Assembly: GCA_964507445.1 (NCBI GenBank)
Contig: CAZDQF010000020.1
Location: forward strand, 6,528 to 70,527
Direction of reading: 5' to 3'
DNA from: an uncultured Isosphaeraceae bacterium
Lineage (GTDB): Bacteria; Planctomycetota; GCA-002687715
Length of the DNA stretch: 64,000 nucleotides
Part shown: positions 1 to 64,000 of the stretch, piece after piece
How positions within the stretch are numbered: position 1 is the stretch's first letter
Layout of the letters: each line of letters begins with the position of its first letter
Notes under the pieces: model-generated
Seen by the model: only the letters and a program-made list of their open reading frames with translations
The model's database searches: none
What the model was told of the DNA's origin: nothing
Program-made: the position numbers and the translations under genes

Positions 1-617
1 AGCTGACACACGGTGATGGACATGTCGGCGCGATCTGAGTACGGCCGGTAGCGCCAACTCCCCAGCTGGTTCTGTGACTTGACGATCAGGTCCACGGCCA
101 GCTGGAGCTTCTGCTTGACGTCGGCGCGGTGCGTCATCCCGTACGTCTCGGCGAGGAACAGCGTCGCGAACGCGTGGCTGTACATCCGGGTGTCATGCCC
201 GGTGATGAAGCCGATGTTGGGGTCCACCCGACTCAGGACGAAGTCGACCCCTTTCTCCACCACCGGCCCGTAGCGGCCCCGTCCGGGCAGATGCCCGCCG
301 GAGAGGAACGCCATGAGGCAGAGCCCGGTGACGCCGACATGGGGCTTGGTGTTGGCGGTGATCACGTAGGAGCTGCCGCGCTTGTAGCCCACGTCCTGGA
401 TCCACCCCCCGGTGCGCGCGTCCTGATCGTCCTTCAGCCAGCGCAGCCCCTTCGCGACGGCCTCGCGAACGCGAGCCGGGTCCGGGTCGAGGACCCGTCC
501 GGTCGCTGCGTTGGAGACTCGAGGCGGCCGCGGAGAGCCCGAGGGCTCTCCCGTGAAGGACGGGGCGACGACGGCGGCGGCTGACAGGATGAGTGCGGCG
601 GCCGTCGATCTACGCAT
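1..617 (-). CDS. prenyltransferase/squalene-oxidase-repeat (alpha/alpha-toroid, terpenoid-cyclase-like) secreted protein; 5' part only, the 3' end lies beyond the window edge
   Basis: My own translation of the minus strand from the ATG at 617-615 stays open to position 1: MRRSTAAALILSAAAVVAP...GGWIQDVGYK...KPHVGVTGLCLMAFLSGGHLPGRGRYGPVVEKGVDF...TRMYSHAFATLFLAETYGMTHRADVKQKLQLAVDLIVKSQ...SWRYRPYS..DMSITVCQ. It is collinear with and clearly paralogous to the next gene. It is absent from the ORF track because it has no stop codon inside the window. Its ATG shares one nucleotide with the upstream stop (TGATG). Confidence 0.6.
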   Translation of the reverse strand, partial: MRRSTAAALILSAAAVVAPSFTGEPSGSPRPPRVSNAATGRVLDPDPARVREAVAKGLRWLKDDQDARTGGWIQDVGYKRGSSYVITANTKPHVGVTGLCLMAFLSGGHLPGRGRYGPVVEKGVDFVLSRVDPNIGFITGHDTRMYSHAFATLFLAETYGMTHRADVKQKLQLAVDLIVKSQNQLGSWRYRPYSDRADMSITVCQ

Positions 618-1783
618 CAGCGATGGAAGATCGGCAGGTACTCGTTGGGCACCTGCAGGATGATGGTGGCGACGGCGGTGGAGAACGCCCGCCCCGGTCC
701 CGTGCCGTTACGCCAGGATCCGTCCGCTTCCTGCCCGCCCAGGAGCTCCTCGGAGATCCGGCTCCAGTACCACTTCCACAGCGTCCGGTCCTTGTCTCCG
801 GCGAAGAAGAACACCTGGGCGGCGTAGTAGTGGCCGTACCAGTAGAAGTAGTGCCACTTGAAGTGGCGATACTGGCGGGCCATCTCCGCGCGCAGGTAGG
901 AGATGCCGCCCTTGATGAGCTCGTGGTCGTAGGTGCCGGTGTGGTTGAGCGTGGCGATCCCCGCCGCCGTGAGGGCGAAGGACGTGCGGGCGCGGTCCTT
1001 CTCCTGGTACTTGAAGCCGCCGTAGTACCGGGAGGCGCGGCTCTTGTACGCGGAGCGGACCACGTAGTCGTACGCGCGATCGATGGTCGCCTTGGGGACC
1101 CGGATGCCGATGTTGCGCGCGGCGCGCAGGGCCATGATCTGGCAGACCGTGATGGACATGTCCGATTCAGGCGAGAACGGGTTGTAGCGCCAACTGCCGT
1201 ACTTGTTCTGCGCCTTGACCGTGAGGTCAACGGCTAACTGCAGCTTCTCCTTGACGTCCTCCCTGTGCGTCATGCCGAAGATCTCGGCGAGGAACAGGGT
1301 GGCGTAGGCGTGGCTGTACATCCGGGTGCCGTGCTGGGAGACATAGCCCGAGTGCTTGTCCACGCACTTGAGGATGAAGTCGGTGCCTCGCTGCACCACG
1401 TCCCCGTGACGCCCACGACCTGGCAGGTGCCCGCCGGAGAGGAAGGCCATGAGGGCGAGGGCCGTGACGCCCACGTGGGGCTTCGCCATGGCGGTGCGCT
1501 GGTAGTCGCTGTTGAACTTGAACCCAACGTCCTGCACCCAACCGCCAGTGGCCGGGTCCTGGGTGCGTCGGAGATAATCGAGCCCCTTGTTCACCGCGAG
1601 CTTGACCTTGTCCGCGGGGAGCTCGAGGGGGGGCGCCTCCGGGATGGCGGCCGGCGCCTCATGGCGGACGCTGGGCATGCGGGGCAGCGGGGTGGTCGGC
1701 GGGCGCTGGTTGACGGCGGCGCCGGCCAGCACGGCGCCGCCGACGAGCGCGAATACGACGATGGGCAGCTTCTTGGTCTTCAT
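617..1783 (-). CDS. prenyltransferase/squalene-oxidase-repeat (alpha/alpha-toroid) secreted protein
   Basis: This is track ORF 617..1804. The likely start is MKTKKLPIVVFALVGGAVLAGAA (a signal-like N-terminus) at 1783. It has GGW and aromatic-rich repeats (GGWVQDVGF, GSWRYNPF, GGFKYQ, DGSWRNG) typical of the terpenoid cyclase / prenyltransferase repeat fold. Confidence 0.7.
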   Translation of the reverse strand: MKTKKLPIVVFALVGGAVLAGAAVNQRPPTTPLPRMPSVRHEAPAAIPEAPPLELPADKVKLAVNKGLDYLRRTQDPATGGWVQDVGFKFNSDYQRTAMAKPHVGVTALALMAFLSGGHLPGRGRHGDVVQRGTDFILKCVDKHSGYVSQHGTRMYSHAYATLFLAEIFGMTHREDVKEKLQLAVDLTVKAQNKYGSWRYNPFSPESDMSITVCQIMALRAARNIGIRVPKATIDRAYDYVVRSAYKSRASRYYGGFKYQEKDRARTSFALTAAGIATLNHTGTYDHELIKGGISYLRAEMARQYRHFKWHYFYWYGHYYAAQVFFFAGDKDRTLWKWYWSRISEELLGGQEADGSWRNGTGPGRAFSTAVATIILQVPNEYLPIFHR

Positions 1784-1791
1784 AGTCAACC

Positions 1792-4700
1792 CTATTTGAC
1801 CCAACCCTTGAGCTCAGTTCCAGTGCTTAGGACCAATACGCCGTCCCGAACCGTCGCTCCGGTGGTGGTCTCTACCGAATCGGGCCTGTAGGAGTCGGGG
1901 ATGAGGTCTATGAGGTCATCCACCCGACCCGTCTTCGCGTTGATGAAGTACAGCTCCGGGGAGTGGGGGTTCTGGTTGCGGCGCCGCTTGGGCGGGAACT
2001 TGCGGACCAGGACCCAGTCCTTTGTGGGATGGGTGGAGAGCCGGATGTTGGCGCCTGCGAACTCCGCCGTGGCCCAGGGGCTCGTGCCCTTGCGCAGGTC
2101 GTAGGCGCGGATCTTCTGGGCGATCCCGTCGCCGGTCTTCACGGTGGCCATCACCCCGACGTAGAGGCGGTCTCCGCGGACGTGGGCGTCGACGCTGAAT
2201 TCCTGCTTGTCCAGGTCGGTCTTGAAGCGCGCCTTGCCGGTCTCCAGGTCCAGCACGATGACCTTGTGACGCTTGCTGTTCCGTGAGCGGGCGGTCGAGG
2301 ACCCGAGCTCGAAGACCAGCTCGCGCTCCGTGAGTGCCAGCGGCAGGAATCGGCCGCGGCCGGCGGAGAACTCCCACGCGTCCTCGCCGCTCGACGGGTC
2401 ACGGGCCAGCACCCGGACCATCTGCGAAGTGGTCTGGTCCGACCCGAAGGTGAGGATGGCGTGATCACCGCTGGTGAGGAACGGCGGATACCCGTCCCTC
2501 GAGAAGTGCATGACGTTCCCGACCCGCTCACCGGTGAAGCCGTCGAAGCAGGTGGCCTTGCGTTGCCGCGGGGTGCGGACCAACAGCCAGGAAGGGCTCA
2601 CGCTGAAGCTGCCGTCGTAGAACCCGCGCATGGTGCGGGCCTGGACGTCCTGACCGGAGGCGATATCGAGTCCGCGGATCACCAGGCCGCCCTGGGCCAC
2701 CGAGCGGACCAGCATGTAGACCTTGCCGTGTCCGCAGGCCAGGTCTCGAAGGTCTCCGGAGCGGGGCTGGGTCCTCCAGCGCTCGTCACCGGTGCGTGGG
2801 TCCAGGCAGGCGACGTCCTGATCGAGGTCCATGATGAGGGCGCCGTCGTGCCAGACCGCGCGCTTGGGGGTCTCGATGGCTGCCTTGCGCCAGATGATCT
2901 CCCCGTTCTTCGGGGTCAGGGCGACCACTTCGCTGTCGATGTGCGCGAGCACCAGGTCCTGGTTGGGGGGTGTGGGCCGCCCGTGAGGATCGAGGATGCG
3001 GACGGGCGTCCCGTTGGTCTGACCGCTGAGCTTCCAGCCGATACGGAGTCCGCCGCTCAGACCGGAGCCGGACTCGTCGCCCTTGGAGGTCGTCTCTTCC
3101 CGGGCCAGCTCCCGCTTGGTCCATCCTGCGACGCGGACGGTCTTGTCGTCCACCTTGAGCGTCTCGGTCCCGTGACGGAACGCGAGGGCCTGCAGGACCC
3201 CGGCATAGGAGTCGCGGGCGCCGAGCTGTTTGAGGCACCTCGCGTACTCATACAGCGCCGCCGGCGAGGTCCGGGCGAAGCGCGTGAAGTAGCGCTGCAT
3301 CTCGCCCAGGGCCTCCTGGTACATGCCCTCGCCGAGGAGGCGACGGGACAGCTCCAGGTACGCTCGTTCCACCACCGAGCTCTGAGGGTAGTTCCTCAGG
3401 ATGGTGCGGATCCCCTGCATGTCGTCGTTGGAGAGGGCGGCCCGCAGGAGGCGTTTGGCCGCCCGTTCCTGGACCTGGTAGGCGCCGGCCCCGTGGACCT
3501 TCATGATCTTGGCGATGCGGTCCCCTGCGTAACGCCACGCCGATTGCCGCTCCAATTGCGCGTCGTGATAGCGGATCTGGGCGTCGTGGAAGTGTCTCAC
3601 CGCTTCCCGGTGCTCGTTGGCGCGCTCTGCCCGGACCCCGGCGGCCAGGTGTGCGAGCAGGCCGGCGGGCGCTCGGAGCCCCTCCTCGAACTCCGGGAAC
3701 AGGCCGTGGATCGCGCCTCGTAGCTCGACCCATTCGTCGGGTGCCGCGGTGACGAGATCTTCGATCGTGCGCTTGAAGGCGCCGGTGTCTTCTTCGGTCA
3801 GCGACCAGTTGAGGCAGGCGAGGAGCGCCCGTACTCGCTGTCGGTCCGTCCGCGCGTATTCCATGGCCTTGCGGAATCGGCCCTCTGGCGACGAGGGGCC
3901 GCCCATGATCTTGCGATCCGGTTCCTCCGCCACCTCCATCCAGCCGTTGTAGAGGCTGAGGGCCGCTCGGGATGCGACGTTGCGTCCGCGGGGTCCCTGG
4001 GAGGTGGCTCGCTTCAACGCCCGGGCGTAGGTCTCCAGCGCCTGGGCCCACTGCCCCTGGCGCTTGCGGACGTCCGCCAACCGCATCTGGATGGAGGGGT
4101 CCGGGTTGGGGCCACGGGTGGCGATCTCCAGCTGGCGCTCGACGTCCTTCAAGTTGAAGTACGCGTGGATGGAGTGCTCACCAGCGATGAGGATGGACTC
4201 GGCGTCGGCGACGATGTTCCCCTCTCGGCTTGCGTACCGCAGCCGCTCTTGTCGCTTGTACTTGCCGCTACGCAGGTCCACCTCATTCACCACCGTCGCG
4301 CCGCCGGTGCTCACGGACGTGCAGAAGATCACGCTGTCGCCGACGACCTCCGGCAGGCCCTGGATCGACGAGCCGTTGAATCTTGACCCCGTCTCGATGG
4401 TCGTCCACTGGCCCTTCAGGCTCTTCGGATCGATGGCGATGACCCGGTTCCCCGCCACCAGCAGGAGCCCCCCGTGCGCACCCAGGAAGTAGTGGTTGCG
4501 GTCACGGGTCGTGCGCCGGGCCACGGGGATGGCCGTGAGGGCCCCGGTCTTCACGTCGCAGGCGTAGAGGTTTCTCGAATCCGTCGGAGCGACGAATACC
4601 CTGTCCCCGACCACCGCCGGGGCGCTGGGCATCCAGCCGGTCTGCCGTTCCCGGGTCATGGGGCTGTCGGTGGACGGGATGGGTTCCTGTTCGTAGGCCG

Positions 4701-6270
4701 CCTCCCAGATGATGGTTCCGTTGACGGCGTCGACGGCGCAGATCACTCCGATGTTGTTGCTGTAGTAGAGGACGCCATCGTCCTCTGTGACATGTCCGGG
4801 GACGGCCTCCTTGACCGGGTTCCCGAACATGTTCAACTCCATCTGGCCGGCGCCCGTGTAGGTCCTCCACTTCAACTGTCCCGTCGACCGGTCGAAGGCG
4901 CAGAGCCACTGGTGGAAGACGCCCATGAGGACGTGGCCGGCGGCGTACAGGGTGTCGCCGATGACCAGGGGCGGCTGGTTCACGCAGAGCTTGCTGAGGA
5001 ACGCGGCGTCCGCCGGGTCTTCGGCGGCGAACTGGAGGTGCGACCAGCGGACGTCGCCGGTGTTGCGGTCCACGGCCACTAGCTTGTGGGAGGGGATGGT
5101 CTCGATGGGGCGGAAGCCCTGCCAGGCGCTGTCTCCCGCCTCCATCGCCGGGGGCCCCTCCAGGTAGCCGAACAGGAGGTCGTCGTCGATGACAACGTGG
5201 TAGTAGAGGTTGCGGTTCTGCCGCCCGGAGAAATCCGGCAGGGGGCTGGCGACCCCTGGCCAGATGTCGTGCCCGGAGAAGAGGCTGCGCGCACGAATGA
5301 AGCGACCGTCACAGTAGTAGACGACGCCGTCGGCGATCGAGGGGATGACGGGGTAGTGGGTGATCCACTGCGGCTGGGAGCGACTGCCGAAGACACGGGA
5401 TCTGCCGGCGGAACGCGTGTTGCGCATGAAGGAGCGGTTCCACACCCCGCGGGTCGTCACGCGGATGGCGGGGTGAGCCCCTCTATCCCCGGTGTCCGGC
5501 TCCTCGGTCTGGGCCAACAAGGCCTCGAGGAAGGCGATGACGTCAACCTGGTCTGCGTCGACCGCGATGTCCTGACCTGCCGCCGCAGCCCGAGATTCCG
5601 CGATCATGGCCGTGAGCTCTGTCTTGCGCCCGGACCCCCACAGCGTGAGGCCCTCCCTGGCGAGCACCTGGAGCCCGAGGCTCGAGGTGCGTTCCGCGTC
5701 CGCCAGGTCCGCGTGAAGGCGTCGAATGGTGACGCGGGCTTCCTCGAACCGGCCGTGTTCGATGAGGAGATCCACGAGCGCAAGATGGGCCGCTCGTCCG
5801 CTGGGGGTGAGGGCGTAGCGGAGCGCACACTCACGGAGCAGGGCCTCGTTCTCACGTGCGATGCCGTCACCCAGCATTCGGCGCGCCTTGGGCTCCATGA
5901 TGGCGCGGTAACGCGCGAGCCCCTCCGTCGGCAGCGCCTGGATGAGGTCGATGACCACCGATCGGACCCCATGGAAGCGGTCCCCATCGATGACCGCGTC
6001 CGTCTCTGTGCCCGTGCGTGGCGCCCGGTGACTCGCCACCACCTTCGCCGACATGCGGTCCAGGACCTCTTGCCAGATGGTGATGGCGCGGGCCGTGTCC
6101 CCCTGCGTCAGCGCGTCCCGGGCCCGGCTCAGGTGCTGTCGCACCACCAGATCGTCCGGGACCGAGACCTTGCTGGTGTGGGTCTGCGCTGGAGCGGATT
6201 GGAAGGTGGCCAGCGTCGCCAGGGCCAGGCAGCAGATCCAGAGGCGTTTGGTGTGACGGATGGGGTTCAT
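1792..6270 (-). CDS. very large secreted protein with TPR-like helical regions and many PQQ-like (BamB-type) beta-propeller repeats
   Basis: This is track ORF 1792..6390. I place the start at MNPIRHTKRLWICCLALATLATFQSAPAQ (a signal peptide) at 6270. It has recurrent propeller-type motifs (GDVRWSH, GQLKWRTY, GTIIWEAAY, GEIIWRK, GDERWRT, GEDAWEF). Confidence 0.7.
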   Translation of the reverse strand: MNPIRHTKRLWICCLALATLATFQSAPAQTHTSKVSVPDDLVVRQHLSRARDALTQGDTARAITIWQEVLDRMSAKVVASHRAPRTGTETDAVIDGDRFHGVRSVVIDLIQALPTEGLARYRAIMEPKARRMLGDGIARENEALLRECALRYALTPSGRAAHLALVDLLIEHGRFEEARVTIRRLHADLADAERTSSLGLQVLAREGLTLWGSGRKTELTAMIAESRAAAAGQDIAVDADQVDVIAFLEALLAQTEEPDTGDRGAHPAIRVTTRGVWNRSFMRNTRSAGRSRVFGSRSQPQWITHYPVIPSIADGVVYYCDGRFIRARSLFSGHDIWPGVASPLPDFSGRQNRNLYYHVVIDDDLLFGYLEGPPAMEAGDSAWQGFRPIETIPSHKLVAVDRNTGDVRWSHLQFAAEDPADAAFLSKLCVNQPPLVIGDTLYAAGHVLMGVFHQWLCAFDRSTGQLKWRTYTGAGQMELNMFGNPVKEAVPGHVTEDDGVLYYSNNIGVICAVDAVNGTIIWEAAYEQEPIPSTDSPMTRERQTGWMPSAPAVVGDRVFVAPTDSRNLYACDVKTGALTAIPVARRTTRDRNHYFLGAHGGLLLVAGNRVIAIDPKSLKGQWTTIETGSRFNGSSIQGLPEVVGDSVIFCTSVSTGGATVVNEVDLRSGKYKRQERLRYASREGNIVADAESILIAGEHSIHAYFNLKDVERQLEIATRGPNPDPSIQMRLADVRKRQGQWAQALETYARALKRATSQGPRGRNVASRAALSLYNGWMEVAEEPDRKIMGGPSSPEGRFRKAMEYARTDRQRVRALLACLNWSLTEEDTGAFKRTIEDLVTAAPDEWVELRGAIHGLFPEFEEGLRAPAGLLAHLAAGVRAERANEHREAVRHFHDAQIRYHDAQLERQSAWRYAGDRIAKIMKVHGAGAYQVQERAAKRLLRAALSNDDMQGIRTILRNYPQSSVVERAYLELSRRLLGEGMYQEALGEMQRYFTRFARTSPAALYEYARCLKQLGARDSYAGVLQALAFRHGTETLKVDDKTVRVAGWTKRELAREETTSKGDESGSGLSGGLRIGWKLSGQTNGTPVRILDPHGRPTPPNQDLVLAHIDSEVVALTPKNGEIIWRKAAIETPKRAVWHDGALIMDLDQDVACLDPRTGDERWRTQPRSGDLRDLACGHGKVYMLVRSVAQGGLVIRGLDIASGQDVQARTMRGFYDGSFSVSPSWLLVRTPRQRKATCFDGFTGERVGNVMHFSRDGYPPFLTSGDHAILTFGSDQTTSQMVRVLARDPSSGEDAWEFSAGRGRFLPLALTERELVFELGSSTARSRNSKRHKVIVLDLETGKARFKTDLDKQEFSVDAHVRGDRLYVGVMATVKTGDGIAQKIRAYDLRKGTSPWATAEFAGANIRLSTHPTKDWVLVRKFPPKRRRNQNPHSPELYFINAKTGRVDDLIDLIPDSYRPDSVETTTGATVRDGVLVLSTGTELKGWVK

Positions 6271-6359
6271 GTGATCCTCTACGGGCTCACTATACGGTTC
6301 GACCACCAGATCCCGAGGATGGAGTCCCATCCTCCCCGCCACACCGAAGTTTCGGGCTC

Positions 6360-6677
6360 TCAGGGGCTGGTCGGGTAGCTCTGGCGCCACAGCTCGAAGC
6401 CTCCGGAGAGGCTCCGGGTACCGGTCAGTCCTTTCTCCGACAGGTAGGCCGTGGCCCCCTTGCTGGCGTTGCCGTGGTGGCAGTAGACGATCACGGGAGA
6501 GTCGGGACCGAACTCCGCGCAGAGGGCGTCGACGTCGGCTTCGGAGGTCAGGTGTCTGCAGCCCGGGATGTGGGCGGTGGCGTGACTGGCGGGGTCTCTG
6601 ATATCCACGAAGACCGCCGTCTCCTTCTCCAGGAGGTCCTTGGCTTCGTGGATGTCGATCTCGGATACGTCCTGCAT
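6360..6677 (-). CDS. single-domain rhodanese-like sulfurtransferase (GlpE/PspE-like)
   Basis: The 105-aa product has a rhodanese layout and an active-site loop, IVYCHHGNASKGA (Cys followed by 5 residues). Confidence 0.85.
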   Translation of the reverse strand: MQDVSEIDIHEAKDLLEKETAVFVDIRDPASHATAHIPGCRHLTSEADVDALCAEFGPDSPVIVYCHHGNASKGATAYLSEKGLTGTRSLSGGFELWRQSYPTSP

Positions 6678-6684
6678 GGTCGAT

Positions 6685-7614
6685 TCAGTCCGTCTTGAAC
6701 AGGTCCTTCAGCACCGATCTTACAACCGTGGTGTCGCTGCTGGGGTAGTTGGCTCGGATGATGCCGGCGAGCTTCTCACACTCCTCCGCCACCGTGAGCA
6801 TGCCTATCGGTCGGCGGTCCGGCCTCCTGCGGGTCATGCGTTGGACCAGCCTCGCTACAGGCTTGCTGACCTTTGCGTGCAGCTCTCCCAAGGGGATGTT
6901 GCGTTCATTGAGGGTCGCCTTGAAGAGCTCTGTGGTCTGGTGTCCGTCCAGGCTCAAGGGGCCGGTCAACATCTCGAACAGGATGACGCCCAGGGAGTAG
7001 ATGTCCGTGCGCGCGTCGATCTCGTCTCCGAGGATCTGCTCGGGGGCGGAGTAGGCCGGGGTGCCGATGTAGGTGCCGATCCGCGTGATCGCGGTGTCGG
7101 CGTGGAGGTCCTTGGCGATGCCGAAGTCCAGCACCTTCACCCGCTCATCCGATCTCCGGATCATGACATTGGACGGCTTCAGATCACGGTGGATCATGCC
7201 CGCCTCGTGTGCCGCCGACAGGCCCGCTGCGATGTCGCGGGCGATGACCAGGGCGTGCTCCGGGGGGAAGGCCTGGCCGTCCTCCATCAGATCCCAGAGC
7301 GTCTGGCCGTCCACGTACTCGAGGATGATGAACGGCTGCACGCCGTGGTACCCGAGGCCGTGGACGCGAACCAGGTTGGGGTGGCGGAGCCGTCCGAAGG
7401 TCCCACCCTCCCGGCGAAACCGGGTGCGCAACGCGTCGTTGCGCGTGGCGTCCGGGTGCAGGAACTTGACCGCGATCTGTCGCGAGCGCTTCAGGTCCAT
7501 CGCCAGCCAGATGGAGCCTCCCGCCCCTTCTCCGAGGAGGCGCTGAAGCTCAAATCGATCGTCGTTGCCGACCCGTCGTCCGATTTGATCCTGGCCGTCG
7601 GAGGGGTGTGACAT
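6685..7614 (-). CDS. Ser/Thr protein kinase (Hanks type), kinase domain only
   Basis: Motifs seen: GEGAGGSIW..AVKFL, HRDLKPSNVMI, DFGIAKD, GTPAYSAPE. Confidence 0.9.
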   Translation of the reverse strand: MSHPSDGQDQIGRRVGNDDRFELQRLLGEGAGGSIWLAMDLKRSRQIAVKFLHPDATRNDALRTRFRREGGTFGRLRHPNLVRVHGLGYHGVQPFIILEYVDGQTLWDLMEDGQAFPPEHALVIARDIAAGLSAAHEAGMIHRDLKPSNVMIRRSDERVKVLDFGIAKDLHADTAITRIGTYIGTPAYSAPEQILGDEIDARTDIYSLGVILFEMLTGPLSLDGHQTTELFKATLNERNIPLGELHAKVSKPVARLVQRMTRRRPDRRPIGMLTVAEECEKLAGIIRANYPSSDTTVVRSVLKDLFKTD

Positions 7615-7668
7615 GGCACGATTCTAACCCGATCCTCGGCGCCGTCGACGCTTGGAAACGGCGGCAGG

Positions 7669-10089
7669 TCAGAGGTAGCGGAAGCGTTTGCGCAAGATCC
7701 ACTCGACGGTGAGCAGCGCCAGGAAGATGATCGGGAGCCACCTGAGCCAGGGGCTCTCCTCGTCGCGGAGATGCGTGAACTGGCGTTGCCGAGGAATCTC
7801 CACGGTCCCGGAGGCCACGTCGTCGAGCAACGACCTGGCCCCGTCGAGGGTCACATAGGAGCCGGAGGTCCGACCGGCGATGGTCTTGAGGGTGACCTCG
7901 TCCAGGATCGGTTCGCGGCGCTCCACGTCCGACGTGGTGACGAGGAATGACACCGGTGAGAGCTTCTCGTCCGAGAGCCCGTCCTCGGGCTGGATCCAGG
8001 CGTGATAGTCACCGGTCACGGAGCCGTGGAACGAGTGCTCGAAGACACCCGGCTGGACCTTGCGCAGGCGGATGGTCTCTCGACGACCCGAGGACTCCGG
8101 GTACTCCAGGATCACCTCCTGGTCGGCCTTGTCGGACGGCCGATAGGTGCGGTCCTTGATGTAGGCCGTGAGGGTGATCAGGTCGCCCTGCTGATACCTG
8201 GTCCGGTTGGAGACGAGCCTGAAGCGCTTGTCTCCCTGGAACAGCCGCGCCCTCGCCAGGTGGCGCACCACGTTGCCCCAGAACCGGTGGTGGGTGAACG
8301 GGCCCTCCCAGGCGAACCAGCGCCACGTCGCGTCCAGGGCGGTGAAGAACACCGGGCCCTCGCCGTAGGTGCCGGCCACCAGGATGGGGTACGGGCCGTG
8401 GAGGTTGCGGTCGCTCTCGTGGACCGCGAGCACCTGGCTGCCCGGCTTGGCCTTCTTCACCCGCGCGAACCAGTACAGCTCCTCGAGCCGATCCGGTTCG
8501 TTGCGGTCTTCCCAGATGCGCCGGTTGCGATCCGGGTCCTTCTCGTCGTCTTCGATCTGGGTGATCGGGTGGTTCACCCCCATGGGGGTGAGCTTCACTC
8601 TGAAGCCCAGGTCGTCACTGCCTCCCGCTTCCTCGCTCGGGTCGATGAGCACGGGGAGGATGTCAGCCAGGGGTGTGTCCTTGAACGCCCGCGGACTGAA
8701 CCGGTCTCCGGCGACCATGGCGAAGCCGCCGCCCTCCGCGACGAACTCCCGGATCAGAGCCATGTTCTTACGCGCCTTCTCCGGGTCCGCGGCGGAGAAC
8801 AGGTCGCTCATGGGGTCCACGTCACCGAAGATGATGACGTCGTACCAGAACAGCTCCTCCTTGCTCGCGGGGAACTGGGTGAGCGGCTGCAGGTTGCCGG
8901 CGCCGAGGGTCGACTCCTGGGGGAACCCGTGATCCGCCTCCAGCAGCAGGCACTGGCAGATGAAGGCGTCGTTGGCGCGGACCAGGAAGTCCTTCAGGGA
9001 GCGGTACTCCCACCTGGGGAACGACTCCACGTAGAGCACCTTGATCTTCTGGTCCTTGACCAGGACCTCGATGACCCGGGAGTTGTTGTCTTCGGTGTGC
9101 TCCGTGGGGATCGGCTGCACCCGCACGGTCCAGCGCTTGCGGCCCTCTGAGAGCGGGCGGTACAGCATCCTGAACGGCTGGTCTTCCTCGCTGGCGCTCA
9201 AGGTCACGCGCTGGCGATGGATGACGTTGTCGTTCTCCAGCAGCTGCAGGGTCACCTTCTCACCGGGGAACCCTCGCTGCCGCACCTTCAGGTCGATGCT
9301 GACCGTGTCTTCGACGAGCACCACGCTGGAGTGGAGCACGGAGGTGAGCTCGATGTCCTTGGTCGCCTTCGGGTCGCCGACCCCGACGCAGTGCACCGGG
9401 ATCTTGCGGCGGGCCGCGATCTCCACCACCTCCGCCGGAGGCGGCCCGGCGGTGTTCTTGCCGTCCGTGATGATGACCACGCCGCCGACGGAGGAGCTCT
9501 TGACCTCCGGCTCGTCGAGGATGCGTTCCAGGGTGCTCCCGAGGGTCGTGACCCGGTCTCGGGGCTCCAGGTCGGCGATGCCGGAGATGCCCTGCAGGCG
9601 CTCGCCGAAGGAGTAGAGGCGGACCCGGTTCTCCTCCCCGAGCTTCTCGAGGAAGGGCACCTCGCCTTCACCGAGCACCTTCTTGACCAGGCCGAGCCGG
9701 GTCAGGCTGTCCAGCGGGGTGCCGGCGGGGAGCTGGGCGGCGCCTCGGAGGCGGTCCGCCAGCCCGGGGTTGGTCTGGTAGTCGTCGTTGTGACCCATGG
9801 AGGCGCTGGCGTCGACCAGCACGATGGTGAGCGTCGGCTTGCGCTCCACCACGGTGGTCTGCATGGCCGGGTCCATGAGCAGGAGCGCCACGAAGATGAG
9901 GACCGCGATGCGGAGCAGCGTCAGCCCGTGGCGGACCAGCGCCGGGACGCCTTCGCGGCCCATCCGATAGAACACGGCGGCGAACCCGATGACGGCGGGG
10001 ACGATGACGAGGAAGATGACCCAAGTCGGGGGAGCGCTGCGGAACACCAGCCCTTCCGACACCACCTCCGATTCCAGCAACCAGGTCAT
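7669..10089 (-). CDS. membrane-anchored von Willebrand factor A (vWA) domain protein of the Bat/aerotolerance-type cluster
   Basis: This is track ORF 7669..10179. I place the start at MTWLLESEV at 10089, where it forms an ATGA overlap with the upstream stop. It has N-terminal TM helices and a vWA MIDAS-like motif, IVLVDASASMGHND. A C-terminal TM helix is also present. Confidence 0.75.
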   Translation of the reverse strand: MTWLLESEVVSEGLVFRSAPPTWVIFLVIVPAVIGFAAVFYRMGREGVPALVRHGLTLLRIAVLIFVALLLMDPAMQTTVVERKPTLTIVLVDASASMGHNDDYQTNPGLADRLRGAAQLPAGTPLDSLTRLGLVKKVLGEGEVPFLEKLGEENRVRLYSFGERLQGISGIADLEPRDRVTTLGSTLERILDEPEVKSSSVGGVVIITDGKNTAGPPPAEVVEIAARRKIPVHCVGVGDPKATKDIELTSVLHSSVVLVEDTVSIDLKVRQRGFPGEKVTLQLLENDNVIHRQRVTLSASEEDQPFRMLYRPLSEGRKRWTVRVQPIPTEHTEDNNSRVIEVLVKDQKIKVLYVESFPRWEYRSLKDFLVRANDAFICQCLLLEADHGFPQESTLGAGNLQPLTQFPASKEELFWYDVIIFGDVDPMSDLFSAADPEKARKNMALIREFVAEGGGFAMVAGDRFSPRAFKDTPLADILPVLIDPSEEAGGSDDLGFRVKLTPMGVNHPITQIEDDEKDPDRNRRIWEDRNEPDRLEELYWFARVKKAKPGSQVLAVHESDRNLHGPYPILVAGTYGEGPVFFTALDATWRWFAWEGPFTHHRFWGNVVRHLARARLFQGDKRFRLVSNRTRYQQGDLITLTAYIKDRTYRPSDKADQEVILEYPESSGRRETIRLRKVQPGVFEHSFHGSVTGDYHAWIQPEDGLSDEKLSPVSFLVTTSDVERREPILDEVTLKTIAGRTSGSYVTLDGARSLLDDVASGTVEIPRQRQFTHLRDEESPWLRWLPIIFLALLTVEWILRKRFRYL

Positions 10090-12353
10090 GCTTCCCTCCT
10101 TCGAGAACGCATGCCGAAGATCTGAGACAGGGCGGTCTCGATGGCCAGCACGGCGGCGCCGAACAACAGGAACCACCACCAGCTTCGGCTGGACCGGTCA
10201 GAGGCGGTGGCCTCCTCCACACCTTCGATGCCGTCCAGGAACCGCACGCCCTCGCCGGGGAAGCTGGCGACGATGTAGTCCTCGTCCACGCGGGACAGGT
10301 CCGACTCCTCGGCGTCCACGTTGACCGCGATGTGGATGGGGTTGGGGTCCTTGAGCTCTGCCTCACCCGTGCGTTGGAGGTCCAGCCGGTAGGTGCCGGC
10401 CTTGTCGAGGTTGCCCGTCTTGATCTCGTAGCCCCGCTCGTCTTCGACGGCCAGGGGCTTGACCACGCTCAGCTGTTCCCCGTCTCTCGAGATGACGACC
10501 TCCTGGACGAAGGAGCGGAGCAGGCGCTCGTAGGATTGCCCCACGAGCAGGTTCTCGTGACGCTCCTCCTTGCGGGTGAGGTAGTAGGACAACTCGCGGG
10601 CGAGCAGCAGGTACGTCGGCAGCGACTGCATCCCGTTCCAGTTCTCGTCGCCGCCGGCGGTGGCGAACAGGATGCAGCGTCCCTTGCCCAGCACCTTCTC
10701 CAGGATGAGCGGCTCCGGCGTGGGCAGCGCGGCCTTCGGTCGGTCAAGGTAGGCGAGCACCGACACCGCCGGGTCGTCCGGGACCTCGACGCGGTAGTAG
10801 CGGTAGACCGGCGTGGCCACCGTCAACCAGACGGAGATGGCCGGGTCGGCGAAGTAGCTGAGCGCCGGGTGTTCCAGGTTGGGACGGGTGATCTGGAACG
10901 GGAGGTCCATGAACATGTCCTCGCCCGCCGCCGCCCGCAGCTTGGCAGGCAGGACGCCCTCGCCGTTGCGGTAGAGCCGCTCGTTGGCGGTGGTGGCCTG
11001 GGTCTTGTCGCCGACGAACACCAGCAGGCCCCCACCTGCTTCGACGAAGCTCTGGATGTCTGCCGCCCGTCGCGGAGAGATCAGGGCCACGTCCATCAGC
11101 ACCAGCAGGTCCACCTCCTTCAGGTCGGCGCTGTCGAAGCCCACCTCCTGGACCACCTCGAGCTCGAAGTCGCTCCCGGAATCCCGGTCACCACCGGGGC
11201 TCATGGCGGCGCTGAAGAAGAACGACTCGGACTCGCCCGGCTCCGGGCTGGGGTCGCCGTCCACGACGAGGGTCTTGATCTTGCGGCGCACCTCGAGGGC
11301 GAGGCCCCTGCGGTTGTCCTTCGCCAGGCTGTCGGACCGGAACCGGGCCTCCACGTAGTGGCTGCCGGCGGACCGGAACGGCTGACGGAACTCGACGGAG
11401 TAGAGGCCTCCCGGCGGGATGGCCTCCACGTCCCGGAGGTCCACGGGCTCCGACGCACCGTCCACGAAGAGGTGCACCGCGCCGCCCTGGGGGCGGCTGC
11501 CGAAGTTCTGCAAGGTGACCGTGATCGCCGCCGGAGTGCCCGTCACCACGGCCTTGCTGCGCTTGGACACGGAGATGATGGCCACGTTGTCCGTGGTGGT
11601 GTCCGCCGGGCCCACGATGTTCAGCGTCGCCTTCCGCGCGCGCACCTCCTGGACCAGGGAAGCCAGAAGCTGCTGCGGCGGCGCCGCGTCGCCCTCCTGG
11701 TCCTCCTGCGCCACGTCCGAGGGCGGAGCGAACCCCACCTTCTGAAGGTCGGAGAAGACGAACACCTCGGCCCCCTCCTCCAGGTCGTCGAGGGCGGCCA
11801 CGGTCGAGCGCAGGGCGCCGATGAGATCGGTCGCGCCGTCCCCCGCGTCCATCCCGTCCACGACCGTGAGGACGCGGTCCAGATCGGACACCTGCTTGAG
11901 GACGAGGCTCGCAGGCTTTCCGGCGGTCACCAGGGTCACGGAGTCACCCCGCTCCTGTTGCAGCCCCTCGATGAGCTCGCGGACCTGCCGTTTGGCCCGG
12001 CTCATGGGAGTGCCGCCGTCGGACTCGGCCAGGGACATGCTGAAGCTGTCGTCCACCACCACCACCACCTCGCGGGGGCCGCCGCCCAGACCGCCGATGA
12101 TGGCGCCAGGGTTCAGGCGCGGGGCGGCGAGGGCCAGCACGAACAGCAGGATGGCCAGGATGCGCAGCAGCAGCAACAACAGGTGCTCGAGGCGGATCCG
12201 CCGCTGCGTCTTCTTGAACGCCCGCAGCAGAAACTCCATGGCGGCCCAGGGGACCTTCTTGTAGCGCTGCCGTGCGAACAGGTGGATGAGGATGGGGATG
12301 GCCGCGGCGCCGCCCCACAACAGCATGCTCGGGATTCCAAAGAGGCTCCCCAT
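10086..12353 (-). CDS. BatA-N-terminal-domain / vWA-like membrane protein
   Basis: The N-terminus is MLLWGGAAAIPILIHLFARQRYKKVPWAAMEFL (aerotolerance regulator BatA N-terminal signature). It also carries VVVVVDDSFSMS. It sits directly after DUF58 and MoxR. Confidence 0.8.
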   Translation of the reverse strand: MGSLFGIPSMLLWGGAAAIPILIHLFARQRYKKVPWAAMEFLLRAFKKTQRRIRLEHLLLLLLRILAILLFVLALAAPRLNPGAIIGGLGGGPREVVVVVDDSFSMSLAESDGGTPMSRAKRQVRELIEGLQQERGDSVTLVTAGKPASLVLKQVSDLDRVLTVVDGMDAGDGATDLIGALRSTVAALDDLEEGAEVFVFSDLQKVGFAPPSDVAQEDQEGDAAPPQQLLASLVQEVRARKATLNIVGPADTTTDNVAIISVSKRSKAVVTGTPAAITVTLQNFGSRPQGGAVHLFVDGASEPVDLRDVEAIPPGGLYSVEFRQPFRSAGSHYVEARFRSDSLAKDNRRGLALEVRRKIKTLVVDGDPSPEPGESESFFFSAAMSPGGDRDSGSDFELEVVQEVGFDSADLKEVDLLVLMDVALISPRRAADIQSFVEAGGGLLVFVGDKTQATTANERLYRNGEGVLPAKLRAAAGEDMFMDLPFQITRPNLEHPALSYFADPAISVWLTVATPVYRYYRVEVPDDPAVSVLAYLDRPKAALPTPEPLILEKVLGKGRCILFATAGGDENWNGMQSLPTYLLLARELSYYLTRKEERHENLLVGQSYERLLRSFVQEVVISRDGEQLSVVKPLAVEDERGYEIKTGNLDKAGTYRLDLQRTGEAELKDPNPIHIAVNVDAEESDLSRVDEDYIVASFPGEGVRFLDGIEGVEEATASDRSSRSWWWFLLFGAAVLAIETALSQIFGMRSRRREA

Positions 12354-12356
12354 GAG

Positions 12357-13255
12357 CTACCGGGCTCCCGTCCGCTGGGCCAGATAGGTGCTGAGGGCGA
12401 CGTCCAGGGAGCGCGAGGTGTCGAGCACCACGTAGTCCATGCGCCCGCCGATGCAGGCTGACTTGATGCGCGTCTGGAACTCGGTCAGCTCCTTCTGGTA
12501 GGCCTCCCTCAGCGCCCTCGGGTCCGCCAGCACGCGGGCGTCCACCTCGAGGCCCTCGAAGCGGGTCATGCGTTCGAACGGGAACTCCAGCTCGTCCTTG
12601 TCCAGGACGTGGAACACGATGACGTCATGGCCGCGATGGGCCATCCGGTGCAGACCGCGCAGGATGCCGTCTTCGTTCTCGTCGAACAGGTCGCTGAGCA
12701 CGATCACGAGGCTCTTGGTGCGCAGCCGTTCGGCGATCTCGTTGAAGATGGTCCCCAGGTCCGTCTCTCCGTCCGGCTCCTGCCCGGAGAGCTCGGACAG
12801 GCAGTTTCGGAAGTGCGCCTGGCTGCTGGACGGGGGAAGGAACGTGCGCACGCCTTCGCCGAAGGTCACCAGGGCGCCCGCGTCCCGCTGCTTCTGCACC
12901 AGATACAGCAGCGCCGCCGCCACGAACTTGGAGTAGTCGAGCTTGGTGACCTCGTCGGACCCGTAGGCCATGGACTTGGAGGTGTCCACCACCACGTAGG
13001 CCTTCAGGTTGGTCTCTTCCTCGAACTCCTTGATGTAGTAGCGGTCGCTCTTGGCGTAGACCTTCCAGTCCAGGTAGCGGATGTCGTCGCCGGGGACGTA
13101 CTCCCGGTGCTCCGCGAACTCCACGGACGATCCCTTGTAGGGGGACTCGTGCAGCCCGGACATGAACCCCTCGACGATCAGGCGCGCCTTGACCTCGAGG
13201 TTCCCGACCTTGTTCAGGACCTTGGGGTCGAGGTACTTGCTGTAGTCCTCAGCCA

Positions 13256-13256
<1 letters not shown>
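12357..13256 (-). CDS. DUF58 family protein (MoxR-associated, vWA-like)
   Basis: Motifs seen: GLHESPYKGSSVEFAEHREYVPGDDIRYLDWKVYAKSDRYYIKEFEEE (canonical DUF58 core). Its start shares one nucleotide with the MoxR stop (TGATG). Confidence 0.9.
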
Positions 13257-14284
<1,028 letters not shown>

Positions 14285-14410
14285 CTGGTGAGCCTCGTTT
14301 CGCTGTTGCGGGGAGTTCGGGAGTCTAACAACGGATGGCTTCGGTCAGCCGCGGTTCGTCTTCGGGCGCCGGCGGGCCCGGGCTCGCTGCCCCCCCCGTA
14401 GGGGTGGGGG

Positions 14411-14710
14411 TTACCGGTCCCGTCCTGGCGGGTCCACCGCCACGCGACCGCGTTCCACGCGATCGTGCCGCTGGAGGGCCCCCTTGACGGCCGCCGGGTC
14501 ATCCCGTCGGAGCAGCTCGATCTCTGTCTTTGACCGATCTATGTCCTTGCGAAGGCTTATCTTACGGTCACTGAGGTCGTCCACGAGGCGGTCGCTCTCG
14601 AGCCGCTCACCGCGCGCCTCCAGGCCCTCGAAGAAGAGCCAGATCCCCAGAACCAGGACGCAGACCCAGAGCACGGTCTTCATGCTGCCGGCCCGCCGCT
14701 CCTCGGCCAT
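14411..14710 (-). CDS. small bitopic coiled-coil protein, FtsB/DivIC (septum formation initiator)-like
   Basis: It has one TM helix (VLWVCVLVLGIWLFF) followed by a coiled coil. It lies immediately downstream of eno, a synteny known for ftsB in many bacteria. There is no strong sequence motif, and the start could instead be the internal MKTVLW. Confidence 0.45.
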   Translation of the reverse strand: MAEERRAGSMKTVLWVCVLVLGIWLFFEGLEARGERLESDRLVDDLSDRKISLRKDIDRSKTEIELLRRDDPAAVKGALQRHDRVERGRVAVDPPGRDR

Positions 14711-14761
14711 GGCTCCTCCCCTCCACGGACATCCGGGACCCGGAGGATACCCGAAGTCGTC

Positions 14762-16063
<1,302 letters not shown>

Positions 16064-16079
16064 TTATCCTGGCCAGCCC

Positions 16080-16811
16080 ATGTACCTGAGCAAGAAGCCC
16101 TACACACGAGACGAGGTGTTGTTCCTCATCTTCGCCTCGGCTTTCAGCGTCCTGTTGGTCCTGACCAACATCGTCGGCGTGAAGCTGTTCCTGTCGCCCT
16201 GGCGAGGGGACACCCTGACCACCGGGATCATCACGTACCCGCTCACGTTCTGGTTGACGGACGTGGTCTCGGAGATCTGGGGCAAGCGCCGCGCCAACTT
16301 CATGGTCATCATCGGCTTCGGCATGAGCTTCCTGATGCTCGCCGTGGTTCAGATCGCCCTGCACGTGAACGGCTCCCCCGCCTGGGTCGCTCCGGAGAAC
16401 CGCTTCGGATACGAGGACGTGTCTCAGTATCAGAACGCGTTCGAGTCCGTCTTCGCCATCAACGGCAAGCTCCTGTTCGGGTCCATGCTCGCCTACATGT
16501 GCGCTCAGCTATGGGACGTCCGCGTCTATCACACGCTGAAACGGTGGACGAAGGGCAAGCACCTGTGGCTGCGCAACAACGGCTCGACCATGACGTCCCA
16601 GCTGATCGACACCGCCATCGTCAACTCGATCCTCTTCTACTGGGGATTCGGGATGGAGTTCTGGCTCGGCGTCGAGATCATGCTGACCATCTACATCTAC
16701 AAGATGATCCTGGCGGCCATCGACACGCCCTTCATCTACCTCGGGGTCCATGTCATCAAGCGGTACCTGGGATTGAAGGACCCCGTCCCTGAACCTGCGA
16801 GGGGATCATGA
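16080..16811 (+). CDS. yhhQ: VUT/YhhQ-family (DUF165) membrane transporter, queuosine-precursor transporter-like
   Basis: I trimmed the start to MYLSKKPYTRDEVLF at 16080. Motifs seen: TYPLTFWLTDVVSEIWGKRRA and RNNGSTMTSQLIDTAIV, which are typical of YhhQ. It is a polytopic membrane protein. Confidence 0.85.
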   Translation: MYLSKKPYTRDEVLFLIFASAFSVLLVLTNIVGVKLFLSPWRGDTLTTGIITYPLTFWLTDVVSEIWGKRRANFMVIIGFGMSFLMLAVVQIALHVNGSPAWVAPENRFGYEDVSQYQNAFESVFAINGKLLFGSMLAYMCAQLWDVRVYHTLKRWTKGKHLWLRNNGSTMTSQLIDTAIVNSILFYWGFGMEFWLGVEIMLTIYIYKMILAAIDTPFIYLGVHVIKRYLGLKDPVPEPARGS

Positions 16812-18199
16812 ACCTGATCTTCGACTGGTCCGGGACCCTGGCCGACGACGAACGCCTGACGTTCGAGCTGACGCGGGACTGCGTCGCCCACTTCGGCGGC
16901 GGCGACCTCGACTGGGAGGCCTACCGATCGGAGTTCACGATCCCGGTGGACCGGTTCTACGGGAGCCGGTGCCCCGGTACGGACATCGCCGAGATCGACC
17001 GGTGGTTCTTTGAGTCCTACGGGGAGCGGCTCGGTGAGGTGGCGCTGTTCGACGGCGTCGCGCAGCTGCTGGGGGAGGCCGTCAGGGAGCACCGCCTGTT
17101 CATCCTCTCCACCCTGAAGACCGACCTGATCGCCGGAGCCCTGTCGCGATTGGGCCTGGCGGACCTGTTCGAGGAGGTTGTGGGGGACGCGTTCGACAAG
17201 CGGGATCACCTGCCGTCGTTGATCCGACGACACGGGCTCGAGCCCATGGAGACCCTGTTCTTCGGCGACACCACCCACGATGTGGAGGCGGGACGGGCCA
17301 GCGGTTTGCAGACCGCGGCCGTGACCTGGGGTTATACGGAGTCCTCGGTGCTGGAAGGCTCCCGGCCCGACCACCTGTTCCGCCGCGTGCCGGGGGTCGC
17401 CCGTCACCTGCGGGACGAGGCCACCCTGGACGCAGCGGATCGGCCCGTGGCCACGTCCGGGGGCCTCGTGTTCCGCTCCGACGGCCGCGCGCTCTTCATC
17501 AAGACCCGGAAGTGGAGCGACAAGTGGGGGACCCCGGGCGGCAAGATCCAGCGCGGTGAGTCCATGGAGGACGCGTTCCGGCGCGAAGTGGAGGAGGAGA
17601 CCGCGCTGCGGGCCGAGGGTGTCCGGTTCGTCCTCGCGCAGGACGGCGTGGACCTCCCCGAGTTCTACAAGACCAGGCACTTCCTGTTGCTGAACTTCGT
17701 GGCCCACACCGCGGACACGGACGTACGCCTCAACTACGAGGCCAGCGAGTTCAAGTGGGCCACCCTTCCGGAGGCGCGACGCATGGACCTCAACGAGCCG
17801 ACCCGGCGCCTCATCGAACACCTCGGCGCTCGCAGCCACGTCGGCGAGATCTTCGTCAAGGACCTGCGGGTCCGCTGCATCGTGGGCATCTTGCCCCGTG
17901 AGCGGGAGGAGGAGCAGGAGATCCTCGTGGACGTCGAGATGCAGCACGATTTCGCCGCCGCCGCCGCGACGGAAGACGTGACCACGACCGTGGACTACGC
18001 GGAGGTCTCCACGGTGTTGACGGAGTGGATCCAGGAGCGTCGGTTCCAGCTCATCGAGACCATGGCGGTGGAGGGTTGCGACCTCATCCTGGAGCGTTGG
18101 CCGGGGGTCGCCTACGTGCGCCTGACCATCAAGAAACCGGACGCGGTGCCGGCGGCGCGCTACACAGCGGTCACCTTCGACAGGGCTCGGGAGTCATGA
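16808..18199 (+). CDS. three-domain fusion: HAD-superfamily hydrolase + Nudix hydrolase + dihydroneopterin aldolase (FolB)
   Basis: HAD motifs: I LIFDWSGTL and IV FFGDTTHDVEAG. Nudix box: GGKIQRGESMEDAFRREVEEETAL. FolB-like C-terminus: IFVKDLRVRCIVGILPREREEEQEILVDVEM...TVDYAEV...FQLIETMA...VRLTIKKPDAV. It forms ATGA overlaps with both neighbours. Confidence 0.85.
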   Translation: MNLIFDWSGTLADDERLTFELTRDCVAHFGGGDLDWEAYRSEFTIPVDRFYGSRCPGTDIAEIDRWFFESYGERLGEVALFDGVAQLLGEAVREHRLFILSTLKTDLIAGALSRLGLADLFEEVVGDAFDKRDHLPSLIRRHGLEPMETLFFGDTTHDVEAGRASGLQTAAVTWGYTESSVLEGSRPDHLFRRVPGVARHLRDEATLDAADRPVATSGGLVFRSDGRALFIKTRKWSDKWGTPGGKIQRGESMEDAFRREVEEETALRAEGVRFVLAQDGVDLPEFYKTRHFLLLNFVAHTADTDVRLNYEASEFKWATLPEARRMDLNEPTRRLIEHLGARSHVGEIFVKDLRVRCIVGILPREREEEQEILVDVEMQHDFAAAAATEDVTTTVDYAEVSTVLTEWIQERRFQLIETMAVEGCDLILERWPGVAYVRLTIKKPDAVPAARYTAVTFDRARES

Positions 18200-18933
18200 G
18201 GGTGGCGCTGGTGACAGGAGCCGCGAGGCGGCTCGGCCGGGCCCTGGCGACACGGCTGGCGCAGGACGGCTACGCCGTCTGGATCCACTACCGCTCGTCC
18301 GAAGACGACGCCTTGGGGCTGCGGGACGCGTTGCGTGAAGCGGGCGCGACGGCGGACTGTGTGCGCGCCGATCTGTCCACGGAGTCCGGGGTGCGGGACG
18401 TGCTGTCGGCCCTGAAGGCCGGTCCGGGCCGTCTCGACGTGCTGGTGAACAACGTCGGCCGCTACGACGTGGTGGACCCTCTGACCTACGAGACGGCGGC
18501 GTTCGAGGACACGCTGCGCACCAACCTGCTCAGCCCCTTCGACCTGATCCGCGGCGCCATCCCCCTCTTCCCACAGGAGGGGGGGAGCGTGGTGAACATC
18601 GGCTACAGCGGCCTGGCAGCCCTCGCGTCCTCCCCGGACAACCTGGCCTATGTGACGTCCAAGACCGGCCTGCTGCTGATGACCCGCTCCATGGCGGAGG
18701 TGCTGGGGCCGAGAGGTGTGCGGGTGAACATGGTCTCCCCCGGGCAGCTGGACAACAGCGTCGACCTCCCCGACGGGTTCTCGGAGCGGGTGCCCCTGCG
18801 CCGCGCCGGTCGTCTCGACGACGTCTGCGAGGCGGTGTCCTGGCTGGTGGGGGACGGGGCCACCTACGTCACCGGGCAGAACCTGGAGGTGGCGGGCGGC
18901 TACATGATGGGCCTGGACGACGACCGGTCCTAG
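18196..18933 (+). CDS. short-chain dehydrogenase/reductase (SDR), possibly pteridine/dihydromonapterin reductase-like by context
   Basis: I place the start at MRVALVTGAARRLGRA (Rossmann TGxxxxxG) at 18196, overlapping the upstream stop (ATGA). YVTSK provides the catalytic Y-x3-K. The pterin role is inferred only from its position next to FolB. Confidence 0.85.
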   Translation: MRVALVTGAARRLGRALATRLAQDGYAVWIHYRSSEDDALGLRDALREAGATADCVRADLSTESGVRDVLSALKAGPGRLDVLVNNVGRYDVVDPLTYETAAFEDTLRTNLLSPFDLIRGAIPLFPQEGGSVVNIGYSGLAALASSPDNLAYVTSKTGLLLMTRSMAEVLGPRGVRVNMVSPGQLDNSVDLPDGFSERVPLRRAGRLDDVCEAVSWLVGDGATYVTGQNLEVAGGYMMGLDDDRS

Positions 18934-19065
18934 GGAGCCTGTGCCCCTTCCGCGGGCGGCGCCCGTGCTCCGGCGTGCTCTCCGGTGATTTGGCAGCGCC
19001 GATCCCCGGGACCTGATAGCGCCACCGGCGCGGGTCTCTGATAGAAGAGTCTCAGGGGGTAACCA

Positions 19066-19644
19066 ATGGAGCCGCTCCTATTCGTCGGCGTCCCGATCCT
19101 CATTGTCCTCATCTGGTTGATCGGCACCTGGAACGGCCTCGTCCGTCTGCGCAACCACTGCGACGAGTCCTGGTCCGGTATCGACACCGAGCTCAAGCGT
19201 CGACATGACCTCATCCCGAACCTGGTGGAGGTGGTGAAGGGTTACGCCAAGCACGAGCGGGAGACGTTCGAAGCCGTGGTGGCGGCGCGCACCCTGGCCC
19301 AGTCCGAGATGGGCACGCCGTCCCAGCAGGCTGACGCAGAGAACGGACTCGTCCGCGCCTTGCGGGGCCTGTTCTTCGTGTCCGAGTCATACCCGGACCT
19401 GAAGGCCAGCGAGAACTTTCTGTCCCTCCAGCGTCAACTCTCCAACACCGAGGACCGCATCCAATCGGCGCGGCGTTTCTACAACGCCAACGTCCGCGAC
19501 ATGAACAACCGCGTGGAGTCCTTCCCCTCCAGCATCGTTGCAGGCATGGGCGGGTTCAGGCGGCGCGAGTTCTTCGAGGTGGAGGACGCGGGGGTGCGCG
19601 CGGTGCCGCAGGTGGATCTGGGGGCGGGAGACCCAGGGGCATGA
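19066..19644 (+). CDS. lemA: LemA family membrane protein
   Basis: It has an N-terminal TM helix, then WNGLVRLRNHCDESWSGIDTELKRRHDLIPNLVEVVKGYAKHE and RRFYNANVRDMN. Confidence 0.9.
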   Translation: MEPLLFVGVPILIVLIWLIGTWNGLVRLRNHCDESWSGIDTELKRRHDLIPNLVEVVKGYAKHERETFEAVVAARTLAQSEMGTPSQQADAENGLVRALRGLFFVSESYPDLKASENFLSLQRQLSNTEDRIQSARRFYNANVRDMNNRVESFPSSIVAGMGGFRRREFFEVEDAGVRAVPQVDLGAGDPGA

Positions 19645-20360
19645 TGTTGCTGCAGTCGAGCGACACCTTCACGACCCTGATCGTGATCGGTGGGGTGATC
19701 GTGATCGGCGCGGCGATCTTGGCGCACCTCGCGGAGCATAAGCGTAGGAAGACCCTCGCCGCGTGGGCGTCTCGCGGTGGCCTGACGTTCAGCCCGGCTC
19801 GTGACGGGTCCATGGACAACCGCTACCCCGAGTTCGATTGTCTCCACGAGGGTTCGAAGCGCTATGCCTTCAACATCATGCGCGGGACCTGGGAGGGCCG
19901 TCGTCTCGTCGCTTTCGACTATCACTACGAGACGTACTCGTCAGGTTCCAAGGGTCGCCGCAGGACGCATCATCACCACTTCTCCGCGGCCATCATCGAC
20001 CCGGGCTACCCGCTGAAGCCTCTCTTCATCCGCCCGGAGGGGTTCTTCGACAAGGTGAAGGCGGCGTTCGGCTACGACGACATCGACTTCGAATCGGCGG
20101 AGTTCAGCAAGCGCTTCTTCGTCAAGTCTCCGGATCGGAAGTGGGCGTATGACGTGATCCACACCCGCACCATGGCGTATCTGCTGTCGGCGCCACGCCA
20201 CTCCTTGGAGTTCGACCATCGCGCGGTCATCGTGTGGAACAGGGGGCGGTGGTCGCCGCCGCAATTCGAAGCGGCCATCGGCGTCATCGACGGGGTGCTG
20301 GACCGCCTCCCGGACTACCTGGTCGAGCAGCAACGGGGTCTCCAGGACCCGGGCACGTGA
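19641..20360 (+). CDS. membrane-anchored hypothetical protein, LemA-associated (DUF3137-like; tentative)
   Basis: It forms an ATGA overlap with lemA. It has an N-terminal TM helix and a conserved-looking core (FDYHYETYS....HHHHFSAAII, FESAEFSKRFFV). The family assignment is from memory of LemA neighbourhoods and is unverified. Confidence 0.55.
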   Translation: MMLLQSSDTFTTLIVIGGVIVIGAAILAHLAEHKRRKTLAAWASRGGLTFSPARDGSMDNRYPEFDCLHEGSKRYAFNIMRGTWEGRRLVAFDYHYETYSSGSKGRRRTHHHHFSAAIIDPGYPLKPLFIRPEGFFDKVKAAFGYDDIDFESAEFSKRFFVKSPDRKWAYDVIHTRTMAYLLSAPRHSLEFDHRAVIVWNRGRWSPPQFEAAIGVIDGVLDRLPDYLVEQQRGLQDPGT

Positions 20361-20369
20361 TGACACGGA

Positions 20370-21140
20370 ATGTCGGTGCCCGCGGCCTTTTCCCGCCTGA
20401 GCGCCGCGCGTAGCATGGCGGTTCCCATGCGTATTCCCCTGACGGTCCACGGCCTCTTCGAGGTCTTCCTGTTCAGCGCCCTGCTGCTCGGCACCGCTGC
20501 CGTGGGGGCGCTCTGGGTGGAGGGGCCAGGCGGCTGGGTCATGGCCGGGATCGCCCTGGCCACCTGGCTGTTCATCATGAACTTCTTTAGGGATCCCAAC
20601 CGCGTTCCGGAGGCGGCCGGACCAGGCGTGGTCATCGCGCCGGCAGACGGCAAGGTCACGGACATCATCACCGTGGAGGACGTGCCCTTCGTCGGCGGGC
20701 CCGCCACCCGCATCGGGATCTTCCTCTCGGTCTTCGACGTCCACGTGAACCGGTCTCCCGTGTCGGGTGTGGTCGCGCACCTCGAGCATCGTCCGGGCGC
20801 GTACCTGGACGCCCGTGACCCGGCCTGCGCCGACCTCAACGAGGCCCAGGACCTGGGGCTCACCGTGGACGACGGCCATGGAGGCACGTTCCCCGTGCTG
20901 GTGCGGCAGATCGCCGGGCTGGTGGCCCGCCGCATCGTCTGCGCGGCCAGGTCGGGGGACGCGTTGGCCGCGGGGCAGCGGTACGGCATGATCAAGGTGG
21001 GCTCCCGCACGGAGGTTTACATCCCCGTGGACCGGGTGGACTCCGTTCATGTGGAGGTGGGAGCGCGGGTCAAGGGAGGTCGCGACCTGATCGCCCGCAT
21101 GAAGGTGGCGGCCGAGGAGCCGGAGGGCGCCCTACAGTGA
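20370..21140 (+). CDS. psd: phosphatidylserine decarboxylase proenzyme (short, membrane-anchored type)
   Basis: Motifs seen: APADGKVTDI and FLSVFDVHVNRSPVSG, plus the self-cleavage-type G-S site in MIKVGSRTEVYIP. It is followed by pssA. Confidence 0.85.
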   Translation: MSVPAAFSRLSAARSMAVPMRIPLTVHGLFEVFLFSALLLGTAAVGALWVEGPGGWVMAGIALATWLFIMNFFRDPNRVPEAAGPGVVIAPADGKVTDIITVEDVPFVGGPATRIGIFLSVFDVHVNRSPVSGVVAHLEHRPGAYLDARDPACADLNEAQDLGLTVDDGHGGTFPVLVRQIAGLVARRIVCAARSGDALAAGQRYGMIKVGSRTEVYIPVDRVDSVHVEVGARVKGGRDLIARMKVAAEEPEGALQ

Positions 21141-22000
21141 AGCGCTTCGAGGTGTCGCTGCAGGACGAGGGCCCGGGCGCGGACCCCGCGGGATCAGGGG
21201 AGGAGCGGCGCCGCAGGACCGGTCGTGCGGTGGAGATGGTCCCGACCCTCGTGACCCTGGGCAACCTGTTCAGCGGGTTCCTGGCCATCGCCTACCTGAC
21301 CGACTCCATGCACTCCCCGGACGCGGCGGCCCGCATCGCGCTGTACGAGAAGGCCATCTGGCTCATCTTCCTGGCCATGTTCTTCGACGCCGTGGACGGC
21401 TGGGTCGCGCGGCGCATGGGCTCCGCGTCGGACTTCGGCGCCCAGGTGGACTCCATCTGTGACGCCATCAGCTTCGGCGCCGCGCCGGCCCTCCTGTTCA
21501 AGGTCATGTGCCAGGAGAGCGAGCGCGGCATGGGGGACGGCATCGGGCAGCGGGTCTCCCTGGTCCTGGCGGTCACGTTCCTCGCCTGCGCCGTGCTCCG
21601 TCTGGCTCGCTTCAACCTTGAGACGGACTCGGACGAGTCCGCGCACCGGGCCTTCGAGGGGCTGCCGACACCTGCCGCCGCGGCCTGCATCGCGTCTCTC
21701 GGCTTCGCCAACATCTCCCTCGATCCGGAGGCCGGACGTTCCTGGATCTACCAGGGCCTCCCGTTCCTCATGCCCGTGCTCGCCTTCCTCATGGTGAGCC
21801 GTCTGCCCTACGTCCACGCGGCCAGCTGGCTGCTACGACGGAAGACGTTTCCGAACCTGGTGCTGTTGCTGTTCCTGCTGGCGGTCATCGTGCTGAACCC
21901 GGAGGTCATGGTCCCCGGGGTGTGCTTCGGCTTCGTGGCCTGGGGACCGTTGGTGTGGCTGGTCCGCCGTTTCCAGGGACGGGAAGACCCCGTGGTCTGA
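21137..22000 (+). CDS. pssA: CDP-diacylglycerol--serine O-phosphatidyltransferase
   Basis: It carries the CDP-alcohol phosphatidyltransferase motif DAVDGWVARRMGSASDFGAQVDSICDAISFG. The GTG at 21137 overlaps the psd stop (GTGA). An internal ATG at 21236 (MVPTLVTLGNLF) is an alternative start. Confidence 0.85.
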   Translation: MKRFEVSLQDEGPGADPAGSGEERRRRTGRAVEMVPTLVTLGNLFSGFLAIAYLTDSMHSPDAAARIALYEKAIWLIFLAMFFDAVDGWVARRMGSASDFGAQVDSICDAISFGAAPALLFKVMCQESERGMGDGIGQRVSLVLAVTFLACAVLRLARFNLETDSDESAHRAFEGLPTPAAAACIASLGFANISLDPEAGRSWIYQGLPFLMPVLAFLMVSRLPYVHAASWLLRRKTFPNLVLLLFLLAVIVLNPEVMVPGVCFGFVAWGPLVWLVRRFQGREDPVV

Positions 22001-22007
22001 GCGCGAC

Positions 22008-22535
22008 ATGGCGTCCGTCCTGATCGGCATGGGTAGCAACCTGGGAGACCGCCAGGGCTGGCTACGTCACGCGCTGAAGCGCCTGGATCAAGACGCGCAG
22101 ACCAGGGTCGCCGGCGTCAGCCCCCTGTTCGAGACCGACCCCGTGGGCGGCCCGGCGGGTCAGGGAGCGTTCCTCAACGCGTGCGCCGTCCTGGCCACGG
22201 AGCGGGACCCCGCGGACCTGCTGGCCTTCATGCTCCGTATCGAGCAGGAGGCGGGCCGGGTCCGCACGGTGAAGGACGCGCCCCGCACCCTGGACCTGGA
22301 CATCCTGTTGTTCGGCGATCAGGTGATCCAGGAGGAAGGGTTGACCGTTCCCCATCCCGCCATGACCCAGCGTTGTTTCGTCATGACGCCGGCGGCGGAG
22401 GTGGCGGGGGACTGGCAGCACCCGACGGAGGAGCGCTCCCTGACCGCCCTGGCGCAGCGATTCGTCGGCGCGTCGGGGATCAGGCCGCTGGCCGCTCGCG
22501 CGTGGTGGACCCCTGCCCAGGAGGCGGCGCGGTGA
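22008..22535 (+). CDS. folK: 2-amino-4-hydroxy-6-hydroxymethyldihydropteridine pyrophosphokinase (HPPK)
   Basis: Motifs seen: IGMGSNLGDR, SPLFETDPVGGP, PRTLDLDILLFG, and VPHPAM..R.FV..P. Confidence 0.9.
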   Translation: MASVLIGMGSNLGDRQGWLRHALKRLDQDAQTRVAGVSPLFETDPVGGPAGQGAFLNACAVLATERDPADLLAFMLRIEQEAGRVRTVKDAPRTLDLDILLFGDQVIQEEGLTVPHPAMTQRCFVMTPAAEVAGDWQHPTEERSLTALAQRFVGASGIRPLAARAWWTPAQEAAR

Positions 22536-23395
22536 GCGAAGGGCTGGTGGTCTCCCGTGAGCTGACGCAGCTTCGTGAACGGATCGCTGCGGCCCGCTCC
22601 GGCGGGCGGTCCGTGGGGTTCGTACCCACCATGGGCGCCCTCCATGCGGGCCATGAGTCTCTGGTGGAGCGCGCCCGCGCCGACTGCGACGTCGTGGTGG
22701 CGTCCATCTTCGTGAACCCGCGCCAGTTCGCGCCGGGGGAGGACCTGGACGCCTACCCGCGCACCTACGACGCGGACACGGCGTCGCTCAGCCGGCTGGG
22801 GTGCGACCACCTGTGGTACCCGAGCGTCCACGAGATGTATCCGGACGGCCACGGGACGCGGGTGGAGATGGACGGCCTCACGGACGTGCTGTGCGGGGCG
22901 AGCCGGCCCACCCACTTCGGCGGCGTCCTCACCGTGGTCTGCAAGCTCCTGAACCAGGTGCAGCCGGACGCGGCGTTCTTCGGGCAGAAGGACTACCAGC
23001 AGGCCCTGGTCATCCGCCGCATGGTGGCGGACCTGGACATGCCGGTGCGGATCGAGACCTGCCCCATCGTGAGGGAGCCGGACGGGCTCGCCATGTCCAG
23101 CCGCAACCGTCGCCTGGACCTGGAGCAGCGCTCCCAGGCGGTGTCCCTGTCCCGCGCCCTCAACGCCATGCAGTCCGCCTTCTCCTCGGGGGAGCGGCGT
23201 CCTGACGAGCTGGTGTCCCGTGGAGGCGCCGCGCTCAGCGACGCTCCCCAGGTGCGCCTGGACTACCTGGAGATCCGCGACCCCCACACCCTGGCCCTGC
23301 GTCAGGAGGTCGCCGAGGTGGGGGATCTGGTGGCCATCGCCGCCTTCCTGGGCGAGGTCCGCCTCATCGACAACCTCCTGCTCGCGGCCCGCTGA
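22532..23395 (+). CDS. panC: pantoate--beta-alanine ligase
   Basis: The GTG start at 22532 overlaps the folK stop (GTGA). Motifs seen: GFVPTMGALHAGHESLV, SIFVNPRQF, FGQKDYQQ, and REPDGLAMSSRN. Confidence 0.92.
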   Translation: MSEGLVVSRELTQLRERIAAARSGGRSVGFVPTMGALHAGHESLVERARADCDVVVASIFVNPRQFAPGEDLDAYPRTYDADTASLSRLGCDHLWYPSVHEMYPDGHGTRVEMDGLTDVLCGASRPTHFGGVLTVVCKLLNQVQPDAAFFGQKDYQQALVIRRMVADLDMPVRIETCPIVREPDGLAMSSRNRRLDLEQRSQAVSLSRALNAMQSAFSSGERRPDELVSRGGAALSDAPQVRLDYLEIRDPHTLALRQEVAEVGDLVAIAAFLGEVRLIDNLLLAAR

Positions 23396-23432
23396 GCATC
23401 CCCTCCCAGCCCATGGTGCCCTTCTCTTATAA

Positions 23433-23463
23433 AATGATATTGAGACCGGCTCTCAGTATCATT
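23433..23463. promoter_or_regulatory. 13-bp near-perfect inverted repeat (AATGATATTGAGA-ccggc-TCTCAGTATCATT) in an AT-rich islet between panC and the porin gene; candidate operator or hairpin
   Basis: Read directly from the sequence. The arms at 23433-23445 and 23451-23463 are complementary at 12/13 positions; the one exception is T:G. The element lies 38 nt after the panC stop and about 50 nt before the porin ATG. It sits in the only conspicuously AT-rich stretch of this region. Confidence 0.4.
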
Positions 23464-23511
23464 AGCATGGGCTCAGCGGTCATGGGGAGACCGCGGCAGT
23501 TGGTTCTTAAG

Positions 23512-24849
23512 ATGCTGAAACACAAACAATTAGGCGCATTTCTTCTGTGCGCATGCGTGTGCGCGACGGCCTCCGCCCAGGAGGACCCGGATCGCATCCA
23601 GGCCCTCGAGGCCAAGGTGGCGGCCATGTCCGTGGAGCTCGCCGGCCTGCGGTCTGAGCTGGCGACGACCCAGGGGCAGCGGGAGGAGCAGTCCCGGATG
23701 GCCACGGACGCGGAGCTGGCCATCCTGGTGGAGGAGAAGGTGACCCAGGTGGCCGCTCTCCGGCAGGAGGAGGCGGCACCCCCGCTCGCCATCTCCGGCT
23801 ACTTCGACCTGGAGTTCCGCCACGACGAGGCCGGTGACAAGGACGACGAGTTCGACCAACACCGGCTCATCCTCAAGCTGCACGCGGACATCGCGGAGTC
23901 CATCGCCTTCGCCACCGAGATCGAGATCGAAGGTGGCGGCGTCGGCGCGGGACACCTGACCGACTCCGAGATCGTGGTGGAGTTCGCCGAACTCTCCTTC
24001 GCCATCCACGACGCCTTCAACTTCAAGGCCGGGGCCCTGCTGGTGCCCTTCAACCGGTTCAACCTGCTGCACGACTCGCCGGTTCAGGACCTGACGGATC
24101 GCCCCCTGGTGGATCGCCGCATCATCCCGACCACCTGGGCCGAGACCGGCATCGGTGCTTACGGCGCCGTGTACTGGGACTGGGGCAGCCTGGACTACGA
24201 CGTCATCCTCGGCAACGGCCTCACGGAGGACATCTCCGCCTCCGGGGGGACCAGGTCCGCCAGGGGCAGCTACCGGGAAGACAACAACGACAACAAGATG
24301 ATCATCGGTCGCGTCGGCTTCACCGTGGACGTCCCGTTCCTGGATGTCCTCAACGTCGGCACCAGCATCGCCCACGGCAAGTACGACGACGCCGGGGACG
24401 AGAACCTGACCATGTGGGGCCTGGACTGGACCCTGAAGAAGGGACCGTTCGAGCTGGTCGGTGAGTACGCCAACCTGGACCTGCAGCGTGGTCCGGCCCA
24501 GGTGATGGCCGGCGTCCCCGGCGGCATGGAGGGGTTCTACGTGGAGGGGCGTTTCCACTTCTTCCCGGACTCATGGCGTGGCAGCAGCGCATTCTTCACG
24601 GATCAGTCCACCTTCACCCTGGTCGCCCGGTACGGCGAGGCGGACACGGACGAAGGGGGCACGGCGGTGGACTTCGGAACCAGGGGAGACCGCTACCGGG
24701 ACGACCGCAGGCGCTTCACCTTCGGCTTCAACTTCCGGCCGGTGGAGAGCACCGTGTTCAAGTTCGAGTATCAGTGGTTCCTGGAGCCCTCCGGGATACC
24801 GGATGTCAAGAACGACCGCTTCGTCGCTTCCGTCGCGACCTACTTCTAA
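23512..24849 (+). CDS. outer-membrane beta-barrel porin (OprO/P- or DcaP-like) with N-terminal coiled coil
   Basis: The start is at MLKHKQLGAFLLCACVCATASAQ (a signal peptide). A coiled-coil segment follows, then alternating beta-strand-like sequence, and the protein ends in the C-terminal aromatic ...SVATYF. Confidence 0.6.
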   Translation: MLKHKQLGAFLLCACVCATASAQEDPDRIQALEAKVAAMSVELAGLRSELATTQGQREEQSRMATDAELAILVEEKVTQVAALRQEEAAPPLAISGYFDLEFRHDEAGDKDDEFDQHRLILKLHADIAESIAFATEIEIEGGGVGAGHLTDSEIVVEFAELSFAIHDAFNFKAGALLVPFNRFNLLHDSPVQDLTDRPLVDRRIIPTTWAETGIGAYGAVYWDWGSLDYDVILGNGLTEDISASGGTRSARGSYREDNNDNKMIIGRVGFTVDVPFLDVLNVGTSIAHGKYDDAGDENLTMWGLDWTLKKGPFELVGEYANLDLQRGPAQVMAGVPGGMEGFYVEGRFHFFPDSWRGSSAFFTDQSTFTLVARYGEADTDEGGTAVDFGTRGDRYRDDRRRFTFGFNFRPVESTVFKFEYQWFLEPSGIPDVKNDRFVASVATYF

Positions 24850-24861
24850 GGGTCTCCAGCC

Positions 24862-25191
24862 ATGACGCTCCGAAGCCTGATCATCGTCAGCCTGTTCGCC
24901 TGCGGCGGTGCGCTGGTCTCCTGCGAGAGCACCAGCTCCTACCTGCGCGCCGACGGGACCGTGGATTGCGAGATCCTCTACATGCGCCGGTGCAGCCAGT
25001 GCCACGCCCTCTACGACCCCGGTGACTACACCGATTCGGAGTGGGCGCAGAAGGTGCAGCGCTACGGCCCCCGGGCGGGAGTGGCGCCCCATCTGCGACC
25101 CTTGCTCGTGGACTGGCTGAGCCAGGCCAACGACGCCGAGGCCGCGGCGGACATCGCGCCCGCACCCGAGCCCGCGCCGAAATCCAATTAG
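24862..25191 (+). CDS. small lipoprotein with a single CxxCH haem-c binding motif (putative c-type cytochrome)
   Basis: It has a lipobox, LFAC. The motif CSQCHALYDPGDYTDSEWAQKV resembles mono-haem cytochrome c domains. It lies 12 nt downstream of the porin gene. Confidence 0.55.
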   Translation: MTLRSLIIVSLFACGGALVSCESTSSYLRADGTVDCEILYMRRCSQCHALYDPGDYTDSEWAQKVQRYGPRAGVAPHLRPLLVDWLSQANDAEAAADIAPAPEPAPKSN

Positions 25192-25322
25192 CTGAAAGAT
25201 CCGGGAGCCGGGGTCTATAGGTATGTCGTTCCCCGGGCGCCTCTCGGCGTCTTTGTCCCCTGTGCAGCTTCTCGGGGTCCGTCCCAAGGGACGGGCCCTC
25301 CAGACCGTGGAGAAGTTGTGCC

Positions 25323-28300
25323 ATGAAGACCAGAACCATCCTCCTCGCCATCTGCGCGCTCGCAGGACTGGCACCTGCCCAATCGGACCAGGAAGCCCTC
25401 AAGGCGGCGTTGTCCGCTCACACGGGGGTCCCCGTGGACGCCCTCGGCGACGTCAACTCCGCCGTCGTGAGGTTCAAGACCCTCGACATCATCCTGACCA
25501 GGGCGAAGGCCATGGACCGGACGAACGGCCAGCTGGTCAGCGCGTCCTGGGACCAGAACGGCGTCGCCCGTGATTACGCGGCGCTACGACTGGACGAGCT
25601 GAACGCTCGTCAGGCCAACCCCGCGGCCAAGATCGACGAGCGCCTGGTGGCGGCCATGGCAGCCGTGGACGGCGCCCCCCTGCGGGTGGGGGCGTGGCTG
25701 CACTCCGATATGACGGCCATCCACCAGTTCGTGGCGTCCATGCGCCAGGGCGTGGATCAGTCAACGCCGACGGAGATCCTCCAGGACATGGAGCGGACCA
25801 TCGACGTGTTCGTCAGCGGTCGCGTCGCGGAGGCGACCCAGCCGTTCGTCGGCGCCCTCGAGCTCCGGGGCATCCAGCCGCGGTATGTCTCCATCGGCGC
25901 CCCCGTGGTCTTCTTCGACGCCGACGCGGCACAGGTCATGGAGCTGGCGGCCCTGACCACGGTGGACACCATCTACCTGGAGTCCCTCGATGACCAGGAC
26001 ACCAACGAGGACGCCAAGGCGTCCCACCGCACCCGCCGGGTGCACCAGATGGGCGTGAAGGGCCGCGGCGTCAGGGTGGCCATGCTGGAGAACAACGGCA
26101 TCGACCCGGCGAGCCCGTGGCTCAACGTCTCGGGTTGGTTCCGGGTGCCCGAGGACCCGGACGACCACATCCACGGGACCTCCGGGTGCGTGGCGTCCCA
26201 GCACCCGGATCGTGGCGGCTCTGCGCCCAACGTGGAGCTGTTCAGCGCCAACGCCGACTCCTACACCGACGCCGACATCATCGCCGCCGCGGACTGGGCC
26301 CTCACCTCTGGCGCCGCCGGCGCCGGGGGAGGCGGGAACCCCTACGTGGACGTCCTCAACGGCAGCTTCGGCCCCACCTCGCCCTCCGGCGTCCTGGACA
26401 TGTCGGATCGCTACTTCGACTACCGGGTCCGCGCCGGCATCGACAGCGTGGTGCTCTCCGCCGGTAACGCCGGGACCGCCTCGCCGGTCGGCCACTGCGG
26501 CTGGAACATCATCTGCGTCGGCAGCTTCGACAACAACGACTCCGGAGATTGGACCGGGGACACCATGAGCACGTTCTCCTGCACCGCCGATCCCACCACC
26601 GGGTGTCAGAAGCCCAACGTCGTGGCGGTGGGCGAGAGCGTGGACACCCTGGGAGACTCCAGCGGCCTCGGCGGCGCCGGCCCCTGGCTGGCGGACAACT
26701 ACGCCGGCACCAGCTTCTCGGCTCCCTTCGTCACCGCCAACCTGTCCAACACCATGGTGAGCGGCGTCGGCGGCGGCACCGTGACCGCGTGGCCCACGGC
26801 GGGGATCGCCCTCATGATGGCGACCGCCTGGAACAACATCGAGGGCGCCTCCCGCCTCTCCGATGAAGACGGCGCCGGCGCCATCAACGGCCTCGCGGCG
26901 GTCCGCGCGGCCCGCAACCAGCAGCTCATCAACGACGTCGTGAACGCCACGGACTTCACCACCGGGACCTACGCCTGCGGCGGCACCTTCTATGCCCGCA
27001 ACATCTGGTTGCAGGCCGGAGACAAGGCCCGGGTGTGCATCGCCTGGCTGAGCAACGCCGACTCCACGTACACGACGGACACCCTGGACGCCGACCTGGA
27101 CCTGTCCATCTACGAGGGCTTCTCGGTCTGCGCTGGCGTGAGCCTCGCTTCGTCCCTCTCGTTCAACAACAACTACGAGATCGTCGAGTTCACTCCGACC
27201 ACCACCGGTTGGCACACTGTCCGCATCAACGACTTCAGCTTCGCTGGTGTGAGCGAGGACCTCAGCATCGCCTGGTCCCAGATGAGCGCCGACTCCTCGC
27301 GCTCGTTCAAGCTCCGGGAGTTCAGCGCGGAGAGCCTCGTGGTGGGCACCGGGCCGGTGCTGGGGACCAACTACTTCATGAACTTCGACGCCCCCAACAG
27401 CCCTGGCTGCCCCAACGTGATCTGCGCCCCGGGCTTCAACGGAGGTGCGGGCTACAACCTGGGCGGCGGCGCCCTCTCGCCCTTGTCCGTGAATCTCTGG
27501 TTCAACCTCTGGTTAGGCCAGTGGACCGGCGGCACCCCTGGCATCTTCCACTTCTGGGGCGGGAGCTTCGGAGCCCTGGACGCGGCGGGGCAGTACTTCG
27601 GCAACTTCATGACCATCCCGCCGTTCCCCGACCTGGAGGGGCTCGAGATCAGCCACGTGGGGATCGCGAGAGAGGTGGGTTATCCCGGATCCCTGAAGGA
27701 GTTGAGCGACGTCCACACCTTCAAGCCCTGGCCCGCGGGCGTCGACCTGGGGCTCGGCGATGACGACGACTCCCTCGTCACCCTGCCGTTCACCTTCACC
27801 TTCTACGGCTCGCCGTACACCCAGGTCTACGTCAACGCCAACGGCAACCTGACCTTCGGCGCTCCGGACACCGACTTCTCGGAGTCGGCGGCGGAGATGC
27901 TCGCCGGTCAGCCGCGCATCGCGGTGCTCTGGGACGACCTGAACCCCAGCGCTGCGGGGCGGGTGTTCGTCAAGCAGGTCACCCGCAACGAGCGGGAGGT
28001 GGTCATCGAGTACGTCAACGTGCCGCAGTGGGGGCTGGCGGATGAGAACACGGCGCGCGTCATCCTGCGCCCGGACGGTTCCATCACCCTCCAGTACCGC
28101 GACTGTGACATGGTCGACGGGCTCGTGGGCATCTCTCCGGGTGGCGGCCTCTCCGCAGCGGGGGAGACGGACCTGTCCGACCACGGCTACGACACCGGCT
28201 TCGGCAACGAGGCGTTGTACGAGGTGTTCGGCCTGACCAACCCCCTCGACCTGACGGATCCCCTCACGGACTGGTGGAGCGAGCTGCGGTTCAAGCCGCA

Positions 28301-28352
28301 GACTCCGGGATCGACCTCCTACCGCATCGAGGTGGATCTGGTCGCCAACTGA
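25323..28352 (+). CDS. secreted subtilisin-like (S8) serine peptidase with long C-terminal extension including a NIDO-like domain
   Basis: It has a signal peptide, MKTRTILLAICALAGLAPAQ. The His motif is HIHGTSGCVAS, the oxyanion Asn is in LSAGNAG, and the Ser motif is GTSFSAPFV. The region expected to hold the Asp motif reads VAMLENNGID. The C-terminal region reads LPFTFTFYGSPYTQVYVNANGNLTF...RIAVLWDDLNP. Confidence 0.85.
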   Translation: MKTRTILLAICALAGLAPAQSDQEALKAALSAHTGVPVDALGDVNSAVVRFKTLDIILTRAKAMDRTNGQLVSASWDQNGVARDYAALRLDELNARQANPAAKIDERLVAAMAAVDGAPLRVGAWLHSDMTAIHQFVASMRQGVDQSTPTEILQDMERTIDVFVSGRVAEATQPFVGALELRGIQPRYVSIGAPVVFFDADAAQVMELAALTTVDTIYLESLDDQDTNEDAKASHRTRRVHQMGVKGRGVRVAMLENNGIDPASPWLNVSGWFRVPEDPDDHIHGTSGCVASQHPDRGGSAPNVELFSANADSYTDADIIAAADWALTSGAAGAGGGGNPYVDVLNGSFGPTSPSGVLDMSDRYFDYRVRAGIDSVVLSAGNAGTASPVGHCGWNIICVGSFDNNDSGDWTGDTMSTFSCTADPTTGCQKPNVVAVGESVDTLGDSSGLGGAGPWLADNYAGTSFSAPFVTANLSNTMVSGVGGGTVTAWPTAGIALMMATAWNNIEGASRLSDEDGAGAINGLAAVRAARNQQLINDVVNATDFTTGTYACGGTFYARNIWLQAGDKARVCIAWLSNADSTYTTDTLDADLDLSIYEGFSVCAGVSLASSLSFNNNYEIVEFTPTTTGWHTVRINDFSFAGVSEDLSIAWSQMSADSSRSFKLREFSAESLVVGTGPVLGTNYFMNFDAPNSPGCPNVICAPGFNGGAGYNLGGGALSPLSVNLWFNLWLGQWTGGTPGIFHFWGGSFGALDAAGQYFGNFMTIPPFPDLEGLEISHVGIAREVGYPGSLKELSDVHTFKPWPAGVDLGLGDDDDSLVTLPFTFTFYGSPYTQVYVNANGNLTFGAPDTDFSESAAEMLAGQPRIAVLWDDLNPSAAGRVFVKQVTRNEREVVIEYVNVPQWGLADENTARVILRPDGSITLQYRDCDMVDGLVGISPGGGLSAAGETDLSDHGYDTGFGNEALYEVFGLTNPLDLTDPLTDWWSELRFKPQTPGSTSYRIEVDLVAN

Positions 28353-28386
28353 TCAGGGGAATCCCGCCGCTTCAGGCGGTCGGGGG

Positions 28387-29292
28387 ATGAATCGCGTGGG
28401 CGCCGGTGGGACAATCCCATCGGTGCCCATGCGATACCTACACCTGCACGGACCGGGTCGAGCTGCGACGAGTTGCGCGGCCCTCGCCGTCCGTACAGGG
28501 ATGACCGTGTCGGGCTTGTCGGGGGGCTCCAACGCCGACGAGGCGCGGGCGCTGTTGGGGGATGTCCCCTGGACCGAAGCCCCCCCCGCCGTCGTGAGCG
28601 CTCACACTCTGGTGCTCGTGGGCGCGCCGGACGACGCGCTGGACGCCGCCGCTCGGGACCTGGCTGGTTGCCGCTTCGACGAGGGGTGCGGGGTCATCCA
28701 CCTCTCCGGCGTGCGGGGTCTCGAGGCCCTGTGTCCGCTCGAGGAGGCGTCCGTCACCGTGGGCGCCTTCCACCCTCTGATGTCGTTCCCAACCCACGAG
28801 CCCCCGGGGCAGGACCTGGGCGGAGCCCTCGTGGCCATCGAAGCGCTCGCTCCGTTCGACGCCTGGCTCACGGAGCTGGCGCGCAAGATGGGGGGGAGCC
28901 CGTTCTCCCTCGGGGCGGGGTCACGGGCTGCCTACCACCTGGGCGCCGCCGCCGCGGGTAACGGCATCCTCGCCGTCCTGGAGTTGTCCTGCGCGGCGCT
29001 GCGGTCCGCCGGGGTGCCGCAGGACCAAGCCCTCCGCGGCCTCGGTCTGCTCATGTCCGGGGCGTTATCCAACGCGTCCGAGAAGGGGATCCCGGAGGCG
29101 CTGACCGGGCCCGTGGCCCGCGGCGACGTGCAGACCCTTGGCCGCCACCTAGCCGCCATGGAGGAGTCCCTCCCCGGACATCGGGAGTTGTACCTGGCCC
29201 TGGTCCGGGGACTCGCGGCCGTCTGCGAACAACGTTCCGACGACCGGACATCGGGAGCCGTTCAGAATTGGCTGGGGGAGGTGGACCCGTGA
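28387..29292 (+). CDS. Rossmann-fold NAD(P)-binding protein with DUF2520-like C-terminal domain
   Basis: Motifs seen: FHPLMSF, ALVAIE, AAYHLGAAAAGNG and GPVARGD, which resemble the DUF2520 / prephenate-dehydrogenase-like family. The start is uncertain, and MRYLHLHG is an alternative. Its stop overlaps the aroDE start (GTGA). Confidence 0.55.
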   Translation: MNRVGAGGTIPSVPMRYLHLHGPGRAATSCAALAVRTGMTVSGLSGGSNADEARALLGDVPWTEAPPAVVSAHTLVLVGAPDDALDAAARDLAGCRFDEGCGVIHLSGVRGLEALCPLEEASVTVGAFHPLMSFPTHEPPGQDLGGALVAIEALAPFDAWLTELARKMGGSPFSLGAGSRAAYHLGAAAAGNGILAVLELSCAALRSAGVPQDQALRGLGLLMSGALSNASEKGIPEALTGPVARGDVQTLGRHLAAMEESLPGHRELYLALVRGLAAVCEQRSDDRTSGAVQNWLGEVDP

Positions 29293-30773
29293 TCATCGTC
29301 GTCATCGCCGAGTCCAGCGTCGAGGCAGCGCGAGCGCGCCTCGCGACCCTCGAGGGCGGGCCCTTCAAGGGGCGCGTCATGGCCGAGCTTCGGGTTGACG
29401 CCCTGGACGAACCGGAGGCCGTCGAGGACCTGCTCCGTACGCCGGTCCCGGTCCTGGTCACGTGCCGTCGCCTGCGGGACGGCGGGCGTTGGCGCGGGAC
29501 CGAGGACGACCGCCGCCGTGTCCTCGAGCAGGCCATGGGGTGGGGCGCCTGGGGCATCGACGTGGAGGTGGACGTGCTCCCGGAGCTGCCCTTCGCCAGA
29601 GGGGAGCGGGTGGTGGCGTCCTTCCACGAGTTCAACTCCACCCCCGCGGAGCTGGATGAGATCCTCGCCACCGCCTTCGACGCGGGGGTCGGGCGGGCGA
29701 AGCTGGTCACCCGGGTGCGGGACCTGACGGACGTCCTGCGGCTGCGGCGCGCGGTCAAGCGGGCCCAGCACCCGGATCGGGTGGTGGCCTTCGGCCTCGG
29801 CCCCGTGGGCGTCCCCACGCGGCTGCTGTTCCATCGCATGGGCGCCTCGTGGGTGTACGCGCAGGCGTCGGGACCGGAGGCTGCGTCCCTGGCCCCGGGC
29901 CTGCCGCGTCTGCAAGAGTTGACGGACCTGTACTACCCGGACCCGTCCCTGCCGGAGCCCGTGGCCGTGTTCGGCGTCCTCGGCGATCGGGCCGAGGACA
30001 GCATCGGTTCCCTGGTGTTCAACCGGCTGTTCCGGGAGCGTCGCATGCCCGCGGTCTATGTCCCCATCAGCTCCCCGGGGGTGGTGGGGCTGCGGGAGGC
30101 CCTGAGGCTGTTCGGCGTCCGGGGACTCTCGGTCACCATCCCCCACAAGGAGGCCGTCCTCCCGTTGGCGGACCAGGTCCACGACCTCGCCCGGCGCATC
30201 GGAGCCGCCAACACCCTGGTCTACGACGAGGGCCAGCTGCGGGCCTTCAACACGGATTACCACGGCGTCATGGAGCCCATCGGCGCCGTCCGCAAGACGA
30301 CGGATCTCCGCGACCGGCGGGCGTTGATCCTGGGAGCCGGTGGCGCGGCCCGCGCCGCCGCCGCGGCGCTGTCGGACATGGGCTTCTCGACCCTCATCCA
30401 CGCCCGCACCCCCGAGCGTGCCCAGGCCGCCGCCCGCTCCCTGGGTGTGGAGGCCGGTCCGTTGCCGACCAGCCCGCCCGCGGTCATCGTCAACGGGACC
30501 CCCGTGGGCGGGCCGCGAGATCCGGAGGGGATCCCCGTACCGGGAGAGCTGCTGGGCACCGGGCAGCTGGTCATGGACATGAACTACCTGCCGCGGCGGA
30601 CCGCCCTGTTGACGGCGGCGGAGGCGGCGGGGGCCACCGTGATCGAAGGCGCGGCCATGTACACGGTCCAGGCCAGGCACCAGCTGCACCACTTCTGGGC
30701 GGGGCTGCCCGACGTGTCCGAACAACTGAAGGAGGCTGTCCATTGGGCGATGGCGCAACGGGCATCGTCCTGA
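29289..30773 (+). CDS. aroDE: bifunctional 3-dehydroquinate dehydratase (type I) / shikimate 5-dehydrogenase
   Basis: The AroD half has AELRVDAL, SFHEF..TP and a K in GRAKLV. The AroE half has GLSVTIPHKEAV, AANTLV, NTDYHG and ILGAGGAARAAAAAL. The GTG start is at 29289. Confidence 0.9.
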   Translation: MIIVVIAESSVEAARARLATLEGGPFKGRVMAELRVDALDEPEAVEDLLRTPVPVLVTCRRLRDGGRWRGTEDDRRRVLEQAMGWGAWGIDVEVDVLPELPFARGERVVASFHEFNSTPAELDEILATAFDAGVGRAKLVTRVRDLTDVLRLRRAVKRAQHPDRVVAFGLGPVGVPTRLLFHRMGASWVYAQASGPEAASLAPGLPRLQELTDLYYPDPSLPEPVAVFGVLGDRAEDSIGSLVFNRLFRERRMPAVYVPISSPGVVGLREALRLFGVRGLSVTIPHKEAVLPLADQVHDLARRIGAANTLVYDEGQLRAFNTDYHGVMEPIGAVRKTTDLRDRRALILGAGGAARAAAAALSDMGFSTLIHARTPERAQAAARSLGVEAGPLPTSPPAVIVNGTPVGGPRDPEGIPVPGELLGTGQLVMDMNYLPRRTALLTAAEAAGATVIEGAAMYTVQARHQLHHFWAGLPDVSEQLKEAVHWAMAQRASS

Positions 30774-31270
30774 TCGGGCTCCGCAGGTCCGGCAAGACCA
30801 CCGTCGGTCGTCGCCTGGCTTCGCTGGTCGGGTTGCCGTTCTTCGATCTGGACGAGGAGGTGGAGCGTGAGGCGGGGGTCCCCGTCTCTGAACTCATCCT
30901 CCAGCAAGGGGAGCCCGCGTTCCGATCAAGAGAGAGTGAGGTCCTCGCAAAGGTCGTGGCTCGCGGAGCGGCGGTGCTCGCCTGCGGCGGCGGCACGCCC
31001 CTGGCGGAGGAGAACCGTCTGCGGCTCGCGGGCTTCGGTCGCGTCCTCTATCTGCGCGCAGGGGTGAGCGGACTGCAACGTCGATTGGCGGCGGATCCCC
31101 GACCGTCATCGCGACCGCCGCTGCTCGATTGCTCGCCGGAAGAGGAGGTCAGACGACTGTGGACCGAACGGGACCCGCTGTTTGTCCGTCTGGCGGACAC
31201 GGTGATCGACGCGGACGAAGACCTTGACGCGGTCGTTGATCACTGCGCCGCCGCTGTCCGTGGAGATTGA
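30743..31270 (+). CDS. aroK: shikimate kinase
   Basis: The in-frame TTG at 30743 is preceded by GAAGGAGG at 30728-30735. The P-loop is IGLRRSGKTTVGR. DLDEEVE and ACGGG motifs are present. It overlaps the aroDE 3' end by 31 nt. Confidence 0.85.
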   Translation: MGDGATGIVLIGLRRSGKTTVGRRLASLVGLPFFDLDEEVEREAGVPVSELILQQGEPAFRSRESEVLAKVVARGAAVLACGGGTPLAEENRLRLAGFGRVLYLRAGVSGLQRRLAADPRPSSRPPLLDCSPEEEVRRLWTERDPLFVRLADTVIDADEDLDAVVDHCAAAVRGD

Positions 31271-31347
31271 GGGGATCAACGGAGCGTGGTAACATCCTTT
31301 ACGTTCGATGTGTTGGGTGTATCGGGCCGCGGCGTACGTGCTCAGTG

Positions 31348-33996
31348 ATGAATCGAATCCTCCCTCACATCATCGCTCTCCTGTGTCTGACGCTGGCCCT
31401 GCCTGCGCAGAACGGTGACGGGCCCAAGCCTACGCCCCCTCAGCAGGACCCTCCCAAGCAGGAACAGCTCCAGCGTTGGCTCATGGAGTTGATGGCGGAG
31501 GAGAACCGCTACGTCATCGCGCGTCGCCTCGGCGAGCTGGGCGGCAAGGGCGAACAAGCCCAGGCGGCCATCTGCGGCCTCCTGTCAGACGAGAAGACCC
31601 GCCCCGTCCTGTTTGAGGGCATCCTTGACTGGATCGCCGCCGAGAACATCCGCTCTCCCGCCGCCGTGAAGGCTCTGCTCAAGCTCGAACAAGAGGCCTC
31701 ACCGGAGCAGCGCGTGCTGGCGTGTCGCGCCATGGAGGCCCTGGACCGCCGTTCTCCCTCCCTGTTCTCGCAGCTGCTGGAGCAGGTCCGTGATCCGGAG
31801 AACGCCGATCGCGCAACGTGGGTGGCCGCCTGCGAGTTCCTGTCCCGGGACGAGCCGGGGGAGCGGGCGCGCCTGTGCGACACCCTCATCGGTGCGCTCG
31901 AGGCCGGCGCCGACAACGGCTTCGCCGAGTCCGCGGTGGAGGTGCTCTACCGCTTGTCCCTGCATCGCATGCCCGACGCCGCCGCGTGGCGTCGCTGGTA
32001 CGACCAGTACTTCGAGAAGAACGGTGCCCCCGGCTTCCGCTACCACGTCCTCGCCGCCAACGTGGCCAGCGGGGTGTTCCTCAGCAGCACCGCCGTGCGA
32101 CTGGAGGACATCGAGCTGTTCATCAAGTCCGGCACCCTGCCCCGGTGGTTCCTCAGCCACGAGCAGCACCCCAACAAGCGCGTCCGCCTGGCCGCCGTCG
32201 GCGGATTGCTGGAGGCCGCGGGGGAGGACCCGAAGAAGCGGGAGGACGCCGCCACCCTGCTGTTGACCTCCGTGGACAAGGACCCGGAGGTGGAGATCCG
32301 ACGGATCGCGGCCCGGGACCTGGTCAAGATCGCCGCCGGGCTGCCTGAATCAGCAGCCGAGCTGAAGGCGCAGGTAGCGGAGGTGCTGGCCAGGAGACTG
32401 GCGGACGCCGACCCGGCCACCGTCCGGTTCGCGGTCCAGGGGATCGGTCGCTGCGGCACCAAGGGCAAGGGGTACGGAGACAGCCTGGCCACCGTCTACG
32501 GTCGCGAAGATCTGGCGGCGGACGCCGAGTCCGGCGCGGCCATCCGGAGCGACGTCATCTTCGCCCTGGCGGCGGTGGGAGAGGGGACCGCGACCATCGT
32601 CGCCGGACTCAAGGACCCGGACCTGGCGGTGCAGCGCGGCGCCGCCGCGGCGATCCGCACGTTAGGGGATCCCCAGAACGCGGTGCACCTGGCTGAGGCG
32701 TGGGACGCCGGCCAGGAAGCCTCGTACCGTCGAGACCTGGTGCTCGGAATCGAATCGCTGCGGAACTTCCGTCCGGCGCCAGTGCTGGCATCGCTGGTAG
32801 AGGCGGTGAAGAAGGGTGACACGGACGCCACCCCCGCCGTTCGTGCGCTCTTCAAGGCCCTCCGGGCCACGGGAGAGCGCGCTCCGGAGCCCGCCGGTGC
32901 CAAGACGGTCTCCGATTTCCTGGTCTCTTGGATCCCGTCCAAGATGGAGCCGGTGCTTCGTGAGTCCATCATCAAGTCGGAGACCCGCGACCTCACGGGC
33001 TCCGTGGGCCCGGTCCTGGTGGCCTGGGCCATCGTCGAGGCGGAACCCAAGCTGAGGACCCAGTTGGTGGCGGCCATCGGCGGCGCCGCTGCGAAGCTGC
33101 GGTTCGCTGAGCTGGAGGCCCTGCTGGCGGATCTGGAATCGAAGGAGGCGTGGTCGGACGCGGAAGGCCTCCTCTCCGCCCTCATCAGCATCGTCACCGC
33201 TACCGGACAGCCTCCGGAAATGGCCGCCAGGCGAGCGGCCCTGGAGGCGCGGCTGGTCCGCGTCCTCAGCCAGCAGTCCAAGCACCCCGAAGCGGAGAAG
33301 CTCCTCAGCGAGCAGATCGACGCGGCCAAGGAGAACCCCTCCTACGAGTTGTTCTACCGGCGCGCGCAGACCCGCCGCGCCCAGGGGACCGGCGAGAAGA
33401 ACCAGGAGGCCCTCGCTGATCTGGAGCAGGCCCTCAAGCTAGCCGGCGAAGACGCCGACCCCAAGGTGCGCAAGGCCATGCTCATCGAGGCCGCCGGTCT
33501 CGAGCGTGACCTGGGCAAGCACCGCGAGGCTTACGTTCGCGCCACCACCGCGGAGCGCATCCCCGGGCCTGACGGCGGCGCGTCGTTGGTCCGCGTGCAG
33601 TCCGGACTTCTGCTCCGTGACCCGGACGCCCTCGGCGGCGCCACCGCGGCCTACGACAAGCTGGTGACGGCCTCCGGCACCGACGGCCTCTCCGAACAGC
33701 TCCAGAAGGCGGCGGCGGGCCACGTGGCCGCGCGCGACCTGGTGGTCAAGCTGGATGCGGGCGGACCGGATGTCCCGGACGTCACCAAGCAGCTCGGCGC
33801 CCTCGAGCTGCGCGTCGCGGCGCCCTGGCTCCTGCGTGGGATCTCCGAGGCCGCTCCGGAGGCCATCCGTCGCCGGTTGCAGGCCTTGAACGCCCTCGCC
33901 TCCGACAAGGTGCCGGTCCCTGCCGCTGACGCCACCGCCGAGGCCCTCGCCGCCGCCGCCAAGGCCGCGGCGGCCTGGTGGGCTGAGGCGAAATAG
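31348..33996 (+). CDS. secreted HEAT/TPR-like helical-repeat protein
   Basis: The start is at MNRILPHIIALLCLTLALPAQ (a signal peptide). It has repeated HEAT-like units (VRLAAVGGLLEA, IRRIAARDLVKI, DPDLAVQRGAAAAIRTLGD). It is Ala/Leu-rich and helical throughout. Confidence 0.7.
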   Translation: MNRILPHIIALLCLTLALPAQNGDGPKPTPPQQDPPKQEQLQRWLMELMAEENRYVIARRLGELGGKGEQAQAAICGLLSDEKTRPVLFEGILDWIAAENIRSPAAVKALLKLEQEASPEQRVLACRAMEALDRRSPSLFSQLLEQVRDPENADRATWVAACEFLSRDEPGERARLCDTLIGALEAGADNGFAESAVEVLYRLSLHRMPDAAAWRRWYDQYFEKNGAPGFRYHVLAANVASGVFLSSTAVRLEDIELFIKSGTLPRWFLSHEQHPNKRVRLAAVGGLLEAAGEDPKKREDAATLLLTSVDKDPEVEIRRIAARDLVKIAAGLPESAAELKAQVAEVLARRLADADPATVRFAVQGIGRCGTKGKGYGDSLATVYGREDLAADAESGAAIRSDVIFALAAVGEGTATIVAGLKDPDLAVQRGAAAAIRTLGDPQNAVHLAEAWDAGQEASYRRDLVLGIESLRNFRPAPVLASLVEAVKKGDTDATPAVRALFKALRATGERAPEPAGAKTVSDFLVSWIPSKMEPVLRESIIKSETRDLTGSVGPVLVAWAIVEAEPKLRTQLVAAIGGAAAKLRFAELEALLADLESKEAWSDAEGLLSALISIVTATGQPPEMAARRAALEARLVRVLSQQSKHPEAEKLLSEQIDAAKENPSYELFYRRAQTRRAQGTGEKNQEALADLEQALKLAGEDADPKVRKAMLIEAAGLERDLGKHREAYVRATTAERIPGPDGGASLVRVQSGLLLRDPDALGGATAAYDKLVTASGTDGLSEQLQKAAAGHVAARDLVVKLDAGGPDVPDVTKQLGALELRVAAPWLLRGISEAAPEAIRRRLQALNALASDKVPVPAADATAEALAAAAKAAAAWWAEAK

Positions 33997-34053
33997 TCCT
34001 CCTCCCTTCCGCCCTTGATCGCGGTGGCGGACCCGCTACAGTGTCCCTTCTGA

Positions 34054-34126
<73 letters not shown>

Positions 34127-34136
34127 CTCCTACACA

Positions 34137-34173
34137 GGGGACATCACCATGCGGTGGTGTCCCCTTCTCTGTT
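34137..34173 (+). terminator. rho-independent-type terminator hairpin after the tRNA (possibly bidirectional)
   Basis: GGGGACATCACC-atgc-GGTGGTGTCCCC forms a 12-bp stem with one G:T pair. It is followed by TTCTCTGTT. Confidence 0.6.
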
Positions 34174-34404
34174 CCCACCTGGCGCGCGCCTCACCCACGT
34201 CCCATCCGCCGGGTGCTGCCGTCGAGGCTCTGCATAGAACGGACGTCCCGGGAGGATCGGGGTAGGAGCCCCTACGGCTCCCGGTCGTCCTTGCTGTTCG
34301 GCCGAACACTGTGGCGTTCGGCTCGGGACACGGGTCTGGGCATCACGGGTGCTGCGTCGGCGTCGTCACCATGTTCGACGCCGGCGATCGGACGGTTCGA
34401 TGCC

Positions 34405-34535
34405 TTGGCGCGCAGGGCGCAGGCCGAGGTTGTTGTCGGCGTTGTCGGGGTCGTTCCCGTTGCGGTTCGCAGAGCGTGCGTTGCGGGCGTCGTTGTTGAA
34501 GCTGCCGCCGCGGTTGACGCGTTTGCGGGCGCCTT
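34405..34535 (-). repeat. DGR template repeat (TR), about 129-131 nt, starting 32 nt downstream of the RT stop
   Basis: I hand-aligned it to 36647-36777 (offset 2242). Read in the VR frame it encodes ...GARKRVNRGGSFNNDARNARSANRNGNDPDNADNNLGLRPAR with 10 AAC codons. All differences from the VR fall on TR adenines (T on the plus strand). Confidence 0.9.
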
Positions 34536-34567
34536 GGACCCATCTCCCTGAATGTGCCTGGTTCAGG

Positions 34568-35551
34568 TCACGGAGGGTGAAACCAGCTACGTCGCAGGGC
34601 TCTGGTTGATCCATGGCTGAGGTGTTCTGTCACGGACCGGATCGCCGCCGCCAGCTGTTCGTCGCTGATCAGGCCGGCGTCGTTCTGGCGAAGGCGCTGC
34701 GCGACGCGTTTGCGCGTGCGCCGCAGGTTCTCCGGGCGAAGGCGGCGCGTACCGCCGTACAGCCGCCAACCAAGAAACGGCAGTCCGCAGCGAGCGGGGG
34801 CGAGGATGGTGGCCCGTTCCTTCAGCGCCAGCCCGAGCTCATCGCCCAGGTACTGCTCCACCTCCCCACGGGCGTAGCGCAGCCGATCCCTGTCGTCATG
34901 GAACAGCACCATGTCGTCCATGTAGCGGACATAGCCCGGGACCCGCAGGGTCTGCTTCACTCGATGATCCAGCCGGGAGAGCACCATGTTGGCGAACCAC
35001 TGGCTGGTGAGGCTGCCGATGGGCAGGCCCACGCCGCCGTCACCGAGGGTCGCCATCACCAGATCGAGCACGCGACGGTCTTTGATCACACGAGCGATCG
35101 TGTCGGCGACGACGGAGTGCCGCAGAGACCCGAAGAAATGGCGAACGTCCATCTTCAAGAACCACTCGTGGGCTCGTAAAGCGCGTTGCGCATGGTCGAG
35201 CGCGGCGTGGGTACCCTTGCCACGGCGACAGGCGAAGGACTCGTGGATCATGCGCCGGTCCAGGTGTGGTTCCAGGATATCGATCAGGGCGTGATGAACG
35301 ACCCGGTCGCGGAACGGCGCAGCGACGATGAGCCGTTCCTTGGGGTCCGAGATCCGGAAGCAGTTCGGTCGGCCAGGACGCCATGCGCCCGACAGGAGCT
35401 CTCGCTGCAACGCGAGACACTCGAATTCTCGGCGGTCCATGAACCGAGCGACCACGGCGGCGTGACGCTTGCCCTGGGCGGCCCGCTGCGCCGCCCGCAG
35501 CAGGTTGTCGAACGCGATCACGTCGCGCCACAACCCTCCGACCCGTCTCAT
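34568..35551 (-). CDS. DGR-type reverse transcriptase
   Basis: I place the start at MRRVGGLWRDVIAFDNLLRAAQRAAQGKR at 35551, overlapping the avd stop (ATGA). Motifs seen: RISDPKERLIVAAPFRDRVVHHAL, LPIGSLTSQWFANMVL (the DGR-RT hallmark [IL]GxxxSQ) and YVRYMDDMVLF (YMDD catalytic box). Confidence 0.93.
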   Translation of the reverse strand: MRRVGGLWRDVIAFDNLLRAAQRAAQGKRHAAVVARFMDRREFECLALQRELLSGAWRPGRPNCFRISDPKERLIVAAPFRDRVVHHALIDILEPHLDRRMIHESFACRRGKGTHAALDHAQRALRAHEWFLKMDVRHFFGSLRHSVVADTIARVIKDRRVLDLVMATLGDGGVGLPIGSLTSQWFANMVLSRLDHRVKQTLRVPGYVRYMDDMVLFHDDRDRLRYARGEVEQYLGDELGLALKERATILAPARCGLPFLGWRLYGGTRRLRPENLRRTRKRVAQRLRQNDAGLISDEQLAAAIRSVTEHLSHGSTRALRRSWFHPP

Positions 35552-35964
35552 GAGACCTGCTCCACGGCGGGTCCGCCGGCGTCTCGCCGGGCATCGATCG
35601 TCATGCGCCAGCCATGGATCATGCGACCGGCCTCGTCGAGTCCACGCATGGCTGCCTCGAATCCGCGTGTCGGCATCACCTGGGCGTCCCGAGCGATGCG
35701 ACACAGGAAACGCATGCGCTCCATGCACAGGTTCACCTGGCGTAGGCTGCGTTCGCGTTCCCGTGGTTCATAACGAGACACCACCAGTCCCTCGACGACG
35801 TCGAGCGCGAGGTTCTCCACCCGTTGCGCCAGGGTGAAGCGGGCCGACTTGGGCCACTTTCGGGTGTGGTCGAGGAGCCATCCGGTGAAGCGTTCCCAAT
35901 GCTGCGCCACCAGCAAGTCGGTGGTCGCCTCACGGGCGCCCGGACGCCCGAGAGGAGCGCTCAC
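35548..35964 (-). CDS. avd: Avd-like DGR accessory variability determinant (four-helix-bundle, 23S rRNA intervening-sequence protein family)
   Basis: The GTG at 35964 overlaps the HRDC gene stop (GTGA). The 138-aa product reads ...HWERFTGWLLDHTRKWPKSARFTLAQRVENLALDVVEGLVVSRY....LRQVNLCMERMRFLCRIARDAQVMPTRGFEAAMRGLDEAGRMIHGW. It is basic and helical and sits immediately upstream of the RT, as in characterised DGRs. Confidence 0.8.
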   Translation of the reverse strand: MSAPLGRPGAREATTDLLVAQHWERFTGWLLDHTRKWPKSARFTLAQRVENLALDVVEGLVVSRYEPRERERSLRQVNLCMERMRFLCRIARDAQVMPTRGFEAAMRGLDEAGRMIHGWRMTIDARRDAGGPAVEQVS

Positions 35965-36521
35965 GACGAGCTCTCCTTCTCGGAGTCCCTGGTCCCTGGA
36001 TCCGCAGCCGCCAGCCTCTCGAGGATCGGCCCACCATGGCGCTCCAGCTTCGCCTTGCCGATCCCCTCGACATGCCCGAGCGCCGTCAGGCTGTCCGGCG
36101 CCGCCTTGATGATGGCGACCAGCTCTTTGTTGGTGAGCACGACGTAGGGAGGCACTCCCTCGTCGAGGGCCTTGCTCTGCCGCCACTCTCGCAGGGTGTC
36201 GAACTGCTGTCGTTGGCGCTCGTCGAGCCCGTCGCGGGGATCGGATCGGTCGCGGCCCTTGCCAGGCCTTCGTCCGCTGTTCTCCGTCGTTCGGTGAGTG
36301 TCGGTCGGCCCGGGACATTCCAAGGCCCGCCACGTCAGCACGCACAACAAATGGGCCACGCCGTTCACCAGGAAGAAGTGATCCTTGAAGGTCAACAACT
36401 CCTTGTCGGTGACGAATCGGTCCAGGGGTGTCGCATCGAAGCCGCCGAGGGTGGAAGAGTAGCGGAGGGTCATTAGTTTCAAACGCATGGCGGGAACCCC
36501 TGCCCCACCCCCGCCCTCCAC
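35961..36521 (-). CDS. HRDC-domain DGR accessory protein
   Basis: The C-terminal sequence LREWRQSKALDEGVPPYVVLTNKELVAIIKAAPDSLTALGHVEGIGKAKLERHGGPILE matches the HRDC (helicase and RNase D C-terminal) pattern. The N-terminal ~60 aa are unassigned. The start may be the internal ATG at 36488 or the one at 36473. Confidence 0.75.
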   Translation of the reverse strand: MEGGGGAGVPAMRLKLMTLRYSSTLGGFDATPLDRFVTDKELLTFKDHFFLVNGVAHLLCVLTWRALECPGPTDTHRTTENSGRRPGKGRDRSDPRDGLDERQRQQFDTLREWRQSKALDEGVPPYVVLTNKELVAIIKAAPDSLTALGHVEGIGKAKLERHGGPILERLAAADPGTRDSEKESSS

Positions 36522-36634
36522 GCAAGCGGGTTTCTGATTTTTTTCCCATCCACCCTACGACATTTGGATCGCCACGTCCCGGCTACGCACGGGACGGGCG
36601 CTCCCAGGGGGGAAGTGGTGAAGTGGTGAAGGAA

Positions 36635-39600
36635 CTAAGGCGTGATCCGGCGCGCAGGGCGCAGGCCGAGGAAGAAGCCGGCGAAGCCGGGGGCGCCCCC
36701 GAAGCGGACCGCAGAGCGAGCGAGGCGGGCGTCGTAGCGGAAGCAGCCGCCGCGGCGGACGCGAAAGCGGGCGCCTAACCAGTGGGTGCCCAGGCCGTCA
36801 CCGGCGCGGGGCCGCCGTTCGGCGTAGAGGCCGTAGCCGTCCAGGCACCACTCCCAGACGTTGCCGTGGACGTCGTGGAGCCCGAACGGGTTTGGCTTCA
36901 GGGCTCCCACCGGGGCCAGGTTGATGAAGCCGTCGTTGAAGTCTCGTTGCAAGGTGCCGCCGCTGTAGCGCCGGGCGCGGGCGTCGTCGCCGATGTTGGC
37001 GTAACCGGTGAGGGACTTCAGGTCATCCCCGGTGGAGAACCGGGTGGTGGTGCCCCCTCGGCACGCCCGCGCCCACTGGGATTCCGTGGGCAGCTCCAGG
37101 CCCCAGCGGCGGCAGGCCTCCCGACTCTGGGGCCAGGAGACGTTGGTGACCGGCATGCGCGGGGTCATGCGCTCGCCCTGGTGGGTTTCCCCCGCCCGGT
37201 AGTGGGACGGGCTGTCGGCACTCAATCGCTTCCACTGCCCCTGGGTCACCTCGTGCTTGGCGATCAGGTAGGCGTCCAGGGTGACCTCGTGCACCGGGCC
37301 TTCGTTGTCGTAGACCTGATCGTCCACGTTGGGGGAGCCCGCGGGGTGGTCCTTGTCCGGAGATATCGCCCCCATACGGAACGTCCCCGCCGGGATCAGC
37401 ACCATGACCATGCCTTCGGCCCCCGAGTCGGGGTGCAGCTTCACCTTGCCTGGCCCCAGGGGTTCGCCCTCCCACTGCGGCCGTTGGCCGCTGGCCACGT
37501 GCCAGAACTCCCACAGACCGGAATCCCGGTCACGGCCCAGGGGCACCAGCGCCGGGATCGGTTTGAACTCGAGGTCGTGGTAGGGGGGCTCGGGACGAGA
37601 CAGGTCCGCCAGGCAGCGGCGCCAGGCCTCGGCATCGTCTTCCGCCAGCCGCCGCTCCAGGGCCACGGCGTCGGTGAGACGCTGCTCCATGCCGGAAACC
37701 GTCACCGTCTTCGCCGTCGGCTCCGCCGTCAGCGCGACCAACCCCGACACCAGGTCCCGCAGCTTGTCGTGACGCAGCTGGTCACCCTCGTCGGTGAAGG
37801 CCCACGACGACTTCACCGCGGTCGCGGCTTCCAGTCGCGTTCGCTCCGCGATCAACCCTGCGACCACCTTCATAGCGTCTTCTATCGATACTTCTGCGGC
37901 TTCGATCCGCTGTCGCAGGCGCTGCAGGGCCCGTGCTTCGCCAGACGTCAGGTCGTCGTTGTCTTCCTTCGTCTCAAGAGGCGCGAGCTCCGCCGACAGC
38001 TCCCTCTTCGCGCCCTCGGCGTCTCTCACCGTCGCTTCCGCCTTCGCCACTTCCGCGTGTATCACTCCCAATCGTGCGTGTGCGGCTGCCATACGCGCAC
38101 GATCCTCGTCGGCGTCGTACGTCCCTCGAACCCGCAGGGCCTTCAGTGCGGCTTCGTGCTCCGGCAGCCTTGCGGTCAATGCGCGTGTCTTGTCCAACCA
38201 AGCACGGTAGGCAGGGATGTTCTTCGGCACCACAGGCCACAGCGGACCGTCGGCTTCCTCCCGGCGGTCGTCGAGCCGACGACCGTCTGCTAGGCGTTCC
38301 CACTCGGTGAGGTGCGCGGCGGCCTTCGCCGCATTGGCTTCCGCTCGGAGCGCGAACGCCGTTGCTGCGCTCGCCCCCACGATCAGTATTAGCGCTGCGG
38401 CCCCGGTCATCGTTGCCAGGGCCGGGTTGCGCTGACCCCACCGAGCCAGTCTTGTCAGGGCGGACGCGGCACGCGCCTTGATGGGCTCGTGTTCGCGGAC
38501 ACGGCGTAACTCTTCGGCCAGGTCCAGCGCCGTCTGGTAGCGGCGGTCCCGGTCCTTCTCGAGGGCGGTGGCCATGACCACGGCCAGGTCCTTGGAGATG
38601 GCCGGGTTGAGCTTGCGTGGGTCCGAGGGTTCCCGGGTGGCGATGGTCTGAAACAGGCCTTGTCGGGTGGGGGAGTCGAAGGGGCGGCGGTAGGTCAAGA
38701 ACTCGTAGAGCACCACGCCCAACGACCAGACGTCGGTGCGGCGATCGAGGGTGACGGCGTTGTGGAGGAGCTGTTCCGGGGACATGTAGGCCGGGGTGCC
38801 GAAGAGGTCCCCCGCCCGGGTGAGGGTGACGCCCTCTCCGAGGGTGTCGTGGGCGAGGCCGAAGTCCAGGATCACCGGGGTGTCGTCGTCGCGGATCATG
38901 ACGTTGCCCGGCTTGATGTCGCGGTGGACGACGCCGGCTTCGTGGGCGGCGTGGAGCGCGCGGGCGATCTGCTCGACGATGCGCAGAAGGTGATCTAGTT
39001 TGGCTCCGTCGGGACCTGAGAGGTCGGTCGCCGTTCTCGAGTCATCGTCGGCCTCGTCGTCCGTCACGTCGAGGTCATCGTCGAACGAGGCGTGGAAGCT
39101 CTCCGTCGCGCCCCCGGTCGCATCCCGCATGGCGTTGATGGCGTCGGACAGGGCCTTGCCCTCCACGAGCTGCATGGCGATGAACGGCACCCCGTCCTCG
39201 ATGCCGCTCTCGTAGACCGAGCAGATCCCCGGGTGCTGCAGACGCGCCGCCACCTCCGCCTCGCGCTGGAAGCGGTTGATGGCGGCGCCCAACCCGGGGC
39301 CACGGATGTCCAAGATCTTCAAAGCCACGGAGCGGTTGAGGCGCTCGTCCCGGGCCTTGTAAACCACCCCCTGACCGCCCTGGCCGAGCATGGCCTCGAC
39401 CCGGTACGACCCGAACGTGGCCCCCACCTTCAGCAGGCCACCGCCCCCTTCGCCACCCACCGTGTCCCCTCGCACGACCTCCGCCACCTTCCGGGCGATG
39501 GTCTCCTCATACCCCGGGGACAGGGCCTGGTACGACTCGACCGACTGCAACCCTTCTCCAGCACGGTCCTCTTCCATCCGCGCGAGCAGGGCCGCCAGCA

Positions 39601-39682
39601 CGGCGGCGGGGAGCGGGGTCTCATCCGTCACGGGCGATTCTCCATGGCGGTCAGGAGCTGCCTCAAGGGCGATCCGCCCCAT
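36635..39682 (-). CDS. DGR target: transmembrane Ser/Thr protein kinase with extracytoplasmic coiled-coil region and C-terminal FGE-sulfatase-type C-type-lectin-fold domain carrying the VR
   Basis: Kinase motifs: GQGGQGVVYKA, VALKIL, HRDIKPGNVMI, DFGLAHD, GTPAYMSPEQ. There is one TM helix (LATMTGAAALILIVGASAATAFAL) and a long helical segment. The FGE-type domain reads GTFRMGA...HEVTLDAYLIAKHEVTQGQW...VTNVSW..A..CRW...LPTESQWARACRGG...HDVHGNVWEWC...RVRRGG. Confidence 0.92.
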   Translation of the reverse strand: MGRIALEAAPDRHGESPVTDETPLPAAVLAALLARMEEDRAGEGLQSVESYQALSPGYEETIARKVAEVVRGDTVGGEGGGGLLKVGATFGSYRVEAMLGQGGQGVVYKARDERLNRSVALKILDIRGPGLGAAINRFQREAEVAARLQHPGICSVYESGIEDGVPFIAMQLVEGKALSDAINAMRDATGGATESFHASFDDDLDVTDDEADDDSRTATDLSGPDGAKLDHLLRIVEQIARALHAAHEAGVVHRDIKPGNVMIRDDDTPVILDFGLAHDTLGEGVTLTRAGDLFGTPAYMSPEQLLHNAVTLDRRTDVWSLGVVLYEFLTYRRPFDSPTRQGLFQTIATREPSDPRKLNPAISKDLAVVMATALEKDRDRRYQTALDLAEELRRVREHEPIKARAASALTRLARWGQRNPALATMTGAAALILIVGASAATAFALRAEANAAKAAAHLTEWERLADGRRLDDRREEADGPLWPVVPKNIPAYRAWLDKTRALTARLPEHEAALKALRVRGTYDADEDRARMAAAHARLGVIHAEVAKAEATVRDAEGAKRELSAELAPLETKEDNDDLTSGEARALQRLRQRIEAAEVSIEDAMKVVAGLIAERTRLEAATAVKSSWAFTDEGDQLRHDKLRDLVSGLVALTAEPTAKTVTVSGMEQRLTDAVALERRLAEDDAEAWRRCLADLSRPEPPYHDLEFKPIPALVPLGRDRDSGLWEFWHVASGQRPQWEGEPLGPGKVKLHPDSGAEGMVMVLIPAGTFRMGAISPDKDHPAGSPNVDDQVYDNEGPVHEVTLDAYLIAKHEVTQGQWKRLSADSPSHYRAGETHQGERMTPRMPVTNVSWPQSREACRRWGLELPTESQWARACRGGTTTRFSTGDDLKSLTGYANIGDDARARRYSGGTLQRDFNDGFINLAPVGALKPNPFGLHDVHGNVWEWCLDGYGLYAERRPRAGDGLGTHWLGARFRVRRGGCFRYDARLARSAVRFGGAPGFAGFFLGLRPARRITP
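36647..36777 (-). repeat. DGR variable repeat (VR) at the 3' end of the target gene
   Basis: It encodes ...LGARFRVRRGGCFRYDARLARSAVRFGGAPGFAGFFLGLRPARR. It matches the TR except at 28 (30 if extended by 2 nt) positions, all of them TR adenines. It ends about 10 nt before the stop codon at 36635-36637. Confidence 0.9.
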
Positions 39683-39781
39683 ACGACATGGAAGCAGACT
39701 ATCCGATGGGCCACCACTACGGAATGGCGGTGGAGTTCCACAGCAGGTCTACGCTTTCCGGGCCCGGGTAGTCTGGTGCCC

Positions 39782-40894
39782 ATGACGATCTCGTTGCTGG
39801 CGTGGGTGATCTGGACGCTGCCCTTCGGGGCGGATGAGGGGCTATACGGGGCGTCGACGGCGGTGCCGCCCGTGACCTCGGTGGTGGTGGACGGTGAGCG
39901 ATTCGGCGCTGAGGCAGATGAGGCCGGCCCGATCGGGGGAGGGGCGGGATACGGAGCGGTGGTCACCACGGGGGCGCGGGTGGTCAAGGACCTGGACGGC
40001 CTGGTGCAGGCCCTGTCCGAGGCGAAAGCGGGGGACGTGGTGTTCGTACCGGGGAATGTGGTCATCGACTGCACGGCCCGTTGCCTGATCGAAGAGCTGG
40101 TGTTGGAGGTGCCCGCAGGGGTCACGTTGGCGAGTGACCGGGGGAAGGGAGGCTCGCCGGGAGCGCTCATCTTCTCGGATCATCTGGCGACCCGTCCGTT
40201 GATCCGCACCCAGGGTCCTGGAGTGCGCATCTCGGGGCTTCGCTTGCGAGGGCCGGACCCGGAGCGTCGCCTGGATCATCATCGGCGCGCGTATCGCGGC
40301 ACCCGCAAGCGGGACCCGGACTACTACTACAGCCTGCCCACGTCTGATGGGATCGAGGCGCGTCACGGTAGTCTCGAGGTGGACAACTGCGAGCTGGCGG
40401 GCTGGAGCCACGCCGCGGTGTTTCTGCGGCGCGGAGAGGGGCACCACATCCACCACTGCTTCATGCACCACAATCAACGCCAGGGTCTCGGGTACGGCGT
40501 CTGTCTGGATGTGGCGGTGGCGTTGATCGAGCGCAACCTGTTCGACTGGAACCGTCACTCCATCGCCGCAACGGGCCGTCCGGGGAGCGGCTACGAGGCC
40601 CGCCACAATGTCGAGCGAGGGGAGTCCCTGAGCCACTGCTTCGACATGCACGGGGGGCGTGACCGCCGCGACGGGACCAACGTGGCGGGTACGTGGATGA
40701 ACGTCCATCACAACGCGTTCTTCTGTCCCCGGCGTGCGCTGGTGGTTCGGGGCGAGCCCGAAAAGGAGGCTCGCGTCCATGGGAACTGGTTCTTTCATGA
40801 CACGCCGGGAGCGGCGGTGCGGGGAGAGAAACGGACGGTCCTGGGGGCCAACGCCTACGGCCTGAAGGCGCCGAAGATCCGGCGGGGTCCTTAG
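39782..40894 (+). CDS. right-handed parallel beta-helix repeat protein (pectate-lyase-fold), secreted
   Basis: I trimmed the start to MTISLLAWVIWTLPFG at 39782. The rest of track ORF 39092.. overlaps the DGR target on the opposite strand. It has His/Gly-rich beta-helix rungs (GWSHAAVFL, HHCFMHHNQRQGLGYGV, NRHSIAATG, SHCFDMHGG). Confidence 0.7.
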   Translation: MTISLLAWVIWTLPFGADEGLYGASTAVPPVTSVVVDGERFGAEADEAGPIGGGAGYGAVVTTGARVVKDLDGLVQALSEAKAGDVVFVPGNVVIDCTARCLIEELVLEVPAGVTLASDRGKGGSPGALIFSDHLATRPLIRTQGPGVRISGLRLRGPDPERRLDHHRRAYRGTRKRDPDYYYSLPTSDGIEARHGSLEVDNCELAGWSHAAVFLRRGEGHHIHHCFMHHNQRQGLGYGVCLDVAVALIERNLFDWNRHSIAATGRPGSGYEARHNVERGESLSHCFDMHGGRDRRDGTNVAGTWMNVHHNAFFCPRRALVVRGEPEKEARVHGNWFFHDTPGAAVRGEKRTVLGANAYGLKAPKIRRGP

Positions 40895-40982
40895 GAGGCG
40901 GGAGGGCAGGAGAGGTCCGAGGCTCCTACGGCGGCGTCCGCGAGGCTGCGGGAGCCGTGTTTTCCCATCCTGGTTACGATGG

Positions 40983-42497
40983 ATGTGGACGATCGTCATG
41001 AGATCCCGTCGACTCTGGATTCCCCTGTGCGTGTGCGCCCTCTTCTCCGCGTGCTCGCGAGCCCCCGACTCTGTCGCGGATGCGGGCCCGGAGACCGTCC
41101 TGGTGCAGCGAGGTCCGCTCCGTCTCGTGGTGCGGGAGGGAGGGACCCTGGTGGCGACTCACGCCACCAAGATCGACAACAAGGCTTGGGAGCGTCGGGC
41201 CATCATCAAGCTGGTGGAGGAGGGGACCTTCGTCGAGAAGGGGCAGCTGGTCTGCGAGCTGGATTCCGAGGACCTGGAGGACTCTCTGCTCAAGCACGAG
41301 CGCTCGGTGACCGCCGCGCGGTCGGACGCCCGTCAGGCGGAAGAGGCGGTGGCGATCCAGGCCAAGCAGAACCTGGAGTCCCTCAAGTCGGCGGAGACCA
41401 CCCTCGCGTTGGCTGAGAGATCCCACAGGGCTTACGTGGAAGGGACCATACTGCTCGAGCGAGACAAGTTCAGTTCGCAGTTGACCGTGGCCCGGGAGGA
41501 ACTGAAGCGGGCCGAGACCGAGTACCAGGCTTCGGCCCGGTTGTTCGCAGGGGAGATCATCCCCAAGACCCAGTTGGAAGCGGACGAGTTGGGGCGCACC
41601 AAGGCGCAAGAGCACGTGGTCATCGCCCAGAGGCGCCTCGCGCACTTCCAGGAGTTCACGGCGCCGGACGAGCTGAAGAAGCTGGCGTCTTCGCTGGAGG
41701 TGGCCCGGATCGCCTTCGAGCGAGTGCAGCAGCAGGCCGCTTCGGAGATGGCCCAGGCGGAGGACACGCTCGAGACCGTCAGGAAGCACCTGGCCAATGA
41801 GGTGGAGATCTACGAGAAGATCAAGCGGCACATTGGTTACTGCACCATCGAGGCGCCGGTGGACGGGTTCATCGTCTACGCCCGGCGGAGGGGCTGGGAC
41901 AAGGAGGAGCCCATCTCTCTCGGGCGCCGCGTGTGGCAGGGGGAGAACCTGCTCCGGATCCCGGATCTCAGCGAGATGGCGGTGGAGCTGGACATCCATG
42001 AATCCAGCGTCAAGCGCATCGTCCGGGGGCAGCGGGCGACGGTGACCGTGGACGCACTGCCGGGAGAGTCGTTCCCTGCACGGATGGTCAAGATCGCGCC
42101 TATCCCCTCCAGCAAGTCGTCGTGGATGAACCCGGATCTGAAGGTGTACGAGGCGGACGTCGTGCTCGATCACGAGATCAACGGTGCCCGCCCGGGAATG
42201 CACGCGGATGTGGAGATCGTCGTCGGCGAGGACGAAGACGTGCTGCAGATCCCGCTTCAGGCGGTGGTCCTCTCGGGGGCCAGCCCGTTCGTTTACGTCG
42301 CCCACGACGATCGCGTGGAGTTGAGGCCGGTTGTGCTCGGCCCCAACAACGAGGCGGCGGTGGAGGTGCTGTCGGGCCTCCGCGAGGGAGAGCGCGTCTA
42401 CCTGTCCGCTCCGGAAGGCGCTCCGCAGCTGCCCCCGCCCGCGTTGCGGGAGTTCCTCGCCCCGGCGGGAGACTCACCGGTAGACAACGGCGGATAG
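40983..42497 (+). CDS. HlyD/MacA-type periplasmic adaptor (membrane fusion) protein
   Basis: It has an N-terminal lipoprotein-like signal (LCVCALFSACS), a long coiled-coil hairpin region, and a beta-barrel/C-terminal part (CTIEAPVDGFIVY, GMHADVEIVVGE..VLQIPLQAV). The start may be MRSRRLW. Confidence 0.8.
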   Translation: MWTIVMRSRRLWIPLCVCALFSACSRAPDSVADAGPETVLVQRGPLRLVVREGGTLVATHATKIDNKAWERRAIIKLVEEGTFVEKGQLVCELDSEDLEDSLLKHERSVTAARSDARQAEEAVAIQAKQNLESLKSAETTLALAERSHRAYVEGTILLERDKFSSQLTVAREELKRAETEYQASARLFAGEIIPKTQLEADELGRTKAQEHVVIAQRRLAHFQEFTAPDELKKLASSLEVARIAFERVQQQAASEMAQAEDTLETVRKHLANEVEIYEKIKRHIGYCTIEAPVDGFIVYARRRGWDKEEPISLGRRVWQGENLLRIPDLSEMAVELDIHESSVKRIVRGQRATVTVDALPGESFPARMVKIAPIPSSKSSWMNPDLKVYEADVVLDHEINGARPGMHADVEIVVGEDEDVLQIPLQAVVLSGASPFVYVAHDDRVELRPVVLGPNNEAAVEVLSGLREGERVYLSAPEGAPQLPPPALREFLAPAGDSPVDNGG

Positions 42498-42634
42498 GGC
42501 CTTCCCCCGCCAGCCCAGGGGCCGTTACCTCAAGAATCTGGGCTATTTTCGCTTACCGATGCGATTCACTGTATTGGCGGCGCCATGAATCGTGCTGCTG
42601 TAGTCGGTGCGGTGCGGTGCGGAAGGAGAAGAGG

Positions 42635-45292
42635 ATGAGAGAGTGGGTGGTTCCAGGAGTGTTGCTGCTGGCGGTGACCGGATTGGCGCTGTGGATTCTC
42701 ATGGACCCGACTGACCAGGGGATGCTGGAGTCGGACGGACAGGTCACCCCCGTGTCCGATGAGTCTCCCAGGCCTGGCACGTCGACGACCGCACCGGGGG
42801 ACGTCGCCACCTCTCCGCGGGACGCCGCCGTCTCCACGAGCCCGTTCTCTGAAGAGGAGGCTCCGGTTGAGCCCGACCCCACGCCCACCAAGACCGTCAC
42901 CGTGGAGGTGTACACCGTCGATCCGGAGTCCGGCGACGAGAAGGTGATGCCGGACGTCGAGGTGTGGTTCCTCAGGCGTGATCCGGAGGTGATGAAGAAG
43001 GTTAGTTTCACGATCAACGGCGGGAGGAAGATCGAGGACGTCGTGAGGGAGGTCGGGCAGGCTTACCGGACCGGTAGTGATGGCCGGACCGAGGTGCCCG
43101 CTGAGCCCAACAGGAGCGGGCTGTTCGTCATGATCCCGGGCTTCCTCGGGACGGACGATACCGGTCGCGGGGACGATGACCTGATCCGTTTGCGTCTCGA
43201 ACCCACGATCACCGTGCCCGTGCGGGTGGTGGACACGGACGGCGCTCCGGTGGCGGGTGTCCCGGTGAGCGTGGTGAACGCGGAAGGGCGGCCCCTGGGC
43301 ATGGCCCCGCTGGCCTCGGACCAGGAAGGGACGGCGGAGTGTGTCATCGACGCCCGGCGGTGGGCACGAGGAGGAGGCGGCCAGGGCACGCAGGTGACTC
43401 TGGCGATCCCGCTGTCCGAGGCGGACGCCAAGACGACCGCGGCGCCCGTGGACCTGAGCGCGTTGCCCACGGAGCCGATTACCCTGGTGATGCCGTCGGT
43501 GGGGAGCGTGGTTGTTGAGATCGACGCCCCGGACAATTGGAACGGGGAACAGGTCTTGGTCATCATGAAGAGGGGCTCCGCGGATGGCTCGGAGCCTCGT
43601 CGCCGCCGCTCCAGATCCCGTGATCGCTGGCACGCGTCGGTGGAAGACGGGGTGGCTCGTTTCCACCACGTCGGGATCGGCGTGCTCTGGGATTTCGATG
43701 TGGTCGACGAGGGAGGCTTCGAGGCCGAAGCAGAGGGAGTCGCCGGGCCGGGCCATGCCGGGGAGGAGGTGAGGGTCGTCCTCAGCCCGGAGCGGAACGA
43801 TCCCGTGATCACGTTCCGTGTGGTCGATGAGGAAGGCGCTCCGCGCCCTGGATTGGACCTGCAGTTAGACCTCACCGTACGCTCAGAGAACAGCTCCAAC
43901 TCGAGCGGTCGGTCGGCCCGGACGGATGGCGACGGCCGGGTCGAGTACCTGGTGTCGCGAGAGTGGAGGCCGTCCGAGAAACGGACGCTGCTGATTTGCC
44001 AGTCAACCAGAAACGGGCGTGAGGATCTGGGGCACTCCCATCGCCTGGACCTGTCCCGAGACCTGTCTTCCGGTGTGACCGACCTGGGAGACCTGCGCCT
44101 GTCGCCCGCGCCGGTGTTCGTGTCCGGGGTCGTGGTGGACGAGGCCGGGACTCCCATCGAGGGGGCTCGCGGATCACTCCAGCGCCAGCAGGTCAGCCGC
44201 TATGGCCGCAACAACGAGCGCGTCCACGAGTACTGGACCTACGCCGCGGGGGAGAAGAGCGGAGAGATCAGCGACGCTGAAGGGCGGTTTGTCATTCGGT
44301 CGTTCGAGTTGTCTGAAGATCTCCATCGGATCAAGTTCAGCAAGTCCGGCTTCAGCCACGAGGAGGCCTTGGAGTTCACTCCGGGCGGCACGGGGCTGCG
44401 GGTGATCCTGCGCGGCGCGGGTCAGGTCCATGCCCAGGTGCTCTTGCCGGATGGATGTGGCGATTCCCAGTTACGGGCCGAGTTGAGGGACCAGAACGCG
44501 GCCGAGGGAGAGACGGAGACGGCGGCAGCGTACGTCGGGAGTCGGCAAGGCAAGCTGAGCTTTGAGTCGGTGCCGCCGGGCGTCTACGACCTCTCGCTGA
44601 AGGTCTCGCACGGCGTCGGCAAGTCGCTGATCCAGCTGCGAGGCCTGACCGTGCGGGCCGGCGAGTCCTGCGCCGATCCGCGTCTCGATCCCATCGATCT
44701 TCGAGACAAGATCCAGGCCGTTGACGTCCTCGTCGTAGATTCGTCAGGAGCGCCCATCGAGGACGCGTCCGTGAACCTGACCTTCGAGAGGCGGAGCTCC
44801 GGGAGAAGGACGGGAGCGGATGGACGCCGCCGACTCATCCTGCCCATGGACCCCTCCGGGTTCGAGCTCCGTGTCCGCAAGGACGGCTTCATGGCTGCCG
44901 TGGTCAAGGAGCTCCGGTCCGAAGTTCGGGTCACCCTCGAAGCCGCACCGTCGATCCTGGTGCAGGTGGCTCCCGGAGCGCTCTCCGGTCTGGGGTCTCA
45001 TGTCCTGTCCGTTTCCTTGAGGCCGGCGATTCGCAAGTCAGGTTCCCTGCAACAGAGCACGGACTCCGTAGACATCGTCGCTGGGAAGGACGCACGGATC
45101 AGCGTCGCGGTGCCGGGTTCTTATCGGTTGCGCTGGACGCTCTGGGAGGTCACGGGCCCGGGCTCCAGGAGCGGTCGTCGGGTGAAGACCGCGTCCGATC
45201 AGGTCCTGGAGATCCTCGCCCAGGATCGTGACCGGCTGGTGATCGCCCAGTTGACCGCCGCGGAGGTGCGGCGGTCGCTCGACCGCAAGTAG
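42635..45292 (+). CDS. large membrane-anchored/secreted protein with repeated carboxypeptidase-regulatory-like (transthyretin/Ig-like) beta-sandwich units
   Basis: The ATG at 42635 is preceded by GGAAGGAG. It has an N-terminal TM helix, VVPGVLLLAVTGLALWIL. It has repeated V-V-D..G.P..G-type modules (VRVVDTDGAPVAGVPV, FRVVDEEGAPRPG, GVVVDEAGTPIEGA, VLVVDSSGAPIEDA). The upstream part of the track ORF is off-frame Arg/Gly junk. Confidence 0.6.
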   Translation: MREWVVPGVLLLAVTGLALWILMDPTDQGMLESDGQVTPVSDESPRPGTSTTAPGDVATSPRDAAVSTSPFSEEEAPVEPDPTPTKTVTVEVYTVDPESGDEKVMPDVEVWFLRRDPEVMKKVSFTINGGRKIEDVVREVGQAYRTGSDGRTEVPAEPNRSGLFVMIPGFLGTDDTGRGDDDLIRLRLEPTITVPVRVVDTDGAPVAGVPVSVVNAEGRPLGMAPLASDQEGTAECVIDARRWARGGGGQGTQVTLAIPLSEADAKTTAAPVDLSALPTEPITLVMPSVGSVVVEIDAPDNWNGEQVLVIMKRGSADGSEPRRRRSRSRDRWHASVEDGVARFHHVGIGVLWDFDVVDEGGFEAEAEGVAGPGHAGEEVRVVLSPERNDPVITFRVVDEEGAPRPGLDLQLDLTVRSENSSNSSGRSARTDGDGRVEYLVSREWRPSEKRTLLICQSTRNGREDLGHSHRLDLSRDLSSGVTDLGDLRLSPAPVFVSGVVVDEAGTPIEGARGSLQRQQVSRYGRNNERVHEYWTYAAGEKSGEISDAEGRFVIRSFELSEDLHRIKFSKSGFSHEEALEFTPGGTGLRVILRGAGQVHAQVLLPDGCGDSQLRAELRDQNAAEGETETAAAYVGSRQGKLSFESVPPGVYDLSLKVSHGVGKSLIQLRGLTVRAGESCADPRLDPIDLRDKIQAVDVLVVDSSGAPIEDASVNLTFERRSSGRRTGADGRRRLILPMDPSGFELRVRKDGFMAAVVKELRSEVRVTLEAAPSILVQVAPGALSGLGSHVLSVSLRPAIRKSGSLQQSTDSVDIVAGKDARISVAVPGSYRLRWTLWEVTGPGSRSGRRVKTASDQVLEILAQDRDRLVIAQLTAAEVRRSLDRK

Positions 45293-45436
45293 CGGCGTCC
45301 CGGGTGTTGGTGCCGAGCTCCTGGGTCGGACACGGACGGGTCCGGCACTGGTTCTGGGGCGGCTCGGGAATAACCCGCCGCCATCGGGGTCATGGGGCTT
45401 GATGGACGGGCTATCCGACAACTGAAGGGAGCGAGC

Positions 45437-46213
45437 ATGTCTCCTCAACCGACCCGAATCTCCAGCGCGTTGCTGGCCTGCGCCCTGATGTTCAACCCGA
45501 ATGTGGCCCTCGCGCAGGATGCGCCCCCGGTGACCTGGGCGGCTGACTACCCGTCAGCGCTGATCATGGCGGTCCGCGACGACAAACCCGTGTTCGTCTA
45601 CGTCTACGACTCCGTGTGAGGTGTCTACTGCGACTCCCTGGTCGAGGGAGATGCGATCCTGTCGGATGACGTGCGCCGGCTGGCGAGGTCCTTCATCAAC
45701 GTGCGGCTTGATTCCCGTAACGGCGCCGGCGACGTGGTCAGGGACCTTCATGTCGCGCGCAACGCCAGCTACGTCCTGCTGCTGGATTCTCGTGGTCGCG
45801 AGGTCTACCGATTGCGGAGCGAATCGCCCCGGGGCGAGATCCCCACCGCGGCGGTCATCGGGCGCATGGATGAGCTGCGCAAGACACGGCGCACCGGTCG
45901 GGTCGGGGTCCGTCTGCTGGAGCGTCTGATCCAGGACCCCAATTCGCTGATCCGTGAAGACGCGGTCTCCAGTCTGCGCCGAATGGGACCCGAGGCGGCC
46001 CCGGCGGTGGGGACGTTGATACGGGCGTTGAAGGACGAGTCGGTGGCCGTCCGCCGTGGCGCGGCGCTCGCCCTGGGTGCGGTGGGCGCCAAGGCCCGCG
46101 GTGCGTTGCCTGCGTTGCGGGCGATCGCAGACTCCGGGCCTGATGGCAGCGAGCACATCAACGTCGTGCTCGCCGCGCGGAGGGCGGTCAGGGAGATCAA
46201 CGCACACCGTTGA
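45437..46213 (+). CDS. secreted thioredoxin-fold + HEAT-repeat protein interrupted by one in-frame TGA (45617-45619): candidate selenoprotein or pseudogene
   Basis: Track ORFs 45392..45619 and 45671..46213 are in the same frame. The translation reads through as ...KPVFVYVYDSV[TGA]GVYCDSLVEGDAILSDDVRRLARSFINVRLD.... The signal peptide is MSPQPTRISSALLACALMFNPNVALAQ, with AAGGGAG upstream. The C-terminus has HEAT repeats. Confidence 0.5.
45629..45655 (+). promoter_or_regulatory. hairpin 10-36 nt downstream of the in-frame TGA; candidate bacterial SECIS element
   Basis: TGCGACTCCC-tggtcga-GGGAGATGCG. The upper stem CTCCC/GGGAG has 5 bp. The lower stem has one A:A mismatch and G:T pairs. The apical loop contains GGUC, as does the E. 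coli fdhF SECIS loop as I recall it. Confidence 0.3.
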
Positions 46214-46230
46214 GGTGGTCCTCCGCCCCC

Positions 46231-47220
46231 TCACACGTGGTTCCTGAGCATGAGCTCCTTCGGGTGCGGATCCAGGTAGAGCTGCTCGAGGGCGTACTCG
46301 ACCTCCACGTTGCGGATCTCGTAGCGGAGCAGTGACAGGGGGCCGCTGAGCGGGACCAATCCCTGCCGGAAGTCCTCGATGATGGTGAGGAGCGCGCGCT
46401 TCTGGGCCGCGCCGAGCTCGTTCTTGAGGTAGCCCATCAGGTGGTGCATGACGTTGACGTGCTTGCGCGCGGTGGGCTTCCTGGCGAGGGTCTCGGCGAA
46501 GAGGGATTCGTACTGGCTGACGATCTCCCGATCGGGTCGGGTGCCAAGGTCCCCCACGAGGCGGCCGAGGGCCCTGTAGCCCTTCTCGTCGTGGGCTCTC
46601 AAGAGCATCTTGTGCGCGGTGTGGAAGGCCACGAGCTTGCGGCGGCTGACCCGCCCCTTCTTCATGATCCTCCAGCGGTTCTGGCAGAAGATCCGTTCGA
46701 TGAAGTTCTCTCTCAGGAGGGGGTCGTTGAGCCTGCCCTCCTCCTCCGTGGGGAGGCCCGGGGCGGTCTCCATGAGCGGCTTGGCGAAGTGCCCGACGCC
46801 CCGCTTGTGTGCAGGGGCGGTGCCGCCCCAGACCTTGACCCGCTCCATGCCGCATGACGGAGAGCCGCGCTTGAAGACGAAGCCGTCCAGGCCATCGGAC
46901 AGCAGCCTCCGCACCCGCTTCTTGGCATAGCTCGCCATGGCCGCGGTGTGGTCGACACCTGAGACGGGGTCGATGAGCCGCGTCTCGTCCCCGTCCTGCC
47001 GCAGCCTGATGGTGGGCCGCGGGACGGGCATGCCCACCTCCACTTCCGGGCACACGGGCTTCCAGGTCACCCACTTCCCGAGGGTGTCGGTCAGGAAGCG
47101 ATCGTGCTTGTGTCCGCCGTCGTAGCGGACCTGTTCGCCCAGCAGGCAGGCGGAGACGCCGATGGTGATGGGCTCATCATCGGAGTGCCACTGACGCCAG
47201 GCGGATTCGGGTTGTGCCAT
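46231..47220 (-). CDS. DUF523 + DUF1722 two-domain protein (YbgA/YbbK-like)
   Basis: Motifs seen: ITIGVSACLLGEQVRYDGGHK (DUF523 signature) and CPEVEVGMPVPRP. The C-terminal helical DUF1722-like half carries HTAHKMLLRAH. Confidence 0.85.
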   Translation of the reverse strand: MAQPESAWRQWHSDDEPITIGVSACLLGEQVRYDGGHKHDRFLTDTLGKWVTWKPVCPEVEVGMPVPRPTIRLRQDGDETRLIDPVSGVDHTAAMASYAKKRVRRLLSDGLDGFVFKRGSPSCGMERVKVWGGTAPAHKRGVGHFAKPLMETAPGLPTEEEGRLNDPLLRENFIERIFCQNRWRIMKKGRVSRRKLVAFHTAHKMLLRAHDEKGYRALGRLVGDLGTRPDREIVSQYESLFAETLARKPTARKHVNVMHHLMGYLKNELGAAQKRALLTIIEDFRQGLVPLSGPLSLLRYEIRNVEVEYALEQLYLDPHPKELMLRNHV

Positions 47221-47256
47221 GGATCGGGTTTGCCGGTCTTGTCCGGACGCCGCGTG

Positions 47257-48852
47257 TTAGTCCCGGCCTCGTCTCTTGTCCCGCCACGCTGCGGGCATGG
47301 GGCTGACATCGGTGTCATCCTCGTAGCGGCGCCTCAGGGCGGCCAAGCGCTTCTTGAGGTCCGCGACCACCGTGGTCTGCTCCCCGTCGTAGATGTTCCT
47401 CAGCTCGTCCGGGTCATCGCGCAGGTCATATAGCTCCCATTCGTCGAGCTGGTAGAAGTGGATGAGCTTGTATCTGCGGGTCCTGATCCCGTAGTGCCGG
47501 GCGACCATGTGGACCGCCGGGTAGCCGTGGTAGTGGTAGTAGAGTTCGTCCCTCCAGTCGGGCGTATCACCACGGAGGAGGGGGACGAGGGAGCGCCCTT
47601 GCATGTCGGCGGGGATCTTCGCGCCGGCCAGCTCGAGGAAGGTCTGGGCGTAGTCCAGGTTCTGGACGAGCTCCGCGCGGACCGAGCCCGGCCGGGTCAC
47701 GCCGGGCCAGCGCACGATCAAGGGCATGGACATGGACTCGTCGTACATCCAGCGCTTGTCGTACCAGCCGTGATCCCCGAGGTAGAAGCCCTGGTCGGAT
47801 GAGTAGATGAAGACCGTGTTCTCCGCCAGGCCCTGGGACTCGAGGAAGGCCGAGAGCCGGGCGACGCTGTCGTCCACCCCGCGGACGCAGCGCAGGTAGT
47901 TCTTCAGGTACCGCTGGTACTTCCAGCGCACCAGCTCCTTCCCCTTCAGGTCCGCGGCGCGAAAGGCCGCGTTCTTCTCCGCATAGGCCTGGTCCCATTG
48001 GCGCCGCTGCTCGGGCGTCATCTTGGCCAGGTTGCGGAAACCGGACCGATCGGACCCTCTCTCCTTCTTGGGGTCGAACCCCGGAGGGGCGTCCAGGAAC
48101 AGATCGAAGACCGGGTGCAGGTGGCGGTCGATCTCCATCTCCTGGTGTCGCGCCGGGCTGGCGTTGTCCTGCCAACGGTCGAAGAGGGTCGCCGGCTCCG
48201 GGATATCCACGTCGTCGTAGAGGGACAGGTGTCGCGGTGGCGGCATCCAGGTCCGGTGCGGGGCCTTGTGCTGGCACATGAGCATGAACGGCCGCTCCGT
48301 GTCCCGGTCCTTCATCCACTGGATGGCGAGGTCCGTGACGATGTCGGTGCAGTAGCCCTCCACCTGGCGGCGCCCCTTCGCGCTCACCAGGACCGGGTTG
48401 TAGTAGTCCCCCTGCCCCGGGAGCACCTCCCAGTGATCGAACCCCTGGGGATCGGAGCTCAGGTGCCACTTGCCGAGCATGGCGGTCTGGTAGCCGGCGG
48501 CCTTCAGCAACTTGGGGAAGGTCTGCTGATCCCCGTCGAACCGGTTGCCGTTCTTCATGAAGCCGTTCTTGTGGCTGTGCTTCCCGGTGAGGATCACGGC
48601 TCTGCTGGGGCCGCAGATGGAGTTGGTGCAGAAGCTGTTCCTGAACAACATCCCCTGGCTGGCCAGCCGGTCGATGCTGGGGGTGGGGTTCAACTTCGCC
48701 AGCGGTCCGCCGTAGGCCCCGATGGCGTGGGGCGCGTGATCGTCGGTGAACACGAAGACGATGTTGGGCCGCCTCGGTTGGACTGGTTGGGCCGAGGCTG
48801 CGCCCGTGATGGCCACTGCGATCGCAGACAGATGAGCGATGTATCGAAGCAT
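47257..48852 (-). CDS. sulfatase (formylglycine-dependent, arylsulfatase/N-sulfoglucosamine-type)
   Basis: The start is at MLRYIAHLSAIAVAITGAASAQ. Motifs seen: NIVFVFTDDH, the sulfatase signature CGPSRAVILTG (C-x-P-x-R), and GKWHL. Confidence 0.9.
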   Translation of the reverse strand: MLRYIAHLSAIAVAITGAASAQPVQPRRPNIVFVFTDDHAPHAIGAYGGPLAKLNPTPSIDRLASQGMLFRNSFCTNSICGPSRAVILTGKHSHKNGFMKNGNRFDGDQQTFPKLLKAAGYQTAMLGKWHLSSDPQGFDHWEVLPGQGDYYNPVLVSAKGRRQVEGYCTDIVTDLAIQWMKDRDTERPFMLMCQHKAPHRTWMPPPRHLSLYDDVDIPEPATLFDRWQDNASPARHQEMEIDRHLHPVFDLFLDAPPGFDPKKERGSDRSGFRNLAKMTPEQRRQWDQAYAEKNAAFRAADLKGKELVRWKYQRYLKNYLRCVRGVDDSVARLSAFLESQGLAENTVFIYSSDQGFYLGDHGWYDKRWMYDESMSMPLIVRWPGVTRPGSVRAELVQNLDYAQTFLELAGAKIPADMQGRSLVPLLRGDTPDWRDELYYHYHGYPAVHMVARHYGIRTRRYKLIHFYQLDEWELYDLRDDPDELRNIYDGEQTTVVADLKKRLAALRRRYEDDTDVSPMPAAWRDKRRGRD

Positions 48853-48937
48853 GGCCAGATGGTAACCGCCGACTCTCTGTCCAGCGATCACGGAGCGCTG
48901 CGCCCGCTCTGTCGCAGGCGTATGATGGGTCGCGGAG

Positions 48938-49606
48938 ATGGCGACTCAAGGAGCACCCGAGAAGCTGGCGTTCGTCCACATCATGAAGACCGCCGGGTCC
49001 TACGTTGACCGGTACCTTCGTGAACGGGTTCTGCGTCGGCATCGCCTGCGCCCCTGGCGCAACTACGCCATCGCCAACTCATGGGACGCCGGACTGGATC
49101 GGGACTGGAGCGACCCGGAGCTGCGTGGCTTCCTCACCAGCAGGCAGCGGCGGCTCTACGTCCACAACCACGTCAACAACTGGAGCCGGGAGTTGATCGC
49201 GGACTACCGGCGGGCCGGCTTCTTCACCTTCGCCTGGGTGCGGCACCCCGGAGACGCCATGTGCTCCTTCTACCGGTGGCGGATCAAGATGGATGGGGAG
49301 CCTGCGGAGTCCCTGGACCAGTTCATCGGGCACCACATCGACGTGGGGCGCCCCTGGGAGATCCCGGAGTGGTGGGAGAACCTGGACTTCGTGGCGCCGT
49401 TCTCCACGGAGGCCTTCCGCGACTTTCTGCGGCAACGGTTCGCCGTGGACCTGCTCGACACGGAACCCTCCAACGCCAGCGGTAACCGCGGCTACGACCA
49501 CTACCGCGACGTGGGTGAGATCTCCGAGGAGGTCCACGGGCGCCTCCAGGGGTCGCGCCAGATGGCGTGGTTCGAGCAGATCGCCGCCCGGGCCTCCGAT
49601 CGCTGA
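48938..49606 (+). CDS. sulfotransferase-family protein
   Basis: The N-terminal sequence LAFVHIMKTAGSYVDRYL resembles the PAPS 5'-phosphosulfate-binding loop of bacterial and Golgi-type sulfotransferases. It is divergent from the sulfatase gene. Confidence 0.65.
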   Translation: MATQGAPEKLAFVHIMKTAGSYVDRYLRERVLRRHRLRPWRNYAIANSWDAGLDRDWSDPELRGFLTSRQRRLYVHNHVNNWSRELIADYRRAGFFTFAWVRHPGDAMCSFYRWRIKMDGEPAESLDQFIGHHIDVGRPWEIPEWWENLDFVAPFSTEAFRDFLRQRFAVDLLDTEPSNASGNRGYDHYRDVGEISEEVHGRLQGSRQMAWFEQIAARASDR

Positions 49607-49790
49607 ATTCCAGCCCGCGGGACCCGGAGTCCGGGGAACGGGACTTTGGCTGGCCGAGGTCCTCCCCCTCGCTCTGCCAAGGTGCGTTGAAACCGGGACT
49701 TGTGGACTCGTGCGCTTTTGGTGCGGGGGTTGCTCAGTTCACGAGCGTCTGGGGGGCATTTCCTTAGTTCCTGTTCCGAGAAGCACACCC

Positions 49791-50216
49791 ATGAAGATGA
49801 TCGTCGTTCTTGTCGCTCTCCTCGTCGTCGCCGTTCCGGCCTCGGCACAGCTCAGCTTGTCCATGTCCGGGGACCTTTGTCCTGGGGATACCGTGACAGC
49901 CTCCGTCAGTGGCGGTGGATCAGACTTGCTGACGTTCCTGGCTGCGGCGACCAGTCAGGGGAGCACAACCCTCCTTGGTGGCCCGTTCGGCGTCACCATC
50001 GACCTGAGTGCCCCGTTCATCATTTTGCCCATCGGTACGACGGACTCGAACGGTGACGTGAGCCAGTCGGCCGCGTTCCCGGCGAACTTGCCGCCGTCCG
50101 TACTCCCCAACGAACTGCACTTCCAGGCAGCCACCCTGGCGTTCAGTTTCGGCGGGGGCTTCCCCATGACAATCGAGACGTCCAACGTGGCGACCATCAC
50201 CAGCGCCTGCCCATGA
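49791..50216 (+). CDS. small secreted hypothetical protein
   Basis: The ATG at 49791 gives MKMIVVLVALLVVAVPASAQ (a signal peptide) followed by a Ser/Thr/Gly-rich, beta-like sequence. The upstream part of track ORF 49293.. looks off-frame. Confidence 0.5.
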   Translation: MKMIVVLVALLVVAVPASAQLSLSMSGDLCPGDTVTASVSGGGSDLLTFLAAATSQGSTTLLGGPFGVTIDLSAPFIILPIGTTDSNGDVSQSAAFPANLPPSVLPNELHFQAATLAFSFGGGFPMTIETSNVATITSACP

Positions 50217-50354
50217 CGGGCCGGTGATGATCCGCGAGTCGTCGCCGCGGCGACGGATCGGTTGTTTCCAGCTCCCAGGCCAACGGAATAGAGGGCCTGG
50301 GAGCTGGCCCTTTCTTGGGGGGGCCGGGATCCCGGCGCGGGGATTCGGTGTGAT

Positions 50355-50999
50355 CTACCGTCGGGAGGCGACGGAAGGACCGGTGGCGGGCTCCACTCCG
50401 TTGTCGTTGCTGATGACCAGCTTGCCGTAGCGGTTGAAGTCGGACTCGGCGCCGTCGTCGTCACCAAGCTGCGCCCGCACGTGGGCCCGCTGATAGAACG
50501 CCTTGGTGTATTCAGGCCGCAGCTGGATGGCCCGGTCGAGGTCTCGGAGCGCCGCCTCCAGGTCTCCACGACGGTGGTAGGCGAATCCACGATTGCTGAA
50601 GAAATTGGCGGCCTCCTGGTCCATGAGGATCGCCCGGTCATAGGCGAGGATCGCCTGATCCAGTCGTCCCTTGAGCTGCAGCGCCACGCCCAGGTTGTTG
50701 TGGAAGTGCGGGTCCGTATCCCGGAGGTCGAGGGCTCGCTCCATGTCGGCGATGGCGGCGTCGAGGCGGCGCTCGCGGATGTGCAGGCAGGCCCGGTTGT
50801 TCCACGCCACGGAGTTGAACGGGTCCAGGGTGATGGCCCGGTCGTAGTCTGAGCGGGCCTGCGCGTGTTCACCTTCCGCGTACCGCTCGAAGCCTCGCTG
50901 TGTCAGGGCGCGGGCGGCCTCACGGTCCTCGGGGCGGGTGTGCTGGCAAGCGGCGAGGAGGGTGGACAGGATAATCAGGGAGAACAGCTTATTGGTCAT
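50355..50999 (-). CDS. TPR-repeat lipoprotein
   Basis: The start is at MTNKLFSLIILSTLLAACQ (lipobox LAAC). There are about five TPR units (AWNNRACLHI, HNNLGVALQ, FSNRGFAYH, AFYQRAHV). Confidence 0.8.
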   Translation of the reverse strand: MTNKLFSLIILSTLLAACQHTRPEDREAARALTQRGFERYAEGEHAQARSDYDRAITLDPFNSVAWNNRACLHIRERRLDAAIADMERALDLRDTDPHFHNNLGVALQLKGRLDQAILAYDRAILMDQEAANFFSNRGFAYHRRGDLEAALRDLDRAIQLRPEYTKAFYQRAHVRAQLGDDDGAESDFNRYGKLVISNDNGVEPATGPSVASRR

Positions 51000-51280
51000 T
51001 GTGGGTGTGGCTTTTGACGGGGATTGGCTGATGCGGTCCGCGGCGCTCCATCGACCATTGCTATCGGTCGCGCAATGGCGCCGACTGTATGAGAACACGA
51101 CAGTGTGATGACGGATGGTCGCGCTGCGTCCGTCAAACCGGCACAGTCCGCAGACTCCGCTGCAGCAATCGCGGCCTGAGGGTCGATTCAAGGAGAGGAG
51201 AAGGTGGTGCGATGGACCGTGGCTTGGTGCCGCGCCGTGCCTCCGATCTCAACCAGCGTTTGTTGCCGTAGTTCCGTGGA

Positions 51281-52162
51281 GTGCTCTCGATGATCAAGTT
51301 CGCCGGTGTCCTGGTCGCCTCCCTGCTGGTCGCGTTGGTGGCGACCCCAGCCGTCGCCCAGGACGAAGAAACCCAGACGATCGCCCTCGAGAAGATCCTC
51401 GGGAACCCGCAGCCCTTCGAGGGCCTCACGGTCACCCTGGCGCTGCAGTTCCACCAGCTGGGGCGTCTGGACGGCCCGGTGTTCACCAAGTTCGAGAAGG
51501 ACTGGTACCAGAACTTCTCCGCCTGGCCGGACGCCTCCAATCTCTGGGAGAAGAAGGACTACATCAACGACTACCAGTACTTTTTCATCTCCCGCCACTC
51601 TGAGGGCGCGAGCCAGATCATCCACGCGGAGCCGTACTCCCGTTGGCTGGTGACCGCGCAGGTGGCGGAGATCTTCAACGGGAAACCGTGGTTCGAGGTG
51701 AAGGGCCTGCGGAAGCTCGACAAATCGGTCAACCTCGGCACCCTGAAGAACCTGGTGGCGGGGTTCCGCGCCGCGGGGAAGGAGCAGTGGCAGGTGGCCG
51801 CGTCGGCGTTCCGCGCGGCGGACGCCAAGTCCCTCCCCACGGACATCCGCCTCATGGCCATGAACCAGGAAGCGGCGGCGTTGCACGCTGCCGGGCGGAC
51901 TGTTGAGGCCTGTGATCGGCTGGAGGTGGCGCTGAAGATGGTGGACGGTGACCCAGGCACACAGGAGGCGCTGACCACGTATCGCGGCATGATCGCCCTG
52001 GACGCCGAGGGCAACCGCATCGCGGTGGCCTCCAGCACCTCTGGCGACGTGTCCGAGCCCAAGGGCAAGGAAGACAAGGTCGGCAAGGTGACCCTGGACC
52101 TGGTCCCCAAGACCAAGAAGCCGGCGAAGGTCAAGGCCGGCGACGTCTCCAACGACAACTGA
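51281..52162 (+). CDS. secreted hypothetical protein with Lys-rich C-terminal tail
   Basis: It has a signal peptide, IKFAGVLVASLLVALVATPAVAQ. The start is the GTG at 51281 or the ATG at 51290. I recognise no family. Confidence 0.6.
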   Translation: MLSMIKFAGVLVASLLVALVATPAVAQDEETQTIALEKILGNPQPFEGLTVTLALQFHQLGRLDGPVFTKFEKDWYQNFSAWPDASNLWEKKDYINDYQYFFISRHSEGASQIIHAEPYSRWLVTAQVAEIFNGKPWFEVKGLRKLDKSVNLGTLKNLVAGFRAAGKEQWQVAASAFRAADAKSLPTDIRLMAMNQEAAALHAAGRTVEACDRLEVALKMVDGDPGTQEALTTYRGMIALDAEGNRIAVASSTSGDVSEPKGKEDKVGKVTLDLVPKTKKPAKVKAGDVSNDN

Positions 52163-52326
52163 GCGAAGTCTCGTCGTGCCGCAGAGCCGCGTGGGGGGAG
52201 CGCCCCTGACGCGGCTCTTTGCGTCTTACTCGGGAGGTCAGGGTCGGTGGTTGGAATTCTCCGGCCGCCGCTCACGGAGTCCAAGGAACCGCAGCACAAC
52301 GCGAGTTCGTGGTTGCGCGGCGACGG

Positions 52327-54261
52327 TCAGATGTCGGCGCTGTCGATGATCTGCCGCCGCTTGGCCGTGTACTCCTCCTCGGAGAGGACACCGTCGGCGC
52401 GGAGCCGATCCAGGGACCCAAGCCTCTCGCGGAGGTGGTCTGCGCCCTCGTGCGGCGACGAGATCTGCCCCGTGATGGCCTTACCCGTGCGCGAACCCGT
52501 CCCCAGGACGAGCCCGGCGAAGCCGATGCCGAGGAGCAACAAGGTCGCGTAGGCGGCGCTGAGGTACTTGATGCTGAAAGTGAACAGCATGCCCGTCAGC
52601 GCGTCACGTTCGCCGATGCCCACCATGGAGATCGAGCCCGGCAACGCGATGAGCATGACCATCCCCAGTCCGTAGCCAATGCGCCCGAAGTTAATCGGTG
52701 TGCGCCACGGAGCGTAGCCAGCCAGGCAGAAGCCGCAGTATCCGATCATGTAGAGGAACATCAGGCCGATGGACCAGGCCTCCCGCCACAGATCCTCCTC
52801 GAAGAGGATTCTGATGAGCGGCACGTCGGACATGGGAATGATCGGGAGCAGCATCAGCAGGAGGACAACCGAGGCCGCGATGGCGGCCATGAGCGACCCG
52901 ATCCTCCGGTGCGGCGCCGCGCGCACGATGGTCGTTCCGATGAACGTCACCGCCAGACCCAGCACAAGAAGTGTGGTGAACGTGGTGAGTTCTCCCGCAC
53001 CCCGCACGGCGGGGACGGTTGAGAACTGCTCGCTGGAAACAATGAGCCCGACGAGAATGAGGGTCCCGCCGATGGCGAGGCAGGAGATGACACGTCCGCG
53101 CGTCGCTAGAGTGCAGGCGAGGATCACCGTCACGATTCCCGCCAAGGGATGGAGGAGAAACCCAAGGGCGGCGCCGCCCTCGGAGGCTCTGATGAGATCC
53201 CAGGACCAGATGGCTTCGACTTGGTTGCGGCCGGTCGGGACGACGATCGGCAGCAGGAACGAGGCGAACAGCCCGCAGCCGGCGGCGATCCCCCACGGAC
53301 GCCCGAACGTCTCGGGTAGATCGGTGCCCGTCGGCGTTGAGCGTGGTGCCGCCGAATCCGTCGAGGCTGCCGCTGCGGCGACGCCGCGTGTCAGAAGCCC
53401 GAACACGCCGATACCCAGAAGCGCGAGGGCCCCGTATTCGAACAGCGTCCATCTGACGATGGCGTAGGCCAGGAAACCGAGATCCTCGTTTGCTGTCATC
53501 AACCTGAGGAACGGCGATGCCGCCGCGCCGCAGATGGCCAGGAACATGGCCGTCATCCGGAACCAATGACCGCGTGCGACACCCCTCTCCGTGGCGTCGG
53601 CGACGACGCTCGGGAAGTACCCCGCCTGCATGAAGATGCAGAATCCGACCAGCAGAAGCAGCCTCAGTTGCCCCTCCCTAGAGTCAACCCAGGCCTCTCC
53701 CTCGAGGAGGCTCTCCATCAGGGACCATGGCTCGCCTGGAAGCAAGACCAAGAAAAGCACCACGGAGGCGTTGATGGCACCGATCAACGGACCCCGCCGC
53801 AGCATGGGCGCGAAGATCGAGAGAGCGATCCCCAACATCGCGCCGGTCACGGCGACGCGCCTCAGGATGTCGAGGGGCTGCGGCACGGAGGTCGGGCCGT
53901 ACGGATAAGCCTCCGGCCAGGCGAGAAGTTCGACGAGCAGATAGGCGCCGACCGCTGCCACCAAGGCCAGGGGGCGCGCACGCCCCAGCGCCAGCGCGAA
54001 GATCAGCGCGGCGATACCGACGATCGGTCGGAGGAAGACCCAGAGTATCTGCAGCGACGCGAAGTGGTCCGGGTACTCGAATGGCCATTCCCACTGGTCG
54101 GGATACCGTCTGATGGGGAGGAGGGCGGCGACAATCACGGCGGAGGCGGCGATGATCGCCCAGGTGCGCGTGCGGCGCGAGTCGCCGACCTGGGACGGGG
54201 CCCTTGACGTGAGATCGGGTTCAGGCATGGCTTCCTCTACGACTCGATAGTGACAACTCAC
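52327..54261 (-). CDS. large polytopic membrane protein with C-terminal SHOCT domain
   Basis: It has more than 15 hydrophobic segments. The C-terminus LRERLGSLDRLRADGVLSEEEYTAKRRQII matches the SHOCT short C-terminal domain pattern. Confidence 0.75.
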   Translation of the reverse strand: MSCHYRVVEEAMPEPDLTSRAPSQVGDSRRTRTWAIIAASAVIVAALLPIRRYPDQWEWPFEYPDHFASLQILWVFLRPIVGIAALIFALALGRARPLALVAAVGAYLLVELLAWPEAYPYGPTSVPQPLDILRRVAVTGAMLGIALSIFAPMLRRGPLIGAINASVVLFLVLLPGEPWSLMESLLEGEAWVDSREGQLRLLLLVGFCIFMQAGYFPSVVADATERGVARGHWFRMTAMFLAICGAAASPFLRLMTANEDLGFLAYAIVRWTLFEYGALALLGIGVFGLLTRGVAAAAASTDSAAPRSTPTGTDLPETFGRPWGIAAGCGLFASFLLPIVVPTGRNQVEAIWSWDLIRASEGGAALGFLLHPLAGIVTVILACTLATRGRVISCLAIGGTLILVGLIVSSEQFSTVPAVRGAGELTTFTTLLVLGLAVTFIGTTIVRAAPHRRIGSLMAAIAASVVLLLMLLPIIPMSDVPLIRILFEEDLWREAWSIGLMFLYMIGYCGFCLAGYAPWRTPINFGRIGYGLGMVMLIALPGSISMVGIGERDALTGMLFTFSIKYLSAAYATLLLLGIGFAGLVLGTGSRTGKAITGQISSPHEGADHLRERLGSLDRLRADGVLSEEEYTAKRRQIIDSADI

Positions 54262-54426
54262 CCGGGTCCACTATCGTCGCGGGCGCCACGAGCGTCGACG
54301 GATGTGGTCGCGTGCCCGTCTCGCCTTCTCGATCAGCTTGGCGGCCGCATCCATGACGCCATGATCGACCGTGGCCGCGGTCAGCGGTCCCTGGAGAGGT
54401 GGCACGCCCAAGTGTGCCGTGCTTGA

Positions 54427-55413
54427 TCAGAGCGCCGGCGTGGGCGTGTACAGGTGTGAGACGATGCCGTCCACGATCCCCTGGGCGATCCGTTCCTGGT
54501 ACCCCGGGTCGGTGAGCCGTCGTCGCTCCGCGGTGTTGGAGAGGAAGCCGACCTCCAGGAGGACCGCCGGCATGCGGGTCTTGCGGAGGACCCGCAGGCC
54601 GCGGGCGTCGGCGCGGGCCCGGCGGTTGTTGGCTCCGGTCCGGGCCACCACGCTATCGACGATGCTGGTGGCGAGCATGCGGGAGATGGCGCCGCGGCGC
54701 CCGTCGGCGCGGTAGTAGGCCTCGACGCCGGTGGCGCGCTTGTTGGCGGCGCTGTTGGCGTGGATCGAGAGGAAGTAGTCCGCGGACCGCTGGTTGGCGA
54801 TGGCGGCCCGCCTGTCGAGGCTCGGGTAGACGTCGCCGGTGCGGGTGGGGATGGGAGTGGCTCCCAGGGCCCGTAGCTTCGCCACCACCTTGTTGGCGAT
54901 AGGGAGCACCACGGACTTCTCCGTGACCCCGGCGCGCACGGCGCCCGGGTCCTTGCCCCCGTGTCCGGCGTCGATGACGATCTTCACGTTGAACAGCCGT
55001 GGAGGCTTCTTGCGTCCGGGGCGGGGCTTGGGGCGGACCACGGGAGGCTTGGGCTTCGCGTTGGGCCGGGCGGGGACGCCTCGCAGGTCCTCCCGCATGG
55101 CCGCCACCATCTCACCGGGGACCAGCAGCTCTTTGCCGGCCACCCGGACCCTCTGATCGCTGGAGAGGGTGCGTTTGTCCCCCATGAACCGGTAATAGGG
55201 CTTGTCCGCCATGACGTAGAACGCGCGCCCCTTGCGGTCCACCAGCAACCGGTCCTCGGCGAAGCCCGTGGGCTTGATCTTCAGGTCCAGGTCGCGGGCG
55301 ACGTTCGTCAGCGGCTGCAGGCCGCCGGTCGGCTCCGGCTTCTTCGATGTGGCACAACCTCCCATCAGCGCCAGGGCGCTGAGGACCACCACCTTCGTCA
55401 CTCGTGACATCAC
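54427..55413 (-). CDS. N-acetylmuramoyl-L-alanine amidase (Amidase_3, AmiC-like) lipoprotein
   Basis: It has a lipobox, LMGGC. Motifs seen: IVIDAGHGGKDPGA, FLSIHANS, GVEAYY, and MPAVLLEVGFLSN. Confidence 0.9.
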   Translation of the reverse strand: MMSRVTKVVVLSALALMGGCATSKKPEPTGGLQPLTNVARDLDLKIKPTGFAEDRLLVDRKGRAFYVMADKPYYRFMGDKRTLSSDQRVRVAGKELLVPGEMVAAMREDLRGVPARPNAKPKPPVVRPKPRPGRKKPPRLFNVKIVIDAGHGGKDPGAVRAGVTEKSVVLPIANKVVAKLRALGATPIPTRTGDVYPSLDRRAAIANQRSADYFLSIHANSAANKRATGVEAYYRADGRRGAISRMLATSIVDSVVARTGANNRRARADARGLRVLRKTRMPAVLLEVGFLSNTAERRRLTDPGYQERIAQGIVDGIVSHLYTPTPAL

Positions 55414-55457
55414 AGTCCTCCCCAGGAATGTGACGTCAGTCTACACCAGGTGGGGTG

Positions 55458-58058
55458 TCACTCGTACTTGATGGCGGCGATCACATCTGCGCTGCCCGCG
55501 CGGCGAGCGGGGATGACGGCGGCTACGGCGGCGAAGGCGGCGAGGGCGGCTATGGAGATGAGCACCCACCAGAAGTCGAAGGAGTGGACCAACGGGAGAC
55601 CGGAGAGAGACGCCAGCCCCCTGACCGCCACCTCGGACAGGATCACGCCGATGGCGCTGCCCAGGAGACCGCTGGTCAGTCCGAGCATCACCGCTTCGGA
55701 CATCAACAGCTTGTAGACCTGCTTACTGGTGACCCCGACGGCGCGCAGGAGGCCGGTCTCCTTGGTGCGCTCCATGCCGCTCACCAGCAACGAGTTCAGC
55801 AGCCCCATGCCAGCCAGGATCGCCGTGAGCAGGAGGATCACGTCGAAGATGGCGAAGTCCGCGTTGATCTCGTCGCGGTACTCCTGCCGTTGCTGGGCCC
55901 CGGTCCAGGTCCGCGTGTTCTCCGAGCCGAAGGCGCCGATGACGGCGGCCCGGACGGCGTCGGCTACGGCGGTCTCGTCGTGACCGGGGAGCAAGCCGAT
56001 GGAGAGGAAGCTGACCCGGTCGTTGTTGCGGCAGAAGATCTGCCGCATGGTCTTCTCCTCGATGAGGGCGTAGGCCGGATCATGAGGCCTGAACCCGAAG
56101 CGGTCGTCGATGGCCACGACCTCGAAGGAGCGACGCCCCTTGAGGGTGGTCAGGGGGATGTCGTCGCCGAGCTTGAGGTCCCGCTCCCGCGCCAGGTTGG
56201 TGGTGACCACGATGCCGCGACCCTGTTCGAACAGGCGGCGCCTGGTCTCGTCGTCTGATCCGGACAGCAGCCCGTCCGCGAGGACGTCGGGCACGGACAC
56301 CCCGCGGACCTCCAGGGTACCTTGCCTGAACAGCGCATCCAGCGGCGTCAGGGACCTGACCCCCTCGATGTTCCTGAGCGGCTCCAGTCGCTTGCGTCCG
56401 ACGCCCGGTAGCTCGACGAACACCTTCCCGGGGAGGGCGCGGGCCGCCCACTCGTCCTTGTCGTCCTTCAGCGCGCCGGTGATGGCATGGAGGGTGACGA
56501 TCCCGGCGGCCACCAGGCTGAGGCCGGTGACGGATCCGGCGAATCGGCGGATGCCGCGGGCGAGGCCCTTTCGGAGCAGGTAGGGGAGGACCCGTTGCGT
56601 GCGTTCGAAGGGCTTGATGCAGGCTCCGAGTACGGTCCCCAGGACCGTGGGCAGCGTCCACAGGGTCATGACGAAGCCGCCGAACACCAGCGTGACAAGG
56701 AAGGAGACCTCCACGAACTCCTTGTCCATGGGGTGGAGCAGCCACGCCAGCCCGAGCACCGACGGAGGCAGCAGCGCCAGGATGAGGGGCAGCAACCAGC
56801 GTGGGGCGGCGGCGTCGCCCAGGGCGGCCTCTCCTTGCTTCAGGGCGTCGATGATGGCGACCCTGCGCACCCGCGCGATGGGATGGATGGCGCCCAGCAG
56901 GCACGCCACGATGCCCGCGGCGGCGACCCAGCCCAGGGTGTCCCAGGGGATCTCGAATTGCTGCACCGGTCGGCCCCACCCGAGGGTGGTCATGCGGGCT
57001 CCCAGCATGAGCTTGGCGATGACGAGACCGATGCCGAGCCCCGCTGCCGTCCCGATCACGGCCAGCATGAGAGCCTCGAGGAGGAACACCCCGGCGAGGG
57101 TGCGTCCGGTGAGCCCCAGGGCCCCCAGCAATCCCACCTGACGAACCCACGAGGTGACCGCCAGGGTGAGCAGATGGAAGATGATGAACAGCCCGAGCCC
57201 GAGGGCCATGAAGGAGGCCAGGCGGACGCCGCTCCGGAAGGCCCGCTCTTCACGGGTCTCGCCCACCTCCCGGGCTTCGGGCACGTCGATACGGAAGACC
57301 GACTCCAGCTGGTCCTTGACGATGCCCGGGCTCGAATCGGGGCCGAGCTGGACCCACCAGCGGGTCAGGTGCGGCGTGCCGCCCATGAGCTCGACCCCGT
57401 CAGCGTGAGGCAGGACGAGGGAGCGGCCGTTGTTGGAGAGACCGAGGTGATGAGGCGCGAGGACCCCGATGAGCTTCAGTTCCAGGGCCGGGCCGGAGGG
57501 GCGAGAGCGATCCTCGAGGTCGATCAGTTGCCCGTCGGCGCAGCCGTGGGGTGTCACGGCGGGGCGTTGCAGCTTGTAGCTCCTGCCGATCTTCAGGCCG
57601 CCGTCCTTTGCGGCCTTGAAGGCGGCGAGGAAGACGCCCCGCTCTCCTGCACGAAAGTCCCTTCCGGAACGCACGGCGTAGGCGTCGAAGGTGGCGCCGG
57701 CCTCCGGCTTCAGAGCGAAGAACGGAATACCCTTCAGCTCCCGCTTCTCGTCGCTGATCGCGACCCGTTCGGAGATGACCGGGGTGTTCATGCGCAGCCC
57801 CGGTTGCCGCTCCAGCGCCGACTGAGCGTCGGCGACTCTGGTCGCCCTGGGGTTGTGCAGGGTCAGCACCCAGTCCGGGTCGCCGGTGAAGCGGCGATGA
57901 TGCTCTCGCAGGTTCACCACCGTGTTGTGGTCAACCACCTGGATGGCCACGACGGTGGCGACACCGAAGGCGATGCCGAGGATGGCGCAGACGGCGTGGA
58001 GCCGCCTAAATGCCAAGTTCTTTGAGGCGATCCAGAACAGCAGCCGCATCGTGATCAC
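55458..58058 (-). CDS. ABC transporter permease with two FtsX-like modules (MacB/LolE-type)
   Basis: The 866-aa product has N- and C-terminal 4-TM FtsX-type blocks separated by large periplasmic domains. A C-terminal motif reads ERTKETGLLRAVGVTSKQV. It lies downstream of and overlaps the ATPase gene. Confidence 0.85.
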   Translation of the reverse strand: MITMRLLFWIASKNLAFRRLHAVCAILGIAFGVATVVAIQVVDHNTVVNLREHHRRFTGDPDWVLTLHNPRATRVADAQSALERQPGLRMNTPVISERVAISDEKRELKGIPFFALKPEAGATFDAYAVRSGRDFRAGERGVFLAAFKAAKDGGLKIGRSYKLQRPAVTPHGCADGQLIDLEDRSRPSGPALELKLIGVLAPHHLGLSNNGRSLVLPHADGVELMGGTPHLTRWWVQLGPDSSPGIVKDQLESVFRIDVPEAREVGETREERAFRSGVRLASFMALGLGLFIIFHLLTLAVTSWVRQVGLLGALGLTGRTLAGVFLLEALMLAVIGTAAGLGIGLVIAKLMLGARMTTLGWGRPVQQFEIPWDTLGWVAAAGIVACLLGAIHPIARVRRVAIIDALKQGEAALGDAAAPRWLLPLILALLPPSVLGLAWLLHPMDKEFVEVSFLVTLVFGGFVMTLWTLPTVLGTVLGACIKPFERTQRVLPYLLRKGLARGIRRFAGSVTGLSLVAAGIVTLHAITGALKDDKDEWAARALPGKVFVELPGVGRKRLEPLRNIEGVRSLTPLDALFRQGTLEVRGVSVPDVLADGLLSGSDDETRRRLFEQGRGIVVTTNLARERDLKLGDDIPLTTLKGRRSFEVVAIDDRFGFRPHDPAYALIEEKTMRQIFCRNNDRVSFLSIGLLPGHDETAVADAVRAAVIGAFGSENTRTWTGAQQRQEYRDEINADFAIFDVILLLTAILAGMGLLNSLLVSGMERTKETGLLRAVGVTSKQVYKLLMSEAVMLGLTSGLLGSAIGVILSEVAVRGLASLSGLPLVHSFDFWWVLISIAALAAFAAVAAVIPARRAGSADVIAAIKYE

Positions 58059-58749
58059 CGGAGAGCTCGGTTTCCGGGTCTATCCGCCCGTCCTTCAAGA
58101 ACAGCACCCGGTCCGCGCCGGCTGCGTCGTATGGGTTGTGGGTGACCATGAGCACGGACCGCTCCTGATCGTCAACCGCTGCCCGGAGCAGCCTCATGAC
58201 CTCCTCCCCGGTCTTGGTGGCCAGGTTCCCGGTCGGCTCGTCGGCCAGGATCAGGGGAGGCTCCATGACGAGGGCCCTGGCCACGGAGACGCGCTGGAGT
58301 TCGCCCCCTGACAGCTGATGAGGAGCGTGGTCCTTGCGGCCCTGCAGGTTCATGCGCTCCAGCAACGCGTCCACGCGGGAGGCCTCCGCCTGCGGGTCCC
58401 TCCCGTTGACCCTCAGCGGCAGCATCACGTTCTCGCCCGCGGTCAACTGGGGCATCAGGTTGAAGTTCTGGAACACGTAGCCGATGGAGGAGCGGCGCAT
58501 GTGCCCGCGCTCTCCTTCAGGCAGCGCCGTCATCTCCTTCCCGTCCACGAACACCTGACCCGAGGTGGCAGGGAGGAGGCCGGCGGAGATGTGGAGCAGC
58601 GTGCTCTTACCCGAGCCGCTCTGCCCCATCACGGCGACGAACTCGCCCTTGGCGACGGAGAGGCTCACGTCGGTGAGCACGGAGAGTTCGCGCCCGCCGA
58701 TGCGGAACACCCGTGTCAGAGAGCGGACATCCAGTACAGGTTGTGTCAT
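58006..58749 (-). CDS. ABC transporter ATP-binding protein (MacB/LolD-type)
   Basis: The start is at [11 protein letters not shown] at 58749. Walker A is GQSGSGKST, the signature motif is [15 protein letters not shown], and Walker B is [11 protein letters not shown]. Confidence 0.92.
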
Positions 58750-58954
58750 GTCTGGGGAAGCAGTCAGCTCGAGAGCGCGAGCCACCGCGGCCGCTGGGAT
58801 CTTGTACCACAACGAACCACCTCGGAGCGACGCTGGAGTCGGGACTGACCGATGGTCAGGTGGTGGTGAAGGAGACAGCGGTCACCGGGTCGGGATCGCC
58901 GCCTTGCAAGCTCCTTTGACGTCACCGTCGTGATCGCGATTGAAGGAAGCCCTG

Positions 58955-60528
58955 CTAATTGACTATCCAGGAGCTGCCGTCCGAGAACGGGAACGTGAGG
59001 CTGGTCCATCCCCCCGCCGGCAAGCCCGAGGTCGACATCTCGTAGATGGCGTCGCTGGCGACTCCCGCCTGTGCGCCTGCGCCGAGGTTGCCGATGATCG
59101 TCCCGGCGGCGGTGCCCCCCATGGGGCCCGGGTCGGTGCTGCCTCCTCCTCGCGAGATGCCCATGATCGACTGGAACGTGTGAGTCGGGTCCGGGAGGTA
59201 GTTGTCGATGATGGTCTCGCCGGCGGAGGTGAACGTGATGTCGACGCTGTTGGCCGATCCGGTGTTCAACGCGCTGGGGACTCCCTGGAACGACACCCGC
59301 ACGTCCGTTGCAGTGGCCGATACCGAGACGGACCCTCCGAGGTTGGGCGAGAAGTCGGTCCATACCCCGGCTCGCGGCATCCACGTCAGGTATTGAGTGA
59401 AGCTGGGGCTGGGGCTGGCCGTGGGGAACTGGAAGTAGACCTCGCCGTTCGAGTGGACCCAGAACGTCGTGTACGTCGTCCCGTAGAAGGTGATGCCCGG
59501 CATGGTCCCGCAGTACGGGCTGTTCTGGTACGCGCTGTAGGCGACGGCGTCATCCCCCAGCGCGAGGTTGACAGGGGTGCCGGACGCCAGGATCGAGATC
59601 TCGACGGGTTGTGAGAGTTGGAACCCGTCGGGGTGACCGCAGGGCCGGTGCCGGTGCCCTGCAAGCCGTCGATGTCGAGGGACGACTCGGGGCTGTTGAC
59701 TTCCCACGGATTCAGGGGGCAGGCCGGCCCGCCGAGCTCCCACGACAGGATCTCGTTGAGTTGATTCAAACCGCCCGTGCCGCCCGTGAACCCGACGTAA
59801 GCGGTTCCGTTCGGCAAATTGAGGCCTGCGATCGGGTTGCCGGTCAGGTTCGTGCCACCGGTCAGGAAGTCAAACGCGACGCTCAACACGGGGACCGCGG
59901 TGTCGTCGAGGAAGATGTCCAGTGTCCCCGGAACGTAGCGTATGCACATCGTGTGGACCTGCCCGTCCGACAAGTTGGTGGCAGGGCTGACACGACCGAT
60001 CGAGTAGTACTCGTCGGCGCCGTTGGCGGTGGTGGGGATCGTCGGGATGAGGTGCACGCTGATGTGGTTCGCGTCCGGGTCCCCGAAGCCGCCGTTCTGA
60101 TAGGTGTCGAGTTCGACGACGAGCAGGTTGGCCATGGTGTTCGTTGGCACGAGCGGTTGGCTGGTATAGCCGAGGGAGCCTCCGCCCTGAGCCAGGGCGG
60201 CCGTGCCGGCGACGTCGTCATGGACGATGAACGTCATTCCGTCGGCGCCTGATCCGGTCGGCGTGATCCGGAATTCGAAGGTCGTCAGGAATCCCGACGT
60301 CACCGACTGCTGCGACTGAAACCACGCGCTCCCGGCCTGGCCATTCTGGGCGGGGGTGATCATGAGCGCGTTTCCCAGCTGTGCGGCGGCGCCGTTGAGG
60401 GTCATCCCTACCGTGGCGCTGAAGTCCGGGTAGGAGATCTGTGCCGGGGCCGCATTGCCCAGCCCGAACAGGATGACGGACAGGACGGCGCAGCATCGAC
60501 GCGCCGGTGTCAACGGAAGGGACGGCAT
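58955..60528 (-). pseudogene. secreted L-type (legume-like) lectin domain + NIDO-like domain protein, disrupted by a 1-nt frameshift at a C4 run (plus-strand G4 at 59630-59633)
   Basis: ORF 59386..60528 encodes a signal peptide plus a lectin domain (ADGMTFIVHDD, VVELDTYQNGGFGDPDANHISVH). After ...GTGTGPAV it becomes Arg/Ser junk. ORF 58955..59743, in the -1 frame, continues with meaningful sequence from ..PDGFQLSQPVEISILASG onward, including ITFYGTTYTTFWVHSNGEVYF. Confidence 0.7.
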
Positions 60529-60705
60529 GGCTGACCTCCAGAGAGACGGAGTGGGTCGAAGCGTACAATCCTACTACAGGCCAGGCATCGGCGGCGGTGG
60601 TGCACGAGTCTGCCGTTTCGAGCGTGGCCGACCCTGCTCGAGGAACGGTCAGCGAGCTCGCTGACTAGAAGCACCGCATGGTGGCGACACGGTCGTCATG
60701 TGCGT

Positions 60706-62421
60706 TCAGCTCGGAGCACCGCGGTCGCTCTCCAGGACCTTTCGAACCATGCGGCCCAGATCCTGCATCGCCATGGGCTTGGCGATGAAGTTGTTGTCCA
60801 CGTCGAGGGCCTCGGCGTTCGCTTGATCTTCGGCCGGATAGCCGGACATGTAGAGGACCTGCATATCCGGCCGATCCTCCCGGATGCGGGCGGCCAACTC
60901 GCGGCCGTTCATCTCAGGCATCACCATGTCGGTGAGCAGCAAGTGGATCCGTCCCTGGTGTTCCTCACTCATTCGTGCGGCATCCGTGGGCAGTCCTGCC
61001 TCCATGACTCGGTAACCCAGACGAGTCAGGGTCTGGCCAAGGAGGCGTCGGACTCGATCTTCGTCATCCACGATGAGGATCGCTTCATTGCCCCGTGACT
61101 CGTCCCGTGCCCGACCCAGGTGCGATTCCCTGACCTCGGTCCTGGTTGGTGCCAGCGGAAGGAAAACCGAGAAGGACGTCCCTTCTCCCACCTCGCTCTC
61201 CACATGGATCGAACCGCCGCTCTGGGCCACGGTCCCGTACACGGCGGCCAGTCCGAATCCGGTCCCCTTGCCCGTGTCCTTTGTGGTGAAGAACGGTTCG
61301 AAGATCCGGGGGAGGTCTTCCGCTGCGATGCCGCAACCGTTGTCTCTCACCCGAAAGAGCACGCGATCTCCCGTCGGGTCCTCCACGCAACCCGACGAGT
61401 CCCCCCGGTTCATCCGCACCCTCCGCGTGTGGATTTCGATGCGGCCGGTGCCACCCAGAGCGTCGCGAGCGTTCACCACCAGATTGACCAGCACCTGTTC
61501 GAATTGCGCAACGTCCAGCTTCACGCGCGGCAACGCCGACGCCAGGGATGTCACCAGGTCAATGCTGGACGGGACGAGCCGTCGCAGCATCTTGATGGTG
61601 TCGGAGATCAGCTTGTTGAGGTCCGCCACCAGGGGGACCATGGGATGTTGCCGGCTGAAGGTCAGCAGACGGCGGGTCAACTCGGCGGCGCGCTCGGCGG
61701 CCAGGCACATTTCGTTAACGCCGTCGGCGAGATCCGGCTTGACATGGTCGCTCTCGCGCACGAACTCGCCGTAGCCCATGATCACCGTGAGGAGGTTGTT
61801 GAAGTCGTGGGCGATGCCCCCAGCGAGCATGCCCAACGCCTCCATCTTCTGTGATTGGTGCTGCCGAACCTTCGACTCCCTGAGCTCCTCCTCCGCGGTC
61901 TTCTGTAGCGTGATGTCACGGGTCGATCCGAATACGACAAGGACGCCATCCTCGCGGCGGTTGACCCGCATGCGTTCTTCGAGCCATCGCAACTCCCCGG
62001 ACTTGGTGACGATGCGAAACTGGTGTTCCGAAATCCCCTCGGGGCCCTTGACTCGACCAAGCGCGAACGACAGGTCGTCCGGGTGCACCAGCCTCTGCAG
62101 GCCGATGTCGGAGAACTCCTCGGTGCCGTAACCCGTCAGCCGTTCGAACGACCCCGTGATCCACTCGCGATGGGAGCGACCATCGGGATACTCCAGCCGC
62201 ATCCAGCAGCAATCGGCGGTGAGCTCGGAGACCGCCCTCAGGCGGCTGGCCAAGGTCTCCCAGTTGGGCGCGGAACCGGTCCCTTCTTGGTCCCCCTCGA
62301 TCGGGTCATCCCCGGGTTGGTTCGGTTTCCCCATAGGATTGTCTGCCGTCACTCCCCATCCAGCCCACCCATGCGTCGCGGATTGTACCTCTCGTTGGCG
62401 GCGACGTCCCCTTGTCGGCAT
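60706..62421 (-). CDS. hybrid sensor histidine kinase (PAS - HisKA - HATPase_c - receiver)
   Basis: The PAS region has HPDDL...ISEHQFRIVTKSGELRWLEER. The H-box is GGIAHDFNNLLTVIMGY. The N and G boxes are NLVVNARDA, DNGCGI and GTGFGL. The receiver reads ILIVDDEDRVRR...LLLTDMVMPEMNG...MSGY. Confidence 0.9.
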   Translation of the reverse strand: MPTRGRRRQREVQSATHGWAGWGVTADNPMGKPNQPGDDPIEGDQEGTGSAPNWETLASRLRAVSELTADCCWMRLEYPDGRSHREWITGSFERLTGYGTEEFSDIGLQRLVHPDDLSFALGRVKGPEGISEHQFRIVTKSGELRWLEERMRVNRREDGVLVVFGSTRDITLQKTAEEELRESKVRQHQSQKMEALGMLAGGIAHDFNNLLTVIMGYGEFVRESDHVKPDLADGVNEMCLAAERAAELTRRLLTFSRQHPMVPLVADLNKLISDTIKMLRRLVPSSIDLVTSLASALPRVKLDVAQFEQVLVNLVVNARDALGGTGRIEIHTRRVRMNRGDSSGCVEDPTGDRVLFRVRDNGCGIAAEDLPRIFEPFFTTKDTGKGTGFGLAAVYGTVAQSGGSIHVESEVGEGTSFSVFLPLAPTRTEVRESHLGRARDESRGNEAILIVDDEDRVRRLLGQTLTRLGYRVMEAGLPTDAARMSEEHQGRIHLLLTDMVMPEMNGRELAARIREDRPDMQVLYMSGYPAEDQANAEALDVDNNFIAKPMAMQDLGRMVRKVLESDRGAPS

Positions 62422-62790
62422 GGCTCATCAACTTCGAGACGCGCCGGTCTCCCAAGGCGCGGAATGTCACGTGCGGGACGAAGAATGCGAAGGGCTCGGT
62501 GCCGCTGACGACCTCCTCCAATCAGGAGCTCTCGCGACGCTCCACGGCGAGTTCGCGCTGCTCGGTCTCGGTGACCGCTGCCACCAGGTCCGGCTCGTTG
62601 CGCGTTGAAGAGAGATACAGCCGCCAGTTGCTCTGGATGGGCGAGGGGAGGAAGCGGTGGCGGAGCTCCACACGAGGGTCACCGTGAGCGTGCACGGGAG
62701 GTGGTTCCTGGATGGGTCCCTCTCGTGACCGACCATCCATGCCCGTGTGGCAGGCGATGAGAATCCGAGCTGAAACCGCCGCGTCCCGCG

Positions 62791-63960
62791 TCAACGAGCG
62801 CCGCCACGGACCGCGGGGCGGATGATGTCCCGGAGCGCACCGGTGGTGCTCTTGCTGGGCCGGTCGTGGATGTTCCACGCGTTGAAGACGACGACGAGGT
62901 CGAGGTCGGGGATGACGATCGGGAACTGGCCGCCGTAGCCGCTGCCCTGGTAGGCGACGGCACGTCCGTCCTCGGCGGCGACCCACCACTGGTATCCGTA
63001 GGCGGAGTCCGGTCTGCCGGGGGCGGAGCCGAGGGTGACGTGCGGCTCGACCGATTCCTCGACCCAGGATTCGGAGACGACGCGGCGTCCGCGCCAGGTC
63101 CCCTTCTGCAAGAAGAGCTGGGCGATGCGTGCGAGGTCGCGGGGTGCGAGATAGAGCCCGCCCTCGGTGTCGATCTCGCCGCAAGGGGTCTCCTTCCAGA
63201 ACCACTCGGTGATGCCCAGGGGTTTGAACAGCCGCTCCGCGGCGTACTCGTCGATGCGCCTGCCGGTGGCCACGCGGACGATCTTGCCGATGAGGACGCT
63301 GGCTCCGGAGTTGTAGTTGAACCGGGTGCCCGGGTCCTCGCTCATGGGCTGCGCCAGCACATAGCGGACCCAGTCTTGGCTGGACTCGAGCTGGATGCAT
63401 GAGTTCGCCGGGTCCTCGTAGGAGATCGATTCATCCCAGGCGATCCCGCTGCGCATGGTGAGGAGGTCTTGCAGGGTCATGGCGCGTCGGCGCGGGTCGG
63501 AGAGGTCCGGCTCGTATTGCGAGAAGAACGACATCGCCGGAGCCTCCACCCCTCCTGGTATGCGACCCTCGTCCATGGCGATGCCGACGCAGATGGAGGT
63601 GATCGACTTGGTCACCGACTGGAGAGTGTGGAGCCGAGTGCCCTGGTAGTAGGGGTGCCACGACGGGTGGTCGTAGTCGTAGGCATGATCTTCGGGGTCG
63701 TAGGGCTTGGAGATCTCGACGTAGTCCCGTTGGAAGTGATGGTCGGCCACGATCTTCCCCCCGCGAGCGAGCAGGAAGTGATCGACGTTGCCGTAATGCC
63801 CGGCCTCGATGTCGGCGACGAGCTCGACGATGGCCGCCTCGTCCACACCGGCTTCCTCGAAGGTCGTCCGGTGCCAGGCGTGCCGCTGCCCGGATCCGGC
63901 GCAGCCGAACAAGAGGAAGGCGAAGCAGGACACCGAAAACCTGACGTAGAGACGACTCAT
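62791..63960 (-). CDS. serine hydrolase of the beta-lactamase/transpeptidase-like family (class C-like esterase/PBP)
   Basis: The start is at MSRLYVRFSVSCFAFLLFGCAG (lipoprotein-like) at 63960. It carries the S-x-x-K nucleophile motif, LQSVTKSITS. Confidence 0.88.
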   Translation of the reverse strand: MSRLYVRFSVSCFAFLLFGCAGSGQRHAWHRTTFEEAGVDEAAIVELVADIEAGHYGNVDHFLLARGGKIVADHHFQRDYVEISKPYDPEDHAYDYDHPSWHPYYQGTRLHTLQSVTKSITSICVGIAMDEGRIPGGVEAPAMSFFSQYEPDLSDPRRRAMTLQDLLTMRSGIAWDESISYEDPANSCIQLESSQDWVRYVLAQPMSEDPGTRFNYNSGASVLIGKIVRVATGRRIDEYAAERLFKPLGITEWFWKETPCGEIDTEGGLYLAPRDLARIAQLFLQKGTWRGRRVVSESWVEESVEPHVTLGSAPGRPDSAYGYQWWVAAEDGRAVAYQGSGYGGQFPIVIPDLDLVVVFNAWNIHDRPSKSTTGALRDIIRPAVRGGAR

Positions 63961-64000
63961 GAAGACCTCCGGGGACACCAGGTAGCGCTACGGGGTGCCA

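What the first reader, a model, noticed from the sequence alone, without database searches (positions are those of the whole stretch)
34405..39682. Complete diversity-generating retroelement (DGR) beside the initiator tRNA gene
A minus-strand cassette contains every part of a DGR.
- A target ORF ends in a C-type-lectin-fold (FGE-type) domain.
- A 131-nt variable repeat lies at its 3' end (36647-36777).
- An HRDC-domain gene and an Avd-like gene follow.
- The reverse transcriptase carries the DGR-specific LPIGSLTSQWFAN motif and a YMDD box.
- A template repeat (34405-34535) matches the VR except at adenines.

HRDC, avd and the RT gene are joined by 4-nt GTGA/ATGA overlaps, indicating a single translationally coupled unit. 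No phage, integrase or transposase genes flank it, so it looks like a chromosomal DGR serving a cellular gene.
Basis: partly seen in the sequence, partly recalled or inferred. Interest (0 to 1): 0.9.

Follow-up and report, generated by a model that had tools for sequence, protein, structure and literature searches.

The report
Chromosomal DGR diversifying a receptor kinase
This is a genuine, complete diversity-generating retroelement in the chromosome of an uncultured Planctomycetota-like bacterium; it is built to rewrite the outer ligand-binding tip of a membrane-spanning Ser/Thr kinase, and it is a well-formed new example of a known kind of system rather than a new kind.

Summary
TR (34405-34535, minus) and VR (36647-36777, minus) differ at 30 positions. 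All 30 are TR adenines (30 of 33 A; P=1.6e-26), and the 98 non-A positions of the 128-nt core are identical.

The VR closes a 1015-aa ORF: an N-terminal Hanks-type kinase, one transmembrane helix, a long helical region and a C-terminal FGE-sulfatase/C-type-lectin domain. HRDC, bAvd and RT genes follow, joined by GTGA and ATGA overlaps. The RT's best solved relative is the Bordetella phage DGR RT (E=7e-46; next, a group II intron RT, 3e-18).

I also found conserved nucleic-acid modules:
- a covarying stem-loop just 3' of TR, seen only in Avd-bearing relatives;
- a duplex bracketing TR;
- downstream of VR, a periodic CTT array plus a hairpin with a GCG(N)AGC loop.

The window has no phage, integrase or transposase gene. 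Every feature has precedent: kinase targets, HRDC with Avd, and RT-TR order. A cultured planctomycete, Engelhardtia mirabilis, has the same cassette (RT 55% identical).

The VR was identical in the three assembled contigs that carry it, and no variant target protein was on record, so ongoing diversification is not shown.

Verdict: a real, complete DGR; a new member of a known kind; moderate interest.

The parts
36635..39682 (-). Target (variable protein) gene, 1015 aa from the first ATG (public gene calls use 39682 or the GTG at 39631, giving 998 aa). Layout: Ser/Thr kinase aa 93-383 (nt 38534-39406), one transmembrane helix about aa 421-447 (nt 38342-38422), a helical region, and an FGE-sulfatase/CLec domain aa 760-1011 (nt 36650-37405).
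   Evidence: Pfam Pkinase 1e-40 and FGE-sulfatase 3e-41. Kinase motifs GQGGQG, VALK, HRDIKPGN, DFG and SPE, and a single hydrophobic segment with Kyte-Doolittle peak 2.08.
36647..36777 (-). Variable repeat (VR) at the 3' end of the target ORF. It ends in a 23-nt A-free G+C-rich stretch identical to TR (CCTCGGCCTGCGCCCTGCGCGCC), 11 nt before the stop codon.
   Evidence: The VR is in frame with no stop codon; 18 codons are variable.
36613..36639 (-). Array of four CTT triplets spaced exactly 8 nt apart, starting at the stop codon. It is specific to VR flanks in the HRDC+Avd subclade.
   Evidence: It follows every VR in 11 loci and is absent after every TR. The window's empirical P is 0.0003.
36566..36604 (-). 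Hairpin downstream of VR: stem CGTCCCG/CGGGACG (36575-36596), loop TGCGTAGC, plus outer CGCC/GGCG pairs. It is the likely target-recognition hairpin.
   Evidence: DNA fold. Stems differ and the GCG(N1-2)AGC loop is conserved in 8 of 11 loci, against an 11% background (P=3e-6). The analogue is in Guo 2011 (PMC3240598).
35961..36488 (-). HRDC accessory gene (175 aa from the ATG; an alternative GTG lies at 36521). It has an N-terminal beta-alpha-beta-beta domain (aa 1-55), a disordered linker and a C-terminal HRDC domain.
   Evidence: Pfam HRDC 1e-16. AF2 model with pLDDT 88.5. Foldseek matches RecQ HRDC 1wud/2rhf at TM 0.86-0.92; the N-terminal domain has no confident match.
35548..35964 (-). 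avd accessory gene (138 aa). Its GTG start overlaps the HRDC stop (GTGA).
   Evidence: Pfam bAvd 51.6 bits against a cut-off of 40. NCBIfam DivGenRetAVD 76.2 bits against a cut-off of 80. Sequence read.
34568..35551 (-). DGR reverse transcriptase (327 aa). Its ATG overlaps the avd stop (ATGA). It carries the IGSLTSQ and YMDD motifs.
   Evidence: RVT_1. Best PDB hit is 8ub7, the Bordetella DGR bRT, at 6.7e-46; the next is a group II intron RT at 3e-18.
34537..34548 (-). 5' strand (GGGAGATGGGTC) of a duplex that brackets TR; it pairs with 34325-34336.
   Evidence: Duplex predicted at the same relative place in all 9 loci. RNAalifold gives 11 pairs, 6 with compensatory changes.
34405..34535 (-). 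Template repeat (TR), 32 nt after the RT stop codon. It has 33 adenines and 10 AAC codons when read in the VR frame.
34338..34400 (-). Stem-loop immediately 3' of TR (stem CGGCGTCG/CGACGCCG, loop containing CATGG). It is the putative Avd-binding stem-loop of the DGR RNA.
   Evidence: Covariation: 96.6% of cells paired against 31-48% in slid controls, 8 of 11 pairs with double changes, 0 of 500 shuffles as high. Model R1 hits 16 of 24 Avd+ loci and 0 of 107 Avd- loci.
34291..34336 (-). 3' strand of the TR-bracketing duplex (GACCCGTGTCCC, 34325-34336), then the stem-loop GCCGAAC...GTTCGGC (34301-34322) and the A-rich tract CGAACAGCAA (34291-34300). The layout resembles the 'cPRT stop' element.
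   Evidence: compared with Handa 2024 bioRxiv 10.1101/2023.10.23.563531.
34241..34290 (-). Distal conserved RNA domain: a long imperfect stem enclosing the nearly invariant G(G)TAGG (34271-34275). It may be an RT-binding stem-loop.
   Evidence: Conserved columns in alignment A1. No formal covariation test succeeded for this part.
34136..34165 (+). Terminator-like 13-bp hairpin followed by TTCTCTGTT, just after the tRNA gene. It also marks the far end of the DGR 3' untranslated RNA.
34054..34127 (+). Initiator tRNA-Met (CAT) gene, convergent with the DGR. It is a neighbour, not a part of the element.
   Evidence: ARAGORN, Rfam tRNA at 63 bits, and initiator features read from the sequence.

Best explanation
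A complete chromosomal diversity-generating retroelement of the HRDC-plus-Avd type.

Inferred mechanism, by analogy with the Bordetella phage BPP-1 element:
1. The cassette target-HRDC-avd-RT-TR is transcribed as one unit.
2. The RNA segment made of the end of the RT gene, TR and about 200 nt of structured 3' sequence binds the RT-Avd complex. A stem-loop just 3' of TR is the likely Avd site, and a duplex that brackets TR sets the limits of cDNA synthesis.
3. The RT copies TR into cDNA, misincorporating opposite the 33 template adenines.
4. The cDNA replaces the VR. It is guided by the identical G+C-rich 3' end and by VR-specific flanking DNA: a CTT array and a GC-rich hairpin with a GCG(N)AGC loop. 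The HRDC protein probably helps at this nucleic-acid recognition step.

The result is recoding of up to 18 codons (about 10^17 protein variants) in the C-type-lectin-fold domain of a single-pass transmembrane Ser/Thr kinase. Because the kinase has no signal peptide and there is one membrane helix between it and the lectin domain, the variable domain should face the periplasm or exterior. The protein would then act as a receptor kinase whose ligand specificity can be rewritten.

Shown here: the parts, their integrity, the adenine-specific TR/VR pattern, and the conservation and covariation of the RNA/DNA modules.

Inferred: transcription as one unit, which protein binds which module, the topology, the ligand, and present-day activity.
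For: TR/VR pair:
- All 30 mismatches fall on TR adenines, and the 98 non-A positions of the 128-nt core are identical. This argues for homing that is recent on an evolutionary scale.
- Adenines are concentrated in codon positions 1 and 2, with 10 AAC codons.

RT:
- It is closest to the Bordetella DGR bRT (8ub7, 160 bits), against 69 bits for the best group II intron RT and 21-23 bits for retron RTs.
- The DGR-type [LIVM]GxxxSQ and YxDD motifs occur in it and in all 80 related RTs.

Other proteins:
- The Avd, HRDC and FGE/CLec domains are confirmed.
- The reading frames overlap by 4 nt.

Related cassettes:
- 63 of 80 related genome loci have an HRDC hit, and the 12 closest also have Avd between HRDC and RT. 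TR lies just after the RT wherever a TR/VR pair was detected.
- Engelhardtia mirabilis CP036287.1 has target(Pkinase-NACHT-FGE)-HRDC-bAvd-RT(55% identical)-TR, plus a second kinase-NACHT-FGE target. Both of its VRs are adenine-specific.

RNA and DNA modules:
- The RNA stem-loop 3' of TR has strong covariation and is found only with Avd.
- The TR-bracketing duplex occurs in all 9 loci examined. This matches elements described for BPP-1 and 207 other DGRs (Handa 2024).
- The hairpin and CTT array are VR-specific.

Target and setting:
- The kinase catalytic motifs are intact and there is one transmembrane segment.
- The flanks are cellular and composition is uniform.
Against: No present-day diversification is visible:
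- The VR is identical to the window's in the three assembled contigs that hold it, which come from three samples.
- The full-length target is recorded only as this one sequence: a 2-member cluster (998- and 1015-aa calls) counted on 8 and 15 contigs.
- No 70-99% identical CLec fragment exists among 5.8 billion protein clusters.

Other points:
- Avd falls just below NCBIfam's equivalog cut-off (76.2 against 80).
- The link between the TR-adjacent stem-loop and Avd is confounded by phylogeny, because the Avd+ loci are also the closest relatives of the model's training set.
- No sigma-70-like promoter was found. That scan does not cover other promoter types.
- The topology rests on a hydropathy plot only.
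Confidence: 0.93

Rival explanations
1. A structurally intact but quiescent or 'domesticated' DGR. The element wrote the present VR in the past, but it is now silent or so tightly regulated that the population carries one fixed VR allele.
For: The VR is identical in the three assembled contigs, from three samples, and no variant target sequence is on record. 91% of TR adenines are changed, with a Phe-rich outcome (five AAC>TTC). That is more than the 75% expected from random replacement (P=0.02) and is compatible with a selected, retained allele.
Against: All ORFs, catalytic motifs and RNA/DNA modules are intact, and TR and VR are identical at all 98 non-A core positions. Consensus assemblies from what looks like one study cannot reveal minority variants or variation between habitats.
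Confidence: 0.4
2. The target is an intracellular 'antigen sensor' of a conflict or programmed-cell-death system, as proposed for clade 5 DGRs, rather than an outward-facing receptor kinase.
For: Targets of related RTs carry NACHT/STAND NTPases, caspase and DUF4062 modules. The E. mirabilis targets are kinase-NACHT-CLec. Dore 2024 and Kaur 2020 propose this role.
Against: The window's target has no NTPase, effector or adaptor domain. It has a clear single hydrophobic helix between the kinase and the CLec domain. The adjacent genes are a HEAT-repeat protein, a tRNA, an unannotated 369-aa protein and an HlyD-type protein, with no effector genes. The MoxR-vWA genes lie more than 20 kb away.
Confidence: 0.2
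3. The repeat pair is an ordinary duplication or partial gene copy next to an unrelated RT (group II intron, retron or defence RT), and the adenine pattern is coincidental.
For: The RT gives sub-threshold hits to the group II, retron and DRT models in NCBIfam and PADLOC, which lack a DGR RT model.
Against: P=1.6e-26 for all 30 mismatches falling on A. The best PDB hit is the DGR bRT, by 28 orders of magnitude. Avd is adjacent. There is no intron RNA or retron ncRNA match in Rfam. The same architecture with adenine-specific repeats recurs in dozens of relatives.
Confidence: 0.01

Closest known systems
Bordetella phage BPP-1 DGR (mtd-avd-TR-brt), the prototype
   Same: It shares an adenine-specific TR-to-VR transfer, a CLec-fold variable protein with the VR at its C-terminus, and the Avd accessory protein. 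The RT is the best solved homologue (8ub7, E=7e-46). Also shared are a G+C-rich identical 3' end of VR and TR, a GC-rich hairpin downstream of VR, a stem-loop just 3' of TR, and a duplex bracketing TR.
   Different: The window's element is chromosomal, not phage-borne. Its gene order is target-HRDC-avd-RT-TR, so TR lies after the RT rather than between avd and brt. It has an extra HRDC accessory gene. The target is a transmembrane kinase, not a tail-fibre receptor-binding protein. The VR-downstream hairpin lies about 50 nt away, with a GCG(N)AGC loop instead of a 4-nt GRNA loop 4-34 bp away. A CTT array fills the gap.
Engelhardtia mirabilis (Planctomycetota isolate, CP036287.1) DGR locus
   Same: The order target-HRDC-bAvd-RT-TR is identical. 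RT is 55%, HRDC 52% and Avd 48% identical. The target has an N-terminal Pkinase and a C-terminal FGE/CLec domain with an adenine-specific VR. The same conserved blocks lie 3' of TR, and CTT repeats follow both VRs.
   Different: E. mirabilis has two targets, each with a NACHT NTPase between the kinase and the CLec domain, and an ECF sigma factor gene directly upstream. The window has one target, with a transmembrane helix and a long helical region instead of NACHT.
HRDC-containing DGRs ('Architecture C' of Wu et al. 2018; Treponema denticola type)
   Same: An HRDC accessory gene sits inside the cassette. About half of the described cases also have avd.
   Different: Wu et al. had only 14 such DGRs in 372. 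Here HRDC is the rule in the RT's neighbourhood: 63 of 80 genome loci and 117 of 159 loci overall.
Ser/Thr-kinase-CLec variable proteins of cyanobacterial DGRs (Vallota-Eastman et al. 2020), target type b12 of Wu 2018, and Pkinase targets in Thiohalocapsa (Dore 2024)
   Same: A Hanks-type kinase lies N-terminal to a DGR-diversified CLec domain.
   Different: The cyanobacterial proteins are mostly predicted to be cytosolic. The window's protein has one transmembrane helix, which would put the variable domain outside the cytoplasm. The host phylum differs.

Membership tests
Diversity-generating retroelement (DGR) | TR/VR repeat pair whose differences are confined to adenines of the TR | tested here: met
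   30 of 30 mismatches fall on TR adenines, and 98 of 98 non-A core positions are identical; P=1.6e-26.
Diversity-generating retroelement (DGR) | Reverse transcriptase of the DGR lineage with the [LIV]GxxxSQ motif and YxDD | tested here: met
   IGSLTSQ and YMDD are present. The best PDB hit is the Bordetella bRT at 6.7e-46, against 3e-18 for a group II intron RT. No formal phylogeny with reference sets was made.
Diversity-generating retroelement (DGR) | VR at the 3' end of a target ORF encoding a C-type-lectin/FGE-type (or Ig-like) fold | tested here: met
   FGE-sulfatase at aa 760-1011, 3e-41. The VR spans about the last 47 codons and ends 11 nt before the stop codon.
Diversity-generating retroelement (DGR) | Accessory protein Avd (or another recognised accessory gene) adjacent to the RT | tested here: met
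   Pfam bAvd at 51.6 bits, above the cut-off of 40. NCBIfam DivGenRetAVD at 76.2 bits, just below its cut-off of 80. HRDC is also present.
Diversity-generating retroelement (DGR) | Target-site elements: an identical G+C-rich 3' end (IMH-like) and a hairpin downstream of VR | tested here: met
   A 23-nt A-free G+C-rich identical 3' end. A hairpin at 36566-36604 with stems that differ between loci and a conserved loop in 8 of 11 loci. It departs from the GRNA tetraloop and the 4-34 bp spacing of phage DGRs.
Diversity-generating retroelement (DGR) | Structured RNA around TR (Avd-binding stem-loop, duplex bracketing TR) as in BPP-1 | tested here: met
   Stem-loop covariation, model hits restricted to Avd+ loci, and the duplex. 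Which protein binds what was not tested.
Diversity-generating retroelement (DGR) | Ongoing mutagenic retrohoming (VR polymorphism at TR-adenine sites in populations) | tested here: inconclusive
   The VR is identical in the three assembled contigs that hold it, and no variant target protein or fragment is on record. Only consensus assemblies were available, not reads. The JGI contig collection lacks this organism.
HRDC-type DGR cassette (Architecture C, Wu 2018) | HRDC-domain gene inside the cassette, on the same strand as the RT | tested here: met
   Pfam HRDC 1e-16, a RecQ-HRDC fold at TM 0.86-0.92, and a 4-nt overlap with avd.
Clade 5 'antigen-sensor' DGR conflict systems (Dore 2024; Kaur 2020) | Target or neighbours carry STAND/NACHT or MoxR-vWA modules plus effector or adaptor domains | tested here: not met
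   The target has only kinase, TM and CLec. The immediate neighbours lack such domains. The MoxR/DUF58/vWA genes lie 20 kb or more away. Relatives do carry NACHT, nSTAND and caspase domains.
Clade 5 'antigen-sensor' DGR conflict systems (Dore 2024; Kaur 2020) | RT falls in clade 5 of Roux et al. 2021 | not tested
Phage- or mobile-element-borne DGR | Phage structural, integrase or transposase genes in the neighbourhood, or atypical composition | tested here: not met
   There are no such Pfam families in the 64-kb window, and GC is uniform at 0.64-0.72.

The most novel reading that the evidence does not exclude
The HRDC-plus-Avd subclade uses its own target-site code, a run of CTT triplets at 8-nt spacing followed by a GC-rich hairpin with a GCG(N)AGC loop. 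This code marks VRs and never TRs. It would be read by the so far function-less HRDC accessory protein, whose N-terminal domain has no structural relative. In this bacterium the system would programme the extracellular specificity of a transmembrane receptor kinase.
Probability: 0.2. Interest if true: 0.6.

Novelty: new member of a known kind. Interest (0 to 1): 0.35.

Why it matters
It adds a clean, complete example of a cellular DGR in the Planctomycetota lineage whose target looks like a single-pass receptor Ser/Thr kinase with a rewritable sensing domain. If it is active, it would couple hypermutation directly to transmembrane phospho-signalling.

The comparative work also gives testable handles on two open points of DGR biology: what the HRDC accessory protein does, and how VR is told apart from TR in elements where TR follows the RT. 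The handles are a VR-specific CTT array with a conserved-loop hairpin, and an Avd-linked stem-loop next to TR.

None of this changes the picture of what DGRs are.

Tried and rejected
- **VR variants in metagenome contigs by pattern.** I searched with the TR pattern in which every A was replaced by N. It gave 0 matches, not even the TR, so the collection does not hold this organism.
- **Close relatives of the RT in metagenome contigs.** The best was 46% identical, so this gave no population information.
- **Partial target fragments.** An exact look-up of fragments from contig ends found nothing in the collection.
- **Variant VRs by protein search.** A search with the CLec domain found nothing between 63% and 100% identity.
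- **Rfam.** The 12 kb around the locus matched only the tRNA.
- **NCBIfam and PADLOC for the RT.** These gave only sub-threshold group II, retron and DRT hits; neither listed a DGR-specific RT model among its hits, so they do not help to place the RT.
- **tRNA adjacency as an integration signal.** Three of 117 loci had a tRNA there, against about 1.5 expected. I rejected it as not significant; it is nominally enriched only in the post-hoc Avd+ subgroup.
- **RNAalifold on the whole 3' region of TR.** Only the first stem-loop was recovered, because the distal part aligns poorly. The distal GGTAGG domain therefore rests on sequence conservation alone.
- **Model R1 in E. mirabilis.** It did not find the stem-loop at the expected place, although the other conserved blocks are visible there. 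The Planctomycetota members have a longer variant of the hairpin.
- **Promoters.** A sigma-70 scan found none.
- **Fold search for the HRDC protein's N-terminal domain.** No confident match.

Full report
**1. The observation**

The repeat pair is real. The repeat finder reports a 128-nt ungapped direct repeat, 34407-34534 / 36649-36776, at 79% identity. Every one is an adenine in TR (A>T 17, A>G 9, A>C 4).

- 30 of the 33 TR adenines are changed. The probability that all 30 mismatches fall on A by chance is 1.6e-26.
- In the 128-nt core, the 98 non-A positions are identical.
- TR adenines lie at codon positions 1 or 2 in 29 of 33 cases, and ten TR codons are AAC.
- Eighteen codons are variable. 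That gives about 10^17 possible peptides and 10^20 DNA sequences.
- No further VR-like copy exists in the window.
- The first and the last two positions of the 131-nt repeat are themselves A mismatches, so the ends are uncertain by 1-3 nt.

**2. The genes**

Pfam confirms all four proteins.

- The 1015-aa target (36635-39682, minus) has a protein kinase domain (aa 93-383) and an FGE-sulfatase/C-type-lectin-fold domain (aa 760-1011).
- The next ORF has an HRDC domain.
- The next matches bAvd above Pfam's cut-off. It falls just under NCBIfam's DGR-Avd cut-off (76.2 against 80).
- The last is an RVT_1 reverse transcriptase carrying LPIGSLTSQWFAN and YMDD.

The overlaps are read directly from the sequence: GTGA at 35961-35964 (HRDC stop / avd start) and ATGA at 35548-35551 (avd stop / RT start).

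Against all PDB sequences, the RT's best match is the Bordetella phage DGR reverse transcriptase (8ub7, E=6.7e-46, 160 bits). A group II intron RT follows at 3e-18, and retron RTs at about 1e-3. All 80 related RTs fetched from genomes carry [LIVM]GxxxSQ and YxDD.

The target's kinase has the full set of catalytic motifs: GQGGQG, VALK, HRDIKPGN, DFG and SPE. A single uncharged hydrophobic segment (about aa 421-447) lies between the kinase and the rest of the protein.

**3. The setting**

The tRNA at 34054-34127(+) is a tRNA-Met(CAT). It has the initiator hallmarks: a C1xU72 mismatch, three G:C pairs at the base of the anticodon stem, and A11:U24. It is convergent with the DGR. A terminator-like hairpin (34136-34165) lies between them.

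I scanned the gene-like ORFs of the whole 64-kb window against Pfam.

- They encode shikimate-pathway enzymes, HEAT-repeat proteins, an HlyD-type protein, a sulfatase, enolase, PanC and phosphatidylserine decarboxylase.
- They also encode an ABC transporter, a hybrid histidine kinase, a MoxR-DUF58-BatA/vWA operon and others.
- There is no integrase, transposase or phage family, and G+C is even.

The nearest RT relatives are Planctomycetota MAGs (63% and 58% identity).

tRNA adjacency is not a feature of the family: 3 of 117 evaluable loci, against about 1.5 expected.

**4. Relatives and architecture**

A simple TR/VR finder run on the 80 genome loci found adenine-biased repeat pairs in most of them. 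The TR almost always starts a few tens of nucleotides after the RT stop codon.

- HRDC hits occur in 63 of the 80 loci, typically directly upstream of the RT. Over all loci the count is 117 of 159.
- Avd is detected in 13 of the 80 loci. They include the 12 closest relatives, where it lies between HRDC and RT.

The window therefore belongs to a coherent subclade with the order target-HRDC-avd-RT-TR. The subclade is spread over Planctomycetota, Desulfobacterota, Myxococcota, Elusimicrobia and others.

Targets of related RTs always end in the FGE/CLec domain, but their N-terminal modules vary: NACHT, nSTAND, caspase, PEGA and DUF4062. A kinase lies near the RT in only a few loci.

A cultured organism has the same cassette. 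Engelhardtia mirabilis (Planctomycetota, CP036287.1) encodes, in order, an ECF sigma factor, a Pkinase-NACHT-FGE target, HRDC, bAvd, an RT (55% identical) and a TR. A second Pkinase-NACHT-FGE target lies on the other strand. Both VRs are adenine-specific.

**5. RNA around the TR**

The roughly 200 nt after TR are non-coding yet conserved across these phyla.

- **Stem-loop next to TR.** The first element (window 34338-34400) has a 9-bp stem that covaries strongly. 96.6% of cells are paired, against 31-48% when the 3' partners are slid. Eight of 11 pairs show double changes, and 0 of 500 shuffles reach the observed score.
- **Distribution of the stem-loop.** A covariance model built from eight loci found the element in further loci that were not used to build it. 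It was always on the RT strand, about 140-240 nt after the RT. It occurred in 16 of 24 Avd-bearing loci and 0 of 107 loci without Avd (Fisher P=5e-15). Relatedness confounds this contrast.
- **Duplex bracketing TR.** The 12 nt just upstream of TR (GGGAGATGGGTC, 34537-34548) pair with a conserved block after the stem-loop (GACCCGTGTCCC, 34325-34336). The equivalent duplex is predicted in all nine loci examined, with compensatory differences such as GGGGGC/GCCCCC against GGAGGC/GCCTCC.
- **Further elements.** A stem-loop and an A-rich tract follow, then a distal domain with a nearly invariant GGTAGG.

[quoted passage not shown] The assignment of functions here is by analogy.

**6. DNA after the VR**

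Downstream of the VR there are two features that the TR flank lacks.

- **CTT array.** Four CTT triplets lie exactly 8 nt apart, beginning at the stop codon (36613-36639). Runs of CTT at 7-8 nt spacing follow every VR in the 11 loci of the subclade, including the second VR of E. mirabilis. They never follow a TR. Per-locus empirical P ranges from 0.0003 to 0.04.
- **Hairpin.** It lies at 36566-36604. The GC-rich stem differs in sequence between loci, while the loop keeps GCG(N1-2)AGC in 8 of 11 loci, against an 11% background (P=3e-6).

A GC-rich hairpin with a conserved GRNA loop 4-34 bp after VR is a known requirement for target recognition in BPP-1 and other phage DGRs (Guo 2011, PMC3240598). 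Here the hairpin lies further away, its loop differs, and the CTT array fills the gap.

I found no description of such an array in the papers I read. I treat it as an observation, not a claim of function. HRDC-only relatives carry other conserved motifs after their VRs.

**7. The HRDC protein**

With an alignment of 38 homologues, AlphaFold2 gives a confident model (mean pLDDT 88.5).

- Residues 1-55 form a small beta-alpha-beta-beta domain.
- Residues about 60-85 are disordered.
- The C-terminal part superposes on RecQ HRDC domains (1wud, 2rhf; TM 0.86-0.92, rmsd about 1 A).
- The N-terminal domain has no confident structural match.

Its role in DGRs is unknown. Nucleic-acid recognition is the obvious guess.

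**8. Is it active?**

For activity: all parts are intact, and TR and VR are identical at every non-A position.

Against visible current activity:
- The identical RT is encoded on 20 contigs from several samples. The three fetched contigs that include the VR, from three samples, have exactly the window's VR.
- The full-length target exists only as this one sequence in its 90% cluster.
- No CLec fragment between 63% and 100% identity exists in the protein collection.

These are consensus assemblies, apparently from one study, so they cannot exclude minority variants.

The VR differs from TR at 91% of adenines, more than the 75% expected for random replacement (P=0.02). It is rich in Phe codons, which fits a selected allele.

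**9. Comparison with what is known**

- Wu et al. 2018 list a kinase-domain target type (b12), 14 HRDC-containing DGRs of which about half also have avd, and an avd-RT-TR architecture.
- Vallota-Eastman et al. 2020 found Ser/Thr kinase-CLec proteins to be the commonest DGR targets in cyanobacteria, mostly cytosolic.
- Dore et al. 2024 describe Pkinase-bearing targets and propose that cellular 'clade 5' DGRs diversify antigen sensors.

The window's element differs from those mainly in the predicted topology of its target, a single-pass membrane protein with the variable domain outside. It also lacks any NTPase or effector module in or next to the target.

**10. Verdict**

It is a new member of a known kind. 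Interest is moderate (0.35).

The most novel reading still open is a subclade-specific target-site code read by the HRDC protein, programming a receptor kinase. It rests on sequence conservation only.

Noticed in passing
window 36613-36639 (-); also L001, L003-L006, L008, L009, L020, L028, and L166 (both VRs): Runs of CTT triplets at 7-8 nt spacing directly after the stop codon of every DGR target in the HRDC+Avd subclade, and never after the TR (window: four copies, spacing 8, 8, 8). I did not find this described in the DGR papers I read.
   Followed up: partly
L010-L080 (HRDC-only relatives), first 100 nt after each VR: A different set of conserved VR-downstream motifs, TCAGTTGG...(C)TGTGAGC and GAGGGACGA, often in a hairpin loop. 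This suggests clade-specific target-site signals.
   Followed up: no
window 34366-34614 (-); L081 8938-9186: An 82-aa ORF is called as a gene in public assemblies. It is simply the TR read in the VR frame (…GGSFNNDARNARSANRNGNDPDNADNNLGLRPA…), so it is an annotation artefact typical of DGRs.
   Followed up: yes
L166 (Engelhardtia mirabilis CP036287.1, 6089278-6107814): A cultured planctomycete has a closely related DGR with two Pkinase-NACHT-FGE targets on opposite strands flanking HRDC-bAvd-RT-TR, and an ECF sigma factor gene directly upstream. It is a possible experimental model.
   Followed up: partly
window 35961-36488 (-), protein residues 1-55: The N-terminal beta-alpha-beta-beta domain of the HRDC accessory protein is conserved across the family (M1, T7, F17, D18, L22, F39, P45 and L47 nearly invariant). 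It is confidently modelled but has no confident match in the PDB.
   Followed up: partly
L002 3623-3718 (tRNA-SeC, -) and L009 4535-4620 (tRNA-Tyr, +): Two other members of the HRDC+Avd subclade also have a tRNA gene within about 600 nt of the cassette's 3' end. This is nominally enriched in the subclade (3 of about 18) but not over all loci (3 of 117, against about 1.5 expected).
   Followed up: yes
window 6685-14284 (-): A MoxR-type AAA ATPase, a DUF58 protein, BatA/vWA proteins and a separate soluble Ser/Thr kinase form a cluster 20 kb or more from the DGR. It is reminiscent of MoxR-vWA systems sometimes linked to DGRs, but here it is not adjacent, and it looks like the common Bat-type operon.
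   Followed up: no
window 36647-36777 (-) against 34405-34535 (-): 91% of TR adenines are replaced in the VR (75% expected for random replacement; P=0.02), with a bias to A>T (17 of 30). Five AAC codons became TTC (Phe). This points to a selected, aromatic-rich binding surface or an RT misincorporation bias.
   Followed up: partly
window 39785-40894 (+): The gene divergent from the target encodes a 369-aa protein with no Pfam match.
   Followed up: no

What the first reader, a model, noticed from the sequence alone, without database searches (positions are those of the whole stretch)
36647..36777. TR/VR pair: 28 mismatches in 129 nt, every one at a template adenine
I hand-aligned TR 34407-34535 to VR 36649-36777 at a constant offset of 2242 with no gaps.
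- On the coding (minus) strand the TR has 31 adenines.
- 28 of them differ in the VR: 17 A->T, 7 A->G and 4 A->C. Three are unchanged.
- There is no mismatch at any C, G or T.
- Extending by 2 nt adds two more A->G changes (AA vs GG at 34405-6 / 36647-8).

In the VR frame the TR encodes RVNRGGSFNNDARNARSANRNGNDPDNADNNLGL with 10 AAC (Asn) codons. This is the classic DGR design that maximises chemical diversity without creating stop codons. The present VR encodes RVRRGGCFRYDARLARSAVRFGGAPGFAGFFLGL.

About 90% of the mutable sites are changed, with a strong bias towards T that yields a Phe-rich surface. This is more extreme than I would expect from a single unselected homing event.
Basis: seen in the sequence. 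Interest (0 to 1): 0.85.

Follow-up and report, generated by a model that had tools for sequence, protein, structure and literature searches.

The report
Planctomycete retroelement rewriting a receptor kinase
This is a genuine, complete diversity-generating retroelement in the chromosome of an uncultured planctomycete that rewrites the ligand-binding tip of a membrane receptor kinase; it is a well-known kind of system, but the current allele is unusually heavily rewritten and identical in every sample examined.

Summary
TR 34407-34535 and VR 36649-36777 align without gaps, and all 28 mismatches fall at template adenines (chance about 3e-25).

The pair belongs to a complete chromosomal DGR on the minus strand:
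- a target gene encoding a Ser/Thr kinase, one transmembrane helix and an FGE-type C-lectin domain that ends in the VR
- an HRDC gene, an Avd gene and the RT gene
- the TR
- a structured RNA after the TR

Covariation in 19 relatives shows a duplex bracketing the TR and four further elements. Their order matches the Bordetella DGR RNA.

Inside the repeat, 27 of 29 adenines are changed (93%). This is the highest of 59 related TR/VR pairs (mean 60%). A second VR copied from the same TR, on another contig, shows 55%. The A-to-T bias is ordinary.

The three edge differences (AA/GG and the 5'-most A/T) are probably fixed donor/recipient differences, not mutagenesis.

The VR is identical in every assembly examined, so ongoing diversification is not shown. 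The allele looks selected and fixed.

Verdict: a new member of a known kind, of moderate interest.

The parts
36635..39682 (-). DGR target gene. It encodes 1015 aa from the ATG at 39682; public gene calls use 39631, giving 998 aa. It is a transmembrane Hanks-type Ser/Thr kinase with a C-terminal FGE-type C-lectin sensor domain.
   Evidence: Pfam finds Pkinase at residues 93-383 (E 1e-40) and FGE-sulfatase at residues 760-1011 (E 3e-41). The kinase motifs are intact: GQGGQGVV, VALK, HRDIK, DFG and SPE. There is one hydrophobic helix at residues 425-447.
38534..39406 (-). Protein kinase domain. It lies N-terminal to the transmembrane helix and is inferred to be cytoplasmic.
38342..38410 (-). Single predicted transmembrane helix (residues 425-447).
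   Evidence: The Kyte-Doolittle maximum of 2.08 is here, and no other comparable peak is present.
36650..37405 (-). FGE-type C-lectin domain that carries the VR. It is inferred to be an extracytoplasmic ligand-binding module, not an enzyme.
   Evidence: The AF2 model has pLDDT 94.2. Foldseek matches FGE structures, and TvpA 2y3c has rmsd 3.1 A. The catalytic Cys pair of FGE falls in alignment gaps.
36649..36777 (-). Variable region (VR). The interior that is certainly templated is 36649-36775.
36649..36671 (-). IMH-like invariant GC-rich 23-mer at the 3' end of the VR (CCTCGGCCTGCGCCCTGCGCGCC). It is identical in the TR at 34407-34429. It is followed by GG in the VRs and AA in the TR.
36575..36596 (-). 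GC-rich hairpin about 50 nt downstream of the VR: CGTCCCG-TGCGTAGC-CGGGACG. It is a candidate target-recognition inverted repeat.
   Evidence: It folds. The P0002 locus keeps it through a compensatory C:G to G:C change. Relatives share the loop motif G-N-GCG-N-AGCC. Stems of 7 bp or more occur after 34% of VRs against 10% of control windows, p = 9e-7.
35961..36488 (-). HRDC-domain accessory gene (175 aa).
   Evidence: Pfam HRDC, E 1e-16. It is conserved upstream of avd in 59 of 67 relatives.
35548..35964 (-). avd accessory gene (138 aa, pI 10.2). Its GTG start overlaps the HRDC stop (GTGA).
   Evidence: Pfam bAvd, 48.6 bits against a cut-off of 40.
34568..35551 (-). DGR reverse transcriptase (327 aa). 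Its ATG overlaps the avd stop (ATGA).
   Evidence: Pfam RVT_1. IGSLTSQ is at residue 178 and YMDD at residue 210. About 3,700 relatives were found, mostly from Planctomycetota.
34537..34548 (-). 5' strand of the duplex that brackets the TR (GGGAGATGGGTC). It pairs with 34325-34336 and is the counterpart of the Bordetella 'cPRT Stop' duplex.
   Evidence: A 12-13 bp duplex is present in 19 of 19 relatives with many compensatory changes. The mean z-score is -3.3 against shuffles.
34407..34535 (-). Template region (TR), downstream of the RT gene. The interior has 29 adenines, including 10 AAC codons.
   Evidence: It is exactly conserved in strain variants L002, L006 and L007.
34238..34411 (-). Structured RNA 3' of the TR (Sp-like). 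In order:
- priming-duplex strand, 34398-34403
- stem-loop, 34355-34386
- primer strand, 34340-34345
- stop-duplex strand, 34325-34336
- hairpin, 34301-34322
- conserved CGAACAG, 34293-34300
- terminal two-part hairpin, 34250-34282
   Evidence: RNAalifold predicts 31 pairs, and 24 of them show compensatory changes. 91% of cells are paired, against 73% in shuffles (0 of 500 reach the observed value) and 35-47% when partners are slid. The covariance model finds one copy per locus on the RT strand, next to the TR wherever a TR was mapped, in 54 sources, 35 outside the training set.

Best explanation
This is a complete chromosomal diversity-generating retroelement of an uncultured Planctomycetota bacterium.

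**How it works.**
1. The cassette is read on the minus strand. A transcript containing the TR (34407-34535) and its flanking RNA folds into a scaffold. A 12-bp duplex brackets the TR. A stem-loop, a short TR-proximal duplex that presents a primer, and further hairpins follow. *(The RNA structure is shown by covariation. Its roles are inferred from the Bordetella structure.)*
2. The RT, with Avd and probably the HRDC protein, copies the TR into cDNA. It inserts essentially random nucleotides opposite adenines and copies the other bases faithfully. *(Inferred from the mismatch pattern and the RT signature.)*
3. The cDNA replaces the VR (36649-36777). The GC-rich 23-mer at the VR's 3' end and the downstream hairpin guide this step. 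*(Inferred.)*

**What it changes.** The VR encodes the ligand-contacting loop of an FGE-type C-lectin domain. This domain lacks the catalytic cysteines. It sits outside the membrane at the C-terminus of a single-pass Ser/Thr receptor kinase. The element therefore reprograms what the kinase senses, with about 1e16 possible peptides. *(Fold and motifs are shown. Topology and sensing are inferred.)*

**A second target.** The same TR, or an identical one, has also written the VR of a second kinase-lectin gene on another contig. That gene shares only the last ~1.1 kb, about 90% identical, with the window's target.

**The present allele.** 27 of 29 interior adenines are changed. The allele is identical in every assembly examined. 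The most likely history is one homing product, or the last of a series, that was selected and swept the population. Since then the element has been quiet or its new variants have stayed rare.
For: **TR/VR pair**
- All mismatches are at adenines, p = 2.6e-25.
- There are only two copies in the window.

**Cassette**
- Pkinase plus FGE-sulfatase target, HRDC, bAvd and RVT_1.
- The RT carries IGSLTSQ and YMDD. Avd has pI 10.2. Start and stop codons overlap.
- The same HRDC-Avd-RT order is found in 53 of 67 relatives.

**Target fold**
- The model has pLDDT 94.2. It matches FGE structures and TvpA 2y3c.
- The VR aligns on the FGE active-site loop, and the Cys pair is missing.

**RNA**
- Covariation supports the structure.
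- The covariance model gives one hit per locus, next to the TR wherever a TR was mapped, in 54 sources.
- The bracketing duplex is present in 19 of 19 relatives.
- The order of elements matches the Bordetella RNP (bioRxiv 10.1101/2023.10.23.563531).

**Hairpin after the VR**
- It is kept through a compensatory change in the P0002 locus, and relatives share its loop motif.

**Second target**
- 16 of 29 interior adenines are changed, with only 2 non-adenine mismatches.
- About 8.8 non-adenine mismatches would be expected from the 91% identity of the flanking sequence (Poisson p = 0.007).

**Selection and fixation**
- The 93% substitution is the top of 59 pairs and compares with 55% in the sister VR.
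- The binomial P of 27 or more out of 29 is 7e-5 at p = 0.6.
- The VR is identical in L001, L002 and L003. L002 is a strain with 15 SNPs in 10.8 kb.
- The target's 90% cluster holds only two sequences, which appear to differ only in start call (998 versus 1015 aa). Between them they are recorded on 23 contigs.

**Chromosomal context**
- The neighbours are housekeeping genes and there are no phage genes.
Against: - No VR polymorphism was seen. Current activity is therefore not shown, and only consensus assemblies could be examined.
- The one hint of heterogeneity is weak. Contig L007 starts exactly at the edge of the variable stretch, which could also be a repeat-induced break.
- With a single synonymous adenine site, selection cannot be separated from a high-misincorporation event within this sequence alone.
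- At p = 0.75 (fully random insertion), P of 27 or more out of 29 is 0.013, which is not overwhelming.
- Whether the P0002 contig belongs to the same genome is not proven. Tetranucleotide correlation is 0.96-0.975, against 0.987 within the window.
- The assignments of RNA helices to Avd binding, priming and stopping rest on analogy of order and position, not on experiment.
- The priming nucleotide is not a conserved adenosine here.
Confidence: 0.85

Rival explanations
1. The near-saturating substitution is an intrinsic property of this RT, or of one reverse-transcription event. For example, a dNTP-pool state might make the enzyme almost never insert T opposite A. No selection would then be needed.
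For: - The substituted fraction varies among related elements from 0.36 to 0.83.
- Position-specific rates of up to 76% are reported for the Bordetella enzyme (PMC7826257).
- At p = 0.75, P of 27 or more out of 29 is 0.013. At p = 0.83, P of 27 or more out of 30 is 0.23.
Against: - A second VR written from the same TR shows 55%.
- The family spread (sd 0.10) is close to plain binomial sampling around 0.6 for about 30 sites (sd about 0.09). This leaves little room for element-specific rates near 0.9.
- More than 75% substitution requires active discrimination against the correct nucleotide. This has not been described for any DGR RT.
Confidence: 0.15
2. The element is no longer active. On this view the VR is a relic of past homing, and its invariance across samples reflects loss of function rather than selection of a favoured allele.
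For: - The VR is identical in all assemblies examined. The exact target protein is recorded on 23 contigs.
- The remote VR has two non-adenine mismatches, as expected for an old event.
Against: - All parts are intact. The RT motifs, avd, HRDC and the TR with all its AAC codons are present, as are the RNA helices, the IMH-like segment and the hairpin.
- The TR is exactly conserved even in a strain 1.8% divergent.
- The local VR has no non-adenine mismatch in 98 non-adenine sites.
- The RT gene carries a single SNP in the L002 strain variant.
Confidence: 0.25
3. This is not a retroelement product. On this view the two copies are an ordinary duplication that diverged by point mutation, or a compositional artefact of GC-rich sequence.
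For: None beyond the high G+C content of the window.
Against: - 28 of 28 mismatches fall on one template base, p = 2.6e-25.
- No matches occur in shuffled sequence.
- The full DGR gene set is adjacent.
- The same design is seen in 56 of the 80 related loci.
Confidence: 0.01

Closest known systems
Treponema denticola DGR and its target TvpA (PDB 2y3c); 'Architecture C' HRDC-containing DGRs of Wu et al. 2018 (PMC5758913)
   Same: - The target domain is an FGE-type C-lectin fold with the VR at the extreme C-terminus. TvpA has the lowest rmsd, 3.1 A, and phmmer gives E = 2e-17.
- An HRDC accessory gene is present.
- The element is chromosomal, not phage-borne.
- It can act on non-adjacent targets.
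   Different: - Here the lectin domain is the outer part of a transmembrane Ser/Thr kinase, not a lipoprotein.
- Both avd and HRDC are present.
- The TR lies downstream of the RT.
- One adjacent target and one candidate remote target are seen here, against seven remote targets in Treponema.
Cyanobacterial DGRs that diversify Ser/Thr-kinase-CLec proteins and their dispersed paralogs (Vallota-Eastman et al. 2020, PMC7517822); kinase-domain target class b12 of Wu et al. 2018
   Same: - An N-terminal Hanks-type kinase is grafted onto a C-terminal diversified C-lectin domain.
- Paralogs elsewhere in the genome carry VRs that match the same TR.
   Different: - The phylum is Planctomycetota.
- A transmembrane helix between the kinase and the lectin predicts an external sensor, whereas most cyanobacterial examples were predicted cytosolic.
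- The two targets are a mosaic. Only the last ~1.1 kb is shared, at about 90% identity, and the rest is about 62% identical.
Bordetella phage BPP-1 DGR (mtd-avd-TR-brt) and its bRT-Avd-RNA particle
   Same: - Mutagenesis is adenine-specific.
- A GC-rich IMH-like end is followed by an inverted repeat after the VR.
- The RNA elements follow the same order: upstream stop strand, TR, TR-proximal duplex strand, stem-loop, primer strand, stop strand, hairpin followed by conserved adenosines, then a terminal stem-loop (against 10.1101/2023.10.23.563531).
   Different: - The gene order is target-HRDC-avd-RT-TR. The upstream stop strand therefore lies between the RT stop codon and the TR, not inside avd.
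- The hairpin lies about 50 nt after the VR rather than directly after the IMH.
- The inferred priming nucleotide is not a conserved A.
- The target fold is of the FGE subtype, not the Mtd type.
- The host is a bacterial chromosome, not a phage.
DGR-diversified putative antigen sensors of multicellular bacteria (Dore et al. 2024, PMC10907252; Kaur et al. 2020, PMC7159879)
   Same: A C-terminal FGE/CLec sensor is diversified by a chromosomal DGR and fused to a signalling domain, with protein kinase among the domains listed.
   Different: No STAND NTPase, vWA-MoxR or effector-associated domains are present in this target. No conflict-system neighbours were seen next to it.

Membership tests
Diversity-generating retroelement (DGR) | A template/variable near-repeat whose differences are confined to template adenines. 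| tested here: met
   28 of 28 mismatches are at adenines with none elsewhere, p = 2.6e-25.
Diversity-generating retroelement (DGR) | A reverse transcriptase of the DGR clade, with the [I/V/L]GxxxSQ motif and a YxDD catalytic box. | tested here: met
   IGSLTSQ is at residue 178 and YMDD at residue 210. Pfam RVT_1 matches. 56 of the 80 related RT loci also carry adenine-specific TR/VR pairs.
Diversity-generating retroelement (DGR) | The VR lies at the 3' end of a gene and encodes the exposed loop of a C-type-lectin (or Ig) fold. | tested here: met
   The VR ends 4 codons before the stop codon. The domain has the FGE/CLec fold with pLDDT 94, and TvpA is a match. Surface exposure of the variable residues could not be computed.
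Diversity-generating retroelement (DGR) | An accessory gene (avd, HRDC, MSL or CH1) is present in the cassette. | tested here: met
   bAvd (48.6 bits) and HRDC (60.7 bits) are both present. The pair is conserved in 53 of 67 relatives.
Diversity-generating retroelement (DGR) | A GC-rich IMH at the VR end, an IMH* in the TR that differs from it, and a GC-rich inverted repeat downstream of the VR only. | tested here: met
   - The 23-nt GC-rich segment is identical in the TR and the VR. It is followed by AA in the TR and GG in both VRs.
- The hairpin at 36575-36596 lies after the VR. It is kept through a compensatory change in the second target locus.
- Its function was not tested.
Diversity-generating retroelement (DGR) | Structured RNA flanking the TR: an Avd-binding stem-loop, a cis-priming duplex and a stop duplex. 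| tested here: met
   Covariation supports 31 pairs plus a 12-13 bp bracketing duplex. The model finds one copy per locus next to the TR. The roles are assigned by analogy only.
Diversity-generating retroelement (DGR) | Ongoing diversification, seen as VR polymorphism within or between populations. | tested here: inconclusive
   - The VR is identical in L001, L002 and L003. The exact target protein is recorded on 23 contigs.
- Only consensus assemblies could be examined.
- One contig breaks at the edge of the variable stretch.
- The degenerate scan of metagenome contigs found nothing, because that collection does not hold this organism.
Formylglycine-generating enzyme (catalytic FGE/SUMF1) | The pair of catalytic, copper-binding cysteines in the C-terminal active-site loop. 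| tested here: not met
   In the alignment to Streptomyces FGE (6muj/2q17), the C-H-D-S-Y-C stretch falls in gaps of the query. The only Cys in the VR is an A>T product of an AGC codon. The domain has the fold but is not the enzyme.
Hanks-type Ser/Thr protein kinase | Gly-rich loop, catalytic Lys (VAIK), HRD catalytic loop, DFG and APE motifs. | tested here: met
   GQGGQGVV is at residue 100, VALK at 119, HRDIK at 253, DFG at 273 and SPE at 301. Pfam Pkinase matches with E = 1e-40.

The most novel reading that the evidence does not exclude
In this Planctomycetota lineage one TR services a small repertoire of transmembrane receptor kinases. New kinases are recruited as targets by recombination of a portable 'sensor cassette' made of the last ~1.1 kb of the gene, the VR, the IMH and the hairpin. 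Individual receptors are then driven by selection to near-complete replacement of the template-encoded residues and are fixed population-wide. This would be a bacterial counterpart of selecting and freezing one receptor specificity from a programmable library.
Probability: 0.3. Interest if true: 0.55.

Novelty: new member of a known kind. Interest (0 to 1): 0.4.

Why it matters
**What is already documented.** The element type, kinase-lectin targets, HRDC and Avd accessory genes, remote targets and flanking RNA elements are all in the literature. The finding does not open a new category.

**What it adds.**
1. A clean natural example in which two VRs written from one TR can be compared: 93% against 55% of adenines changed. 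This gives an internal control for separating enzyme bias from selection.
2. Covariation support for the full set of TR-flanking RNA elements, in a large and mostly uncultured lineage with the order HRDC-Avd-RT-TR. More than 580 RT relatives were found among species-representative genomes. This backs the claim that the Bordetella reverse-transcription mechanism is general. It also yields a covariance model that can locate TRs directly.
3. A cultured relative, Engelhardtia mirabilis Pla133, that carries the same cassette. The biology of diversified receptor kinases could be tested there.

Tried and rejected
- **Degenerate VR scan of public metagenome contigs.** There were no hits, not even the window's own VR. 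That collection does not hold this organism, so the scan says nothing about VR diversity.
- **Protein search with only the C-terminal 221 aa, to catch contig-cut VR variants.** The best hit is 62% identical and even the full-length self protein is absent from the list. The search cannot see such fragments, so this is a null result.
- **Surface clustering of variable residues.** The predicted structure's coordinates are not exposed in the scripting environment. Only fold-level and alignment-level mapping was done.
- **P0003, the next closest target homologue (57% identical).** Its C-terminus has 44 non-adenine mismatches to this TR. It is not a target of this TR.
- **L092, a sister RT (86% nt identity).** It was examined as a possible template for the P0002 VR and rejected, with 14 non-adenine mismatches against 2 for the window's TR. 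Its 'TR' carries the VR-type 3' flank, so the 1.2-kb contig is a chimera or a rearrangement.
- **Rfam.** Only the tRNA matches. No curated family covers the post-TR RNA.
- **The hairpin after the VR as an intrinsic terminator.** This is unlikely because no T-run follows it.
- **Prophage or mobile-element context.** The flanks are housekeeping genes and synteny is kept in all strain contigs.
- **Same-genome test for the P0002 contig by composition.** The result is suggestive only. No record names that would give bin membership were available.
Full report
**1. The observation**

At a constant offset of 2242, window 34407-34535 aligns without gaps to 36649-36777.
- On the minus strand the first copy has 31 adenines. 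28 of them differ in the second copy (17 to T, 7 to G, 4 to C). No C, G or T differs.
- blastn returns a single gapless 128-nt alignment, 78.9% identity, E = 2.9e-29.
- The chance that 28 mismatches all land on adenines, given the composition, is 2.6e-25.
- A pattern with N at each template-adenine site matches only these two places in the window. It matches none in 100 shuffles.

**2. What surrounds it**

All parts lie on the minus strand, in this order:
- **Target gene, 39682-36635.** It has a Hanks-type kinase domain (residues 93-383) with an intact Gly-loop and VALK, HRDIK, DFG and SPE motifs. A single hydrophobic helix follows (residues 425-447). After it come an Ala/Glu/Arg/Leu-rich linker of about 300 residues and an FGE-sulfatase domain (residues 760-1011). 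The last 43 codons of this domain are the VR.
- **HRDC gene, 36488-35961.**
- **avd, 35964-35548.** The protein has pI 10.2, and its GTG start overlaps the HRDC stop codon.
- **RT gene, 35551-34568.** The protein carries IGSLTSQ and YMDD, and its ATG overlaps the avd stop codon.
- **TR, 34535-34407.**

A tRNA-Met gene lies at 34054-34127 on the other strand. The wider window holds housekeeping genes and no phage genes. They include enolase, pantoate ligase, FolB, shikimate-pathway genes, a BatA/VWA/DUF58 cluster, a sulfatase and efflux components. Relatives of the RT and the target are named mainly as Planctomycetota.

**3. The target domain**

- A model of the last 275 residues, built on 61 homologues, has mean pLDDT 94.2.
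- Foldseek places it with formylglycine-generating enzymes. TvpA, the Treponema DGR target (2y3c), has the lowest rmsd at 3.1 A, with TM 0.72.
- By sequence TvpA is the third-best PDB hit, E = 2e-17.
- In the alignment to Streptomyces FGE, the VR lies on the active-site loop. The catalytic Cys pair falls in gaps of the query.

The domain has the fold but is not the enzyme. This is as described for TvpA (PMC5758913). With the kinase on one side of a single membrane helix and the lectin on the other, the protein reads as a receptor kinase with a diversified external sensor. This topology is inferred, not shown.

**4. The RNA around the TR**

*Structure downstream of the TR.*
- The 175 nt downstream of the TR are conserved among relatives.
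- An alignment of 19 elements gives a consensus of 31 base pairs in six helices. 24 pairs show compensatory changes.
- 91% of cells are paired, against 73% in column shuffles (0 of 500 reach the observed value). When partners are slid by 1-3 columns, 35-47% are paired.
- A covariance model built from this alignment finds 54 copies in 85 sources. There is one per locus, always on the RT strand. Wherever a TR was mapped, the copy lies directly after it. 35 copies are outside the training set. None occurs at loci that hold only a VR.

*Duplex bracketing the TR.*
- The 12 nt just upstream of the TR (34537-34548, GGGAGATGGGTC) pair with 34325-34336 (GACCCGTGTCCC).
- An equivalent 12-13 bp duplex is present in all 19 relatives, with different sequences. 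The mean z-score is -3.3 against shuffles.

*Order of elements and comparison with Bordetella.* The order is:
1. upstream strand of the bracketing duplex
2. TR
3. 6 nt that pair with a downstream strand
4. stem-loop
5. that downstream strand
6. second strand of the bracketing duplex
7. hairpin
8. conserved CGAACAG
9. terminal two-part hairpin (coordinates)

This is the order found in the Bordetella bRT-Avd-RNA particle: cPRT Stop strand, TR, template:primer duplex, Avd-binding stem-loop, primer, Stop strand, stem-loop followed by A-minor adenosines, and bRT-binding stem-loop (bioRxiv 10.1101/2023.10.23.563531). That paper also predicted such elements in 207 DGRs, so this is corroboration in a new lineage, not a new principle. 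By analogy, cDNA would start opposite 34404 and stop at about 34536. Both are inferences. Rfam has no family for this RNA.

**5. The hairpin after the VR**

- About 50 nt past the VR lies CGTCCCG-TGCGTAGC-CGGGACG (36575-36596). No T-run follows it.
- Close relatives have hairpins at 28-75 nt with a shared loop motif, G-N-GCG-N-AGCC.
- Perfect stems of 7 bp or more occur after 34% of VRs, against 10% of control windows (p = 9e-7).
- Wu et al. found the same 34% among 372 DGRs (PMC5758913).

**6. Is the allele unusually mutated?**

I detected adenine-specific TR/VR pairs in 56 of the 80 related loci.
- Over 58 background pairs of at least 100 nt, the fraction of template adenines changed has mean 0.60, sd 0.10 and maximum 0.83. 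The window's pair (0.90) is the highest. The spread is close to plain binomial sampling for about 30 sites.
- Published per-adenine rates for the Bordetella enzyme are 51.6% in vitro and 30.65% in a reconstituted system (PMC7826257, PMC12875486).
- The 5'-most A>T and the 3' AA>GG are the same in an independent second VR, so they are probably fixed edge differences. Leaving them out, 27 of 29 adenines are changed.
- P of 27 or more out of 29 is 7e-5 at p = 0.6 and 0.013 at p = 0.75.
- The A>T share (59%) is not unusual. The family mean is 0.44 with sd 0.18, and 10 of 58 pairs are equal or higher. Close relatives pooled give 0.52. Adenine is also the base the Bordetella RT most often misinserts.
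- One AAA codon can give stop codons.

**7. A second VR from the same TR**

*The match.*
- The closest homologue of the target is P0002, 64% identical. It sits on contigs from the same sample series and has no DGR next to it.
- Its C-terminal 127 nt match the window's TR. 16 of 29 adenines are changed and only two other mismatches are present. It has the same 23-mer, the same GG and the same tail, RPARRITP.
- The two VRs share the substituted base at only 2 of 15 co-changed sites, so they are independent products.

*The mosaic.*
- The two genes are about 62% identical in DNA over the first ~1950 nt. They are 88-95% identical through most of the last ~1100 nt, falling to 81% in the final block that holds the VR. 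The similarity continues for about 75 nt past the stop codon.
- The hairpin there is kept through a compensatory C:G to G:C change.
- Two non-adenine mismatches are fewer than the ~8.8 expected from the flanking divergence (p = 0.007). This VR was therefore rewritten after the modules diverged.

*Alternatives and limits.*
- A sister RT contig (L092) fits far worse as its template, with 14 non-adenine mismatches.
- Composition suggests the same or a sister genome. Tetranucleotide r is 0.96-0.975, against 0.987 within the window and 0.79-0.91 for other Planctomycetota. Membership is not proven.
- Remote targets are documented for 45 of 372 DGRs (PMC5758913). Kinase-lectin paralog targets are documented in cyanobacteria (PMC7517822).

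**8. Is it active now?**

- The exact RT is recorded on 20 contigs.
- The VR is identical in three independent assemblies. One of them (L002) differs at 15 positions in 10.8 kb, none of them in the VR or the TR.
- The target's 90% cluster holds only two sequences, which appear to differ only in start call (998 versus 1015 aa). Between them they are recorded on 23 contigs.
- The P0002 VR is likewise invariant among its four cluster members.
- The TR is exact even in a strain 1.8% divergent.
- One contig (L007) begins exactly where the variable stretch ends. This is a weak hint of heterogeneity in that sample.
- Only consensus sequences were available, and two attempts to find variants were uninformative.

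The allele is therefore fixed at the consensus level, all parts are intact, and current activity is open.

**9. Verdict**

This is a real, complete, chromosomal DGR of a documented type. The distinctive points are:
- the near-saturated, population-fixed VR allele, best explained by selection
- the internal control provided by a second VR from the same TR
- the mosaic sensor cassette shared by two kinases
- strong covariation support for the TR-flanking RNA architecture in a large HRDC-Avd-RT-TR lineage (53 of 67 relatives)

That lineage includes the cultured Engelhardtia mirabilis Pla133 (L016).

Noticed in passing
L088 176-3103 and L090 176-3103 (VR-like segment at L090 2963-3089): A second kinase-lectin gene (P0002) carries a VR written from the window's TR, with no DGR beside it. 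Against the window's target it is a mosaic. The first ~1950 nt are about 62% identical. Most of the last ~1100 nt are 88-95% identical, and similarity continues ~75 nt past the stop codon. All three contigs end 175 nt upstream of this gene.
   Followed up: partly
window 34366-34614 (-): An 82-aa ORF covering the TR and the start of the structured RNA is called as a gene in the public assemblies (for example L001 6938-7186). It has no family match and is almost certainly spurious.
   Followed up: partly
L007 position 1 (= window 36667); L003, L004 and L005 ends (= window 34059-34080): One assembly's contig starts exactly at the boundary between the invariant 3' end and the variable part of the VR. 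Several short contigs end inside the tRNA-Met gene. Both could reflect population heterogeneity or repeats.
   Followed up: no
L092 1068-1221: In a sister element from another study (RT 86% nt identity), the sequence after the RT is TR-like but ends with the VR-type flank (GG ATCACGCCTTAGCTCC). This is either an assembly chimera across the shared 23-mer or a real deletion that joins the TR to the VR flank.
   Followed up: partly
window about 36603-36630 (-): A tandem CACCACTT x2 lies between the target's stop codon and the hairpin. It is largely conserved at the P0002 locus and may be part of the target-recognition region.
   Followed up: no
window 36204-36488 (-), HRDC protein residues 1-95: The HRDC accessory protein has an N-terminal region of about 95 residues with no Pfam match. 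tblastn matches in five sampled relatives span roughly 157-172 aa, nearly the whole protein, so this region appears to be conserved too (30-53% identity). Its role is unknown.
   Followed up: no
L016 (Engelhardtia mirabilis Pla133, NZ_CP036287.1 6091248-6108225); also L012 and L015: Relatives, including a cultured strain, carry the same HRDC-Avd-RT-TR cassette. They have a second target gene on the opposite strand, running towards the cassette just downstream of the TR RNA. In the window that position is taken by tRNA-Met and a HEAT-repeat gene.
   Followed up: partly
window 34054-34127 (+): A tRNA-Met gene lies about 110 nt beyond the 3' end of the DGR RNA, on the opposite strand and facing it. 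No integrase or other island marker was seen nearby.
   Followed up: partly
window 10086-14284 (-), 59386-60528 (-): A BatA/VWA/DUF58 aerotolerance-type cluster and a legume-lectin-domain protein are present. Neither is related to the DGR.
   Followed up: no

Follow-up and report, generated by a model that had tools for sequence, protein, structure and literature searches.

The DGR in the analysed stretch of DNA (64 kb; hereafter, the window) probably diversifies a transmembrane receptor kinase. In the reading we favour, the receptor carries a TvpA-like, non-enzymatic C-type-lectin (CLec) domain whose last 44 codons would form a variable ligand-binding face, and the element would serve at least three such targets. 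The element is chromosomal, has the HRDC+Avd (Treponema-like) architecture and belongs to a genome that is probably from Planctomycetota; its parts, all intact, run in the order target, HRDC, avd, RT and template repeat (TR). The features that we refer to, in window coordinates, are as follows.

36635..39682, minus strand: DGR target gene, an open 1015-aa ORF from ATG, encoding a predicted single-pass Hanks-type Ser/Thr kinase
38495..39406, minus strand: kinase domain, aa 93-396 (PknB 1mru, E = 5e-43 with residue alignment; Foldseek TM-score 0.86-0.88)
38345..38422, minus strand: predicted transmembrane helix, aa ~421-446 (Kyte-Doolittle), after a conserved juxtamembrane motif, R-W-x-Q-R-N-P
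37583..38344, minus strand: helical bundle, predicted extracytoplasmic, aa 447-700 (AlphaFold fragment, pLDDT 94.8, pTM 0.87)
36638..37582, minus strand: beta-strand extension (aa ~712-748) and FGE-type CLec domain (aa ~755-1015; Pfam FGE-sulfatase, E = 3e-41)
36649..36776, minus strand: variable region (VR), aa 969-1012, 44 codons of which 16 are diversifiable (128-nt match to TR)
36572..36598, minus strand: GC-rich hairpin ~50 nt downstream of the VR, which folds and is conserved in three VR-bearing genes
35961..36473, minus strand: HRDC-domain accessory gene (Pfam HRDC, E = 1.3e-16), a called gene in public contigs
35548..35916, minus strand: Avd accessory gene, 122 aa (Pfam bAvd, E = 1.3e-12)
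34568..35533, minus strand: DGR reverse transcriptase (RT), 321 aa in public calls (Pfam RVT_1)
34407..34534, minus strand: TR, downstream of the RT, with 30 adenines, mostly in AAC codons

An earlier note on this DNA had proposed a 1015-aa DGR target with its VR at the C-terminus, and this ORF is confirmed with its catalytic residues present. An identical, intact protein is encoded by all 24 contigs (15 from JGI and 9 from NCBI/ENA, representing at least 7 samples), which excludes a sequencing frameshift as the source of the reading frame. Public gene calls use either the ATG or an alternative GTG start at 39631, 17 codons downstream, that yields 998 aa. Pfam assigns Pkinase to aa 93-383 (E = 1e-40) and FGE-sulfatase to aa 760-1011. 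The predicted layout is a cytoplasmic kinase, one membrane helix and a periplasmic helical bundle followed by the CLec domain.

The kinase motifs on which the earlier note had based its call of a complete N-terminal Hanks kinase are all found (GQGGQG at 100, VALK at 119 with K122, HRDIKPGN at 253, DFG at 273 and PAYMSPE at 297), and the fold resembles PknB/PknA. Alignment to PknB 1mru shows that no catalytic residue is missing: the set comprises G100/G102/G105, K122, E141, H253-R254-D255, N260, D273-F274-G275, S301-P302-E303, D317 (the alpha-F Asp) and R381. These residues are invariant across 68 homologues except for G100 (>90% conserved), G105 and S301. The protein is an RD kinase with T286/T288 in its activation loop, and an acidic disordered insert lies within the domain (aa ~185-231; AlphaFold pLDDT <50 at aa 192-220). 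Judged by these residues, it looks like an active Hanks kinase.

The helical stalk of roughly 300 aa that the earlier note described is real, although it spans ~250 aa (aa ~447-700) and is predicted by AlphaFold, with confidence, to be a folded bundle rather than a simple rod. It has two conserved motifs (W-E-R-L-A-D and L-W-P-x-x-P), and an exhaustive HMMER search matched it to 1919 cluster representatives at E <= 1e-3. The C-terminal end of the protein is an FGE-type CLec domain with the VR in its last ~45 residues, as had been noted. Besides Pfam, the domain matches both FGE and the solved DGR target TvpA (2y3c) by PDB sequence (E = 2e-17 for TvpA), and the two VRs align gaplessly. Foldseek on the ectodomain model returns FGE (1.6e-18) and TvpA (1.1e-16, TM-score 0.70); its best 50 matches are all FGE-like, so the helical bundle itself has no informative structural match.

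All 27 TR/VR mismatches in 128 nt fall on TR adenines (27/30, compared to 0/98 at other positions); by simple arithmetic, the probability that all would do so by chance is ~(30/128)^27, or roughly 1e-17. The VR ends three codons short of the stop codon, and its final ~20 nt are GC-rich and the same in TR and VR. The hairpin downstream, present in a single copy within the 64-kb window and showing one compensatory stem change among the three VR-bearing genes, is a candidate target-recognition element. The RT has a YMDD box and an IGSLTSQWFAN motif, of which S-Q-W and N are invariant in 31 relatives, and related loci also place the TR downstream of the RT. Avd scores 76.7 bits against NCBIfam DivGenRetAVD, just below the cut-off of 80. 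DGRs containing HRDC have been classified as 'architecture C' (PMC5758913).

Variation across the family follows the same codons. Among 67 homologues, entropy is 3.45 bits at variable codons compared to 1.51 at scaffold codons, and K, E, Q, M and W, the residues that AAC mutagenesis cannot yield, occupy 6.3% of variable codons compared to 21.3% elsewhere (p = 8.5e-24). Variation in the family is thus concentrated on codons with TR adenines. A search with the RT (a 327-aa query starting from an upstream ATG) found 3654 relatives, mostly in Planctomycetota. The closest (55-60% identity) adjoin either targets with the same transmembrane-kinase architecture (L088, L089 and L098) or a transmembrane-STAND target (nSTAND1, in L091) that keeps the helical and CLec module; the TR/VR pairs of all four loci are adenine-biased. 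A scan of the genome collection with a whole-protein alignment included, among the matches listed, four relatives over most of the length (L008, L009, L014 and L042), in a set dominated by the generic kinase motif and therefore unusable for estimating DGR frequency.

The window contains no second VR. On other scaffolds, two paralogous kinases (P0002 and P0012) have VRs that match the window's TR, with 16 and 20 adenine differences, respectively, and only 2 and 1 differences at other bases; both share with the window target ~75 nt downstream of the VR, hairpin included. P0012 and the window locus belong to one assembly, and their tetranucleotide correlation is 0.990; the value within the window is 0.988, and controls give 0.33-0.93. 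From the shared assembly and composition, P0002 and P0012 are probably in the same genome as the window. Consequently, one DGR probably serves at least three receptor kinases, and the element probably maintains a small receptor-kinase repertoire by trans-targeting. The single receptor implied by the earlier note thus gives way to a set in which at least two further paralogues probably bear VRs derived from the same TR. Two other paralogues, P0003 and P0004 (probably also the same genome), have VR-equivalent regions with 35-38 non-adenine mismatches to the TR.

In the mechanism that we propose, the RT would copy TR RNA while misreading adenines, and the resulting cDNA would take the place of the VR, so that as many as 16 residues of the binding face could change. 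The binding of a periplasmic ligand would be signalled across the helix, most likely via a change in oligomeric state, and the kinase would then be activated by phosphorylation of its activation loop at T286/T288.

The same anatomy could serve an immune-like role: the periplasmic variable domain would recognize molecules of phages or competitors as 'antigens', and the kinase would trigger defence or growth arrest in place of ordinary environmental sensing. STAND NTPases, a hallmark of conflict systems, are indeed diversified by the same RT clade (in L091, nSTAND1; in Engelhardtia mirabilis, kinase-NACHT-CLec targets), and published work interprets such targets as antigen sensors (PMC10907252, PMC7159879). 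The kinase domain also matches the PD-T4-6 and MADS6 defence-kinase models, but these matches (E = 7e-84) are confined to the generic kinase domain. Moreover, the locus adjoins housekeeping genes rather than any effector or defence gene, and its strain-stable VRs are contrary to what an arms race would produce. We regard an immune-like role as unlikely.

We also searched the surroundings for signalling partners. P0012 and the Engelhardtia target each have an ECF sigma factor immediately upstream, and such a partner was considered for the window target; here, the gene upstream of the target is divergent, Pfam assigns it nothing significant, and the window has no ECF-like ORF. Pfam found no ECF sigma factor, FHA protein or PP2C phosphatase among the window ORFs scanned, and phmmer found no ECF sigma factor across all window ORFs. 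Elsewhere in the window, a stop at 6685-6687 that appeared to split a second kinase from a PQQ/TPR protein was considered as a pseudogene and rejected, the in-frame continuation being nonsense and a separate ATG starting a new ORF. The first residues of that new ORF look rhodanese-like by eye, with no Pfam match.

Strain-stable VRs bear equally on whether the element is still active. If the DGR were dormant or a relic, the VRs would be fixed alleles written in the past and the protein a sensor kinase of fixed specificity. Consistent with this, the VR is identical on the 24 contigs from at least 7 samples, and the target's 90% cluster holds no variant. In eight related clusters (24 informative comparisons), strain variants carry as many as 8 residue differences, none of which falls in the final 50 aa, although other positions drift, and the VR-equivalents of P0003 and P0004 are unmatched to the TR. 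The contigs compared are consensus assemblies in which minority variants are hidden, making their uniformity weak negative evidence. Against dormancy, every component of the cassette (RT, Avd, HRDC and TR) is intact, and the element downstream of the VR is conserved. Moreover, the three VRs depart from the TR at only 0, 2 and 1 non-adenine positions, even counting synonymous sites, which points to recent or repeated homing. By our estimate, a dormant or relic element is improbable. The uniform VRs nonetheless do not support, as it was worded, the earlier proposal that retrohoming re-programmes what the cell senses: ongoing reprogramming is only a possibility.

The preferred reading, a transmembrane receptor with its VR pocket outside the cytoplasm, depends on the membrane helix. 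The earlier note had predicted one helix at aa 405-430; a single helix is indeed found, ~15 residues further toward the C-terminus. Its best 19-residue window (aa 427-445) has a Kyte-Doolittle score of 2.08 and is the only strong hydrophobic peak of the target, with a net charge of +3 on its N-terminal flank. A peak occurs at the same place after the kinase in 67 of 68 homologues. Using HMMs built from the family alignment, we also found a hydrophobic helix just upstream of the bundle in 141 of the best 150 of the 1919 representatives. For planctomycete kinases, published DeepTMHMM predictions put the FGE-type 'sulfatase-modifying factor' domain in the periplasm (PMC11032199). Hydropathy and family conservation thus support the proposed topology, in which the CLec domain of this diderm cell would be periplasmic and not exposed at the surface.

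Alternatively, the hydrophobic segment might not span the membrane, and a cytoplasmic CLec domain could then govern substrate choice by the kinase or its autoinhibition, the roles that have been proposed for kinase-CLec proteins of cyanobacteria. Most of those are predicted to be cytosolic (PMC7517822), the kinase-NACHT-CLec targets of Engelhardtia lack a strong hydrophobic helix, and AlphaFold confidence is low at aa 420-440 of the target. Set against these points are the strength and conservation of the hydrophobic peak, the DeepTMHMM placement and the L091 target, in which the module follows a hydrophobic helix even though the cytoplasmic domain is a different one. A cytoplasmic CLec domain is very unlikely.

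Finally, an enzymatic C-terminal domain (an oxidase of the formylglycine-generating, EgtB or PvdO type) is barely credible, even though its Pfam family, public homologue names ('SUMF1/EgtB/PvdO family nonheme iron enzyme') and a sulfatase gene 8 kb from the target might suggest one: the two-cysteine catalytic loop of FGE is deleted in alignments to the human and T. curvata enzymes (the human active-site cysteines being C336 and C341), the sole nearby cysteine, C980, is at a variable codon (AGC, Ser, in the TR; TGC in the VR), the NCBIfam enzyme models score far under their cut-offs on the target, and the region is overwritten through adenine mutagenesis.

If the kinase reports binding by the DGR-rewritten domain, a bacterium could change what its receptor recognizes while leaving the signalling machinery unchanged. 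We tentatively extend this reading, with somewhat less than even confidence, to one DGR keeping a small, rewritable set of paralogous periplasmic receptor kinases (here the adjacent gene and at least two remote ones) and to DGR mutagenesis being the source of binding-site diversity in many of the transmembrane kinases of Planctomycetota that have an FGE domain, a large share of the total. If true, the repertoire would be a bacterial counterpart of a diversifying receptor-kinase family; the link between DGRs and FGE-domain kinases is absent from the planctomycete-kinase literature. For such questions the locus provides three natural alleles of the VR, found on related scaffolds, together with two TR-unmatched paralogues as internal controls and a high-confidence ectodomain model; the DGR of a cultured relative, Engelhardtia mirabilis, has the same type of cassette.

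Both kinase-CLec DGR targets and planctomycete kinases with a periplasmic FGE domain have been described before. New here are the remote paralogous VR matches (at least two), the transmembrane-kinase and transmembrane-STAND targets beside the closest RTs, and the family-wide variation at adenine codons. The earlier note was correct that genome surveys contain kinase-linked targets, and our literature search likewise found no functional study of them. Vallota-Eastman et al. 2020 (PMC7517822) described cyanobacterial Ser/Thr-kinase-CLec variable proteins. Like the window target, these have an N-terminal Hanks kinase, a C-terminal diversified CLec domain and paralogue families with adjacent and remote targets. 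Whereas these are mostly predicted to be cytosolic, the window target combines a conserved, predicted membrane helix with a helical module in its ectodomain, and it comes from another phylum and another RT neighbourhood.

The single-pass transmembrane kinases of Planctomycetota share its architecture and predicted topology, and 'sulfatase-modifying factor' ranks third in frequency among the accessory domains of planctomycete kinases (PMC11032199). That study makes no mention of DGRs (the word 'retroelement' is absent), whereas here the domain is a DGR target in a family with DGR-type variation. The DGR-diversified STAND/NACHT 'antigen sensors' of multicellular bacteria (PMC10907252, PMC7159879) are similar in their CLec sensor, in their multi-target DGRs and in the nSTAND1 and kinase-NACHT-CLec targets of this RT clade. 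Unlike them, the window protein has no NTPase domain and a plain receptor-kinase layout, with no adjoining effector genes.

The DGR of Treponema denticola is similar in its HRDC cassette, its use of non-adjacent targets and, in TvpA, an FGE-type CLec domain with a beta-strand N-terminal extension and a VR at the very C-terminal end. TvpA itself is a small lipoprotein with no known signalling domain; here, by contrast, the CLec domain would be the ectodomain of a 1015-aa transmembrane kinase, following a helical bundle of ~250 aa. PknB and Stk1 provide the closest solved kinase domains, and they too are single-pass RD kinases with an extracytoplasmic sensor and two activation-loop threonines. 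Unlike them, the window protein has no PASTA repeats by Pfam (NCBIfam PknB_PASTA_kin matches only the kinase domain, at 246 bits where the cut-off is 450), and its predicted sensor is a helical bundle joined to a variable CLec domain.

The receptor-kinase reading of the window kinase, the target of the diversity-generating retroelement (DGR), is the best supported, and the anatomy of the protein is confirmed. Every kinase motif quoted in the earlier note was found in the translation, and the reading frame is intact: 24 contigs (15 from JGI and 9 from NCBI/ENA, from at least 7 samples) encode the same protein, residue for residue, which excludes a split by sequencing frameshift. The source metagenomes comprise the SAMN10231909-12 series and JGI samples 3300009008, 3300007511, 3300009370 and 3300013110-12. 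Public gene calls begin either at the same ATG or at a GTG 17 codons downstream. The target gene, its domains and the cassette downstream of it are listed here.

36635-39682, minus strand: window kinase gene, an open frame of 1015 codons that starts with ATG
Residues 93-383 of the window kinase: Pkinase domain (Pfam E = 1e-40)
Residues 760-1011 of the window kinase: FGE-sulfatase domain (Pfam E = 3e-41)
36649-36776, minus strand: variable region (VR), 128 nt at the 3' end of the kinase gene, matching the template repeat
35961-36473, minus strand: HRDC gene, downstream of the kinase gene
35548-35916, minus strand: avd, downstream of the kinase gene
34568-35533, minus strand: reverse transcriptase (RT) with a YMDD box, downstream of the kinase gene
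34407-34534, minus strand: template repeat (TR), downstream of the kinase gene

A 370-aa ORF with only a weak beta-helix match (39782-40894, plus strand) is divergent from the kinase gene, and the promoter of the DGR operon must lie in the gap of about 100 nt between the divergent genes (39683-39781). At the other end, some 280 nt past the TR, a tRNA-Met gene (34054-34127, plus strand) runs on the opposite strand, convergent with the operon.

On careful alignment, the kinase domain keeps its full set of catalytic residues: K122, E141, HRD 253-255, N260, DFG 273-275, P302-E303, D317 and R381 are invariant in 68 homologues. The domain aligns with M. tuberculosis PknB (E = 5e-43), and in an AlphaFold model with a mean pLDDT of 86.7 its fold resembles PknB and PknA (TM-scores 0.86-0.88). 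In the activation loop, T286 and T288 are matched by two threonines of PknB, which should be its phospho-sites T171 and T173. Residues ~185-231 form an acidic disordered insert.

The earlier note proposed one transmembrane helix at residues 405-430 and a sensor outside the cytoplasm. A single candidate helix is present, but slightly displaced: the sole strong hydrophobic stretch covers about residues 421-446, its best 19-residue window being 427-445 (Kyte-Doolittle 2.08). Of 68 homologues, 67 have a hydrophobic peak of 1.6 or more after the kinase, and positive charge flanks the helix on its N-terminal side. The helical module is found in 1919 cluster representatives (E <= 1e-3); among the best 150 of these, a hydrophobic helix lies no more than 120 residues upstream of the module in 141 and a kinase is present in 127. 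At L091, a metagenome locus encoding an RT relative, the same helical and C-type lectin (CLec) module comes after a transmembrane helix, with an nSTAND1 NTPase on the cytoplasmic side. Because these indirect lines of evidence (hydropathy in the homologues, flank charge, helical-module context and the L091 layout) agree, the variable face is most likely periplasmic, not surface-exposed; a sensor outside the cytoplasm thus remains likely, in the periplasm rather than on the surface.

Modelled alone, residues 447-1015 (pLDDT 94.8, pTM 0.87) form a helical bundle, then a short beta-strand extension, then a lectin fold of the formylglycine-generating-enzyme (FGE) type. Foldseek matched this fold to FGE (E = 1.6e-18) and to TvpA, a solved DGR target (E = 1.1e-16, TM-score 0.70), whose C-terminal VR aligns gaplessly with the window VR. 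Judged from its sequence, the C-terminal domain is a binding module and not an enzyme, because the FGE loop with the two catalytic cysteines is deleted and the single nearby cysteine is a variable residue, at which the TR codes for Ser. On the same grounds, we rejected the enzyme identity implied by the public name, 'SUMF1/EgtB/PvdO family nonheme iron enzyme'.

TR and VR differ by 27 mismatches in 128 nt, with 27 of 30 TR adenines changed and 0 of 98 other bases. Codon positions 1 and 2 take 25 of the 27 substitutions, and the VR contains 16 diversifiable codons, mostly AAC. Two paralogous kinases on other scaffolds, P0002 (64% identical to the window kinase) and P0012 (43%), have no adjacent DGR. 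Compared to the window TR, the P0002 VR has 16 adenine differences and only 2 at other positions, and the P0012 VR has 20 and only 1. The three genes have in common about 75 nt 3' of the VR; within this stretch lies a hairpin in which a compensatory change replaces C:G by G:C. In assembly ERZ23498664, P0012 is on scaffold_8 and the window DGR locus on scaffold_510; the tetranucleotide correlation between the P0012 flanks and the window is r = 0.990 (within the window, 0.988; other Planctomycetota loci, 0.33-0.93). On scaffold_66 (r = 0.973), two more paralogues lie in tandem; they have no TR match, with 35-38 non-adenine mismatches. P0002 and P0012 are probable remote targets of the window DGR, and the most economical reading is that a single DGR serves at least three of at least five paralogous receptor kinases.

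The paralogues also differ in how well their parts are conserved. Between the window kinase (36638-39682) and P0002 (locus L007, 176-3103), the lectin domain is the best conserved part, at 86% identity, ahead of the helical region (62%) and the kinase (53%), and an identical transmembrane segment occurs in P0002, P0004, P0012 and P0016 despite differing ectodomains. Together, the greater conservation of the ectodomain and the identical segment suggest that the paralogues evolved as mosaics.

Across the family alignment (68 members: the window kinase and 67 homologues), entropy was 3.45 bits at TR-adenine codons; the scaffold codons of the VR had 1.51 bits, and the remainder of the lectin domain 1.88. 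Asn is more frequent than any other residue at the ten AAC positions. Residues out of reach from an AAC codon (K, E, Q, M, W) account for 6.3% there, versus 21.3% in other high-entropy ectodomain columns (Fisher p = 8.5e-24 for the deficit). Consequently, a large part of the kinase family looks DGR-shaped. On an ecological timescale, the earlier suggestion that retrohoming would re-programme sensing found no support in consensus assemblies: the 90% cluster of the window kinase is a single sequence without variants, and across 24 informative comparisons within eight related clusters (P0002 and P0012 included) the last 50 residues did not vary, with 0-8 differences elsewhere. This stability does not prove that the DGR is dormant, because consensus assemblies mask minority variants. 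All three VRs show almost no drift outside the adenine positions, which indicates homing that is recent on an evolutionary scale.

We surveyed 80 metagenome loci encoding RT relatives. A full target with kinase, transmembrane, helical and CLec parts lies upstream of the RT in L088, L089 and L098 (RT identity 55-60%), and truncated target copies with helical and CLec parts are found in L094 and L103. The L091 target (3570-8411) is a STAND variant, joining an nSTAND1 NTPase and a transmembrane helix to the same ectodomain; therefore, the periplasmic module is common to kinase and STAND outputs. In these loci, the TR is downstream of the RT, and the differences between TR and VR are biased towards adenines. 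The same HRDC-avd-RT-TR cassette occurs in Engelhardtia mirabilis, a cultured planctomycete (L168; CP036287.1, 6090233-6109276). Two kinase-NACHT-CLec targets flank it there; both lack a membrane helix, and in their adenine-biased VRs 18 of 25 and 16 of 17 mismatches are at adenines. This organism is a possible laboratory model for such a cassette.

Among the scanned window ORFs, no Pfam match was found to an ECF sigma factor, FHA protein or PP2C phosphatase, and phmmer found no ECF sigma factor across all window ORFs. P0012 (L169, 4562-14144) has a kinase-TPR gene on either side and is immediately preceded by an ECF sigma gene (PF07638), and an ECF sigma gene likewise directly precedes the Engelhardtia target; in a genome scan, many unrelated kinases also had one upstream. 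An ECF sigma factor would be a reasonable candidate substrate, though by analogy only.

The genes around the window DGR are housekeeping (shikimate pathway, enolase, folate synthesis, sulfatase), and the scanned ORFs include no phage or plasmid functions; the DGR therefore looks like a cellular chromosomal element. Planctomycetota MAGs supply nearly all named homologues of the window kinase and RT, and the window itself comes from an uncultured environmental bacterium. Adjoining enolase, an operon of a MoxR-type AAA ATPase, DUF58, VWA/BatA and a GATase1-like protein (7672-14344, minus strand) resembles the Bat aerotolerance locus. The window also encodes a hybrid histidine kinase with PAS, HisKA, HATPase and receiver domains (60709-62424, minus strand) and a second, soluble Hanks kinase of ~300 aa (6688-7614, minus strand). 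After the latter comes a short ORF, rhodanese-like by eye and with no Pfam match; the in-frame stop between the second kinase and the next ORF is a genuine gene end, and we rejected a pseudogene reading. A stop-to-stop ORF of 1630 codons (1795-6684, minus strand) has TPR and PQQ beta-propeller matches.

Like the Treponema DGR, the type example of the rare 'architecture C' (PMC5758913), the window cassette combines HRDC and avd. Kinase-containing DGR targets were listed as one architecture by Wu et al. 2018, were seen in Thiohalocapsa (PMC10907252) and were reported under 'Pkn1/PknD' in a MAG survey of 2024 (PMC11661182); a planctomycete kinase survey does not mention DGRs (PMC11032199), and we found no functional study of such targets in the literature. 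A detailed description exists for cyanobacterial targets of this kind, the majority of which are predicted to be cytosolic (PMC7517822), whereas the sensor of the window kinase is predicted to be periplasmic. Kinase targets of DGRs are therefore already known, and the moderately novel additions here are that the sensor is most likely periplasmic, that several paralogues are probable targets and that the signature extends across the family.
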